From: Dipteris shenzhenensis
Lineage: Eukaryota
Direction: 5' to 3' (one strand)
DNA length: 64,000 nt
Assembly (NCBI GenBank): GCA_047967505.1
Contig: CM106538.1
Positions 1 through 64,000 of the stretch are shown one piece after another. Made by a program: the position numbers and the translations under genes. Each line of letters starts with the position of its first letter. The first letter of the stretch is position 1. The notes beneath the pieces were generated by a model. The model was not told where the DNA came from and made no database searches. It saw nothing but the letters and a program-made list of their open reading frames with translations.

Positions 1-943
1 TGCTAAACCTTTGGCTTCATAGCCAGGACCATCAGCCTCTCGTCCTGGTACTTCTACAGCGCGGACAAAGACAGTCAGCATGTCCTGTTTCAGTCGTCCC
101 CCTGTTAGGTGCATGTTAGAGTTGGGGAGCCAGTACCTCAAGCTACCACTGATGGGGCCACGGACCCGTCTCTTCAACCAGGAGACATTCCTGTCATGGG
201 TCCATGTGCTCATGTACAGGAGCGCTCACCTAGGGAAAACCTTTCTCCAGAGACTCGTGCCTTACTTGAGAACAATGCCAAAGTCGTGGGTGGCTAAGGT
301 CATGCAGATTCATGCTGAGGTCATGCAGCGGGATCCCCTTTCTTCTCTTGCACGGCTGTCTACATTGGTTCCACTCCTTTCGCAGGGCTCCTTCGCACTC
401 CTACGCCAGAGGTACTTCGTAGGAATTCATTTTCAGTTCTGGCAGACTTGGTTGAGTTTGAAACAGAGGATGAATTTGTACCCTCTACGCTCGGGGAGCA
501 CATCTTTCAGACATCTGTGGATAGAGTTTCCCCCTCAACAGGTGTGGGTTTGCTTTCCCCAGTTGACTTCCCTCCTCTTGATAGGAGGAACTTTTCGCAG
601 GAGAGGATTTTCTCCGCCAGTCAGGTAGGATCTTCCATCCGGCCTCCTCCTCTTGCAGATGAGGATTGTCAGTTGGAACGTTTAGGGCCTCGGGGGTTTA
701 CCTTGCCGCCGCCGCCGCAAGCAGCTGATTCATAACCAACTTCATCTAGGTGTTACTGGGGGTCCCATGGACATTCTGATGATTCAGGAATACAAATTGG
801 ATGTTAGGGATTGTGCCAAGTCGAGTAAGCTTCTTTCAGGCCATACTTTTTGGTCACGCACCTTGGGCACCAGGGGAGGTACTTGCATTTCAGTTTCTTC
901 TTCTATACTCCCCTTGGTGATTGGACACGGGATCATAACCTCG
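1..943 (+). mobile_element. L1-clade LINE fragment: end of ORF1 and start of ORF2 endonuclease, truncated at 943
   Basis: ATG AGG ATT GTC AGT TGG AAC (MRIVSWN) at 659 and ORF 767-967 (MDILMIQEYKLD...HTFWS) are APE endonuclease N-terminal motifs; homologous to the minus-strand copies near 9100 and 12240. Confidence 0.85.
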
Positions 944-2192
944 GCACTTGCCCTTGTGAAGGCCTGAAAGTGTAGTCCTGAACTCTGTGTTGATGAAAGG
1001 TGCATCAAGCAAAACATGCATATCCGGTTTCACCAAGAAAGGGATGCTCTGCCAAATAACCTGTCTAGCATCCTCTCTATCCCGTGTGTCAGGATCTGCA
1101 GTAAGAAGGGCGGCCTACAAATCTGAAGCTATGCGCATGACATCATCTGGATCTGTCTGTAAAACCCCATGTGAGTCAATAAGTTGGGATACACTCTCTC
1201 TACTATGTCTAGGGCCAAGAGTAGAGAAAAAGTGTTTATTGACTCTGCCACCCATCTGAATCCAGAAGGACTCCCGTGCATATGAAAGGCATACTCTGCT
1301 CTCTGATCAAGCAATATCTGCTGATGAGCCCTTGCTGTAGCAAGGCGCTCCTGAATCCAAGCATCTAAAGGCCGTTTCTGCTCTTCCCTCTGCAAAGTTG
1401 CCAACTGCTAGCGAACACCAATCTCACGTCTGAGAATATCTCGTCTCCTGGTACAAGCAACTGAGTGGTAGAAGTTGCTAATACCAGAAAGGGCAATAGC
1501 TACATGTGATGGATATGGCTGCTCACCCTGGACATGACAAACCCATATCTGCAGGGCTACCTCTGTGTACAAGGCATTTGGAATCCTAATGCTGGTAGAC
1601 CGGCCTCTCAAGTGAGGCTCTGAGATAGCCAACACAACAGGAAAGTGGTCTGCAGTGGAAACCCTAGCAGCAATGCATACCAATCCACCTCTATCTAGTA
1701 CCCATAGAATCTGTCAATGCGTGCATGAATAGGCATCTATTGCCTCCTGTTCGACCAAGAGAATAGGAGGGACTGTGGCTGAATAAGAAAGGCATCGTCT
1801 AACCAAGTATCTCTGCCACAGTGGTGAAAAAGGAAGGCATCCCAAGCTGCTCTCTCCAAAGAGTGAAGTCCTCCTTCTCTACCCCCTTTTTTGTCTGATG
1901 GTAACTCAACCATGTTAAAGTCACCTCCAATCACCCATGAATCCGCAATGGGGGCCAAGGAGGGTAAATCCTTCCACATAATGACACGTTCCCCTCTAAT
2001 GTTGGAGGCATACAGGTTAAGGAAACCCTCCAATCAAGAGAATAATCCACTGAGCCCTAGAGGGAATAATGACTCCGTGTCCAACAACTAAGGGGAGAAC
2101 TGACTGCGAAATTGAAATAGAAGTGCCCCCCCTAGTGCCCAAGGCAGGCGACCAAAATGTATGGCCAGAAAGCAACTTGCTTGACTTGGCAC
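944..2192 (-). mobile_element. L1 LINE copy A, downstream segment (endonuclease to linker, ends at KGKC), degenerate
   Basis: ORF pieces WVIGGDFNMVE, FSWSNRRQ, DHFPVVL; the reading IDILFIQEHKLDSRDCAKSSKLL is rebuilt by joining 12085 to 2192 across the GGCAC TSD. Confidence 0.9.
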
Positions 2193-2502
2193 TATTGGAA
2201 TATGAAGCCAAAGTGAGTAAAAAATGAGTGTACTAGTGGTTTTATAGTCTATGAGTCCTAGACATGCCATGTGTCATATTGGGAGATATCCCATAGACAT
2301 TGTGACTTTCTAGAGTCTAGTGGCATACTATATATTGTTGTACTTGTCTATTATCTGAAATATCAGTCAACATCAAGCTATTAATGCATTGTGAGTATTT
2401 TGGTTATTGCCTTGCACTTGTACTTTCCTTCCTTTCCATTTTCCCTTTCATTATGCTTTCCATATTTCCATTCTGTTCCTAGCTAGCTACCATGTCTCTT
2501 CA
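2193..2502 (+). repeat. 5' LTR (TG start decayed to TA, ends CA)
   Basis: About 13 substitutions and 1 indel versus 11774-12084 by manual comparison. Confidence 0.92.
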
Positions 2503-2504
2503 TA

Positions 2505-2516
2505 TGGTATCAGAGC
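2505..2516 (+). promoter_or_regulatory. Primer-binding site, tRNA-iMet type
   Basis: TGGTATCAGAGC 2 nt after the LTR end. Confidence 0.9.
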
Positions 2517-3867
2517 CTTCCTTCCTAGCCCTTCTCTTCCTCCTTGCTTCTCCATGAGGTAGAGGGTGGTCGGAAAGAGAAGTTGCCCTCTCTTCTCTTG
2601 GAGGAGCTCCCCTTCCCTACTCCTCTCCATTGAAGGCTTCATCAACATTGGGATTCTCCTCCAACGTTGTCTTCTCCAACTTGAGCTTCTGCCACCTCTC
2701 TTCCCTTTCCTTGGTGAGCTCTTCTCCTTCCTTTAGCTACAAAGACGTCCTGGAGTGGTGCTGTTTCTATTGTGCTCTCTGTGACTTGCGGACAATGTGA
2801 CGCTTCTATCTGGATCTGGAAGCAGAATCACGACTTTGTGTCTTCAAGAAAGTTGTAGAGGACCTTGAGTACTACAATTTTCAAATAACATCATTGCAAT
2901 CTGAGTTCTCTATGAAAAGATATAGCTCCTACAAAAAGTGACAAAAGTTATTTCTACGCACGGATTTTGTTCTTGAGTTCACGGGATGATAGTTTCCAGC
3001 CTACTGTCACTATCTTGATCTCCACCTCCATCTTTTTCTGCTCCAATTGGTGCCCACGAAGCTAAGCTGTAGCTGCCCGTGCAGCTTCTCCTGCTACCCA
3101 TGTAGCTATCCTCTCTGCTCGCCATCTAGCTGCCCACGTTGCTTCTAGCTACTCCTATTGCTCACGCTTCTCTTATTGCCCACAAAGCTCTATCTTCTCG
3201 CCATTCGAGCTGCCACATTGCACACCTCATCTGCCTTCTATAACGGTGTGTAGACTCCACACTAACTTGCAGCAAGAAGATAAAGAAAAATTATCTTGAT
3301 GTGAGGTATGGTTACTTCCCGGCTTCTCCGATTACTTCTCTAATTGCGCGTGGTTCTAGGCTTGCACATTGAGTGACTCTACTAGTCCTTGTGGCACCTC
3401 CGGCCTCTACATCAATAAGTCTAGGTGACTCTCCATCTTCTATCTTGAGAGTCATGCCATGACCGCTCCATGTAGCTACCCGATGGACTTCACCAACACA
3501 TATTTTGGGGCATCCATGCCTAGTGCTTCATCGACTTGCAGGGATGTGCACACATGTGCAGTGGCTACTTGGAGAACATCTCTTACTCCTAAGAGATCCA
3601 TTTTTATTATTCCTACAGCTTGATGTATTTTGGGGTCCTCTGTCTTGGGTAGTCCATCAAAAATGATATGTATTGAGTGTTTGGTTGTCATTGAGTCTAA
3701 AGGTCCTCTGCCTTGGATAGTCCTCCTAAAAAGATGTATTGATTTTCCTATTTTGGTGTGTGGCTTCCTAATATGTCCTGTTATGAAGCTAAGGGGGGAT
3801 GTACTGTGGGAGCCATGTATTGGCTTTGACAGGTTTAGAGGGGGATGTATTGTGGGAGCCATGTATT

Positions 3868-4787
3868 TTTTTTTCCCAAAATAGACTTCTATTAAGTAGG
3901 AGAAAAAACCCGCGAGAGTAAGCTCAAAGCGGAATACATCATGAAACTATGAGGATAAATAAAACCCCCTCAAAGTGAGGTGGAAAACAACCAAGACTGA
4001 GGTTGAAAGTGCCACCTCAACCCTGTAGGAGTCTTAGAGAAGAAAGGAGAATCCTTCCATTCCCTGAAGAAAGAAGCCCTCCTAGCTGAGGCTGCACGGG
4101 TGTCTCCCAGCATACTCATCCATACGGCCATCAAAGTATATATGGTGTCTGTCCAAATACTAGCCAAAGTGTGTGAGGGATGAACCTGAGTACCCTCCAT
4201 AGCCTCTGTGCATCTGGCTCTCCAGATATGCCAAGATGCTATGCTGGCTAAAATCTCCCAAGAAGTATCCACATAGGCATGTACATCTTTAAAAAGAAGG
4301 TGTGGTACCACATCCAACCAACAGGACTCAATCTGATGACGTCGAACCAAAATGGCCCGAGAGGAATCAAGTCTCTCCTAGAATACCTAAGGCCCTGTAA
4401 GAGAAAGCCAAGCCACTGAGCCCCATGTCATAAAGAATGGGGAGTGGGCAAAGTGACTGAAAATCCTAGCTACCCCCATCCAAATGATCCTCGCCTGTCT
4501 ACAATCCCATAAACAATGCTGAATAGTCTTTGAAGCAGAGAGGCAAAGAGGGCAAGTAGGATTGGCTCCGAACCTGGATCTCCAAAGGTTCACTGCAATC
4601 CCACCATGGATAGAAAGCCAAAAGAAGAGAGTGATCTTTCTATTCCTGTGGGATTTCCAGAAGCACCTCTGCAGATCTGCAATGATATCAAATGTCTCCC
4701 AATGAGGAACTCTGGAAGGTCTCCAACCTCTACTACTGAGCTGAAATCTCCTCGCATTACTGACCGTGTAACAAAAGAAGGGGATGC
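3868..4787 (-). mobile_element. 5'-truncated L1 3' end (zf-RVT region, 3' UTR, poly-A) abutting L1 copy B
   Basis: ORFs 4387-4593 (CPLC...HCLWDC) and 3970-4350 (WHIWRARC); T-run at 3866-3874; near duplicate of 4788-5590. Confidence 0.88.
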
Positions 4788-4901
4788 TTTTTTTTTTTTT
4801 TTTCCATGAAAAAGACTTCTATTAAGTAAGAACAAAAACCCGCAAGAGCAAGCTCAAAGCGGAATACATCATGAAATCATGATGATAAATTAAAAAACCC
4901 C

Positions 4902-7900
4902 TCAGAGTGAGGTGGAAAGAAGCCAAGGCTGAGGCTGAAAGTGCCATCTCAACCCTGTAGTAGATTCAGAGAAGAAAGGAGAATCCTTCCATTCCCTGAA
5001 GAAAGAAGCCCTCCTAGCTGAGGCTGCACGGGAGTCCCCCTGCATACCCATCCATACGGCCATCAAAGTGTGTACGATGTCTGTCCAGATACTAGCCAAT
5101 GTGTGCGAAGGATGAACCTGAGTACCCTCCATAGCCTCTGTGCATCTGGCTCTCCAGATATGCCAGGTTGCTATGCTCGCTAGAATCTCCCAAGAAGTAT
5201 CCACACAGGCATGTACAGCTGTAAAAGGACGGTGTGGTACCACATCCAACGAACAGAACTCAACCCGATGACGTTGAACCGAAATGGCCCGAGAGGAGTC
5301 AACTCCCTCATAGAAAACCTGAGGTCCTGTAAGAGAAAGCCAAGCCACCGAGCCCCAAGTCATAAAAAGTGGGGAATGGGCAAAGTGACTGAAGATCCTG
5401 GCTATCCCCATCCAAATCAATCTCGCCTGTCTGCAATCCCATAAGCAATGCTGAATAGACTCCGAAGCAGAAAGGCAACGAGGGAAAGTAGGGTCGGCTC
5501 CGAATCTAGACCTCCAAAGGTTCACTGCAATCCCTCCATGGATAGAAAGTCAAAAGAAGATAGTGATCTTTCTATTCCTGTGGGATTTCCAGAGCCTCCT
5601 CCAGAAGTACCTCCAGAGCCCTGCGTCAATCCACTCCCACTCGCCAGGGTCCCACTACAAATACCTCATGGGAACTCCCTGTACAGCCAAAGCCTCCAAG
5701 ACTCGGTGGAGAGTAGCCGGGGGTCTAGGTCGAGGAGCCACTCTGAATCTGATCCCTGCACCAAAAGACCTACAACCCTGATAGGCTGAAAAGCAGACTC
5801 AAGCAAGATGTCCTCTGTGGATCTGAGCAATCTGCCACCATCCTGCACATAAAAAGTAAAGCATCCTCCTGTGCATCTCGAAAGGCCAAAACTTGAACAC
5901 TGCCTCTCGTAAAAGTACCTGCCCAAGTGGAGCAAGTGAGTGGCAAATCATCTGTGTCTACCCAATCCTCTGGAAGGGCTGCCTCAATCTGCAAGATCCT
6001 CCCTGCACTCCCTCTGAGATGTCCTGTCAACTGAGACTTGGTCTCCTTTGGAAGCATGCGGAAAGCTTTCCAAGACCCCAGAGATGATGCAGGTCCCCTC
6101 TCCCACCTAGACCAATGCATGTAGAGTGAGGCACCAAGTGGTCTGCCACGATCATCTAAAATACTATCATTCCACATGATGGGTTCCCTATCAATCTCTT
6201 CACAAGAGGAAGGAGGAATCCTCCGAAGAGTGCTCCTAAAACTGGCCCATGCTTTCAGAATGGCAACCATGAGAGGGGACGAAGGTGATCTGAGGTGTGC
6301 TGTCATGAAGATCCACCTAATACTACTCATCCAGTCTCCTCCTGAAGAAGGTGTGCACCTCTGTATGTTGCTAATAAGAAAGGCCTTCCAACGTTCCTAC
6401 CCTCGCATAAGTCCCCGCACCACCATCTTGCATAGTAAAGCTTTGCACTGTAAATCTGGATCAATAATATTGAGACCCCCTTCCTATGTAGGGAGGATAA
6501 GGGTCTCCCAAGCCACCCTGGCTAAGGTATCTGCTGTGCCATCAAGCCCACTCCAAAGAAAATTTCTGATCAGTCTCCTGAGCTGAGTGATGCAGTCCCT
6601 AGAATAGCACCAGCAAGAATAAACAAAACAGCCGTGGCCAAGAGGACCTGGTTGACCACCACAACTCTAGAGGCAAGATCCAACTTGGCTGAGCCCCAAA
6701 AAAGGAGCTTCCTCCTGATGCTCTCCAACACGGGAGCAAACTGCTGCGTGGAAGAAATATCCAAGCTGACCTGGCAGCCCAAATACTTGACAGGCACACC
6801 CCTCTGAACCCAAGTGAATCCTATGTCAAGCCCCCAAACTGGAGTGTCCTCATCACTGATCCAAAAGCCATTGCATTTATGCCAATTTATCTGCGCCCCT
6901 GCCGCCAAGCAAAATAAATCCAATGCTATCCTGAAAGAAGTGAGCATCTGTGGAGTGGCATCCAAGTAAACTGCTGTGTCATCTGCCAACTCACTGTCAA
7001 GTAACTCCTCTTCCCTTTTAATGGGAAGTCTCAGCCCAAAGATGTCAGCTTGAGATCTAACATAGATACTCATAGCTTCAGCCACGAAGAAAAAAAGGAA
7101 AGGAGCAAGGGGCCATCCCTGACGGACTGATCTGGAAATCTGAAATCTCTCACCCCTTACCCCACCAATAAGTACCTGCTGTGGGCTGCTCTGTACAAAG
7201 AGGAAACACCTCTGATCCAAGCATCAGTAAAGACAAAACGTAGAAGGGTGCCCTCCAAAAAACCCCAATCTACTCTGTCATAAGCTTTCTCAAAATTCAA
7301 AAGTAGAATGGCTAGATTCTGGCCGCTCTGCATGGCCCACTCTAAGGCTTCCTAGAAAGAAAAAATGTTATAAAAAATGCTTCTGCCATGCACAAATCTC
7401 ATCTAAGTGTCATGAATAAGATCTGGGAGAAGGGGCTGCAATCGGAGGCTGATTGCCTTGGCCAGAATCTTGTAACAAGTCCCCAGAAGTGTGATAGGCC
7501 TCCACTGGGACACTAAATTTCTGCAACCTCCTTTCGGGATAAGGTGGATGAGACCTTCTGTAAGCGACCCGGGCATCTCACTAGAGTCCCAAATGCCCTG
7601 CAGGGCTGAAGTAATGTAGTCTCCAATCATATCCCAGAATGCAATGAAAAAGAGGGGGTAAGGCCATCCGAACCTGGGCACTTGCCTTTGTAAAGGCCTG
7701 AAAGTACAGTCCTGAACTCTGTGGTAGTGAAAGGTGCATCAAGCAAAACATGCATATCCGGTTTCACCAACAAAGGGATGCTCTGCCAAATAACCTGTCT
7801 AGCATCCTCTCTATCCCGTGTCTCAGGATCAGCAGTAAGAAGGGCGGCATAAAAATCTGAAGCTATGTGCAAGACATCATTAGGATGTGTCTGTAACACC

Positions 7901-9102
7901 ACATGCGAGTCAATAAGTTGGGATACACTCTCTGTACTATGTCTAGGGCCAAGAGTAGAGAAAAAGTGTTTATTGACTCTGCCACCCATCTGAATCCAGA
8001 AGGACTCCCGTGCATGAAAGGCATACTCTGCTCTCTGATCAAGCAATACCAACTGATGAGACCTTGCTGCTGCAGCAAGGTGCTCCTGAATCCAAGCATC
8101 TGAAGGCCGTTTTTGCTCTTCCCTCTGCAAAGCTGCCAACTGCTAGCGAACACCAATCTCACGTCTGAGAATAACTTGTCTCTTGGTATGAGCAACTGAG
8201 AGGTATAAGTTGCTAATACCAGAAAGGGCAGCAGCTACCTGTGATGGCAATGGCTGCCCACCCTGGACAGGAGAAACCCATATCTATAGGGCTGCCTCTG
8301 TAAGGTCCTCCTCTGTGTACAAGGCATCTGGAATCCTATTGCTTGCAGATCGGCCTCTTAAGTAAGGCTTTGAGATAGCCAACACAACAGGAAAGTGGTC
8401 TAAAGTGGAAACCCCATCAGCAATGCATACCAATCCACCTCTATCAAGTGCCCAATCATCTACATAGAATCTGTCAATACGTGCATGAATAGGCATCTGC
8501 TGCCTCCTGTTCGACCAAGAGAACAGGAGGTGGCTGAATAAAAAAGGCATCGTCCAGCCAAGTATCTCTGCCACAGTAGTGAAAAAGGAAGGCATCGCAA
8601 GCTGCTCTCTCCAAAGAGTGAAGTCCTCCTTCTCTACCCCCTTTTTTGTCTGACAGTAACTCAACCATGTTAAAGTCGCCTCCAATCACCCATGAATTCG
8701 CAATGGGGGCCCAGGAGAGCAAATCCTTCCACATACAGACACGTTCCCCTCTAATGTTGGAGACATACAGGTTAAGGAAACCAACCTTACACCCTCCAAT
8801 CAAGAGAATAATCCATTGAACTCTAGAGGGAATAATGATCCATGTCCAACAACCAAGGGGAGAACCGCCCCCCTTGGTGCCCAAGGCAGGCGACCAAAAA
8901 GTATGATTAGAAAGCAGTTTGCCAGACTTAGAGCAATCACTCGCATCCAACTTGTGTTCCTGGATAAAAAGGATATCAATAGCACCTCCACCAGTGACAC
9001 CTGGATGAAGCTGATTTCGGATCATTGATTCCGGATCAGCTACCTACGGTGACGGTGTGGAACTCCGTCTAGGCCTTGTATGTTCCAACTGACAATCCTC
9101 AT
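4902..9102 (-). pseudogene. L1 ORF2 (endonuclease, reverse transcriptase, zf-RVT) broken by stops and frameshifts
   Basis: ORF fragments 8474-9025, 8284-8685, 7627-8139, 7403-7681, 6570-7220, 5770-6330 and 4902-5525 tile one ORF2; start MRIVSWN at 9102. Confidence 0.9.
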
Positions 9103-10679
9103 CGACAGCAGGATGCTAGATGGAAAGGCTTACCCGACCTAGTAGAGGAGACCAGCTTCCCCTAGGCCAAAACACTCCTACTAAGGGCAGGAACCTCAAC
9201 AGGTGAAAGGATCCATACACTTGCTGAGGGGGAGGCTCTTTCAAAGGGAATCCCAATGAGCGGGACCCCTAAGGTGGAGGGCACAAACTCCTCATCATCC
9301 ATGAAAGTCGTCGAATCAGCCAGTGTCGAAAAAGAGTTCCTGAGGAGCAAGTCTGGCTGAGGAGTGTGAAAAAGACCTGCACTCGTGGAGGAAGGAGGAG
9401 AAGGATCTACCAGACCTCTATCAGCAGATCTGGAGCTGGGAGCTGAGGAGGCCTGTGGCTGGGCTGAAGAAGGATCTGTAGTCCTCATCTGTGCAAACAC
9501 TCCCTCAGTTGTGGCATGAACAGTCTGAGGGGGAGAAGTATTGGTAGCCCCCTCATGATCAGAAGCAAAAATGACTGGGGCTGGTGCATCTGAAGGCCCC
9601 TCCTGATGTGGAACTATAGTATCTGGGGCTGCAGCAGCATCCACCTTTGGAGTCTGGATGGCATCTGTTTGAATCGGATCAAGGGTCTCCTCCTGAGGTA
9701 AAGGAGCCACTCTGACCGCTCTCCAACATGGTACTGGGAGTGCTGCAGGCTTTGGGTGCCTTGCTGCCCCTGGTGGTCCTAGGGTGCATGAAGCAGGGCG
9801 CCCTACTGCTCTTGGTAGTCCTGGAGTGCGTGGTACAGGCCGCAGGGGAGGTGCAGACGGGGTAGTACTTGAAGGAGCCGCACCAAAAGACCTCTTGGGT
9901 CTTTTTCTCTTCCTTGGGCAATCTCTAGCAAAGTGCCCAAGGGTCCTGCAAATCCTGCACTGATCCTGTCTACCTGCAATCTCGATTCTCTATCGAAAGA
10001 GAGAGCCATTTGGACGCTGAATCATGATGTGGTCATCTGAGATGTTAGGGTCAGAGACAATGACTCTAACTCGAGCCACCCCGTCCGCTCTGACTGCCTC
10101 TGCCGAGGAAGAAGGCATGCCAGGAAGGGGGGGAATCTCAGTGACCACTCCGAAAGTGGCTCCGATAGTAGCAAGAAGTCAATGGTACCTGAGGAAGACC
10201 AGGAAACCTAATGAACAGTGATGTGACCTGACTGTCCTCCTCGACCGGATCGAAGCCCAAGGTGTAGGGCAAAAGAAAAATCGTCCTCGAACCCAAAGCC
10301 AGGGATTAGCTTTGAGAACAAGGGCTATGGACTCGTGGGAGTCGAAGATCACTTGGAAGAATCCACGTCTCAGAAGTCGAATATCCCTGAGGTGTGGGGC
10401 GAGATCTCCTGGTCTCTAGCCTATGATCTGGAAGGATGTGACCCAAAAATGCGGGCGAAAAAGTGATGTGGAACCCTCTAATTCCCCACATCTTTCTTGA
10501 GCTGCTACAACTCGTCTTTTGAAAAAATGACGGTTCTCGCAGCTGTTGGAAGTGGACGGAGATTGGCTGAATGGGGATCCATTCGCCAATCGAAGTGAAA
10601 AGGTTGATTCCAACCCTGTTAAAGCTCCATCCGTGAAACTACTGCCCAAGACGCCCTGAAACGGGCGTAGGAAGGAGGA

Positions 10680-11433
10680 GAAAAGGAGAGGGTAGGAGAG
10701 AGGCGAAGGGACGGAGAGGATAGGATAGAAGGGAGAGGGCTGATGGGGAAGGAGAGGGTAGGCGACGGAGAGGAAAAGAGGGGGGGCTTAGGAGGGAGGG
10801 AGGGGGGGGGTTAGGAGGGAGGAAGGGGGCTGAAGGCGGCAAGGAGGGAGAAGGTGGGCAGGGGAGAGGAAGGAAGGGGGCAGGTTAGGGAAGGGAGGGA
10901 GGGGGGGAGTTAGAGGAAGGGTGGGGAAAGGGGCGGAGGGAGGGAGGAGGGGCGGGAAAGAGGGGACGGGGGGGAAAAGGGGGGGGGCGAGGGAGGAGGA
11001 GGGGGCGGGGGCGGGGGGGGGGAGAGGGAGGGCGGGGGACGGGGAGGGGGAAGGGGAGGGAAGGGGTGGGGGAGGAGGAGGGGGCAGGGGGGCAGCAGGA
11101 GAGGGAGGGTGGGGGAGAAAGGGGGTGGGGGAGGGAGGGGGCGGGGGGGGCAGCAGGTGGGGGAGAGGGGGCGGGGGAGGGGGAGGGGGAGGGGGTGGGG
11201 GAGGGAGGGCAGCAGGAGGGGAGAGGGAGGGCGAGGAGGGAGAGGGAGGGGGCAGGTGGGCTGGCAAGGGGGGAGAGGGAGAGCGGGGAGGAGGAAGGGA
11301 GGGAGGAGGGAGAGGGGGGTTGGCAAAGGGGAGGGAGAGGGCAGGCAGCGAGGGTGAGGGGGAGGGAGAGAGAGGGAGAGGGGCTGGCTGAGAGAGGGAG
11401 AGGGGGGGGGGGGGGCAGCAGCTCAGGGGGAGA
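10680..11433. repeat. G/A-rich low-complexity tract (C-rich on the L1 sense strand), 5' UTR of L1 copy B
   Basis: About 750 bp of G-runs between ORF1 and the TSD. Confidence 0.85.
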
Positions 11434-11651
11434 GGAGCCATGTATTGGCTTTGATAGGTCTCGTTATCAGGCCTGGCCGAGTTCCACGATGTTGGTGTAC
11501 TCCAGGCTCCTAGACCTATGAGCTGGTCATGTAGCCATGCTATAATGTGAGCCTCTGAGCATGTTGAGTCTCAAGCCATGAGAGTGCTTGGATTAACCTC
11601 TGAACATGCTCAGACTTTAGCCTCTGAGTTACATAGGGTGCACAGTTTGAT

Positions 11652-11758
11652 GACCGTCATTGTCATGTTCTGTTCTTGGTTCCATTCCAATAGTCCCTCA
11701 CCTTAGACCGTCATTGTCATGTTCTGTTCTTGGTTCCATTCCAGTAGTCTCTCATCTT
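11652..11758 (+). repeat. Two-copy tandem repeat, about 54 bp unit, next to the PPT
   Basis: GACCGTCATTGTCATGTTCTGTTCTTGGTTCCATTCCA occurs twice. Confidence 0.85.
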
Positions 11759-11773
11759 GCCTTCATAGGGGGG

Positions 11774-12084
11774 TGTTGGGATATGAAGCCAAAGTGAGTA
11801 AAAAATGAGTGTACTAGTGGTTTTATAGTCTAGTGAGTCCTAGACATGCCACGTGTCATATTGGGAGATATCCCATCGACATTGTTACTTTCTAGAGTCT
11901 AGTGGAACACTATATATTGTTGTACTTGTCTATTATCTAAAATATCAGTCAACGTCAAGCTATCAATACATTGTGAGTATTTTGGTTATTGCCTTGCACT
12001 TGTACTTTCCTTCCTTTCCATTTTCCCTTTCATTATGCTTTCCATATTTCCATTCCGTTCCTAGCTAGCTACCATGTCTCTTTA
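11774..12084 (+). repeat. 3' LTR (starts TG, CA end decayed to TA)
   Basis: Preceded by PPT and followed by TSD GGCAC. Confidence 0.92.
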
Positions 12085-14404
12085 GGCACAATCTCTAGAA
12101 TCCAGTTTGTGCTCCTGAATAAATAAGATATCAATGGAACCCCTAGTAACACCTGGATGAAGCTGATCCTAGATTAGCTGTCTGCGGCGGCGATGTGGAA
12201 CACCACCTAGGCCTGTATGTTCCAGCTAACAATCCTCATCGACAGGAGGATGTAGAGTGGAACACCTTACCCGACCTAGTGGCAGAAACAAACCCCTCAA
12301 CAGAGAAAGACCTCCTACTCGAGGAGCGAGGAATGGAACCAAGTGGTGGAAAATCAACAGCGGAAAGAACCCTGCCACCTGGCAAAGAAGCCCTGTCAAC
12401 AGGAAACCCAATCACTGGCTCACCAAAACTACAGGGCACAACTCCTCCTCTGGGAAATCTAAAGCATCTGCCAGAGCTGAAAATGAGTTCCTGTGAATCA
12501 GGCCAGACACTGGAGTGCGAAGGATCCCTTCTGAGGGAAGAGGATCAATAGTGTAAACCATCCCCTTCCCCCTATCCAAGGGAGGAAGTGAGGACTGCAC
12601 TCGATCCTGTGTCTACACGCCGCGGAGACCTCTACTGCCTTAAGGAGAGTGTCTGGCACTGCTGGTTCTAGGGGAGAGGCTGCAACCGGGGAGGAGGTCG
12701 AAGCTGAAGCATCCCGGACTATGTGAGGTGAGACTGGAGGGACAGCCCAAGGTGAAGCAGAGTCCACTAGTGTATCCTCGTGAACTGAAGGAGAAATCTA
12801 CACACAAACTGGAACCCACTGGTATGTGTCGGGTGCCCTTGCAGGTCATGAGGCACCTGAGGTAGAAGGTGGCGGTACCAAAGGAGCACTTAGTGGAGGA
12901 GCACCCTAGCGAGTAGGAGCTATACCACCATCCTGAGGAGGACTGCCATGTGGAGGTCGAGGAGCAGGTGCTAGACCTGTACCACCCCCCTGTCGAGGCC
13001 GAGGAGCAGGTGCTGGACCTATACCACCCCCCTGTTGAGGCCGTGGGGCGGTAGCTATACCAGAGGGCTTCTTGGGTCTTTTCTTCTTCCTGGGGCAATC
13101 CCTGGCAAAGTGTCCAATGGTCATCCATATCCTGCATTGGTCTTGCCTACTTGTAATCTCTACTCTCTGGCAAAAAAAGGAACCATCCGGGTGCTGGATC
13201 ATAACATGGTCCATCGTGAGGTTCAGATCCTTACAGAGGACCCTAACTCTAGGTACCCCATCAGCCTTGGTTGCCTCTACTGTAGTCAATGGCAGCCCAG
13301 GGAGGGGTGGGATCTCAGCAACCGCGCCGAAATGCTCCCCAATAACAAAAAAGAAGTTGATGGTAAACCTAAGGAAGCCCGGGAAATCTGATGAAGAGCA
13401 AAAAGATTTCCTTATCTGCCTCCACTGGGTCAAAACTAATATCAAAGGCATTAAAGAAGATCTTCCTATGTCCCAGGTGTAAAAACTCAGCTTTGAGCAC
13501 TGTGCTCGCAGCCTCTGGGAGTGTCAAAAACAACCTAGAAAAAACCTCGTCCTAGAAGACGAACATCTAACAATCGTGGAGTGAGGTCTGGTGGGGGGAG
13601 AGCCGCAAGCATCCAGTCTCTGGCTTGGGATCTAGAAGGGTGAGACCCTTCACTTGGAAAGTGGTCCGTCTTGTGGAGGGTTAGTCCTATGGAGGAGGCT
13701 TCATAGGCACAAAGGCTAGCCATCGCAGAATGGTGGTGTGGACCTGTTCTGGAGTAAATTTGTTTGGTAGGTCGTGAGTTGTCTTGGAGGCATCTCTGAT
13801 GACCCAATGTGTGTGTTTGCGGAGGACTGTGAGGCAGATGATTGCTTAAATGGGGAGGAGGTGGTGTGGGGTTGGGGAAATTTAGGTAAGTACTAAGTCG
13901 AGAACAAGGCAGGTGGTTAATATTTGTGGAGGGGCCTGGCAAGTGAGAAGTATTGGGATGGGGGGTAGAGGCGGGGGGTAGGGAGCGGGGTAGAGGGAGG
14001 GCTGAGGCAGGGAGCGGGGGAGCAAGGAAGGGGGAGCAGGCTGAGAGGGGAGGGGGCGGACTGAGCGGGAGAGGAGAGAAGGGGGTAGAGGAGAGGGAGG
14101 TAAAGGCGGGGGTAGAGGCGGGGGTAGGGAGGGGGTAGAGGAGAGGGGTGTAGAGGCGGGGGGTAGAGAGCGGGGTAGAGGGAGGGCTAAGGCAGGGAGC
14201 AGGTGAGGGGAGCGGGGTAGAGGGAGCGGGGGAGCAGGGAAGGGGAGTGGGCTGAGAGGGGAGGGGGCGGGCTGAGAGGGAGAGGAGGAGGAAGGGAGAG
14301 GCTGAGGGAGGGGGAGGGCGAGGGGTTGAGGGCAAGGGAGGGGGCTGAGGGAGGGGCTGAAGGAGATGGGGGCAACAAGGGAGCGGGGAGGAGCAGCAGC
14401 TCAG
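12085..14404 (-). mobile_element. L1 LINE copy A, upstream segment (C-rich 5' UTR, ORF1, ORF2 start)
   Basis: ORFs 13535-14449 and 12906-13451 (QCRIWMTIGHFARDCP, decayed CCHC knuckle); ORF2 ATG at 12239; G-rich tract 13970-14400 ends with the same GCAGCAGCTCAG seen at the 5' end of copy B. Confidence 0.88.
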
Positions 14405-14439
14405 AATTTTGTTGTGTGTAGATTTTTCTCCTCCTTCAG

Positions 14440-16500
14440 GTTTAGCCATAGTCCTCCCTGATATTAGTGACTTTTATCTTCAGTTGCTCGTATCAGAAGG
14501 GGTGAGATTCCTCTGGCATGAGATAGATATCCGCCAGCAGTTGGCTGCCCTCCAAAGGGAGGAAACATATGCTTGGATTCAGGAGTGCCTTGCTACAGCA
14601 AGGGCTCAGCAGCAGTCACTCTTAGATCAAAGAGCAGAGTATGCCTTTCATGCCAGAGAGTCATTTTGGACTCAGACGGGAGGTAGGGTCAACAAGCAGT
14701 TCTTCTCTACTCTTGGCCCCAAACATAGTAAGGAGAGCGTCTCACAGCTTGTTTACTCCAGACATATCCAGATGCCGTCTTGCAAGTTGTCACCAATTTC
14801 TATGCCTCCCTTCTTACAGCAGATCCTGACACTCAAGCCACAGATGATGCTAGAGTGGTTATTTGGCGACACTTACCTGGGTTGGTGACAGGGGATATGA
14901 CTATTTCACTTGATGCACCCTTCACCAATGTAGAGTTCAGGGCTGCTCTCTCTGCTCTTCACAAGGGAAAGTGTCCTGGTTCAGATGGACTTAACCCTTA
15001 TTTTTTATTACTTTTTAGGATCAGATTGGGGATCACATTACCTCAGCCATGCAGGGTGTATGGGACTCAGGTGAGATGCCAAAAGGAGGGCCTCATTCAT
15101 TTGATTCCAAAAGGAGGTTGCAAGAATTTAGTGTCTCAGTGGAGACCGATTACCTTGCTGGGTACCTTGTACAAAATCCTAGCTAAAGCTATCAGCCTTC
15201 GTCTACATCCCTTTCTACCATATCTTATGCATGATATGCAGACGGGTTTTGTGCATGGCAGGAGCATCTTTGATAACATTTCTCATTTTGGGAGGCTTCG
15301 GATTGGGCCATGCATAATGGCCACAGGCTGGCAATTCTACTCTTGGACTTTGAGAAAGCTTATGACAAGGTAGACTGGGGCTTTCTAGAAGGTACACTTA
15401 CTCGTTTTGGCTTCTCAAATGCATGGATCAGAGGGGTGTCAAACCTCTACAGATCAGCCCACAGCCAAGTTCTTATTGGTGGAGTCAGGGGGGACAGGTT
15501 TGAGATTACCAGATGAGTTTGTTAGGGATGCCCCTTAGCCTTCTTTTTATTCCCTTTTTGGGCTGAGGCTATGAGCTATTACATTAGAGCTCAAACTGGG
15601 ATTGTAGGGCTCAGGCATCCTCTGAGGCAGGAGGATGAGCTCTTAGACAGTGAGTTGGCAGATGATACGGCTATTTTTTTGGATGCCACTCCACACTGAA
15701 TTCATTCAGGACAGCATTGTATTTGTTTTGCATTGCGGTAGGTGCACACATTAATTGGAACAAATCCAATGGTTTTATGATCAGTGATGAGGACACTCCA
15801 GTCTGGGGATTGACATAGGATTCACTTGGATTCAGAGGGGAGTCTCCATCCAGTATCTAGGATGCCAGGTTTGGGTGGGCATCTCTCCAGCACAACAATT
15901 TGCTCCCGTGTTGGAGAGTACCAGGAGGAAACTCATCTTTTGGAGTTCAGCCAGACTTGACCTTGCATCCAGAGTTGTGGTTGTGAACCAAGTATTATTG
16001 GCCACTGCCTGGTATTATTGGCAGCAGATGGATCTTTACTTCAGCCCATCTCAAATCTCCCCCTTCCCCTCTCATGGCTTCTATTATGAAAGCTTGGGGC
16101 TGATTCAGAAACACACTTCGCAGAGTTCCACCCACCTCTCGTGAAGAAATTCACAAGCAGTCAGTCATGTGGAATGACTCGATTTTGGATGACCTTGGCA
16201 GGCCACTTGGAGTGTCACATTATATGCAGTGGTCTAGATGGGAGAGGGAACTTGCTTCTACTGTAGGCGCTTGGCATTGCAGCTTAGCATATTTGGAGAG
16301 CCAGGTGTACAGAGGCGATGGAGGGTATCCAGGTTCACCCCTCCCAAGCTATGGTCAGTATTTGGACCGACACAGTACACACTCTGATGGCCATTTGGGC
16401 GAGCATGCAGGGACCCTCCAGAGCAACGCCACTGCTAGGAGAGTTACTTTTTTCAGAGTTTGGAGAGGATCTCCTTTCTTCTCTGAGTCTCCTTCAGGGT
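14440..16500 (+). mobile_element. L1 ORF2 fragment (linker, RT, deleted C-terminus)
   Basis: KGKCPGSDG, QWRPITLLGTLYKILAK, LDFEKAYDKVDW, WSSARLDLASRVVVVNQVLLA. Confidence 0.88.
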
Positions 16501-18775
16501 CATCAGTGCCCTTCATCAATCCATTCCCACTCCCCTGGGTCCCACTGCAAGAACCTGATTGAAGAACCACCATATAACCAGAGTCTCCAAGACCCAAGTG
16601 CCAGGAGAACGGGGTCAGGATCAAGATACCACTGAATCCGTGCCCCACTCCATGTATACTGCAATCCTAACAGGTTGGAAGGCAACCTCCAAAAGAATAT
16701 AATTTGAGGGTCTGAGAAGTCTGTCTCCCGACTGAACATCAAATACAAGGGTCTCATCATGTGCATCCCCAGGGCAATGACCTATAAAGGGACACCCGTC
16801 CCCGAAAAGGCTCCCAACCAAGTGGACTCTGTGATCGGTAAGTCATTTGTATCTATCCACTCTACTGGTATGGCTGTCTCTGTCTCCTGCATCTGTCTAA
16901 AAGCCTTCCAGGCACCTATCATGGAAGCAAGTCCCCTCTCCCATCTAGACCACTACATATAATGTGACATGCCGAGTGATCTGCCATGCTCATCCAATAT
17001 GGATTCATTCCACATAACCGGTTGCCTATCTATTTCTTCGCGAGAGGAGGGTGTAACTCTCCGAAGAATGTCTATGAAGCTGTCCCAAGCTTTCAGAATG
17101 GAAGCCATGAGAGGGGAAGAGGGTGACCTAAGATGGGCTGAAGTTAAAATCCATCTGGAGCTGTCCATCCAATCTCCCCCATGAGAAGGAGTACAAGACT
17201 GAATGCTGCGTAGGAAAAAGTCCTTCCAAGGCTCTTGTCCAGGCATCAAACCTCTCACAACAAATTTGCAGAGCAAGGCCATACACTGTGAATTTGGATA
17301 TTAAGACCTCCTTCCCCAGTGGGGAGAATGAGGGTCTCCCAAGCCACCTGGCTATAACATCTAAGGTGCCATCTAACCCACTCCAAAGAAAGTTCTTGCT
17401 GACAGGTCTCATTAGTTGAGATATGCAACCTCTAGATCTGCACCAACAAGAGCAAACAAACCAGGCAGTAGCCAATAGTACCTGATTCACAACCACTACT
17501 TTGGATGCAAGGTCAAGTCTGGCGGATCTCCAAAATAATGCTCTCCAACACGGGAGCAAACTGATGTGCTTGAGAGATGCCCATCCCAACCTGGCATCCT
17601 AAGTACCTGATGGAAGCACCCCTCTAAATCCAAGTGAACCCTATGTCAATCCCCTAGTCTGGATTGTCCTCATCACTAATCCAAAAGCCATTGGATTTGT
17701 TCCAATTAATATGGGCCCCTGTTGCAGTGCAAAACAAATCCAAGGCTGTTTGAAAGAGGTGAGTGTATGTGGTGTGGCATCCAAAAAAACAGCCGTATCA
17801 TCTGGCAACTCACTATCCAAAAGCTTATCCTCTTGCCTCTACGGAAGACTCAGCCCTATAATATCAGCTTGAGCTCTAATGTAGTAGCTCATAGCTTCAG
17901 CCGCAAATAAAAAGAGAAAGGGGGCTAAAGGGCATCCTTGACGGACCGATCTGGTAATCTGAAATCTGTCTCCCCTGACTCCACCAATGAGAACCTAGCT
18001 ATGGTCTGCTCTGTAGAGAGCTGAGTACCCTCTGATCCATGCATCTATGAATCCAAAGCGAGAGAGGGTACCCTCTAGAAAACCCCAGTCTACTCTATCA
18101 TAAGCTTTCTCAAAGTATAGGAGTAGAATGACAAGCCTATGATTATTATGTATGCCCCATTCAAAAGCCTCCCAGAATGGAAAATATTATTAAAGATGCT
18201 CCTGCCATGTGCAAAACCTGTCTGTGTATCATGTATAAGATCTGGAAGAAAGGGCTACATGCGTAGGCTTATTGATTTTGCCAGGATTTTGTACAAAGTG
18301 CCCACCAAAGAGATCGGTCTCCACTGCGACACTAAATTCCTGCAACCCCCTTTAGGGACAAGATGAATGAGGCCCTCAGTAAGTGGGTCTTGCATCTCAC
18401 CCCAGTCCCAAACACTCTACAGGGCTGAGGTGATGTGATCCCCAATCTGATCCCAAAATGAAATAAAGAAAGAGGGTGTAAGGCCATTTGAACCAGGACA
18501 CTTGCCCTTGTGAAGGGCAGAGAGATCAGTCTTGAACTCTATGTTGGTGAATGGTGTATTAAGTGAGACTATCATATCTACAGTCACCAACATAGATAAA
18601 TGCTGCCAAATAATACCTCGAGCATCATCTGTGGCCTAAGTGTCAGGATTTGCTATAAGAAGGGAGGCATAGAAATCTATAGCTACTTGCAAGACGGTAT
18701 CTGGATGTGTCTGTAAAACTCTGTCTGAGTCAACAAGATGTGAAACACTCTCCCTACTATGTCTGGGGCCAAATC
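16501..18775 (-). mobile_element. L1 ORF2 fragment (RT region), convergent with 14440-16500
   Basis: ORFs 17128-17589 and 16953-17282; reverse-complement similarity to 14700-16250. Confidence 0.87.
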
Positions 18776-19049
18776 TTTGTCTTTCCTACGACTCTCTTCT
18801 GGAAAATCTTTTGCATCTTCCACTTTTAAATTCTTCAAAGATTCACTTTCTAGCCCTGAATATCCCTATCTTCCTTCTGACAATCCTGTTTTGAGTCACA
18901 TTATCCTGCTTCTTCCCAATGCACACACTTTCAGCATCATTAGAATCCTTCTTAGCAAGAGAATGAAGCACATAGCTTGATAGGTCTGAGTTCTGGTAGT
19001 ATTTTATTGAGGACTGCTAAGTAGATCCTTGTTCCTTCAATCTCCTGTC

Positions 19050-20491
19050 TCAACAGATCATGTAGACACCTATCACTAGCAAACTGCTGAATATGTGTTT
19101 ACAGTTCCTTGTTTGATCCACCCGCGTCCACATCTGGAAGGATCAACCCATGGAGTCTAAGTCTCATTCTGTATCATGTCTAGCTACATGGACATCCTGC
19201 TGCTGTCTTGTACGAGGTGGTGGTTGGACCTGTAATGCAGGGCAGGCTCTCGCAAGGTGCCCCATCTATGTCAACAACAAAGGCACTACCATAGAAGCTT
19301 CGAAACCTCGACCTCTAGTGGAAGGAGACCCCATCCAAGGGTCTAAAGAAATATCTCCTAAGGCAAGGACTCTTGGTACTCTGTTATTATCCTAAGTCAA
19401 GGGACCCCGTAGTCCATTAGAATCAAGGCTGTTATGGGCAGAGACTCTAACTCTATGGAAAAACACCTCCAATAGAAGACAAAATGGAGCTATACTCCTT
19501 CGAAATGCTGGGGAACCTGAGGGTCATTGGAAAGCGTGGGACATGGTACGTTGAATCCATGTCCAGTGTGAAGACATGGTACCATGAAATGACGAGCACT
19601 AGGTGTGGGCTGAGGAATCAGGCTCTGCTCCTCAAGTGCATGGGTGATATCAAGGGAGCTTAGATGGACAAGAAAAATGCTTTTCCTATAGATGGTAACC
19701 TTCTAGATGTGATCACCCTCTAAGGCCAAGATTGCTTGTATCCAATCACGGACCTGGCTCTGAGTAGTCATGAGGCCAACAATGCGGCCCACCAATGCTC
19801 TATCCTAGAGGGACTGGATGGCAATCTTCACCTGTTGCTTGTCCTCCACGAAGAGAGAAATACGAATGGGTTAGGGAGTCGAGAGAGCAACCACTGAAGC
19901 CCCTCTAGCCAAACCCAAAAAAGGTCACTACCAAGATTCACTACTTTGAAAAACGAACAAAGGACCTGTTCCTGTTGTGCGGAAGAAGGGGAAGCAATAA
20001 CGGGACAAAATCGAGAGAAAAGTAAGAAAAAAGTCCTAGAGAATTGCAGGAAAAGATAGAAAAAACCTTTCTTCCCCAGGGATTTCAGCAACACTTGCTT
20101 TGACCCCTTTTGGACTGGCAGCAAGCCAAGGTGGCTGAGGCTAGACAGGCTGGGGGAGAGGGCAGAAAAGCCCCCTGATGGCAGAAAAACGGGCTGCCAA
20201 CAGGCAGGGGAGGCGGGGTGCCGGGGGGGGGGGTGTGGTGGCCCAAGCTCCATAACTGCTCCAAAGCAGTTCAAAACAGAGGGGAGACCCATCCAACAGT
20301 TGTGCAATGGCGCTAGAAAGGGGGGGCTGAGAAAGGCTGCACCTGAGTGCAGGCTCAGGTTGCAGTCGAAAAGGGGGGGAAAGGTGGCCAAAATGTGCCT
20401 CAAGGGGTGCGTGCTCAAGTCGCAGTGGAAAAGGGGGGAAGGCGGCAGGTGGGGAGAAGAGGGACAGTGTCTCAGGGGGGGGGGGGGGGGG
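19050..20491 (-). mobile_element. Degraded L1 5' UTR and ORF1, probably the 5' part of the 16501-18775 copy
   Basis: Minus-strand GHLARACP knuckle remnant near 19240-19265; similarity to ORF1 of copies A and B near 19680-19790; G-run at 20475-20491. Confidence 0.6.
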
Positions 20492-20492
20492 T

Positions 20493-21945
20493 TCCTAACA
20501 CTTCTGGAAGTATTACCGGAGGCCTAGGGCCACTGGTGCGAGAAGCGAGTAAGACATGCCATAAGTGTCACTGATGGTACGTAGGCGAGTGCTTGTCGAT
20601 GGTGTCAACTATGTGCAAGCCGTAGATGTGTCAACTATGTGCAAGCGGTACAAGTGCTGAAGTGATGTGAGCAAGAAGAAGACCAAAGCGGAACAACATC
20701 ATGAAAGCCAACCCTCGACATGAACGGCAAGAACTTCAAGCACATGACACAGGTCCGTTGTACCAGGTGAAGGGAGAGGAGGGGAGGAGAACACAACGGA
20801 AAGAGATTTTAGAGTAGCGAGCAGAGATGGAGAGTAGCATAACTCATTAGAAAGCAAGATGAGTGATACACCCCCAGAAGATACACACGAGGCGAGCTCT
20901 TGACTCTAGCCTCTCACTCCTTCACTCATGCCTCTCGCCCCTGCTAGAATGTCCCTCCCCCTTTCCCCTTTCCCCCTCTTCACCTTCTCCTCCTCTGCTC
21001 CACCCCCCGCTGCCAATCTCCTCTCCTTCTTCCTATTGGATGTCTTCTTCCACCCTTAGCCATCCTTAGCCATTCCACCGTTTGTGGGCCGCTCTGTCCT
21101 TGATGGCTTCCGCAACAATCTAGCCTGTTCCGGGTCAGTGAATCCCGTGCTCCATGTGTTCTCCTGTCTATTCCATGCGCTCTTGACACTAGTTGGTTGC
21201 GAGGGTTGGTGCACCACCTATACCTCTTAACTGTTGGACTGCTTCCCATGTGCACCAACAGGTGTATCCCGTGTACCATTGCGCCAGTACTTCCCTCTGA
21301 TCGACTTTGACCATGGTGAGTCGAGGTTGAGGTTTGGCACTCTTCAGTCATGTATTGCTTCCGTCATACCCAAGTCATGTCCATGTCAAGTCATGTCCAA
21401 GTCTGTTCCAGAGTGACCAAGATGTGAACATATGTGAACATGCTGCGACTAGGTATGACCAAGGTCTAACAACTTGGCATGTTGCTGAGGTGACCATGAC
21501 ATGACCGAGGTGTGACTCTTGGTGGGTCGCCATAAACTTTGATTACAACAGACAGAGAGAGCCGGGGGGGGGGGGGGGGGGGGGGGGGGGCTCGAGTAGC
21601 AGGTGGGTTGAGGCAGGGATGAGAGGGAGCAGGAGCAGGGAGAGCCTCTGTTTGCCAAAGTAATTGGGCTTGCATGTTGAGTATGCACCTATGAGAGAAA
21701 TGGAGAAGGCACAACAACTCTTTTAGATTCCCGCAAGGAGTAACACAACAACTATGCCACTGTAGTGGAGTTAATCCTTGAGCAATGGCTTTCTAGTGAA
21801 GAATCCCATGTGTAAAGGATAAAGGTAAAAGATCACCAAACAATGGAAAGGAAGGAGATCCAGACCTTAAGGCCAATGGAAGACCGGATGAGCTACAAGC
21901 TCACAAATCTTGTTAGTCATTACCTGAGTTGTGCTCTGGTGCCGT
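20493..21945. mobile_element. Unclassified repeat, possibly an LTR-element non-coding remnant
   Basis: Short internal direct repeats (TGTCAACTATGTGCAAGC x2, ATGTGAACAT x2) and a degenerate reverse-PBS-like GCTCTGGTGCC near 21933; no coding motif found. Confidence 0.3.
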
Positions 21946-22399
21946 CTAGTGTACCTTGGTGCACATCTCTTAAAGCACAGGAAGCACCTTCCTGTGCAAG
22001 TGACCTAGGTTGGTGGTACTGATGGTAATATCTTGATATGCTTGGCCAGACATGCTTTATTGTTCTTGTAATGCCATAGCCAAGGTGACCCATAAATTAT
22101 AAACTCGTAGGAGACATCAAAAAGGTCCTAACTAGTCTTTTCTGGCAGCCAAGATTTTCCCAGCCAAGTGGGGATATCTAGTACTCCAATAGTGCAGCAT
22201 TCACAAACACTCTCACAGTCTATCCCTCGGGTATCCAATTGAAACCTATCGTACTTACTAAAAAACGTATTGACTTATGCCCATCCTCATACTTGAGAGC
22301 ATGTCTCAATGAATCCTTTGAAATTCTCTTACGATGTATCTCATGTCCTTCCATAAGTTATCTCGATTGTCTTGTGTCCTCCCCTAATATACTCCATCT

Positions 22400-22760
22400 C
22401 TAAGACAGAGACCCTGTCCAATGCTGTCTAAAATTTCCTCCTCAAAGGAAGACAGAGATTTTATCTCATAAACTCGTCCCCAAGGCTTGAAGACATTGAC
22501 CCATTACCTGCGCAGACTGCATTAAAAGGGGGGGCAAAAGACAAGGAGCCAAGGGGCAGACCTAGTATGGGGAGAGGTATCACGTTTATCCCTCCAATGA
22601 TCACACTTCTATAAATGTCTGACATCCGTATGACCCAAAGGTCTGAAAATGCCATCCAGTTTTGATATTGCTCAAGAGATCCAATCAAGACTGTTGTGGT
22701 ATCTCTCAAAGTGGATGACAAAAATTTAAAATCTTGCTGGCCACACTCTGCCAACGACCT
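22400..22760 (-). pseudogene. Highly eroded L1 RT remnant
   Basis: FSDLWVIRMSDIYRSVIIGG resembles FSNAWIRGVSNLYRSAHSQVLIGG in the L1 copies of this window. Confidence 0.4.
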
Positions 22761-23211
22761 CCACCTTGCAAGCCATTCCTCTGAGCTCCATTGGCATAAT
22801 AAGGAGAGATCGTCACCTTCTGGGAATGAGATGAATCAAGACTGTAGTTGAACTAGCATGAAATGATTGTTCCAAAAGGCATCAGGCAATGCCGACCCTA
22901 TTGATCCCGATGTTATAAGAAGAAGACTTTGGAAAAGACCATGCTCGCCTTAGTACTTGCCCATTTAGAGTGTCCAAGGTCTCCTGCTCTAACAAAGGTA
23001 TCTCCCTATATATACTGTAGTTTCAAAACCTGATCCTAAAAGAGCTGTGAAATGAAAGGTATGTAACAAATTCCAAGTGGACATATAATTGATGTATCAG
23101 GTTCTTAGCACAAGGTTTGTGGATGTAGACAAAACCATACTATTATTTAATAAATGATGAGAAGCATATATCTTTTAGAGTGGCACCACTTTTGAGAATG
23201 GGATCACTAAC

Positions 23212-23550
23212 CAGCAAATACATTAAAGGATAAAGAGTTTCCACCAACTCTCTGCTCATTGTTGGAAACGTAAACACTTTGAGGCCCCAATTTATCTACA
23301 ATAAAGCTAATGTTGTTGTACCCATTTCGGTCAATAGTTACATTAAAGTCAGGGTTACTCGTGAAATTCGTCTTTAAATCCACCACAGTCACATTCCATG
23401 AGTAAGCAAGATCAGACCTCCCAGTTTTCGCTGCTACTACATTGCCATATGCATCCTTGAGTGCCACTATCAACTTTATTGTGTCACCTGGATGATATAT
23501 ACGAGAACTTTCTGCCCAATACATTGCAGAAGACAGTGGGTCGATATCAC
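23212..23550 (-). CDS. GEX2: GEX2-like protein, exon 3 (113 codons, filamin/Ig-like repeat)
   Basis: GDIDPLSSAMYW...PGDTIKLIVALKDAYGN...GYNNISF...GGNSLSFNVFAG fits the GEX2 repeat pattern as I recall it (GP.....S...W....AG.......KDAFGN...F.V..G); tgcag acceptor and G/gttag donor, phase 1-1. Confidence 0.75.
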
Positions 23551-23767
23551 CTGCATTTGGCCACGTAAAGGTCATCAATTTCATAGCACTTATTCACCAC
23601 ACGGTTTAGATTCACTTTCAGTGATACGTTATCAGAGAAATGAAATACTTCAGAAAGATCAGGACAATAGACAGACAGAGATACGTGATCAATTGACGCA
23701 ATTTTCCTGAAGGAAATAGTCCAGTGACGTGGGATCCAAGTTGATTTGAGCCCTACTAAAGGCTCAC

Positions 23768-24250
23768 CTGCTACAACCCTGATTATTGCTCCAAGCTGCA
23801 TAATCTCTATAAGATCGTCAGGAGAGCCAAGGTCAGTTGGTGAGGCATCATCCTTAACAATGACTCGCAGAATGTATTGTTCCATTTCGCTTGCGTGGTT
23901 ATTTTTTATCACACAACTGGCAGAGTCACCAACTCCTTTATCGAATCTGTCAACTGTGCAACTCGCTCCCGGCGCTCTCAACTCAAGGTTTGACAGCTGC
24001 CAGATTCCGACATCAATTATTTCGTCCGTCAAACGCTCTTCGTAGAGACTGCATGTGTAGCACCGCGGGCTATTCGTGCAGACGTAATCATCCTGTCGAA
24101 ATACCTTGCAACCGGGTTTATCGCAACCACTCACGTACGCGAACACGGTGAACCTGAATGGCCAGCCCTCGACTGCAGTAATTCGCTGTCCTCTGAGACT
24201 GATTCTTGTGCAGTCCTTGCTCAGCACGAAAGCACAGTTGACAAGAGTGC
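23768..24250 (-). CDS. GEX2: GEX2-like protein, exon 2 (161 codons, Cys-rich beta-type module)
   Basis: Open frame inside ORF 23547-24293 bounded by tgcag acceptor and G/gtgag donor, phase 1-1; ends IIRVVAG like a filamin/Ig repeat. Confidence 0.7.
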
Positions 24251-24349
24251 CTGCATCAGAAGGCCAGTGAGTCCTAGCATTTCGCATGCACAAGAAGAAA
24301 TGGCAGCGCTTGGCTTATCAAATTCTGGCTGCTTCGTGTGGCACTGCAC

Positions 24350-24512
24350 CTGAGAAGAAAAAGACGAGCATGATGGTAGAGAAGGAAAATTTTGCGTTGT
24401 TGCAGCTTCGCGAGGCGGTGTAGGGGGGGGTGAATCCATGGGAGAAGGAGAGGCAATCTTGTGCTGCTGCGCTCCACCTCGTCCTGCTGCTGCTGCTGCT
24501 GCTCGTGCTCAT
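24350..24512 (-). CDS. GEX2: GEX2-like Ig/filamin-repeat protein, exon 1 (N-terminus, start of hydrophobic signal or anchor)
   Basis: MSTSSSSSS...FSFSTIMLVFFFSG; GT donor at 24349 and CAG acceptor at 24251 (99 bp phase-1 intron) join the hydrophobic run to TLVNCAFVLS. Start codon not certain. Confidence 0.55.
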
Positions 24513-24852
24513 CGGCTTCGCCCCCCTGGGTTCCTCTCATCCCCCTGCTACTTGTACGGGTGGAGATGGTGCAATTCTCAGGCGTCGCCATTACTCTCCA
24601 TGATTCTTCTACCTGGTCGAGCTGCCGATGGTCGCCATGTCCGAGTCCCAGGAAAGCTGGTAGTTAGTGAGCTTCCTTTTGAAAAGTCGTTAACACTCTT
24701 GATCTATTCATTTAAGGAAACCTTTAAAATTAACACTCATAATGGATTCATTCTCATTGGATCTAAGGAAGCCTTTACAATTACAACAACTCCACTTTAG
24801 TTCAAGTGAAGAGTAAAGGGGGACGTTCACCTCTCCACACCTTGCATGTAGA

Positions 24853-24923
24853 GGAGTCACGCAATAAGGCATCTGCCCACCTGAGGAGCAGCTGCCCTCG
24901 TTCGAATCCTGAGAGATGACTCC
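24853..24923 (+). other. tRNA-like or SINE-head-like element
   Basis: 71 nt bounded by complementary GGAGTCA and TGACTCC with a B-box GTTCGAATCC at 24900; no clear A-box or anticodon arm. Confidence 0.35.
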
Positions 24924-26666
24924 TTGCTACCTGACAAGGCCGGCCACTTCATCATTGGCCATGGGTGTGTGAGTAGGTGGTGCACAAGGGGACACCTTGA
25001 ATACATTGATTAGTAAAGGACAGTCGGTGACTTATTTGGTATTGGAAATGCTCCTTATTAGAAAAGATGCACCCCATTTATTAAAAACGGGTGCTACAAA
25101 TTGTCCCAAATATATGTTGATTGATTACAACAACACAAAAGGTTGAGAAGTGTGGAGGATCAAGCTGTGTCCTATGTAAAGCGTGTGCAAACAATACAGA
25201 TTCATTTACTATATGGTCTTATGTGTAAACTAAAACCCTTATACTTATGTAGTGTACAGTTGAATGTTTACTTGATCGTCAAGTTTGGTACTCTATCCCT
25301 ACATTGCTATGGTATCTGAACATCATTCTATTTGCTAAAGGTCTCCTTACGTTGTGCTACTAAATGAGTGTAGAGAGAGCGAGAGGGGGCGGGGCAGGGG
25401 GGGTGTATGTTGTTCTAAAGAATCAATCTCCATTCTTTGTTATGCTTTATAATCATTGAGACAGCATCTGCCTTTGCATTGCGGGACATGAAGGACCAAA
25501 AAGGCCATACTTTGAAGAGGGAGCACATTGGAGCATTGCATCTCTAGATTACACAAGTTATCAAAGGCCTTGTACCATGCCTCCAATTATTTGAGACATT
25601 CAAAGGATACAAAAGCCCAAAACAAGCATCCATACTTAGGTGGACCAATGTCCTAGGCCATGAGCAGTGTAGATAGAAACTATTAATAGCAAATGACTTA
25701 GGTGTAGATAATTAAATGCCCCTAGTCCCCCCCTCCCTTAAAGAACTATAGCGGGGCAAGCGTTGATGGTACAACGCGTAGACCAGAGTGCAAGAGCACC
25801 ACGAGGGAGGTAGGCTGTGTGGTAAATTAGAGCAAGTGAGGTAGGCTATATATATAGGGGGAGGGGAGTTAGTCGGGGGAGCTGGGCGGCTAGGGACTTA
25901 GTTGGGTTTTTTTTCGATTTAAAAGCTCGAGAAAAATGGTAGGGGGGTTTTGGTTAGTTAAGAAGGTGGGAGTACCAATCCTCAAGCCACCTGTTGAAGT
26001 AAAAAAACCATGGGGAAAATTAGGAGTAACCAATCTAGGGGAAATTAGTTTACTTGAGCTTGATGAGGATAGGGAACTAGAAATTAGGACGAGTTTAAAG
26101 AGAATAGAGGGATGTAGGCAGTCGGGAGAGATGAGGAGCAAAGGGGGTTGGGTTTTAGTAGATTAAGTTGTTATACAAAGGTTTAGAAAAAATAAAAAAT
26201 TAGAGAAAAGAAATAAGAAAAATTTAGGAATAGAGAACAAAATGAGGGAAAAGGGAAAATTAGGAGTATCTAGGAAAGTTTGCAATTTTAGAAAAGTCTA
26301 GGATACATAGGAAATAATTAGGAAAAAATAAATATTAGGAAACAAATAGGGAAATAATCAGGAAGAGTTTAGAAGAAATTAGGGAAAATTAGGTAGAAAT
26401 ACGAAATAATTAGGAGAATAGGCAAAATATATATAAAAATTAAGAGACAATTTTAGGAAGAAAATTGGAACAAATGGTAGGAAAAATATGGAAAAAATTA
26501 GGGAAAAAGGGGGGAGGGGGAAATTTTAAGAAGGGAAATGCGAGGGAAATGAGTGGAGAGTGGGTGAAAATAGGGAAATACTAGGGAGAGAAATTGAAAG
26601 AGGGGTTTGGAGGGGCGGGGGGAACTAATGAGCAAGTGACCAAACCAATGGAGGAAGGGATAGTAA

Positions 26667-26689
26667 GTGTGTGTGTGTGTGTATAAGTA

Positions 26690-26724
<35 letters not shown>

Positions 26725-26828
26725 ATACATACATACACACACATACACACATACATACATGTGTGTATGTATACATACATGCATATATATATATAATGTA
26801 TGTATGTATACTTATATATGTGTGTGTG

Positions 26829-26862
<34 letters not shown>

Positions 26863-27015
26863 CATATATATGTATACATATCTATATGTATATATGTATG
26901 TATACATACATATATATATGTGTGTGTGTTTGTGTGTGTGTGTGTGTATACATATGTATATATGTGTATATATATGTACATGTATAGATACACTCACACT
27001 CACATACACACACAC
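26667..27015. repeat. Compound (TG)n/(TA)n/(TACA)n microsatellite
   Basis: Direct inspection. Confidence 0.95.
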
Positions 27016-27272
27016 AATTATATATCATAGTATCTAGACACGTAAGCATCATGACATTGTAGGGTCATGATTTTATCAAAGTTCTTGATGACCAAGACTG
27101 ATTTTACCTTTCGTATGTGTGAGGAATCTAAGTCCGGAAGTGAGAGGAAGTGAGCAATGGTGTGTGCTTTCCAAGATGGGATGGTGGAGGTCTATCTCCC
27201 GTCTCAAATTAGTGAATAGTGGGGCCATAGGAATCTGAAATTAAATGCATATGTACATACACACACACACAC

Positions 27273-30200
27273 AGTTATAGATAAAAATGACCAAGGTAAA
27301 AGGCATAAATACGTGTGTGTTTTTGTATATGTGGCATAGGGCCCAGGGTTGAGGTGGGAGGGCATGACTACCACCCTTCCACGTAAGAGGACCCATAGGT
27401 GTGTTGTACATAATCCATGATAGTTATATTATAAAATGTTGAGGTGGCATGGTTCCTCCATGTGCCACCCCTCCACCTAGGTGGCCCCATGCTTGCATTT
27501 AGTGAGACATGGCCCAAGAACCATGGAAAAAGTAATATAAAATAGGTGGAGATGGATATTATCTTGGATTATTCCCTCCATGTAGGATAGACCCATGTGG
27601 GGGGGGTTGTAGATAGTCGAAGAATGCAAGTTAAATAATGGGAAAAGTAGGATGAGGTGGCAAGATTCCTTGTGCCAACCCTCCATTTGTCCTCCTAAAT
27701 GTTTGTGTATATTATAATATAGGAAGAAGCCATGGAAGTTTGATACACTATAGGATATGGGGGTTGAATTGAGGGGAAAAGGCTTGTCGGGTACAATTGA
27801 GAGTGCATACCCACCAAGCTCACATGGAAGAAACCTCCTCTCACACCATGCATATGGGGAGGTGGCATTTATTAGGAGAGACCCTCTTTTGGCTATAAAA
27901 GAAGGGGGCCATTCCTTGATGTGAGACACTCATCCTTGTATAGCCACCATGTTAGTATTTTGATTTTTCCATCTGTACTTTCAAATAAAGCATGACTCTC
28001 TTCCCTTGATGTCTCTATCTCTACATTCCACCTCCTATCATATACATACTCCTCTTCCCCCTCTCCCTTCCCCATTGTGCCATAGTCTCCTTCTTCATCC
28101 CCACCCCTCTTAACACTCCTCCCCTCATGCTCCCTTTCTCCTATGGCTCTCGAGCGTCGCCATGCCCAGCATCCGGCTCATGTGTTGGTTTCTTGTCACC
28201 AAAAGGGGCATTATCGCACCGACTGTCCTAATGTTCCAAGGGTGAATCTCCTAAGTGAATCAGGCACTGAAGATTCTGATGTGGAGGACCTTGATCTCGG
28301 GAAGAGAAGTTGTACAACCTCGGACCCCTCTCCGAACCATGGATTGGGGCTGCCCCAAGAGGAAGGTATCCTTCTCAGAGCCCCCAAATGCTGAGATGAT
28401 AGACCCACCAAAATGGAGAAGGCTAAAAGATCTTGCATGAGTAAGTGGTCACCCTCGAATTTCCCTATCGGCTTAGGGCAAGAAGATATCAGCCGTTCAG
28501 GACATCGCCAATCGGTCTCTGAACATCATGCTTCCTCAACTGATAGCACTAAGCCCTAAGGTGAGATGAGAGCTGCAACAAGGGCTCTCTACACGAAGGA
28601 ACAAGAAAAAGGGAAAGGTACGCGAGATTTCTTATATCTCTGAAGATGTTGATCAGCACCTACATACAGTAGATGTCATCCTAGATAATTGCCATGTCAA
28701 AAGTGTGTGTTGATGGGGGAGCTGCATGTAATATCACGGTGCCCCGTATCATGAAGAAGTTGAATTTGAAATGCACAAGGCATTCTTCCACTCAAATAAA
28801 AGTAGCAGATGGTTGACAGCTCGCCACCATGAGATTCATTGAAGATTTGCCTATCACTATCAATGGGTTGGCCACCATTGTCAATTTCTATGTAGTGGAC
28901 ATTGAAGATACAGATAGGAGTTACCCAGCCATACTCGGGAGACCGTGGTTGAGAAAGAGTGATGCAATCAGTTATTGGAAGATGGGACACATGTCTTTTG
29001 GTGCTTCAAAGGAGAAGATTCCTGTACAACTAGGTGCCACTGAGAACCAGAAGAAAAAGAGGAGCCAGACAATGGTACTCTTTCATCCTCAGTGTCTAAG
29101 TCGTCTAAGTCAATGGAAGATTCAGATGGAGGGGAGGAGTTCTCCGAGGAAGAAGTTTACATGATGGGGGTGTCTCCGACACCACCACCCGCGGTAAAGC
29201 TAACAACTAGTCCTCAACAGCTTGAATCTATGCTTTCTCTAAACCTCACTCCGAGTGAGAAAGACGAGTTCCTAGAAATGTTCAAAGGTTTCCTTGACCT
29301 CATTGTGACTAGCTATCACCATCCTCGCTATGTAACTATCATAGAACACAAGATAGAGTTGAAGCACAATACTAAGCTAGTGGCTCAGAAGTACTGGAGA
29401 TTAGGGCCCACATAGACTGATGCTTTGCGCTCAGAGTTGTAGAAGCTTGTAGAAGTTGGGTTTATTGTTGCAGTTCACAAGTGGCGGGTCTGCATCGACT
29501 ATAAGAAACTCAATGCAGCCACCAAGAGGGACCATCATCCTCTGTCTTTTCAGGACCTCATTCTTGAGAAGGTAAGTGGTCATGAGATGTATACTTTCTA
29601 TAATGGTTACTCCTTGTTTTATCAAATCAGAATTGTCAAGGAGGATGTGATCAAAACCACATTTGCTACATCTTGGGGGATGTTTGCATTCAAGGTGATC
29701 CCATTTGGCCTCACCAATGCTCCTACTACCTTTTAGAGATTTATGCAGATGGTGTTTGCTTCTTATTTGGGGGTTTTCTTGGAGGTGTCTTCAGATGATT
29801 TTTTTCTATTCTTAGCACGTAGTCATGAAGGTTAGGATGTCCTTCCAAAGGGTCAATGATGCGAATGGCAATCTCAACCCTGATAAATGCACCATTGGAG
29901 CCACTCAAGGGAGGTTACTGGGACTTATTGTCTCATCCGAGGGCGTTAAGCTTGACCCTGAGAAGGTAGAAGCTATTCTCAAGCTCTCCCCACCAACAAC
30001 CAAATGTCATGTATGTTCATTTGTCAATCTAGTAGGATACTATCGATGCTTCATTGATCAATATGCTGCTTTGACATGACCCATGACTATGCTATTAAAA
30101 GATGGGGTTGATTTCTCTTGGCATGAGGATTGTGATCAAGGGTTTATACAAATCAAGAGTGCTCTGGCTTCAGAACCCATTCTACGCAATCTTGATTGGT

Positions 30201-31420
30201 CAAAGACTTTCTATATCAATCCTGGGTTTGGTGAGCACACTCTAGCAGGTATTTTCTCCAGCAAGGGGAGGATCGGTACATGTACCCTATTCGATTTGCT
30301 TCTCAACAATTGCTTGAAACTGAATGACGCTACTCTGAGGCTCACAAGCATGTCTCATCTTTGGTGTTCTGCATTGAGGTATTTAAGCATTATGTGGCTG
30401 GAAAGTCCTTCATTATAATTTATAGCAATGATCTCGCAAAGCAGGTTCTTCACTCACCAAATCCCATGGAACACTTATTTCATTAATTTTGGACTCATAT
30501 GTCTACATTTGGACTAATCCTTGAAATCCTTCCCAAATGAAAAGTTTACTTTATGAAAATATCATTTCATAATCAAAAGTTTACTTTCTAGCACTGTCAT
30601 TTCCACTTAATACATTTCAGGACATCTCTCTATAATGTTGCACTAACAATGCAAAAACTACTATTAAATCCTAATTTTGTATTTCTTGTTTTTAAGAATC
30701 GTATTCTTAAATTAAAGAATTCCTTGAGTTATTATTTTAAATCCATGAAAAACCACGCTCTTGAAGATTTAAAAAATTTTAAAAAGCTATACACAAGAGA
30801 CTTGCAAGACTCTTTTTGCTTTGAATGCAGAAAACTATAGCACTCTTGAATATTCAAGAAATTAAAAGGTTTATATAGACATGAGACATGATGGAAGTCT
30901 TTTTTGTACTCTAAAAAATAGCAATAGCTATGCTTGCAATTTTACATTATCAGAGTCCATTCTTAAATGAATCAGTGGAGTTACTCATATATCGCATGGG
31001 TATTGATCATCACACTTCTAGCATCTATTATCCAACATCCATGGATCAAACAGAGCGGACCAATGGCCTCCTTTGTAAAACATGGAAAAAACGGCTACAA
31101 GGAACAGAAGCGAGTGGGATAAGAAGGTCACAGAAGCCGTATGGACTTACAACATCACTCATAAAATGTCTATAGGTCACACTCCTTTTGAGTTGGTGTA
31201 CGGTACTGAGGCCATTTTACCACTAGAGATAGAGATTCCAGCTTTGAGATTGGCACAAGAATAGAGGATGATAAAAGATGAACATGTAGAGGCCCAGTTG
31301 GTGCAACTTGAGAAGCTAGATGAAACCCGACGCCTTGCCCTACATCAAACAGAGATATAAAAGAATCAACAAAAGGCCCACTTGGATGCTAAGATTCGTA
31401 AGTTTAATATTGAATAGAAA
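27273..31420 (+). mobile_element. Degraded Ty3/Gypsy element, non-chromovirus (Athila/Tat-like): LTR-like region, gag knuckle, protease, RT, RNase H, integrase C-half
   Basis: TATA-like GGCTATAAAAG near 27891; [59 protein letters not shown]-rich interruption at about 30480-30950. Confidence 0.88.
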
Positions 31421-31469
31421 AAGAGTATGTTTATTTCATGATTAATTTAGAGATAAGAGGTTTTAGAAA

Positions 31470-31600
31470 AAGGCCTTGAACGCCTCACACTGCTGCAGCA
31501 GGAACATCAAAGAGAGGGAATGGTTTGGGTTATGGCAGCAAGAGACATAGGTAAATGGGCTACCTACAGGGATGGAAAAGTCATTATTAGAGAGAGAGCA
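31470..31600 (+). pseudogene. LINE ORF1 C-terminal remnant
   Basis: LTLLQQEHQREGMVWVMAARDIGKWATYRDGKVIIRER aligns by eye with LTLTQLKQRISELAKVNKARNAQKWAICRDGQALIRDF at 41084-41200. Confidence 0.55.
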
Positions 31601-32789
31601 GACAGGGGAGAGAGGGAAGGAAGAGAAGAAGGAGAAATAGACAGCACATGAGAGTGTCAGACCCAGGATTGGAATCGGACACCACTCTCCTATGATCACT
31701 GGAATACCCTTCTTAGAATAGTAGGGTGAATATTTGTACAAGTGGAGAATGGAAGTGGTGCCGATCTCTTATTAGGCCCTAAGAAATGGCATTGAGAAGC
31801 CTAAACTCACATGTGCATTCTTCTATGTAGTGATCACTGTCTCCGCTGTGTAGAGATCATATGGAATTGTGTCAATCTCTGTGAAGAATGCCACCAGTGG
31901 AGAATGGCAGTGGTGCCAATCTCATACCATGACCTAAAAACATGCACAAGGAATGTGCTTACATTTCCTCCTTACATGCTTGCTTCTCCTCCTTAAGTGC
32001 TCGCATCCTCTCACTTGTGGCTGGACTCCCTTGCCTTGCCTCTATTCGATTTCCCTATGCTTGCCTTTCCTCACAACTCCCAACCTTACTCTACTACCCT
32101 TCCCAGCTATGTGAAGATCAAGTTGGCTAGTCGTCCCTTACTCTACCCATAAGCTCGTTGCTTGCGTTCTTTATATTCGCCTCCCTTTTACTTATAGCAA
32201 AGGTGCCTCTTAATTTCTCACTTTTTCATTTCCTTCGTTTCTCCCTCTCTGCAATTAAAATGTGTGCTCTCAAGTTCTCAAGGTAGTTTCAACTGTAGTA
32301 GGTGGGTATGTAAGACTAGGGTGGCGGTGGTGGGTAACGGAGCAAGTGGTAGGTGGGTAGTAAGACTAGGGAGTGGTTAAGTAAAGGAGGTTAAGTTAGG
32401 GGGAGAAGAGTGATTCCTATAAGAAAAATATGAAGGGTAATAAGCATATAAGAAGGGAAGGAGGTATAGACAAGATCCTTTCCGAAATTCCTTGTTGAAA
32501 ATTAATGAAAATACTGCTCAAACCCATAAAGCATATAATGCTCATACCAAAAACTAATTTTAAGCCAATACATCAACTTAGCATAAAATGGTAAAGCATA
32601 AGAAAAGAAATAAAAAGGGGGGTGGGAAAAAAAAGGGGGGAACATTTGTGTAACATTTGACAACGGTGTGGGAGGGGTTCGGGGGAACAATAAAATTAAT
32701 AATTTACTTTCAAAAAACTTTGAACCAAGAACCAAACATAGATGTGGAAAAAAAGGGGGAAAGGGAGTGAAAATTTTTGACTAAGTCAA

Positions 32790-35700
32790 TAAAAGCCTTC
32801 AATAGGGAGGGCGATAGCTTCAGCCCACTTAGTAACATACTGAGTGGCTACCAAAAGATACTTCTTTTTGTGGGCAGTCATGAGCAGGGGCCCGACAAAA
32901 TCTATTCCCCACTTCTGAAACGGAAGGATGGACATCACTGGGTGATGTTGCCCAAGACGCAAATCCTTCCTGCCAAAGAATTGGCATGGTTCACAAGTTT
33001 TGCAATGCATAGTGACATCCTTGAATAAGGTCGGCCAATAGTACCTAGCATGTAAAATCTTCTTCACTGGCATAGTGGCCTCCACAAAATCCATCATGAT
33101 AATGCTTCAATACCTTAGGTACTTCTCACCAAACCCAGGATTGATATAGAAAGTCTTTGACCAATCTGGATTACATAGAATGGGTTCTCAAGCCAAAGCA
33201 TTCTTGATTTGTGCAAACCCATGATCACAATCCTCATTCCAAGAGAAATCAACCCCATCTTTCAATAGCATAGTCATGGGTCATGTCAAAGTAGCATATT
33301 AATCAATGAAGCGGCAATAGTATCCTGCTAGATTAACAAATGAGCATACCTGATGTTTGGTTGTTGGTGGGGAGAGCTTGAGGATGGCTTCTACTTTCTC
33401 AGGGTCAGAGGCTTGACGCCCTTGGATGAGACAATATGTCCCAGTAACCTCCCTTGAGTGGCTCCAATGGTGCATTTCTCAGGCTTAAGATTGCCATTCG
33501 CATCATTGACCCTTTGGAAGGCCAACCTAACCTTCATGACGTGCTCCTTACATGACGAGAATATACAAAAATCATCTAAAAACACCTCCAAGAAATCCCC
33601 CAAATAAGAGCAAACACCATCTACATAAATCTTTGAAAGGTAGCAGGAGCATTGGTGAGGCCAAATGGCATTACTTTGAATGCAAATGTCCCCCAGGGTG
33701 TGGCAAATGTGGTTTTAAGCACATCTTCTTCGACAATTCTGATTTGATAAAACTCGAAGTAACCATCACAGAAAGTATACATCTCATGACCACTTACCTT
33801 CTCAAGAATGAGGTCTTGAAAGGGAAGAGGATGATGGTCCCTCTTGGTGGCTGCATTGAGTTTCTTATAATCGATGCAGACCTGCTTGTTGTTTTCCTTT
33901 GGGTTGACTACACTGGTGAAACCCATTCAGTATTGTGAACCGGAACAATAAACCCAGCTTCTACAAGTTTCTACAACTCTGAGTGCAAAGCATCGGTGTA
34001 TAGGGGCCCTAATCTCCGATACTTCTAAGCCAAAGGCTTCGCATCAGGCTTCAGCTCTATCTTGTGCTCTATGGCAGTCACACGGCAAAGGTGGCGGTAG
34101 CTAGTTGCGAAGAGGTCAAGGAAATCTTTGAACATTTCTAGGAACTCATCTTTCTCACAAGGAGTGAGGTCTGGGGAAAGCATAGATTCAAGCTGTTGAG
34201 GACTAGCTATTACCTTTTCTGCAGGTGGTGGGGTCAGAGACACCCCCATCATGTAAACTTCCTCCTCTGAGAACTCCTCCCCCCCGTCTGACTCTTCCAT
34301 TGATTCAGACACCGAGGATGAGAGAGTATCACTGTCTTGCTCCTCTTCTTCTTCTGGTTCCGTGGCACTTGGTTGCACCAGGATCTTCTCCTTAGAAGCA
34401 CCAAAAGACATGTGTCCAATAGCTGACCGCATCACTCTTTCTCAACCATGGTCTCGCAAGTATGGCTGGGTAACTCCTGCCTGTATCTTCAATGTCCACT
34501 ACGTAGAAATTGACCGTGGTGGTCAACACATTGATAGTGATGGGAAAATCCTCAATGACTCCCAGGGTGGCGAGTCATCGACCATATGCTACCTTGATTC
34601 GAGTGGAGGAACGCCTTGTACATTTCAAATTCAATTTCTTCATGATTTGGGGCACCATGATATTACATGCGACTCCTCCATCAACACACACACTTTTGAC
34701 ACGGCAATTATCTATGATAACATCTACTGTATGTGGGTGCCGATCAATTTCTTCAGAGATAGAAGAGACCTCTCGTACCTTCCCCTTTTTCTTTCTCCTC
34801 CTTTTGAGAGCCCTTGCTATAGCTCACGTCTCACCTTAGGGCTTAATGCTATTAGTTAAGGGAGCGAGATGCTCAAAGACCGATGAGCAAGGTGCTAAAT
34901 GACCGAATAGTCCTCTTGTCGTAAGTCGATGGGAAAATCCGAGGGCGACCACTTACTCCTGCGAGATCTTTTTGTCTTCTCTGTTGGTGGGTCTACTATC
35001 TCAACATCTGAGGGCTCTGAGAAGGATAGCTTCTTTCTGGGGCAGCCTGGCACAGTTTGGAGAGGGGTCCGAGGTGGTACAACTTTTGGGTGGGGAAAAG
35101 AGACTAAGAGGGGAGGGAATGAAGAGGGAGACTATGGTACAAAGGGAGAGAGAAAGAGGGGAAAGAAGAGCATGTACATGATGGGAGGAGGAATGTAAAG
35201 ATGGAGACATCAAGGGAAGAGGGCCACGCTTTATTTGAAATCAAAGTACTAGCTAGGTGGCTTTACAAGAATGAGCGTGTCCATCAAGGAATAGCCCCCT
35301 CCTTTTATAGCCAAGAGAGAGGGTCTCTCCCAATAAATGCATCCTCCCACATGCCTGGTGTGTGTGGAAGAGTCTCCCTGGTGGGCTAGGTGGTTACGCA
35401 CTCTCAATTGTGTGCAATAAAGCTTGGCCACATTTTTCCACATATATCAACTCCCATATCCCAAGTCTATGATACTCCCTTGGTCTCTTCCCAATTTTAT
35501 AATACGTTCAAACATCTAGGAGAACAAGTGGAGGGTTGGCACAAGGAATCTTGCCAGCTCATCCTACTTTCCCCATTATTTAACTTACACTCTTAGACCT
35601 TCTATACCTCCCCCACATGGGCCTATCCTACATGGAGGGAATAACCCAATATAATATCCATCTCCACCTATTTTATATTACTTCTCCCATGGACTTTAGG

Positions 35701-35970
35701 CCATATCTCACTAAATGCAGGCATGGGACTGCCTAGGTGGAGGGGTGGCACATGGAGGAACCATGCCTCCTTACATTTTATAATATTACCACCATGGATT
35801 ATATACAACACACCTTATGGGTCCTCTTACATGGAAGGGTGGCACATGGTCATGCCCTGCCACCTCAACCCTGGGCCCTATGCACACCATATTTTATTAT
35901 ACTATTGCCACACATACAAGCACACACTCAAATTTATGCCTTTTTACTTTGGTCAAATTCATTTATAACA
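32790..35970 (-). mobile_element. Second degraded copy of the same Ty3/Gypsy family, inverted: LTR-like region, gag end, protease, RT, RNase H start, integrase N-half
   Basis: ORFs 33621-33926 (CIDYKKLN...[16 protein letters not shown]), 33391-33603 (FLDDF), 32786-33097 ([18 protein letters not shown]...WGIDFVGP); terminus TGTTATA at 35970. Confidence 0.9.
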
Positions 35971-36377
35971 GTGCACACCTCCAATATGCAAGGCATGGCT
36001 AGTTCTTTTAAGCATACACATTTGCAAATAACAATATCAAATTTTTTTGATGTAGACACTTTCTTTCTCTTTCTACTAAGGGGTTTGTGAATATGCCTCC
36101 AATATGTAAGGCATGGACAATGCCCCCACCTGCCCATTTTTGTATCTATGACTAACCATCCTTTGAGGAAGCTAGAAAATTAAACATTTCTAAAAAACTA
36201 CCCATGGTGGCTTGACATGAAGATAGGTTTTTGTATGTATACTCATCATTTAAAAGGAGAAACAAGAGAAAGATATGTATACTCATCATTCAAAAGGAGA
36301 TGTGGGAAGTCCATTATCCTCTTCGTATAGTAATGATAATAGTATGCAACAAAAGAAGATAGAAGAAGAGAAACAAA

Positions 36378-36514
36378 AAATCCTTGAAGAGCAAGAGAAG
36401 GATATATAAAACATTGTAGATGCAACAAGAGGAGGATAGCCCAAAATCCGTAAAGAGCAAGAGAAGGACATACAAAACATTATAGATGCAACAAGTAGGG
36501 GGCAGCCCAAAATG
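36378..36514 (+). repeat. Two-copy tandem repeat, about 66 bp unit
   Basis: AAGAGCAAGAGAAGGA(T/C)ATA..AAACATT.TAGATGCAACAAG...GCCCAAAAT occurs twice. Confidence 0.8.
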
Positions 36515-38939
36515 CAAATGTACATGATGAGTTGCATGTTGAGAAACATTTATTACTTAATGTTCTAAAATTCTTCTTTGAATATCATTCTAATAATGTT
36601 TTTTACACGTCTTTATAGAATCTTTAATTGAGGATGTAGTTATGCAAATGGAAAGCTGTCTAGTTTCAAGCTTGCAAGTGTGGGTGCATACATGGAAAAA
36701 GAAGTGAAAGTATGGTGATATGACTACACAAAGCTTGGAAAACAAGTTATTGAAGGGAATTACAAAGTGGGGTTTCAATTTATGGGCAGCTAGTTGGGGA
36801 ACTACAAAGTAAACAAGGCTACACAAATGGAAATCCTTGTGCATGGAGTGCCCATTTTTGTTTGCTTGACTTGCCCTCCTCTAGCTTAATTCCTAGCATT
36901 TTATCTGATGATGTTCCTAAATGGAATCAACTCTTAGAGGATCATGCCCATTACTCATTAAGTGTGGCAACAACCATCTTAGATGATGAAGGTTGGATTG
37001 TTATTATGTGTGTACCCATGGCTGTAGTTATGGTTGAAGATCCTCAAGAGTGTGCAAGTTGGATACAGCAACAAGAATTTTTGTCCACCATGATGGTTAT
37101 TGTAGTAGTGAGATAAGAATGCCATTTTGTGATCTGGTGTCATTTTGTAAATGTTTCCTTATGATGCCTTTGCATACTTTTGTCATTGACTCACCGTGTA
37201 ATATGTGTGTGTTAATTGAAATGACCTAGGTTCTTGATGGGTTATATATATATATATATATATATATCTTGCATCGAGTAAATTTGAGGCCACCAACTTA
37301 CATGGCACATGCTTGTGGCCAAGAAGTTGGGCATTCAAGAAGAGTCTAATGTTCTTACACATCATATGGCCGTTTCCTTCAGAACCAAAAAAAATGACAA
37401 GAAAACTTTCTAGAGAGGAGGTTTCGAATTGTTGGGTCATTGTGTTTGTCTTGGCTTTCTCATGATTCTAATTGTACTTAATAGAATAGATAATTGTAAA
37501 ACGGCTTGTTTTTTAACTTCTTGATGATATAAGGACTTTTGTTTTGAAGGTTCAATTGTGTTATATTTTGTTGTGCAAGTCATGAGAAGGCTACTTGCTT
37601 GGTCTTATTTTTATGGAGAGTTTATGTGTTATTGGAGGCAATGTGGACTTTATGTGCTTGATCTTATTTTTTATGGAGACTTACACTAAGGGCTGCATTA
37701 CATACCAAGAGGGCTTGTCTTGCAATTGATATTGATGAAGAGATTTTCACAACCCTTTTGCAAGAACACATTAATGATGATCTTTCAAAATTAAATTCTT
37801 CTCTAGCTTTGAATGTGCCATGGGATGATGACATGTGGAAGCCTTCCAAGTTCCCGAGGACTACTAAGTTTAAAGCTTGTGAATATATTGAAGCATGAAT
37901 TTAGAAAGAATTTTCATTTTTATATTTGACTTATAGACGCTTTCACCGCAAATGTAAACGCCCATGAGATGGCTTCCTCATCTCGACATGATACAATTCA
38001 TGGGAGAAGGTGGTGGAAGTTGCCTTACATAGATGATGAGGCACATGAGAGCTGGTTGTGTTTGGAATTTTTATAAAGTAAGAAAAAAAAACTTAAATGT
38101 ATTAATCTACAAGTCTATCATATCTCTATAGATTTTGGATATAATAAATTTCATGAGCATATTTTTACAAACATCAATCCTATTGTTTTCCTCTTTATAT
38201 GAAGGCTTGAAGATGAAAATTGAAGTAATGGTAGATCTACATATTTTCTTACATTTCAAGGAAGAGATCATGGATACTATTATTATTATTGGTTGGTTTG
38301 TTCGGTACCTTCTTGGGGTATACATAAAATCCACACCATTGCACTAGTATCTATCTTTCAACTATTCTAAACAAGATCTCATATGCTCTTTCTTTTGGCT
38401 GTTAACTGCTAGTCATAGTGGCTTGAAGCTAGAGAATTAAATTCTAATGATCAATAATGATTCTTGAAAAGCCTCAAGTCAAAATATATCATGGTTACAA
38501 AATGAATGATAATATTTTAATTCTTAGTACGATGACTTCTCGCCAAAAGTTTTCCCTCTTATTTTATAGTGGTTTCCCATGTTAATATGTAGCAGAGACT
38601 CATGCCCTTTTTTAATCTGTAAAAGTATGTTGTACCAAAAAACCAAGAGAGACATTGTTGATTTATCATGAAAGAAACAATACCTTGTTTGTCTGAGCTA
38701 TTTGAACTATGTCTTTATATTTTAGAGAAGAAGAAAGAATCAATACAAAATAATCCATCTTGAACTTCTATAGGTTTCTTGACACCATATAGAAAGACTC
38801 ATATACCAGATTAGGTTTTTAAATACACATCCTCTAGTGTATTCTATTCTTGGCACTACTATTCTTTTAAATTCTTCCTTACGTATAGTTTAAGGAGACC
38901 TTGAGGCCATGTCATTAATTGCCTAAGGAGACCCTGAGT

Positions 38940-39407
38940 CCTCACAAGCTTTGCAAGTGGAATGGGATGTAAATGATATATCAATGTTAGTCAAAATGGC
39001 ACACAAGCACAAGTCTACTTCAGAGGGAGGATAACAAGAGTTAAGATCCTCAAAATGACACATAAATTGAAGGGTACAAAGATTCGAATAATTGAGGAGC
39101 TCACCTTTATCTAGCTCAAACAAAGAAATAGCGAACGCACCAAAGTCAAGAAAGCATGCAAAGCAAGAAAATGGGTTGTTTATCAAAATGGGCAAGCATT
39201 GATTAAAGACTTTAAATCCAAACCCAAAGACTCTCAGTCTTAGGCCACCTTACAATAGCAGTATTGAAATGTAAATATGCCCTATAATAACTTGGGAGGA
39301 GCTAGCTTTGTGCACTCCCTCAACTCTTTGGTTATCCAGATGTAGTAAGTCAATTTTTCGTTTATACTTTGTCTCATAGACATGTGAGGTCTTCTGTAGA
39401 CATCAAT

Positions 39408-39448
<41 letters not shown>

Positions 39449-39552
39449 GTGTATGTACCTAGGTTGCACATTTCAAAGGACCCTGATTCAACATGAAACT
39501 AGTAGCTCAAGCTAGGCAGCTTGAGCTATCCAAAGGACATGTTGCGTTGGCA
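38940..39552 (+). mobile_element. RTE-type LINE fragment: ORF1 C-terminus, tail-like motif with (TC)n, start of ORF2-like sequence
   Basis: Direct homolog of 40190-40283 plus 41074-41570. Confidence 0.65.
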
Positions 39553-39602
39553 TCTCTCTCTCTCTCTCTCTCTCCCTCTCCCCCCCCCCTCTCTCTCTCT
39601 CT

Positions 39603-39633
<31 letters not shown>

Positions 39634-39659
39634 CCCCCCCCTCTCTCGACCTCTATCTC

Positions 39660-41412
39660 AACCTCAACTAGCAAGATCTCTTACTTGACTGTTGTAGCTT
39701 TTCCCCTGACTCCTAGCACAAAGACATACCACCCAATGAAGACCATCTCAAATCTATAGAAGCACATCTATTACCTAGAGCCTGAAGTTCAAGAGCTCAA
39801 CAAGCTTCGGCTTGCAACTCTGGAAGGAGGGTAATGGAAAGCAAGAAGTCATCCATGAGGCAATACAAAAATGTAATGCATCTCCACCGACAATGCAATT
39901 GGTTTCTAAAGTGCAAGACACGATCACCAATCAAGTGAAATCAATGAAGCAAGAGATGATTGTTGCTGATGTGAAGAGCAAAGTGAACAAAGTTGATCTT
40001 TACAAGGAAGTGAAAGAACAAGAATCTAGGGTGAAATAATAGAATGATCTTACATGTTAGGGGTTTGAAGGATGGATGCCTTCATGATGATGAAGAGAAA
40101 GACCTAGATGATATAATCATATGCCTTAAGAAGGAAATATGCAAGCTGAATGGGACGAGAACAATATAAGCAATATCTATCAAACTGGCACTCAAGCACA
40201 AGTCTATTTTAGAGGGAGGGCATCAAGCGTTAAGATCCTTAGACAAACACATAAGTTGAAGGAGGGCACAAGGATTTGGATACTGTTACAAAAATTGTAA
40301 TCAAACATGCTCACAAATTCAAGATTTACTGAAACCATAGGAACCAAGAACAAGGAAACAAGTGGGGAAGAGAAGAGAAAGAGAGAGCGACACTGCATGG
40401 GGTCCAATCTGCCCCCCCTAGATGGTGGCTCTTGCTTCCCATCTAGAGTATTTATAATTGTAATTCCAAAAAGCAAAGAACTAATAATAGTACATCCAAA
40501 AGCATCCCTTGTCCACAATTAGAGGGATTGCTCAACATAACTCCATGAGCTTAAAATATCACAAGGCTTAATATGCCCTCATCGATAATTTATAAAATAA
40601 ATTAGCGCACGGCTTAAAATTCATTACTTTATAATACGGGCCATGGACTTTGACAACCATTAGATATTTCGATCAATCCAAATCACCTTCACCTTCTCTG
40701 TTCCTCGTTATCCAACTCATCATTTGTACTCAAGCTGCCAATTGTGTTAGTTGTTACAATCAATTGATGAATCATCACACCAACTAATCCCAACACAATT
40801 GCATGCTTGATATACAAACATCAAAATACACACCTTGCGATCAATTATGCAATAACACCAGTAACACTAGCGACATTAGTATTAACATGGAATCACCCAC
40901 ATCTAGCCTGGCAAATCATAGGTAGTTAGGCATCCCAACTAAACCCCACAAAGCATCCACTAGGACCCCCGCTGCGTCTGGTGCACTCCTATGGAATACT
41001 TTGCCATAGTCACACTTGACTAAAATAAAATAATTTCCATAGCAAGAAATATCAAAAATACAATTCTGTAACAATATATGAGAAGCTCACACTGACCCAG
41101 CTCAAACAAAGAATTAGTGAGCTCGCCAAAGTAAACAAAGCACGCAATGCACAAAAATGGGCAATTTGTCGAGATGGTCAAGCACTGATTAGGGATTTCA
41201 AATCTAAACCCAAAGACTGTCAAACTTAAACTAATGTTCAAAAGGCCACCTTTTATAATAGTACTAGAATGTAGTTATGCCCTTTAATAATTCAGGAGGA
41301 GTAGAGATTTGTGCACTCCCCTGATCTTCTCTGGTTTTCTAGATGTAGTCAATCAATTTTTGAAGGTTGTCCTTTGTCTCATAGACCCATCAGGTCTTAT
41401 GCAAATGTTGAT

Positions 41413-41473
<61 letters not shown>

Positions 41474-42250
41474 TCTCTCTCTCTCGCATGCATATGTGTA
41501 CATAGGACCCCGATTCAACATGAAACTAGGAGCTCAAGCTAGGCTATGCAAAGGACATGTGGCACTAGCAAGATTGGAGGGAGTTTTCAGGCGGCACACT
41601 TGAGCATGTACACAAGAAATCCCTCCTTTGGACTCGCTAGTTAGACCAACAGCTTTATGACGCTCTCCCACATGATCCATGAGAAAAGGTGCACACCACA
41701 TGACATCATACTAGTTGAATTTGCATCCCATGCAATAAAGACCTCTGGTTCCAAATTATCACATATCCAAACAGGGTCAAGGCATGCTTGGCTTCGAGAA
41801 ACTACAGGTCATGATGCTCTCTCGCATGATCCGTGAGAAGAAGTGCACACCACGACATCATATTGGCTGAGTTCACAACCCATCCCATGCATACAAACCT
41901 CGCATTCTAGATCATAGACAAGCTCCAAACACATGATAGGACTGAGGCCAATAGACGGCGAATACCAGGGAGAGCCATCTCATCCTCTATGCAACTAGCA
42001 TCCAGTGGAGATACTAGTTGGTGGTATTCACAAGCCACCACACACAAGGCATGCCCATTGATCATCACCCTACATATCAGTAACCCTTGGATGCACCTGC
42101 TCTATGGTTGACATGACACGAGATCCATTGGGTTATCGTCCTATGGAGGGTTTACATTCAACAAACATGCGTCTCTCGACGCAGCCTCACACCAGTAAGA
42201 CGGCCTTCTACAAAGATCATTTTCTCCATCTCTAATTTTGGCTGCCTCAT
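39660..42250 (+). mobile_element. Degraded RTE-type LINE 5' part (ORF1, spacer with (TC)n, endonuclease remnant), interrupted by a solo LTR
   Basis: Coiled-coil-like ORF 39812-40039 followed by LHVRGL; IWIYEKLT restored across the solo LTR; DIILVE near 41700 resembles an endonuclease motif. Confidence 0.6.
40284..41073 (-). mobile_element. Solo LTR, 790 bp
   Basis: Termini TGTTACA and TGTAACA (7-bp inverted repeat); 4-bp TSD ATAC/ATAT; removal restores colinearity with the uninterrupted copy at 39080-39105; TATAAATA on the minus strand near 40450. Confidence 0.82.
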
Positions 42251-42317
42251 TTTGAGGTCGCTACTCTTGTAATATAATCAATCAAAATTTTTCACTAAAA
42301 AAAAGTGTGTGCGTGCG

Positions 42318-42318
42318 C

Positions 42319-42353
<35 letters not shown>

Positions 42354-43935
42354 ATTAATGTTCGCGGAAGACCTTGCATGCCTATGGGACAAAGTGCAAA
42401 ATACACCAAAAGGAAAAATAACTCATACAAGCCACAAAGGGTTGGAGCAAAGGGCGTGCTAAGACCCTTGTTGAAGTACAAAACATATCAAGTCGGCTAA
42501 GACCTGGAGCTGGAACTCAGAATCTGAAACGCGCCACTCTGGTGACTCGTCTATAAGGGGTGAAAACATCTCGGATTTGTGTCTGTCAAGTTGTCTCATG
42601 ATGTGATGGTGGAGGGAGACGTGGTCTCCTCGATCTCTGAACCTGTTGAGCTATGTTTAGAGTGACCCCTACTATTGGGCGGTCTCCTCTGAGGAAAGTT
42701 GTGCTAGGTTGGACCTCAATAGAGGATACTCTGGTCGCTCTGTGTCGCAAGTGGCCTCTGCAACCCCCTCAGTATTCCAAACTGCCCACATATCGGCTAG
42801 CTCCTCCTCCTCGTCCATCCCATTGTGTCTTGGACTTGACTAAAAAACATAGAAATTTGTGACTCACCGTTGTGTCTGGTCAACCTCTATAGCTTGTGGT
42901 TTGATCGCCTCCTGTCCCCTCTCTGATCTCGTAGCAGTCCCATCTTGATAGAGACAATGGTATCGCCCCCAGATCTCGTAGCAGGTTGCGCACGCGCAGA
43001 GAAAGTGCTCCTCTGTCTCAATCACTCCCAGTGTGCATAGCATGTCGATCCGCTCCTCTCTAGGTATACGTGCTGCTCTCATTGTCTCAATCCTTAGCTA
43101 ATGGAAAGAAACTTGCATCTGCTCAATAGCGATTCTCAGTGCATGTGAGACTCCTCTGTCCTCGAGATACTGGGTCTGATGACAAATCCCTCCTCTGAGA
43201 CGCTCAGGAAGTGGTTGTGGTAGAACCGAGTCTTGGTGGGGAGTTCCTGATCTCCCCCCCAAGTTCGAGACGTGTGGAGCTAGAGGAGATCTAACTGTAT
43301 GGTACGGTTCATCTCATCTCGCAGGATCGACTCAGGGGTGCATCCATGCTATACTGAAAGGAAGGGAGCCTGTCCATTTGAATCCTGTGTCTAGCAAACC
43401 ATGTGGATATATGTGCATACGATGTGTCCGCAATGCTCTCGCTAGTCTTCTAGATGTGACTCCATGGCCAGCCTCGGTACCATAGTCACATGTAGCCGCT
43501 CAAATCTCCTCTCTGCTATCGATAGGTCACAACCCTAGAAGCATGCTGCATACATGGTAGTCGATAGCACTAGCGTATCGAAGAGCCAGTGGATCCTGAA
43601 AGTGTGCCTGGAAGCAGTGACTCTCCAATCGTGCCAGAGCACCTCGTCCCTGTGTGGGTCGTGAATGGGTTGCATGTGTCATAGTGAAAAGGTCCTATGA
43701 AGATTGCTCCCAAATATGTGTAGGACTGCACTATCTCCACTAGCTCGTCTCGATAGGTAAAGCTGAGTCCACGAAGCACTGCATGTGAGGTGTTGAAGAC
43801 CATAACCTCGGTGTTCCCAAGGTTGGCTATCAAGTCTCTCTCTCTGTAGTAAACCTCCAAGGCCTTCAAATGTCTTTGCAACCCCTCCGCTGAGGATGAG
43901 ATAAGGACTATGTCATCAACATATAGCAATATCTA
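42318..43935 (-). mobile_element. 5'-truncated RTE-type LINE (RT C-half, Cys/His finger, 3' UTR, (TC)n tail)
   Basis: LYVDDIVLISSSAEGLQRHL, YTYLG, ETEEHFLCAC..YEIWGRYHCL; homologous to 49720-50950 and 48045-48785. Confidence 0.9.
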
Positions 43936-44099
43936 TATCATGAGAGAGAGAGAGAGAGAAGTTTATTGACTATTGCAAATGACAAAGTGGGCTATGAGAC
44001 TAGATTTTAAATATTTAGTGGAATACATCTCGGGTAGGGGAGTTGTCTCCTAAAGTGCAAATGATATAAATGAAACAATCAAAGTATTAGAGAATACAC

Positions 44100-44850
44100 T
44101 CGTATCTTGCCCGGCTTACTATAGGATTTGGTAGGCTTTGAGATCTCCGAAATATGTTTGAAATTTACAAGTATCGCGCCTTGATTTGCCAGTGGTCTCA
44201 CACATGGGAATGGCGTGCTTGGTGAGGTCTTAATTGAAGTCGTTTTGCCTTTGCAACATGTATTCGATTTGTATTTGATGTCCTCTTCCTTACCCTATAG
44301 GTTTGACTCACAGACGTTGTGAGTTGTCCCATCTCTGTGTGAGGCTAAAGTAGGATGTCCTAAATAAGATGTCCACTCATTGTACCAATAGATATCATCA
44401 TGCATGCCTGGCGTGTAGGAGCTCGATATCCCATGTTCTATGATGGGTGCTAAGCGGGGTCATCTCTAGTGAAGTAAAAATGGGATTTGTTGCTTCTGCC
44501 TCTGTGCATTGGATGCATGAGTGTCTCGGAGTCATGTGACCTCTCATCGCAAGTAGAGCAACACATCTGTGATTTGAATAGTCAATGACCAGTCACATGT
44601 CATAAAACCCATGCTCATAGAGGCAGTGGAATCTTCTAGTAGTGAGGGCATCTCATGAGCATATGCTCCGCGATCTCAAGGTCTTACAAGTCACATAGGG
44701 TGCATAGTCTCAACTCATGGTGGCGTTATGTGGTTCGATCTCTCATCTAGTCTTAACGTGGACCTTTTGAGATGATTGGCCCATGTCTATCTGCAAGTAG
44801 ACCCGTGTGTTGAAAATCTTAGTGTATGCTAAATATACATCATGATCTAT
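44100..44850 (-). pseudogene. Heavily eroded LINE ORF2 C-terminal remnant
   Basis: Weak by-eye similarity to the SHRLRIE / EH..F.CP / I.GRY region of the other RTE-type copies. Confidence 0.3.
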
Positions 44851-47279
44851 GCAGCACATCTGCAAGCAATCAAAGAAGGATTGTTACAGAGAACACTTTA
44901 AAAAGCCAAACAAGGAAAATATAGGATCACTAAAGACTTTACAGTTCCTGTCTGTCCATAAAGTTCAGAGTGCCCAATAGCGAACCCAAACAAAGAAAAG
45001 ATGAAACTCCAATCTGGGTGGATGAAAACCAAAGAGCCAGAAAGACTTCCCAAAAGGAACACTCGAAAATCTCGCTCGTAGGCGCTACCGAAGAAGATCA
45101 ATGAACTCACAAGAACATAAACAAAACCAAAATAAATGAGAGACAGTCTTCTGAGAACTCAAACATATGTGGCAACGAGTAGGAGCAATGTGTCTACGAG
45201 CCCACACACACACACACACACGGACACGTGTGCCCATAATATACGACCTCTATCAAGTGAAGAAGCGTCTTAAGGTCATAGAGAGTGTAACAATAATGAG
45301 GTGTGTTTTACACAAGCCGTCTACATTGTTTTAAATAAGTTTGAAACCTATGCAAAATACATCATTCCAAAGTTAGGTTTATTACAAGATGCCAACAAAG
45401 GGGCTGTGCATGGGATAAACTATTTGTTGGAAAGACTATGAGAGATTCAACCATGGTGAAGATGTCTGAGAACAAACAATGGATTAGTAGACAAGCCTTC
45501 TAGTTACCACAATTCAAATAAGACCGGTGAAACAACTGAAAATAATTAGGATGATACGCAACAAAAGATGAGCAAAGACAATTCTATTAAGCTATGATTA
45601 CAAGCAAGAGATCAAAATATTGTGCATCGAAAAAATCATGTGTAAAAGACCTATGTCGCAAATCCCACATATTAAATACCAAGAAGTGGTGCATGCATTA
45701 GACCATATAAAAATGCACACATTTGTTTTAACACCATATTCAAGCAAAGAAAATCTAAATCTCAAAAATCATACTCTACAAATCACGCATGCAAAATTTG
45801 AATCAGTTTCATGGTATCCATACAATGCAAACGTCAACTACAAAGCCATATTGACAATGTGTACACACTAAAAACTCAGACCACATTTTTCTAGTAGTAC
45901 TATGCTTTGAGGCAAGAAAAGATCACCATTGTAAATAGAATTAAGTCAAAATATCCATAACAATTCAAAATTGGACAAAAAAGTTAGTTTGTAACAGCAA
46001 AGTAGGTAGACATAACAAATAACATTTATCCTGACCAGATATTAGCGCAACCTGATGAGAAATTTCAACTACTATGGATCTAATGATACTTTAGAAGTAG
46101 CTTGGAGATAGTAATGTATGATAATATATCAAGTTCATTAATCTAGACACACCTCCAATCTTGGTTACCCAAAAGCAAAGCCAAAACAATAGACAAGACA
46201 CCACACACATTAATTACCCAAATACACAAAACCAAAACAGTACATATGACAACATGCACATAAAGGACACTACATACACCAAAACCACTTTCACATAACA
46301 GAATCAGAAGCAAAATTAAAAGGTTGAAATAAGCGACAACAGTAGTAAAGTTACGACAACGTCAAACACAATCTTTAGTAAAACCAAGGGCATACGCATG
46401 ATGTATAAAATGTAAAACCCTAAGAAGAAACCTCATAAACAAAAGATTCTAACAAATACCAGGATTAAACCCCAATTACAATTATTCTTGGCGATTCTGA
46501 AAAAATACCATGGTTATACGCCAATTACAACAATGCTTGGCGATCATATAAAGGCAAGCATTTGCAATACCAGATATGAAATACAATAAATCCAATCACA
46601 AAAAACACTCAAAGAATCCTCCCTCCCCCCCTCCTTTTCTCTCTCCCCATCCCCCTTGCAATTCCTCTCCCCTCCAGCCTGCCATGACGCTATTGCATAC
46701 CAGAAATGTCAGAAAAGGAAATGAAATTCGTATCAGAAAATCTGATTCGCCAATTGACACAACAAAATTAATACAATTTGTCAACACGAAATATGCATAA
46801 TATATTCACAAAGAGTTTGTCAACATGAAATATGCATAATATAGTCACAAAGCGAGGCACCTCGACAATCAACTCTCATGAAATAAAAAAAAGCGGTCAC
46901 ATCTTATACAACAGCTCTATAGACCAGGCGATCCACATAGAGTTTGCTTTAGAAACAATATATCTAGGCTACCATAATAGATGGGTTCCCATGTCCAGTG
47001 CTTAAGTTTTGATAATAAACTGTTTAGAAGAGCATCTATTCCAATGCAATATCTGGTCCATCTTCCATAGTACAAGTATCCAATGGACAAGTGTGTTGAA
47101 GCTTCAAGAACCATTCATCATTGCAGAGATCAATTAGAAAAGGGCCCAGAAAGAGATTACAATAAATGCAATAATCCAAACCTAAAAGTCGCTGTTAGTT
47201 GTTTTCTTCCCCCTTGTTGAGGGGCGGGGCCATGTGCTAATTGCAGCTTTGTGCTACCAACCCAAAGTACATGGAATAT

Positions 47280-47324
47280 TTAATCCTTGGCTGCATCTGT
47301 TCCATCTTCTTCTGTTTGTTCCTC
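47280..47324 (-). CDS. PTAC10: PTAC10/PAP3 putative short terminal exon (EEQTEEDGTDAAKD stop)
   Basis: Phase-0 donor AGG/gtatga at 47467 and cag acceptor at 47325 give an in-frame acidic tail; unspliced, the CDS instead stops at 47462. Confidence 0.5.
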   Translation of the reverse strand, partial: EEQTEEDGTDAAKD

Positions 47325-47467
47325 CTGTGACTTCAACCAGATTATTTAATCAAAGTCTATCATCAAAGTCTTCAAAAGAATGTATACTAATTTGAAAATT
47401 GAAACAGCATGACCTTTGCAAATACTATTGTTTTGCGACAAGCATTGATCAAGGCTAGAAGTCATAC

Positions 47468-47861
47468 CCTTAGCTTGAACATGCCCTTATTGTTGTCAAG
47501 GACTCTGGAGGACTCTGTTCCATTGACCACCTTTCCAGTGCTGCTTCTCGCTTCCCTGCTCTCTGCAGACTTCTCTAAAAAAGTTTCTTCGGTGCTAGCT
47601 TTCTTTGAACCACTGCCTTGGAGGTCTCTCCCTGCCTTTATAGGACTGCTTCCCTTTCGACCCTGCTGCTCCTCTCCTTCAGCAACCAATTCTGAAGAGC
47701 GTGAACGACGTCGTCTCTCTCTCTTATCTCTTGATCTTGGTGAATCACCAATATAATCATGTCGCCATCGTTTCTCACGAGGATTGTATCGATTTTCTCC
47801 AAAAACACTATCATCTGCATACCTGCCAGGCTCCTCAAAAGGGAGGCCCAACTCTAAACGG
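47468..47861 (-). CDS. PTAC10: PTAC10/PAP3 (plastid transcriptionally active 10), C-terminal exon
   Basis: RLELGLPFEEPGRYADDSVFGENRYNP...HDYIGD and VNGTESSR...GMF match the angiosperm pTAC10 motifs I recall (ALGLPLEEPGRY...YDP...YDYWGE; VNGTESSR..DEGMFE); tgtag acceptor, phase compatible with the exon at 59643-59794. Confidence 0.85.
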
Positions 47862-48044
47862 CTACAACCCACCCCAAAAAAGAGAGGTGTATAGGCATAT
47901 GTGGAAATATAATACTCTCTCTCTCTCTCTCTCTCATGAATATAAGCTTTTTTTCTTCTAGTAACGATAAAACCAACAATAACATGGGTTCCTCCAGGAG
48001 ATTGTCAATGACAAGGATGAAAAGTTTATGGGTTGCTTTGACAG

Positions 48045-48747
48045 GACTCAGACTCTACTATGATAGATCAGAGAGCAGCAGGAGGCGATCAGGCCACAAG
48101 ACAGACAGGCTGACAGAGCTCAGTGTCACGTCACAAACTTCTATGCATTTGAATCAGCTCCAGGACACATCGGGATGGAGGTGGAGGAGATAGTTGACAT
48201 GCGGGCAGCCTGGATTACTGAGAGAGATGCAGAGACCACCTGCAGCACGGAGAGCACACTCTATTGAGGTCCGTCCTATCACAGCTTTCCTCAAAGGAGA
48301 CCGCTCGAGGCGAGGGGTTACTTTGAACAAGCCCAACGGGTTCAGAGATCAAGAAGAGCACGTCCCCCTCCACCACCACAGCATGACACAGCCCGACAGA
48401 CGCAGATCCGAGACATTTTCACCGCTCACAGGCGAGCCACCATGGTGCTGGGCTTTGGCTTCTGAACCTGAGTCTCGGATCTCAGCATGCTACAGCTCAC
48501 AGATACTTGCTAGTCTCCGGGTTAGATCTGATTTTGGAGCTATTGAGCTCTGTAGAATTATCAGGTTCTCAGGTTATCAATCTATCAGCTTATCATTTTA
48601 TCAGTTTAACAGTTTAGTAGTCTTACACCAAGCAAGGGCCTTAGTGCGCCCTTTGCTCCAGCCCACTAAGACTTGTATGAGATCATCCTTTTGGTGTACT
48701 TTGTACCTTGTCCCATAGGCTTGTGAGGTCTTCCGCAGACGTTAATA

Positions 48748-48785
<38 letters not shown>
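48045..48785 (+). mobile_element. RTE-type LINE 3' end with (TC)n tail, intronic
   Basis: Reverse-complement homolog of 42318-42945. Confidence 0.85.
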
Positions 48786-48792
<7 letters not shown>

Positions 48793-48829
48793 GCGTGCGT
48801 ATGTGTGTGTGTGTGTGTGTAGACACTCA

Positions 48830-48985
48830 GAATGCAGGTCAACATGGTTAAAACAAACGTCATGGTCATTGGAACTCGCAATAAACAAGTTGATGTCACT
48901 TTCGAAGATGAGCCTTTGGACACAATCAACTCATATAAATATTTAGGGCTGGAATTTACTGACAACTACAAGTGGAATGCATATT
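48830..48985 (+). pseudogene. LINE RT fragment
   Basis: MQVNMVKTNVMV...SYKYLGLEF. Confidence 0.75.
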
Positions 48986-49419
48986 TAAACTTACTAGAGA
49001 TGTGGGTGATCTTGAGACCACTAAAGATTATGCCTTACATTTGGTTCTAGTGATGTGCCATGGACAAGTAAGAAGCAGCCCACGAATTTGTTATCTTCTA
49101 ATGATGCAAAAAACAAGGCCTAATATTTGGAGTTAGTAAAGCAATATATATGTTAACAAATATGCAGCATGAGCATGCATAATACAAAAGTAGAAGAAGT
49201 ACATGAGTTACAGGAGGAGGAAATCAATCTTCAGTAGGAGAGGCTATAAGTCACACTTGGCATAGGGAAAACTTCTAATTTCTTCCTCCATTAATCCAAT
49301 GTACCTGCTGACAATGGTCTCTATAACAACTTCCTGTTTTTGGAGATCACAAATTTCAAAGCTTTTTTACTTCCCTTATGGAACCATTATTCCCCCCTTG
49401 ATCTTCATAACGTGATGGC

Positions 49420-51013
49420 TCTATGTGGATTTCCGCAAAGCCTTTGACACAATACCTCGAGCTCGACTCATCACACGCCTACAGGCACTAGGATTCGACC
49501 AGGAGATCATCTGGGCAATCATGGCACTTTATGAGAGTGTCTCAGGCAGAGTTCGGACAGGCGCAGGTTGGACAAATGAGACCTTGAGCACCATAGGGGT
49601 CAAACAGGGTTGTCCCTTATCACCAACCCTGTTTAGCCTCTACATCGATGAGCTTGAGACTTTCATGGGGGCTTCCGGAGGGACCAATTGCTCGCTTGCC
49701 GGGATCATCATCAAGATTCTTCTTTATGCAGATGACGTGGCACTCTTATCATCCACACCCGAGGGGCTCCAGCGACACCTGGACGCACTGCAGGCTTTTT
49801 GTTTATCCCATGATTTGGAGGTCAACCTTGGCAAGACCAAGGTCATGATCTTTAACACCTCTCAAGCAAACATGCACCGGAAGCAGTTCACTTTCGGTGG
49901 GTCACCAGTTGAGATCGTATCCTCATACACTTACTTGGGGGTCATCTTCTCCGGCCTGACCTTCACGATGAGACCAGCCATGCAAGCCAGACTGAGCAGG
50001 GGATATGCCTCACTGGCTCAGCTAGAGAGACAGTGCTTCCACTCCCACTTCCAGGACCCTCGGACCAAGGCTCTCCTCTTCGACTCCTTGGTCCGACTAG
50101 CCGGTATGTATGCCAGCTCTTGTTGGGGACCTAACATGTCAAATATAGAGTAGACACAGGTGGAGCGCCTGCAGATCCTTATGCTCTCATGGATGATCCG
50201 GGGGAACCCATCTGTACCACATCATATCATTCGGGCCGAGTTTGGTGCTTCTCCACTCCAGCTAGATGCAGCCTTTCAAACCATCACATATCTACACCGG
50301 GTTAGATCATATGGGGACTGCACATCAGGGAGACAGAGGTTGCCATGGTTGGCTCTCAGTTCCTCCAAGAGGTTGGCAGCAGAGGGAGATGAGCGAGGCT
50401 GGTATGCACAGACTCACAGATGGTTTGTGAGACTGGGGTTTCACATCGATAGGATACCTCCTTTTCAATACAGTTTGGATGCCCCTCCGGTACTCCTACC
50501 CACCATCCCGATCGGGCTACACACCAACCAGGTCATTCGAGAGGATCTCATGCAGCTATACACCTTTAGAACCTAGTTGGAGCCGAGGGAGCTTCCAGTG
50601 AAGCTGAGCTTCTACACACTCACTTCAGAAGAATTTGCAAAGATATCTTCATTCCACTGTTATCCTGCAACCATATGTATATTCAAGCACACTGTCTTCG
50701 TATTTCGGAGGAGGGATTCATCACGCCACTGGGGTACACTAAGCTTCACATGCCTCACTCACTATGGATCTCCATCGGACAATTTCGGGTATCATCACAC
50801 CGCCTCCGCATAGAGAGCGACAGAGCAGAGGGGATCCCAAGGGAGCATCGCATATGCACATTATGCGACTGTCAGGAGGTTGAGTCGGAGGAGCATTTTA
50901 TTTTCAGGTGCCCAATGTACTACGAGATCCGAGGTCGCTACCACTGTCTCTTCAGAGACGGCTTCGGGCTCCTTTCCAGATTCCTCGCTTACCCAGATCA
51001 GAGATGCCTAGCG
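49420..51013 (+). mobile_element. 5'-truncated RTE-type LINE ORF2 (RT and Cys/His finger), interrupted by the chromovirus
   Basis: DFRKAFD, GVKQGCPLSPTLF, LLYADD, YTYLG, CTLCD...EEHFIFRCP; in-frame stops at 50151 and 50574. Confidence 0.92.
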
Positions 51014-51387
51014 GCATCTAGGAGGCGGTCCGTGTGACCGAGAGCTTTGAAGACTCCAGAATGGCCCTTAGTGGCTTGTAATAGGATTTAGTCTAGATTT
51101 TAGACAAGTGGCATGTTGCCAATTTGAATGGAGCTTGAAGCTCTTGTAAAAGAAGGGATTTTTCACATTTTGTAATAGGGATTTTACGAGATAGCTCTAT
51201 GCTGAACTTCTGTAACAGATTTTCTGGAATGAATAAAGACCTTCGGGGGGGTCCAGCCCGACGATTTGTCCTGGGCCCTAGTGCATCTTGAGAGAGAGGG
51301 AGTGAGGAAGAGTTTTTTTTTTTAGAGCTTAAATCCCGTTGTAGAAAGAGTGGTGATAGCTGTCTTTCACCTTCAGTCTGGTTTTAT
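51014..51387 (+). repeat. 5' LTR remnant (3' 40 percent only)
   Basis: Matches 58117-58490. Confidence 0.92.
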
Positions 51388-51399
51388 TGGTATCAGAGC
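51388..51399 (+). promoter_or_regulatory. Primer-binding site, tRNA-iMet type
   Basis: TGGTATCAGAGC directly after the LTR. Confidence 0.92.
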
Positions 51400-52130
51400 A
51401 AGGTTTGCTTTTTTTTTTTCCTTCAAAGAAGCACGGTTCAAGATTGCAAGGGGGGGGGGGGGGGGGGGGTTGTGTACCCAATAGCCCGTGAAGGTCCCAG
51501 TGCGTGGAGAATTTGGTGCACGACTAAAAGATCATCTTGGTCGCACATTTTCATTCCTGCACATCGTGAATGTTGATGCCGAAAAAGTGAAGCGATCGTT
51601 TGTGGAGGAAGATTTGTTGATGACGGTGATCTCGATGGAAGGCCAAGTGCATTTTGAGAAGTACTGGGCGCATATGGAGGGGACAATTGACTGTCATACC
51701 CTTCCGCTAGCGACTAGATACACCTAGTCTTTACAAGCAAGGAAGCTTGTGGACACGCAAACGGCGTTGTCCACCTGAACTAGACACGGCGAAGAAGAAG
51801 TGTATACGCGAATAGGAACAGACGGAGATTCGTTGGGTTGGCGACGCTGAGTGCTCCCACCAGACGTGAATGTCAATTTCGCTGGCTCAATATTCCGTCA
51901 CGCTTCCCGTGTGGTGACGACGCCTTCAAGCGTAGCGACTTCTTCACGGAGGCGCAGGCTCCTTGTCTAACAGAGTTGCGGACGGAGATAATAAACGCGA
52001 GCTAAAATCCTTCCATGGCTGTTTTTGCGACGCTTCATGGAAGGAGATGCGTCGGTGAAACAGGGGCGTAACGCGCGATGCGTGATGATCGACAGAATTC
52101 CGTCGCCTGCACCCCCGTCTTTGACCTTAG

Positions 52131-52268
52131 CAGCTGACGTGGCAGATCTAACACGTGGCAGACAGCTCAGCAGCTGACGTGGCAGATCTAACACGTGGCA
52201 GACAACTCAGCAGCTGACGTGGCAGTACACGTGGCAGACAGCGCAATTGCTGACGTGGCATGCACGTG
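52131..52268 (+). repeat. 40-bp tandem repeat with seven ACGTGGC (G-box/ABRE-type) cores in the element leader
   Basis: CAGCTGACGTGGCAGATCTAACACGTGGCAGACA(G/A)CTCAG twice plus degenerate units. Confidence 0.85.
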
Positions 52269-52894
52269 TGAGATGACCTGGCATTCTGACAGGTGACATG
52301 GATGCTGACATGGATAACCAGGGGTTCATTTAATTAAGCTTGGTAGTGGACTGGCTAGAGGTCCAGTTAGTTGACCCAACCAGACCAGTCAGGTCACACT
52401 GCAACCAGACTGTGACCAGTCCAGTTGGCCCAGTTGCAAACTAACCAGACCAGAACCAATCAGTCTGGTTAGAGTAACTAGCCAGTTACTCTATCTGGTT
52501 ACTGTTCCTTTTCCCAAAAAAAAAAAAAAAAAACAACAGTTGCAGAGATTGTTTCTGCTAGTGATTTTCATCTGTTTGTCAGACTTTCTACTGTCAGAAA
52601 ACAGCAGAAAAACAGAGGAATCAGAGATTTGCAGAAAAAGAGTATGCATGCCTTTGAGCAGTAAAAAGAGGGAAAAACAGATGCCTTTTGAAGCCATCTG
52701 CAGCAGCCAGAAAAGGGCAATATAGTTGTTGATGCTTTGGCCACTGTGTGGGTATATGCCTTGAACTGACAGCCAGTACTGGCATAGAGTGTAAATGCAA
52801 AACACCTCTTGTTGAGGTACTTTTTCTGTTGAAAAAGCAAAAGTAGAGTGCATCAGTTACCCGCACTGTGTGAGAAACCTGCAGATCTCAGAAT

Positions 52895-54256
52895 ATGGAT
52901 CAATCACCTATCCAGTGGGATTCACAAGATAGGGATGTACATCCAGGACAGAGAAATGTGCCGCAAACTCAACAAGAATTTGAACAGATGGTATGCACTC
53001 GTATACAAGAGCTGGAAAATCTCAAAAGGGATCCCAGGGCTCAGTATTTGTTTCCAGCAGAAGCTATGCATAATCCAGTGTATGACGTGCCAATGCCAGA
53101 GGCACACTCTCGTGTACAGTCTGAGAAAGAGAGATCTCATAGATCTCATAGGAGACGGTCCCATAGTAAAAAGAGATCGAGGCATCATCACCGATCTCCT
53201 AGTCCATCACCGTCTACCTCGAGTTCGACTTCTGTGTCTTCTTCTTCCTTATCAGATAAACCATCCAGGAAAAGAAGGAAACACGAGAAGTCTAGGAAGA
53301 GAAAGTCTTCCAAAGCGACCAGGGAATTTAAAGAGGGAGGAAAATCTGTCAAGTTTATGACCTACAATGGACAGTATGGTCATACAGACAAAGCATTGCA
53401 GTTTATCAGACAGTTTGATGCTGCATTCGGTACAGAAAAATTTTCAGAATCCTCCAAATTAAGAATGGTCAGTTTACACTTGACAGCAACGGCTAGTGCA
53501 TGGTGGAGTGCACTGACCACAGATGGGTCAGCCCCAAGGAAGTGGAAGGGCTTCAAGAAAGCCTTCTACCAGCAGTTCATGCCTAAACAGTTTAGAGACC
53601 ATGTTCTTCAAGATTGGGACAGCTTGCACATGGATGCAGGAGATACAGTGGATGGCTACAACCAAAAGTTCTGGGATGCTTATTTGCAGGTTGCACCGTT
53701 CAAAAAGATCTCCAAAGGCACCCAGATGAGGAAGTACAGAGCAGGTCTCACTCCAAGAATTCAGGCAGTAGTGAATGCTTTGGGGGCAAAGAATATTCAA
53801 GATCTTATGCATTCAGCTTCAGTAGCGAGTCTTGTGCCGCTACAAGATCCATCTACAGTGCCATCCCTGCATGAAGGACGTGTTGATAAAAAGAAAACTG
53901 ACTTTACAAAATCAGAAAAGAAAGAGTACCCCAAGGCTGAAAAGAAAGGGTTTCAGCCTCAGAAGCCGAGGGGTACTCAGTTTTCAAAGACTTATAAGGG
54001 CAAATCTCTATTCACCCCTGAACAGATAGCGGAATTCCGTAGAGATGGGAAATGCTTCAGGTGCGGTAAAGAGGGGCATGTGGCTGCCCAATGCCCAGAA
54101 AAGCCTTCAACATCGAAGGGAAAAGAGGCAGAGAAGCCACGAGGACCGCAAAAGCCAATGGCGGGGGGTATTCCTGATATACTGGGTCATGCTTTGAACC
54201 CAGAAGAACGAGAGTGCTGCTATCATGGGGCAAAGTTAGAGACCAGCAAGCGCTAA
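52895..54256 (+). CDS. gag: Gag (capsid-like domain and CCHC zinc knuckle)
   Basis: 453 aa [14 protein letters not shown]...[24 protein letters not shown]. Confidence 0.92.
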
Positions 54257-57200
54257 TTTTATTTGATCCAGGGGCTACTGATAATTTTATATCAGAGGAT
54301 CTAGCCCTGACGCTGGGAATAAAGACGGAAGAGTTCGGCAGGGCTTTGGATGCCGATCAAATGTTTTGTGGGAATCCTGTGCCAGTTACTACCTTGATAG
54401 GGAAGCTCCGTCTTCATGTTCAGAGTTATGTGGACCAGGAAGACTTTTTCATTTCTCCACTGAAACATTATGATGTAGTTTTGGGGATGCCTTGGTTTCA
54501 CCGCAAGGCAGTGAAGTTGACTCTTCCTGAAAGAGTGCTGGAGTTTGTGCATAGGGGGAAAAATCAGCGTTTAATTGCCAGAAATAAAGGGGACACTATC
54601 CCCATTGTATCTGATGTTTCATGCGGTAAAGCAATAAAGTCTGCAATTTCTGCGTACATGGTTTTTGTAAAAGAAAAAGAGAATGATATGCATGCTGAAA
54701 TGAATGATGCAGACAAAGATAAGTTTCAGTTTCTGGTAAACTTTAAAGATTGTTTTTCTGACGTTTTGCCAGGGGAGTTACCCCCAGAGAGACCTGAAGA
54801 TCATCAGATAGAGTTAATGCCTGGTAGTGAGCCACCAAATAGACCCCCTTATAGAGTCAGTGCGACTCAGAGAGAGGAGATTATGGCTCAGGTACAGGAC
54901 TTGCTGTCCAAAGGGTTGATTCATCCCAGCTCGTCTCCTTTTTGTTCCCCTGTACTATTAGTACAGAAGAAAGATGGTTCATTCCGTATGTGCATCGATT
55001 ATCGCGCACTGAACAAAATGACCATCAAGAATAGATTCCCTATTCCGCGTATTGATGATGTACTCAATCAGTTAAACGGAGCTTCAGTTTTCAGCAGGAT
55101 AGACTTGAAGAGTGGCTATCACCAAGTGAGGATACAACCTCAGGATGTACACAAGACAGCATTCCGCACTACATTCGGGTTGTATGAATACTTAGTGATG
55201 CCTTTTGGGTTGACAAATGCTCCAGCCACATTCAATAGAATGATGGATCGTATCTTCCGGAAGTACAGGCATTTTACGGGTACTTTCTTTGATGATATCT
55301 TAGTTTTTTCTAAGACAGAGCAAGACCACAGAGAGCATCTTGCTATAGTGTTTCAAGAGCTGAGAAATCATCAGCTCTATGCAAACAGCAAGAAAAGTGA
55401 ATTCTTCCTGGAAGAAATCCACTATCTGGGGCATATAATATCCAAGAATGGGATACAAATGGATCCAGCAAAGATCCGTGCCATTCAGGAATGGCCAGAG
55501 CTGAAAACTGTGCATGAAGTTCGAAGCTTTTTAGGCTTGTGTTCTTACTACAGAAGGTTTATCAGACATTTTGCTGATATCGCAGCTCCATTACATGACC
55601 TCACTAAGAAAAATGCAGCCTTCACATGGGGATTATCACAAAAGAAAGCATTCAATACACTCAAGGAAAAGTTGACTACAGAGCCTATTCTGGTAGTTCC
55701 GGATCTTTATCAGTCTTTTGATGTGGATTGCGATGCTTGTGGAGAATGTGTTAGGGCTGCATTGCATCAGAATGGTCATGTAGTAGCCTATGAAAGCAGG
55801 CGACTTCGGGATGCGGAAAGATATTTAGGAATCTATGAGAAAGAGTTATTGGCTGTAATTCATGCCATCCATACATGGAAACACTATCTTTTGGGTGCAG
55901 ATTTTACTGTCAAAACAGATCACCAAAGTCTGAAATACTTTTTGACTCAGACCAAGCTTTCAGAGAAGCATATGAAATGGGCAAACATGCTGTCAATGTA
56001 TCATTTTCAGATTGTCCATACTCCAGGAATTCGGAACAGAGTGGCAGATGCCTTGTCCCGAAGACCCCAGGTCAATAATGTAACTATTGCTTATCATCAA
56101 GACCTGGAAAGTATGAGGGAGCAATATGCTCATGATTCTGATTTTGGTGAAATTTTACAGCAAATGCAAGAAGGGCAATCCACCAGTCACTATTCCCTGA
56201 AAGATAGGTATTTAATGAAAGATGATTGCCTATGCATCACCCAGGAGATGAGGAAAAAGATTTTGGGGGAATGCCATGCACCTCCCTATGCTGGACATAG
56301 AGGAATTACAGCAACAACTCTAGCCCTAGAAAGGTATTTCTTTTGGCCAGGAATGCGGAAAGATACACATCAGTTTGTTACTGAATGCCTTACGTGTCAG
56401 AAAATAAAGTACGATAGACGGAAGGCACCTGGCCTACTTATGCCTCTTCCCGTGCCTCAGGCACCATGGGAAAGCATTACAATGGATTTTATTTTTGATT
56501 TGCCGAGATCAAAGTCAGGGAATGATGGGATTTGGACTATCATTGATAGATTCAGCAAGCAAGCTCATTTCCTTCCGGTTCGCAAAACCATAAAGGCAGA
56601 TCATATGGCTAAGCTGTTCATGGCACAGATCTTTAAACATCATGGTATGCCTAAGTCCATTGTTAGTGATCGAGATCCCAGAATGACCAGTCTATTCTGG
56701 AGAGCTTTATTTGATAACATGGGGACGAATCTGAATTTTTCTTCTTCTTTCCATCCCCAGACAGATGGTCAAAGTGAAGTAGCAAATTCTACCATTTTGG
56801 ATATGCTGAAATGCTACGTGGGTGACCAAAGTTCAGACTGGGAAAAGTACCTACCGTTAGTAGAGTTTGCTTACAATAATACAGTACATAGCTCTACAGG
56901 GAAAGCCCCTTTTGAAATCATATATGGGAAAGTGATTTTGCCACCTATATTAAGGACCAAAGATGAAATATTTGCAGCTGATCAGTTTGTAAGAGACCTC
57001 CAGACAGCTTACAACCAAGTCCGGACAGCAATTGAAAGGTCTCAAGAGAAACATAAAAGAGCTGCAGATAAACATAGGAGACAGCTAGATCTCAAGGAAG
57101 GGGACTGGGTACTTTTGAGGTTTGAAAAAGCTAGGCTCCGCAAGTTTAAAGGCAAACAGAAAGTGTATGCAAAGTTATCTCCCAGATACTATGGCCCTTT

Positions 57201-57558
57201 CAGGGTTACAGAAAGAATAAATGAGGTTGCATACAGATTAGCATTGCCAGAGCATTGGAGGATTCACAATGCATTCCATGTGAGTCTTCTAAAGAAATTC
57301 CAGGGACCAGAGCCTACAGAACCAGTATCAGAAGATCCACCAGAAGTGGATGAGCTGGAGGAAGTCCTTCAGCCAGAGCAAATTGTGTACCATATTGTAC
57401 GTAAAGGCCCTCAGGGTAAGGAATTTTACAGGTATCTTGTAAAATTCAAGAATTATACGGCATTAGATGCCAAGTGGATGGACGAAGACATGTTATCCGA
57501 TCATCCACAGCTTTTGGATGTTTACAAGGAAGCTTTTCAGTTGAGGTCAACTGAATAG
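54214..57558 (+). CDS. pol: Pol (protease, RT, RNase H, integrase, chromodomain), in the -1 frame relative to gag
   Basis: 1114 codons uninterrupted; [44 protein letters not shown]...[23 protein letters not shown]...KW. Confidence 0.95.
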
Positions 57559-57570
57559 AAGCCGAGGGGA

Positions 57571-58494
57571 TGTCACCACAATGTAAATATCCTAAGTCAA
57601 AGTACAGTTGACCATTTATTTGATCATAATTAAAGAGTTTTATATGTGTTAATTACGGTCAAAGAGTTATTTTAATGATCAAAGGATTGACTACGGTCAA
57701 AGATACTTGACTCCAGTCAAGTAAACCTGACTGCGGTCAGAGAGTGTTGACTTCGGTCAACAAGACTTGGCATGCGCCAAGAGGGTTAACCCTGATTAAC
57801 CAAGATGTGCCAACTTTGGTTGGAGAGACTTGGCTATAATTAAGGCGCCTTGACCTTTGGTCAAAGCTCTTTAATTATAATCAAGAGTGTTGACTCCGGT
57901 CAACCAGAGAATATATATATGTTTATTTGTATATATATTTGTTTAGATGTGCACATGTGTTCAGTGGGGACGCCCACCGTGACTAGGATTAGTCCACAGT
58001 GTGTTATTTGCATGCAAAGCGCTAACAATTAATGGGTACCATGGTGGTGCGCTTTAATTAATTGTTGCAGGTACTAGGAAGGATTATTTTTCCTAAGCGA
58101 AATGGGAGCCTGACAAGCATCTAGGAGGCGGTCCGTGTGACCGAGAGCTTTGAAGACTCCAGAATGGCCCTTAGTGGCTTGTAATAGGATTTAGTCTAGA
58201 TTTTAGACAAGTGGCATGTTGCCAATTTAAATGGAGCTTGAAGCTCTTGTAAAAGAAGGGATTTTTCACGTTTTGTAATAGGGATTTTACGAGATAGCTC
58301 TATGCTGAACTTCTGTAACAGATTTTCTGTAATGAATAAAGACCTTCGGGGGGGTCCAGCCCGACGATTTGTCCTGAACCCTAGTGCATCTTGAGAGAGA
58401 GGGAGTGAGGAAGAGTTTTTTTTTTGAGAGCTTAAATCCCGTTGTAGAAAGAGTGGTGATAGCTGTCTTTCACCTTCAGTCTGGTTATATGACA
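57571..58494 (+). repeat. Complete 3' LTR, 924 bp
   Basis: Inverted termini TGTCA and TGACA; preceded by purine-rich AGAAGCCGAGGGGA right after the pol stop. Confidence 0.88.
57649..57903 (+). repeat. About 20-nt-period array of 5-bp-stem hairpins (TTGAC-N4-GTCAA type) in U3
   Basis: Perfect units at 57687, 57707, 57727, 57747, 57767, 57810, 57850 and 57890, with degenerate units in between. Confidence 0.85.
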
Positions 58495-58706
58495 TGCGGA
58501 GGATTCCACTCTCGCTCCAGTCTTTTTTCTTTTCATTGTCACACCCAGATGTATTTGATTATGTATGATTAGACTTAGGACTCAGCACGGGTGATGATGC
58601 TCGTTTAGTAGCTCCACCCTTACTGTGATTTGTATCAGGTTTTCTTTCAGTCTCATAGACCCATCGGTCCTCCGAAGACTCTAATAAAATTTCTTTCTTT
58701 CTTTCT
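58495..58706 (+). mobile_element. 3' end of the interrupted RTE-type LINE, with (TTTC)n tail
   Basis: Family tail motif GTCTCATAGACCCATCGGTCCTCCGAAGACTCTAATAA at 58650. Confidence 0.7.
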
Positions 58707-59601
58707 ATTTTTAGCACGTAGGACAAATTTATTGAGTATGTTTATGCATGTTTCTCCAATTCAAAAATTATATTTAGAAAAATTCATATTTGGAATATTT
58801 CCAAGATAGAAAGCTTTTTTCAAAACTCTTTCTTACACTCTATCTGACTACCATAGTCTCCTCGTCGCAGTTCTTCATGTAGTTTCTAAATTTTAGATTT
58901 TTCAAGATGTATTCAATTTTCCGCTCTACATTTTAGGAGTACATGCTACTCAAATGTTGCGTAAGGGAAGGATTTGAGTGCGGCAGTATGTAGGATACAC
59001 ATTGCCTAGGAGATGCCTTTCTCCCTTATGCTCTTCCAGCTCTAGGGTATGCTGCCCTTTCACTGCTGTGCCACCTAAGCCACCTTAGCTCACAAAGCTC
59101 ATGATTGAGCTTCCAACTTTCTCTACGATGTCTCACACTCCTAAGCGTGCAGATTCAAAGTGATCTTTTGGTCTTTTTAGGCAGCCTCCAACTGGAAGAC
59201 TAGAGAACCATACAAGGTTTAACCTACCTCACATGGCAGGCATCCCCATGCCTCTTTGAAATTATTTGCTGACCTTGAGTTTTGGCACTAAAGTATTCTT
59301 CTCTCTCTAGGCTGCCGTAGCCTCTATAAAGAAGAAAAGGTCCCTCCCAAGTCCCTCTAATACTCTCCTTCAAGCTACCTATGGAAGACCCAATAGAGAG
59401 CTATTGATAAGGAAATACATCGGTATGCAAGATAGAAATACATCGGTATGCATGACCAATGTCACTCAACACATAAATGTCACTTTAAAGTAGAACGTTA
59501 TTGCATGCATGCCAAACAAGTATTTTCTTTCTGTTGTGTGTGCATGCATGTGTGTGTGCCTGTGCGTGTGTGCATGAGGGGGGGGGGGTTTGGGAAGGGG
59601 G

Positions 59602-59638
<37 letters not shown>

Positions 59639-59642
59639 TTAC

Positions 59643-59794
59643 TTGATTTTATCACGCTCAAGAGCTTCATTCTCATCTAGGTACCGCAGTCGATGCATTG
59701 CATCTAATTCCTCCAGATACAAATCTCCCTTCAGCTTGGGATATTCGTACTTTTCACCTCTCAACTCTGCTTTCTCCCTTGCCTTGTTTATAGC
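59643..59794 (-). CDS. PTAC10: PTAC10/PAP3 internal exon (152 bp)
   Basis: AINKAREKAELRGEKYEYPKLKGDLYLEELDAMHRLRYLDENEALERDKI; aag acceptor and AA/gtaac donor; joining to 47861 gives ERDKINRLELGLPFEEPGRY. No upstream exons recognised in the window. Confidence 0.85.
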
Positions 59795-61412
59795 CTTCAT
59801 ATATCAACCCACCATAAATAACTCATGAGAGCATGAATAATTGAGAGAAGATTTTATCACAATGTCAATAGGAATTAAGTTTTTTGGATCCAGATTTCAA
59901 GAACAGCACAGGTTCTTAAAATTTCTAATTCTTCTTCATAAAGCAAGCCAAAATGAACGTTAACTTTGCAAAATCCTTAACACAAGACACCATGTTACAA
60001 AATCATATCATCTTCTATATTAATACATATAGGGTAGTGGTGCCATTTTTAAAGTCCACCTAACTCGTGCACACATAGTTTGGTTAATTTTGGCCAAACC
60101 TAAGGTTTGTGAGAGTCGCATGGCTTGCCTCCATGTGGAAAAAAAAAATAGTAGCAGTGGATGCGTGGAATAAGGAAATTCAAGGCATTCTACAATTCCA
60201 CTTGCAACAAACATGACAACCAAGTGGCATCTTATCACTTATTACCCTCCTATTTTGCATCACCTCAGACTCTAGCAAGCACATTCTATCGACCCCCTCC
60301 ATGGCTCTTGTGCACCTTTTTGCAAGACCTCCCCTCTCCCTTTCTCCGAAACCAGCTTCCCATCTCCTCCTTGAACCCTTAGACGAGCACACCATGATCG
60401 TCAGTAGCTCATTGCAGACCACTACTATGCACGAAGGGACTACCACAGAGACCATCTAGAGGTCTCTTGTAGAGCATTGCAGCATGCGTGGGACTGCACA
60501 ATTGGTCACTCTAGGCACGTTTTCTCATCATTTGCAAAGGAGAGAGACTTTCTCTCACTCAATAATCATTCTAGATGCATGTTTTGAGTCTCCTTTTCCC
60601 CTTGCATGCACCCCGGGTTGTAGGAGGGCTTCTCAAATGTCGGGTCCTTTTGTAAATGCTGTTGAATTATGAGTACTACACTCTTGGGACAACTTGTTCC
60701 CTCCAATTAGGAGGCTTTTTACCCTAGTCTCCTATGTAGAGGATATAATCCTCATATTGGTCTTTCTCAAATACACAACTCTTGCATGCTAAATACAACT
60801 CCACACTTTGGTGTTTTCGTCTCATCCCCAAACCCAATATTTGGGTTTAAAATCCTACACCCCTACAAGCTCAAGCTAGTCCTACTTTAGGACAACGTAT
60901 TTCAGCAAACCATCTTTCTTTCAAGAAAAAATCTTGACGGGTGAAGATGGGAGCCAGCACATTGTATGATAGAGTAACAATGGGAGTGGCTTATGATTGT
61001 CGATGCAGCCAATTGTCAGAATACATAAACGACGAGGAGCTGCCACCTAAGTTCTATGTGTCTCATTCAGCTCCGTCACTGCCAACCTGTGTGTCATTCC
61101 TCTATTCATAGTCACATGACACTCCATGTACCGTCTCAATTCTTTGAGAAGTCACTCGATTTGTCACTCCACCCATCACTCAGGCACTCAGTTCGTCACT
61201 CATGTTGCTTTCATCAATGCTCTTCGTTCGTGTGTCCTATAATTGAAGCTACATATTTGCCATCTACTGCTTTGAAATCTACAAATATGTGGTCCAATGG
61301 CAGAGTTGGGTCTTTTGCAAGAATTTTGACTCAGTGTGAATCATATTTTTAGGTCAAACTACAAGCATTCTCTGAATTTTTGTTTGCAGGATAATAGATC
61401 AACAAGGAGAAT

Positions 61413-62265
61413 ATGTGCTTGGGGGTTTGGCACCAGAGAACAAGTTGAATGGAACCAACTACTCTTTGTGGAGTTTTATGTTCAAAAATCTGTTGGTTGC
61501 AAGGAATATGCCCCAAAAAATGAGTTTCGTCTTAAAAATATTTACCTGCCACACCACCCAAAGGTGCACAACAAGTTGTTCGACAACAAGCTGCAGGACC
61601 TCTAGCCCCCACACAAGATCAGGGGGTGGAACTCACCTAATGCTCAGGCCCTAGCCATGTATCTCTATGTCAGTCAAGAGACCCATCGTTCCTCACATCT
61701 GTTCCGTTAATGCAGGACTTCGCAACATGGACAGCAGATTCTTGAGACCATGTTTCAAGCCAAGAATGAGACAAGAGTCTCTTTTCTCAAAAAGAAGCTT
61801 GAGAGTTTGGAGATGCATGAATGTGACAACATGGCTGATCATCTTACAAAGATCCAGAATCTTTGAGAGCACCTTCTAAATATTGATGGAGTCATGTCAC
61901 CGAAGGAACTGATTCCTAGGACATTGTCATAATTGTCTGATTCCTACCTGAATGCTCACACTTCTCTTGCTTTGTCTTTGAGAGGTAATGCTCAATCCCT
62001 ATAGTTTGAGGAGTTACGAGCTTGTTGCTGTGCAAGAGGAACAAACAAGGCACAAAATATCTTCATCATTGCATAGCAATGGTCATGCAATTGTGGCCCA
62101 TGACAAGGGAAAGGGAATAAATATTGGTGCCTTTTTCAATCCAAGGCTACTTCAAAACAGCAGTCAAATAATGCAAAGGCTGATGCAGGGCAACCCAAGA
62201 AGAAAGGGAAATGCCACTACTATAAAAAGCCAAGTCACATCCCTAAGAGAGGTTGCATGAATTTT
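61413..62265 (+). pseudogene. Ty1/Copia gag remnant
   Basis: KLNGTNYSLWSFMFKNLL; LKKKLESLEMHECDNMADHL; LSDSY; KGKCHYYKKPSH decayed knuckle. Confidence 0.8.
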
Positions 62266-62274
62266 ATTTTCCGA

Positions 62275-64000
62275 TGAACACCATCACTCTCTTGTATAAG
62301 ATTTTGGCCAAAGCCATCAGTTTGTGTATGAAGCCCCTTCTTCGAGCCCTTATACATGATACACAAGCATAAGTATATTTTTGATAACATATTTCATTTT
62401 GGGAAGCTTCTCCGTGGACTATGCAGAGTGGCCAAAGACTTGCCATTCTACTCCTAGATTTTGAGAAAGCTTATGACAGAGTAGATTGGAGTTTTTTTTT
62501 TTGGAGGGTACCCTTCTACGGTTTGGATTCTCAAATACATGTTGTACAAATCAGCCCACAGCCCCAATGTTGTTCGGTGAGCTCAGACCATCCAACATTG
62601 GGGAGCTTGCTTGCACTCTCCCTACCCATCCCAAGGCAGTTTCTCCCTTGCTATATCCCCTAACTCTAGCAGGAGTGAGACTAGTATTTAGGGGGGGGGG
62701 GGGCTTAAATTAGCAATGTTAGTAGCTAGCCCGCGATTCTCTTTCCTTTTAAATCAGAATTCGACCCTTGGGAAGAAGACAAAAGGATCACTTCTCTCTT
62801 CATCAGCTTCCATAAGTTTACTATTGGCTGCAAGCTTGCCACTAAATGGCTTCTTTTTCAAACAGAGGATTGAGATTGCAGGGCGACAAGATCACTTTTG
62901 GATTTGCAGACTTAATGGGAACTTTGCTAGAGATTGCCCAAGAAAGAGAAAGGATCCCAAACAGAAATCCCACCTCTTCAAGTTGGTAAGATATTCAGTC
63001 CCTCCTCGACAGTGATGGGTTATGGTTTGTGGTGGCAAGACTTCGATAGCAAATCCAAGAGGCGCAAAGCATCCTTCTTCGGACCAAGCCTAATCGCACC
63101 CTCCCTCCCAACCTCAGCCCCTCTTCCCTTCTGCTCAACAGTACTTCCCCACAGTGGAGCTACACTTTTGTCCTTTCCCAAAATGACTAGGCCCATGGAT
63201 GCTTCCACTAGGGCGACAAGCTTAGTACTACTTCTCAATTTGTGGCTCACACACCAAGGAGGGTTCCCACTTCCAGATTCTACAGGGTAATGCTTTCATC
63301 AACAGATGCTGGAGACTTTATGGAGGTTGTTCTCTCTAGCTTCAAGGATAGAGACTCCAAAATCAGAGCCAAGCTTGGTCGAGTAGCAAATCGCCTACCA
63401 CTTGACACACACAATAGGATTTCTTTCCCTCAATGAACTCCTACCCTTGACATCTGCCAAAATATTTGCTAGACATGGATGCTTCCACCATTGGCTTCAT
63501 AGAATTATTAGCTGAAACATTGGCGGTGTTGCTGTCATTGCTTTCGAAGGCAGCTGATTCAGGGTCTTGGCAGATTTCCTCATCCAAGAGTTCCAGGAAG
63601 CCCTACTGATATTCTTTATTTCCATGGACACAAACTGATGATCCTCTTTGCAAAAAGCCACACAACTTACTCTCACATCACATTTTTTGGTCTAGTGCAA
63701 CAAGCACTAGAGGAGGGACTTTCATTTCTATTTCATCTTCTATTCTCCATCTAGTTGTTAAATATGGTATCATTGTCCCCTCCATGGCACAGTGGATTAC
63801 TCTTTGTTTGATATGCCCAAGATTAGATTTCTTAAGATAGGGAGAGTGTAATATTTATTCTCATGGACTTCAAAGGAAAAATCATGGATTCTTAGTGGAG
63901 ATTTCAACATGGTGGAGCAGCCCACACATAAGAAAGGAGAAAGCGAGGACACATTCACCTTCTTGAGAGGGACACTTGGGATTCGTTTATCTTTCACCTC
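62275..64000 (+). mobile_element. Scrambled L1 fragments (RT piece, ORF1 knuckle, endonuclease piece)
   Basis: LYKILAKAISL, LDFEKAYDRVDW, WICRLNGNFARDCPRK, GDFNMVE near 63897. Confidence 0.75.

What the first reader, a model, noticed from the sequence alone, without database searches (positions are those of the whole stretch)
38940..41570. A LINE 3'-end signal with (TC)n tail also sits between ORF1 and ORF2
One motif of about 40 nt, GTCYCATAGRC-N6/7-GGTCYTCYG..RAC.TYAATA followed by a pyrimidine microsatellite, ends three ORF2-bearing LINE copies (42390 minus, 48710, 58650). It also occurs twice directly after an ORF1 C-terminus (39371, 41376). In both cases homology continues about 100 bp past the (TC)n into an ATG (39493, 41520), and the second runs on into endonuclease-like sequence. 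The motif can form small alternative hairpins (AGAC/GTCT). Hypothesis: a two-module LINE whose ORF1 and ORF2 parts each carry an RT-recognition end, allowing ORF1-only RNAs to retrotranspose and seeding (TC)n microsatellites.
Basis: partly seen in the sequence, partly recalled or inferred. Interest (0 to 1): 0.7.

Follow-up and report, generated by a model that had tools for sequence, protein, structure and literature searches.

The report
ORF1-only LINE parasites stacked head-to-tail
The repeated 40-base signal is the genuine 3' end of a fern-type LINE retrotransposon family, and where it seems to sit "between ORF1 and ORF2" it really ends short ORF1-only parasite elements that have a decapitated LINE copy stacked directly behind their (TC)n tail.

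Summary
The motif is real. GTCYCATAGRC occurs exactly 5 times against 0.15 expected. A sixth copy lies at 44000(-). The same 3' end closes related LINEs from other records (L003, L004, L005).

The two occurrences after ORF1 are also real. The ORF1 there is an L1-ORF1p-like protein.

The sequence after the (TC)n is not an ORF2 start or an endonuclease. It matches ORF2 from about residue 747 onward, which is where the RT domain ends. That makes it a 5'-truncated LINE copy.

Tail-then-truncated-LINE junctions recur in the window: G->F, H->C0 and C0->C'.

In full-length relatives (L003-L007, L010) ORF1 runs straight into ORF2. There is no sense motif and no (TC)n between them.

An independent record, L001, shows a short-type ORF1 followed by the LINE tail. 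In an ORF1 tree, all 3 tail-followed ORF1s fall in one deep clade and all 4 ORF2-followed ORF1s fall in the other.

Best reading: these are HAL1/HeT-A-like ORF1-only non-autonomous elements that share the partner LINE's 3' signal, and copies pile up at (TC)n tracts.

The two-module LINE idea is not supported. The ideas of ORF1-only mobilisation and of a link between the motif and (TC)n tracts survive.

The parts
38952..39444 (+). Copy A, a 5'-truncated ORF1-only element. It holds the ORF1 C-terminal part (38980-39243, in-frame TAG at 39112-39114), a spacer (39244-39370), the 3' motif (39371-39410) and (TC)17 (39411-39444).
   Evidence: P0122 residues 112-196 match 38986-39240 (52% identity, E 2e-21). 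No ORF1 homology lies upstream of about 38950.
39445..39545 (+). E', a 100-nt fragment derived from ORF2. It starts at the YxYLG end of the RT domain. It duplicates the first ~80-100 nt of E.
   Evidence: It is 71 of 78 ungapped positions (91%) identical to 41486-41563, with 23 gap columns.
39553..39650 (+). Compound (TC)n(C)n microsatellite between E' and the 5' end of copy B.
39655..41485 (+). Copy B, a decayed ORF1-only element. It holds a 5' region, ORF1 (39827-40282 and 41056-41229, with stops and frameshifts), a spacer (41230-41375), the 3' motif (41376-41415) and (TC)35 (41416-41485).
   Evidence: P0123 residues 62-207 match 39827-40282, and residues 201-265 match 41056-41244.
40283..41072 (.). 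A ~790-bp insertion that splits the ORF1 of copy B. It has terminal inverted repeats of 14-17 nt and looks like a MITE-type DNA transposon.
   Evidence: (pair I4, arms 40280-40293 and 41064-41077).
41486..42300 (+). E, a 5'-truncated LINE copy covering ORF2 residues about 747-956 and a little beyond. It carries no EN and no RT domain.
   Evidence: P0002 747-924, P0003 759-914 and P0008 843-956 match 41490-42108 (E 1e-6 to 2e-8). Searches also apply.
42300..43941 (-). F, a 5'-truncated LINE. ORF2 runs from the YVDD motif (residue ~673) to the CCHC region, then the 3' UTR, the motif (42390-42350) and (TC)14 (42348-42321).
43942..44716 (-). G, a LINE 3' fragment. It holds ORF2 residues ~1040-1098 (44716-44551), the motif (44000-43960) and (TC)9 (43959-43942). 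It abuts the 5' end of F directly, head to tail.
47885..47935 (+). H, a decayed, short LINE-tail-like sequence (..GTATAGGCATATGTGG..AATATAATAC) with (TC)10. The first detectable homology of C0 begins 130 nt downstream.
   Evidence: I read this by eye; model R1 did not detect it.
48065..48785 (+). C0, only the 3'-terminal ~690 nt of a LINE. It holds the motif (48710-48749) and (TC)18 (48750-48785).
   Evidence: it matches F sense positions 1017-1625 at 75-82% identity. Searches also apply.
48823..49050 (+). C', a 5'-truncated LINE fragment that starts at the VNxxKTxVM motif of the RT. It lies 37 nt behind the tail of C0.
   Evidence: and 94 (BLASTP against copy D, E 3e-8).
49416..51013 (+). D, a LINE ORF2 piece running from the RT to the CCHC region.
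   Evidence: RVT_1, E 2e-24. (P0003 residues 583-1096, 55-57% identity).
51014..58490 (+). A Ty3/gypsy chromovirus-type LTR retrotransposon. LTRs are at 51014-51387 and 58117-58490 (98% identical). Gag is at 52874-54256 and pol at 54178-57558. It is not a LINE ORF2.
58491..58705 (+). A LINE 3' end with the motif (58650-58689) and (TTTC)4 (58690-58705). It is probably the remainder of D behind the gypsy insertion.
   Evidence: Continuity with D is inferred.
31478..31597 (+). A fragment of a long-type ORF1 C-terminus, the type that precedes ORF2 in full-length relatives. An ORF2-start-like stretch (IWNC) lies near 31853. There is no (TC)n and no sense motif between the two.
   Evidence: 55-62% identity to long-type ORF1s, E 2e-8. 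Searches also apply.

Best explanation
The ~40-50-nt motif is the 3'-terminal module of an L1-like LINE lineage. That lineage has ORF2 built as APE endonuclease + RT + C-terminal Cys/His motif, an ORF1p of the L1 coiled-coil/RRM/CTD type, and pyrimidine microsatellite tails, (TC)n or (TTTC)n.

The same module also ends a separate lineage of roughly 1.2-kb non-autonomous elements. These encode only a short-type ORF1p (about 230-265 aa) and no ORF2. Copies A and B are two decayed members of that lineage.

Such elements would be reverse-transcribed by the partner LINE's ORF2 protein, which recognises the shared 3' end. This step is inferred and was not shown.

New copies of the family land in or next to (TC)n tracts, including the tails of resident copies. 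Copies therefore accumulate head to tail. The ORF2-like sequence behind the tails of A and B is such a neighbour: a 5'-truncated LINE (E) that begins where the RT domain ends. It is not the ORF2 of the same element.

The E'/E duplication is younger than the A/B divergence. It could be a long target duplication made when B inserted, or a local repair duplication. This step is also inferred.
For: 1. Motif conservation.
- 5 exact hits against 0.15 expected.
- The same 3' end occurs in L004 and L005.
- L003 was not used to build model R1, yet R1 finds the motif there at E 1.2e-9.

2. The frame is an ORF1.
- It has 23 relatives.
- The relatives lie just upstream of EN-RT ORF2 in L003-L007.
- A predicted structure of the close relative P0122 has human L1 ORF1p as its top 9 Foldseek PDB matches, E 5e-5 to 3e-4.

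3. The downstream sequence is ORF2 residues ~747-956. EN is residues 2-236 and RT is 502-759.

4. The same kind of junction recurs with ordinary LINE 3' ends upstream: G->F, C0->C' and H->C0. Of the 6 independent tails (A/B counted once, F, G, H, C0, D), 4 are followed by a truncated LINE in the same orientation.

5. In 6 of 6 related elements with a visible junction, ORF1 is followed by ORF2 within ~10-60 nt and there is no tail.

6. L001, from another record, has ORF1 (68-796), then ~200 nt (797-999), then GTCCCATGGGCCGACGTTAATACAC(TTTC)5. L002 shows no ORF2 start in the 57 nt visible after its ORF1.

7. The ORF1 tree (36 rows, quick search) has a split with SH-aLRT 100 and branch length 2.29.
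- All 3 tail-followed ORF1s (A, B, L001) fall in the short-type clade of 25 rows, in different subclades.
- All 4 ORF2-followed ORF1s fall in the long-type clade of 11 rows.

8. A and B are 358 of 462 positions (77.5%) identical. E' and E are 71 of 78 (91%) identical, binomial P = 0.0015. This fits two separate ORF1-only insertions plus a younger duplication.

9. 5' junctions at (TC)n, out of 11 that could be placed.
- Clear, 7: B, E, F, C', L003, L004, L006.
- Ambiguous, 3: C0, L005, L002.
- Absent, 1: A.

Against: - No full-length copy of the window's own family and no whole genome were available. An internal tail in that particular family is therefore excluded only indirectly.
- Only 3 short-type ORF1 loci have visible downstream sequence, or 4 if L002's 57 nt are counted. 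A and B share the same downstream junction and lie 2 kb apart, so they may not be independent.
- If gap columns are counted, E'/E similarity falls to 71 of 101 (70%), no higher than A/B.
- Copy A has no (TC)n at its 5' end.
- No target-site duplications could be identified for any copy.
- The contig-length contrast is not significant. Short-type ORF1s are on contigs over 2.1 kb in 0 of 14 cases. Long-type ORF1s are on contigs over 3 kb in 4 of 18 cases. Fisher P = 0.11.
- Trans-mobilisation and (TC)n targeting are inferences from anatomy.
- The tree was a quick search, and the two window rows are short fragments (24-31% of columns filled, long branches).
Confidence: 0.6

Rival explanations
1. 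One-off composite that was later duplicated locally. On this view a single full-length LINE with a short-type ORF1 was hit just after ORF1 by a very short 5'-truncated LINE copy (only ~170 nt of 3' end plus tail). That insertion came with a ~2.3-kb target deletion that removed ORF2 up to residue ~747. The resulting ORF1-tail-ORF2(delta) block was then copied nearby, giving A/E' and B/E.
For: - A/E' and B/E share the same (TC)n|GCATG.. junction, have the same orientation and lie 2 kb apart.
- Only these two ORF1 copies of this type are in the window.
- E follows in the sense orientation, as the element's own ORF2 remnant would.
- L008/L009 show that internally ORF2-deleted copies of a long-type LINE do occur.
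Against: - L001 shows ORF1+tail independently in another record.
- The tree dichotomy of 3 of 3 against 4 of 4 argues against it.
- E'/E are 91% identical against 77.5% for A/B at ungapped positions (P = 0.0015). A single block duplication would predict equal divergence.
- A is not in tandem with B. It lies upstream of B's own 5' part and is separated from it by a (TC)n(C)n tract.
Confidence: 0.15
2. Chimeric insertions made in single events. On this view the head-to-tail blocks are not successive insertions into tails. The reverse transcriptase copies one LINE RNA part of the way, then jumps to the 3' motif and tail of another RNA (a LINE or an ORF1-only RNA) and continues. Each array would then be one integration. 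This rival concerns only how the arrays form. It keeps the ORF1-only element.
For: - In every junction the upstream unit is a 3'-complete piece and the downstream unit is 5'-truncated. This holds in 4 of 4 independent junctions.
- The 5' ends of full-length relatives carry (TC)n of variable length, 2.5 to 21 repeats. In L005 that is a piece of another copy's tail, as partial jumps would leave.
- End-to-end template jumping is known for the R2 reverse transcriptase. I recall this and did not check it here.
Against: - E' is an internal ORF2 piece with (TC)n on both sides and no motif in front of the second tract. A jump to an RNA 3' end cannot produce that.
- Units within an array differ in decay: C0 against F is 75-82% identical and A against B is 77%. 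Without family consensus sequences, ages cannot be compared.
Confidence: 0.15
3. It proposes one bicistronic LINE whose ORF1 module and ORF2 module each end in the RT-recognition motif plus (TC)n, so that the motif lies in the inter-ORF spacer.
For: - The motif follows ORF1 twice, and ORF2-like sequence follows in the same orientation.
- Short-type ORF1 relatives sit on 0.9-2.1-kb contigs (14 of 14). That is also what assembly breaks at an internal (TC)n would give.
- In full-length relatives the ORF2 start region carries the reverse complement of the motif core. A motif-related sequence therefore does sit between the ORFs, but in antisense.
Against: - The downstream sequence begins at ORF2 residue ~747. 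EN and RT are both absent.
- 6 of 6 related junctions lack a sense motif and a (TC)n.
- The same tail-then-truncated-ORF2 arrangement occurs behind plain LINE 3' UTRs (G->F, C0->C').
- ORF2 relatives lie on 4.5-5.6-kb contigs, which leave 0.8-1.9 kb beyond ORF2. That is hard to reconcile with an assembly break just upstream of ORF2.
Confidence: 0.05

Closest known systems
HAL1 (half-L1) of mammals
   Same: It is a non-autonomous LINE derivative that encodes only ORF1p and depends on a partner LINE. [quoted passage not shown] ORF1p here is of the L1 type.
   Different: - HAL1 is a mammalian L1 derivative with a poly(A) tail and arose repeatedly.
- Here the host is fern-like.
- Here the tail is a specific ~40-nt motif plus (TC)n.
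- Here the ORF1-only ORF1s form one deep, diversified clade separate from the ORF1 of full-length elements.
- I could not read Bao & Jurka 2010. The paper is not held, and I saw it only as a reference.
HeT-A and other ORF1-only telomeric Jockey-clade elements of Drosophila
   Same: These are ORF1-only elements that rely on the ORF2 of related elements and occur in head-to-tail arrays. ORF1-only lineages can persist and give rise to new ORF1-only lineages (PMC13534243, passages read).
   Different: - They belong to the Jockey clade, with a gag-like ORF1 carrying MHR and CCHC motifs.
- They are attached to chromosome ends.
- Here the setting is interstitial, the ORF1p is L1-type, and the arrays are joined through (TC)n tracts.
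Kibi and Koshi (TC- and TTC-microsatellite-targeting APE-type LINEs of fish)
   Same: Copies are flanked by (TC)n, and new copies sit in (TC)n tracts. [quoted passage not shown] TTC ... by two Koshi elements'.
   Different: - Targeting is only inferred here: 7 clear cases out of 11 placed 5' junctions.
- In the L003-L006 family the 5' flank is (TC)n but the 3' tail is (TTTC)n.
- No phylogenetic placement against Kibi or the Tx1 group was possible, because no reference sequences were at hand.
- The host is a plant lineage.
LINE/SINE pairs that share a 3' tail (stringent-type recognition, for example eel UnaL2/UnaSINE1; recalled)
   Same: A non-autonomous element carries the last ~50 nt of its partner LINE. 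Homology between A/B and the LINE copies is essentially limited to the motif and its tail (F sense positions 1546-1632 match 39361-39447 at 83%).
   Different: - The passenger here is a protein-coding ORF1, not a Pol III-derived head.
- A conserved stem-loop, which defines the UnaL2 type, is not supported here.

Membership tests
L1-like LINE (autonomous partner) | APE-type endonuclease at the N-terminus of ORF2 | tested here: inconclusive
   The feature is present in relatives: PF03372 in P0003 (E 1e-6) and in the L005 ORF2 (E 8e-7). All ORF2 copies in the window are 5'-truncated and lack this region.
L1-like LINE (autonomous partner) | Reverse transcriptase domain | tested here: met
   PF00078 in 49416-50153 at E 2e-24, above the curated cut-off. 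In 43570-43932 it scores E 1.6e-5 at 25.1 bits, below the cut-off of 29.6.
L1-like LINE (autonomous partner) | ORF1p with coiled coil, RRM and C-terminal domain | tested here: met
   - The AlphaFold2 model of P0122 has mean pLDDT 64, with the core at 70-85.
- Its Foldseek PDB ranks 1-9 are the human LINE-1 ORF1p trimer (2yko, 2ykp, 2ykq), E 5e-5 to 3e-4, TM 0.34-0.40.
- Pfam gives no family.
L1-like LINE (autonomous partner) | Poly(A) tail, and phylogenetic placement of the RT in the L1 clade | tested here: not met
   The tails are (TC)n or (TTTC)n, never poly(A). Placement of the RT in a clade was not tested, because no reference set was available. I therefore file it only as 'L1-like'.
ORF1-only non-autonomous LINE derivative (HAL1-like kind) | Encodes ORF1 and no ORF2 | tested here: met
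   - Copy A: the ORF1 stop is followed by 127 nt and then the motif.
- Copy B: the ORF1 stop is followed by 146 nt and then the motif.
- L001: the ORF1 stop is followed by ~200 nt and then the motif.

- L002 has no ORF2 start in the 57 nt visible.
ORF1-only non-autonomous LINE derivative (HAL1-like kind) | Shares the 3' end of a co-resident autonomous LINE | tested here: met
   The motif of copy A matches copy C0 over 39361-39444 against 48700-48783 at 88%, and copy F at 83-84%. ORF2-bearing copies with the same end lie in the same window.
ORF1-only non-autonomous LINE derivative (HAL1-like kind) | Many dispersed copies, each with its own flanks or target duplications | not testable with these tools
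   No genome is held and no sequencing run was listed. The only indirect sign is that 14 of 14 short-type ORF1 relatives sit on separate 0.9-2.1-kb contigs.
(TC)n-targeting LINE (Kibi-like) | Insertions flanked on both sides by the target microsatellite | tested here: inconclusive
   - 5' side: 7 clear, 3 ambiguous and 1 absent, out of 11 placed junctions.
- 3' side: always a pyrimidine repeat, but (TTTC)n in L001, L003, L004, L005 and at 58650.
- No empty sites were available.
(TC)n-targeting LINE (Kibi-like) | Membership of the Tx1/Kibi lineage by RT phylogeny | not tested
   No Kibi or Tx1 reference sequence was available from any tool.
Stringent-type LINE 3' stem-loop (UnaL2-like) | Conserved 3' hairpin supported by covariation | tested here: not met
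   - RNAalifold predicts 3 pairs at -0.29 kcal/mol.
- Single-sequence folds give z-scores from +0.40 to -2.16 across six copies.
- Three candidate 4-bp hairpins were tested. Between 290 and 500 of 500 shuffles reach the observed covariation.
- Only 8 sequences were available, so absence of a structure is not shown.

The most novel reading that the evidence does not exclude
Ferns and their allies may carry an old, diversified lineage of ORF1-only LINE parasites. This lineage would have its own ORF1 clade and would co-evolve with a partner LINE through a shared 3' signal.

That signal is the reverse complement of the partner's ORF2 start region: ATGGCCTATGAGACC against GGTCT(C/T)ATAGGCCAT. Long-range pairing between the ORF2 start codon and the 3' end could couple ORF2 translation to RT binding. 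It could also predispose the RNA to lose ORF2, which would spawn the ORF1-only lineage.
Probability: 0.12. Interest if true: 0.7.

Novelty: new variant of a known kind. Interest (0 to 1): 0.45.

Why it matters
ORF1-only LINE derivatives are so far textbook cases from mammals (HAL1) and from Drosophila telomeres (HeT-A). A plant-side lineage that keeps an intact L1-type ORF1p, shares a defined ~40-nt 3' signal with its partner LINE and builds arrays at (TC)n tracts would be a convenient system for three questions:
- What does ORF1p contribute in trans?
- How do stringent 3'-end recognition and microsatellite tails work together?
- How do LINEs create and then re-use microsatellites in very large fern genomes?

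For annotation, it is a warning. In such nests, the order 'ORF1 - tail - ORF2 fragment' does not define one element.

Tried and rejected
DEAD ENDS IN DATA ACCESS
- No whole genome is held for the window.
- No sequencing run was listed. This says nothing about expression.
- Earlier scan notes returned nothing.

DATABASE SEARCHES THAT GAVE NOTHING USEFUL
- Pfam gives no family for any ORF1 piece or relative.
- The PDB sequence profile search gave only coiled-coil noise. L1 ORF1p 6fia scored E 0.5.
- The ESM Atlas gave only unnamed clusters.
- Rfam has no family in 38000-60000.

MOTIF STRUCTURE
- Hairpins in the motif get no support.

IDEAS I DROPPED
- At first I thought all the truncated ORF2 copies start at one shared point. 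Alignment showed three different points: F at ~673, C' at ~705 and E at ~747 in P0002 numbering.
- I considered that the short purine-pyrimidine runs after the (TC)n belong to the tail. In A and B that run is at least partly the ORF2 'SYTYLG' codons. A (TC)n(C)n(CA)n tract without any motif also exists at 59535-59640. I left this open.
- I asked whether E and C0 are one element split by the F/G insertions. This is unresolved, because about 60-130 codons are unaccounted for and tail H lies in between.

CHECKS THAT FAILED OR WERE WEAK
- I found no target duplication for the gypsy element, so the link from D to 58650 stays an inference.
- The contig-length contrast between ORF1 types is not significant (P = 0.11).
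- The first attempt at a related-loci search with alignment A3 failed for lack of conserved columns. It worked with A4.

LITERATURE
- Searches for fern LINEs or for ORF1-only elements in plants listed nothing relevant. Searches were read as listings only. These two searches are the only basis for saying I found no prior description.


Full report
WHAT THE WINDOW IS

The window is eukaryotic. No genome is held for it. The closest named relatives of its LINE reverse transcriptase are hypothetical proteins of the ferns Adiantum and Ceratopteris. The region from 38.9 to 59 kb is a nest of LINE fragments plus one Ty3/gypsy element.

THE MOTIF

The 11-mer GTCYCATAGRC occurs exactly at the five stated places. 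That is 5 hits against 0.15 expected, and 0 of 100 shuffles reach 5.

Each occurrence continues as ..N6..GGTCYTC..GAC.TTAATA.A.C and then a pyrimidine microsatellite.

A sixth copy lies on the minus strand at 44000-43960 with a (TC)9 tail. A decayed seventh lies near 47885-47935 with (TC)10. I read the seventh by eye.

The motif is not a local curiosity. It also closes related LINE copies from other records:
- L005: GTCTTATAGGCCATTTTGGTCTCTTACAAGACGTTAATATATC(TTTC)4.
- L004: the same kind of 3' end.
- L003: found by the sequence model R1, which was built without it, at E 1.2e-9.

Their ORF2s are about 44-47% identical to the fern-type ORF2 P0003.

The conservation is at the sequence level. RNAalifold keeps 3 pairs at -0.29 kcal/mol. 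Single-sequence folds are not clearly better than shuffles, with z-scores from +0.40 to -2.16 across six copies. None of three candidate 4-bp hairpins shows covariation. With 8 sequences this does not exclude a structure.

ORF1

The frames ending at 39243 and 41229 are homologous to each other and have 23 relatives in the large protein library. Most relatives are about 200-270 aa, with a coiled coil, a GGLP..W segment and a conserved C-terminus, LKGTKIWI.EELT..QLK...GKWAVYR.

Pfam finds nothing in them. A model of the close relative P0122 has the human LINE-1 ORF1p trimer as its first nine PDB matches. More distant members lie immediately upstream of EN-RT ORF2 in L003-L007.

The motif follows the ORF1 stop after 127 nt in copy A and 146 nt in copy B.

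WHAT FOLLOWS THE (TC)n

This is where the reading fails.

tblastn with four full-length ORF2 relatives places 41490-42108 at ORF2 residues about 747-956. In P0003 the endonuclease is residues 2-236 and the RT is residues 502-759. The nucleotide alignment shows that A and B resume at the ..SYTYLG..F.M...AQARL.. stretch.

The piece behind the tail therefore starts where the RT domain ends. The ATG at 39493 and 41520 is an internal Met codon. This is a 5'-truncated LINE copy, which I call E. Its 100-nt duplicate is E'.

THE SAME ARRANGEMENT RECURS

- On the minus strand, the tail of G (motif 44000-43960, (TC)9) is followed within about 12 nt by F. F begins at ILLYVDD, residue ~673.
- The tail of C0 (48710, (TC)18) is followed after 37 nt by C'. 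C' begins at VNxxKTxVM (E 3e-8).
- The decayed tail H is followed by C0.

Counting A/B once, 4 of 6 independent tails have a truncated LINE directly behind them in the same orientation. F and the 58650 copy do not. The three truncation points differ: about 673, 705 and 747.

Of the 8 (TC)>=6 loci in the whole 64-kb window, 6 are directly preceded by the motif.

WHAT FULL-LENGTH RELATIVES LOOK LIKE

A scan of metagenome contigs with an ORF1 alignment gave 10 loci.

In L003, L004, L005, L006, L007 and L010, ORF1 stops and ORF2 begins about 10-60 nt later. In L003-L006 ORF2 starts as ATGGCCTATGAGACC.. = MAYETLRMTIWNCNG. There is no (TC)n and no sense motif in between. L008 and L009 are one decayed locus with internal ORF2 deletions.

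The window itself holds a fragment of this long-type ORF1 at 31478-31597 (E 2e-8). An ORF2-start-like stretch lies ~250 nt downstream, again without a tail in between. This locus is too decayed to carry much weight.

ORF1-ONLY ELEMENTS

L001 is a 1076-bp contig from another record. It has an intact short-type ORF1 (68-796), then ~200 nt (797-999), then GTCCCATGGGCCGACGTTAATACAC(TTTC)5. This is ORF1 plus the LINE tail, independent of the window.

In an ORF1 tree (36 rows, quick IQ-TREE, midpoint root) one branch with SH-aLRT 100 and length 2.29 separates two clades.
- The long-type clade has 11 rows and contains all 4 ORF1s that are followed by ORF2.
- The short-type clade has 25 rows and contains all 3 ORF1s followed by a tail (A, B, L001, in different subclades), plus L002.

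The strong short-type relatives are intact ORFs on contigs of 870-2058 bp, in 14 of 14 cases. Long-type ORF1s reach contigs over 3 kb in 4 of 18 cases. That contrast is only a trend (P = 0.11).

A and B also keep ATGCCCTAT.AATAA. at 41-48 nt after the ORF1 stop. This resembles the ORF2 start of the relatives at 13 of 18 positions. It hints that the lineage arose by loss of ORF2. This is inference from a short match.

A AND B

At ungapped positions A and B are 358 of 462 (77.5%) identical across ORF1, spacer and motif. E' and E are 71 of 78 (91%) identical, binomial P = 0.0015. E'/E also carry 23 gap columns, so the contrast disappears if gaps are counted.

The layout is: A - (TC)17 - E' - (TC)n(C)n - B - (TC)35 - E.

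I read it in three steps. First, an old copy A was present. Second, E was inserted at A's tail. Third, B was inserted about 100 nt into E, with a long duplication of (TC)n+E(1-100). This order is inferred. A one-off composite that was later duplicated remains possible.

5' ENDS AND (TC)n

The full-length relatives L003, L004 and L006 have different upstream flanks, yet each abuts (TC)9-21 at its 5' end. L005 abuts the tail of another copy.

With the window's junctions included, 7 of 11 placed 5' junctions clearly abut (TC)n, 3 are ambiguous and 1 (copy A) does not.

This resembles the TC-microsatellite-targeting Kibi LINEs of fish (PMC3812793, passage). Without empty sites, targeting, template jumping and a 5'-terminal repeat cannot be told apart.

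COMPARISON AND VERDICT

The unit works like HAL1 (PMC5753468, passage) and like the ORF1-only telomeric elements of Drosophila that form head-to-tail arrays (PMC13534243, passages).

It is not a member of either. It has a different host, a specific 3' motif with a (TC)n tail instead of poly(A), an L1-type ORF1p, and its own deep ORF1 clade.

I found no description of such elements in ferns or other plants in two searches (listings only).

The two-module interpretation is not. What remains is a moderately interesting new variant of a known kind.

Noticed in passing
L003 2028-2042, L004 1433-1447, L005 1350-1363, L006 1306-1320, L010 3491-3504, L007 1063-1082 (all minus-strand hits of model R1): - The ORF2 start region of full-length relatives (ATGGCCTATGAGACC, which includes the start codon) is the reverse complement of the core of the 3' motif. 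In L005 that core is GGTCTTATAGGCCAT: 14 of 15 positions match, and the one difference would be a G-U pair.
- In L005 this site is the best duplex partner of the 3' motif anywhere in the element (-32.3 kcal/mol). However, 6 of 100 shuffled tails do as well somewhere in the element.
- This could be long-range pairing, or it could be a coincidence of the conserved Y-E-T codons.
   Followed up: partly
L003 667-704, L004 68-109, L006 82-99, L005 1-33, L002 8-31: The 5' ends of full-length relatives abut (TC)n tracts of variable length with unrelated upstream flanks. In L005 the 5' end abuts the (TTTC)2 tail of another copy. L002 has (TC)12 about 165 nt upstream of ORF1.
   Followed up: partly
window 51014-58490: An apparently intact Ty3/gypsy chromovirus. 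It has 374-bp LTRs that are 98% identical, a gag with CCHC, and an open pol of 1126 codons carrying protease, RT, RNase H, integrase and chromodomain. It is a young insertion into or next to LINE copy D.
   Followed up: partly
window 40283-41072: A ~790-bp insertion in the ORF1 of copy B, with imperfect terminal inverted repeats (CTGTTACAAAAATTGTA / TACAATTCTGTAACA). It looks like a MITE-type DNA transposon.
   Followed up: partly
L008 840-1770 (same locus as L009 477-1400): A decayed long-type LINE copy in which only ~800 nt separate the ORF1 end from the 3' motif and (TTTC)n tail. It is an internally ORF2-deleted copy.
   Followed up: partly
window 48786-48822, 42304-42320(-), 59535-59640(-): - Short alternating purine-pyrimidine runs, (CGTG)n(TG)n and (AC/GC)n, directly follow two of the (TC)n tails.
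- A (TC)15(C)n(CA/CG)n compound tract at 59535-59640 has no recognisable LINE motif in front of it.
   Followed up: no
window 10770-11413 and 13960-14356: Long, imperfect G-rich arrays of the (GGGAGG)n kind with higher-order periods of 49-185 nt.
   Followed up: no
window 6732-7127(-), 14921-15600(+), 17776-18165(-): Further RT fragments that are more distant, at 27-33% identity to the fern-type ORF2. They are probably other retroelement families.
   Followed up: no
window 31000-31400: Just upstream of the long-type ORF1 fragment lies a decayed stretch whose translation looks like an integrase C-terminal region. I read this by eye and did not test it.
   Followed up: no
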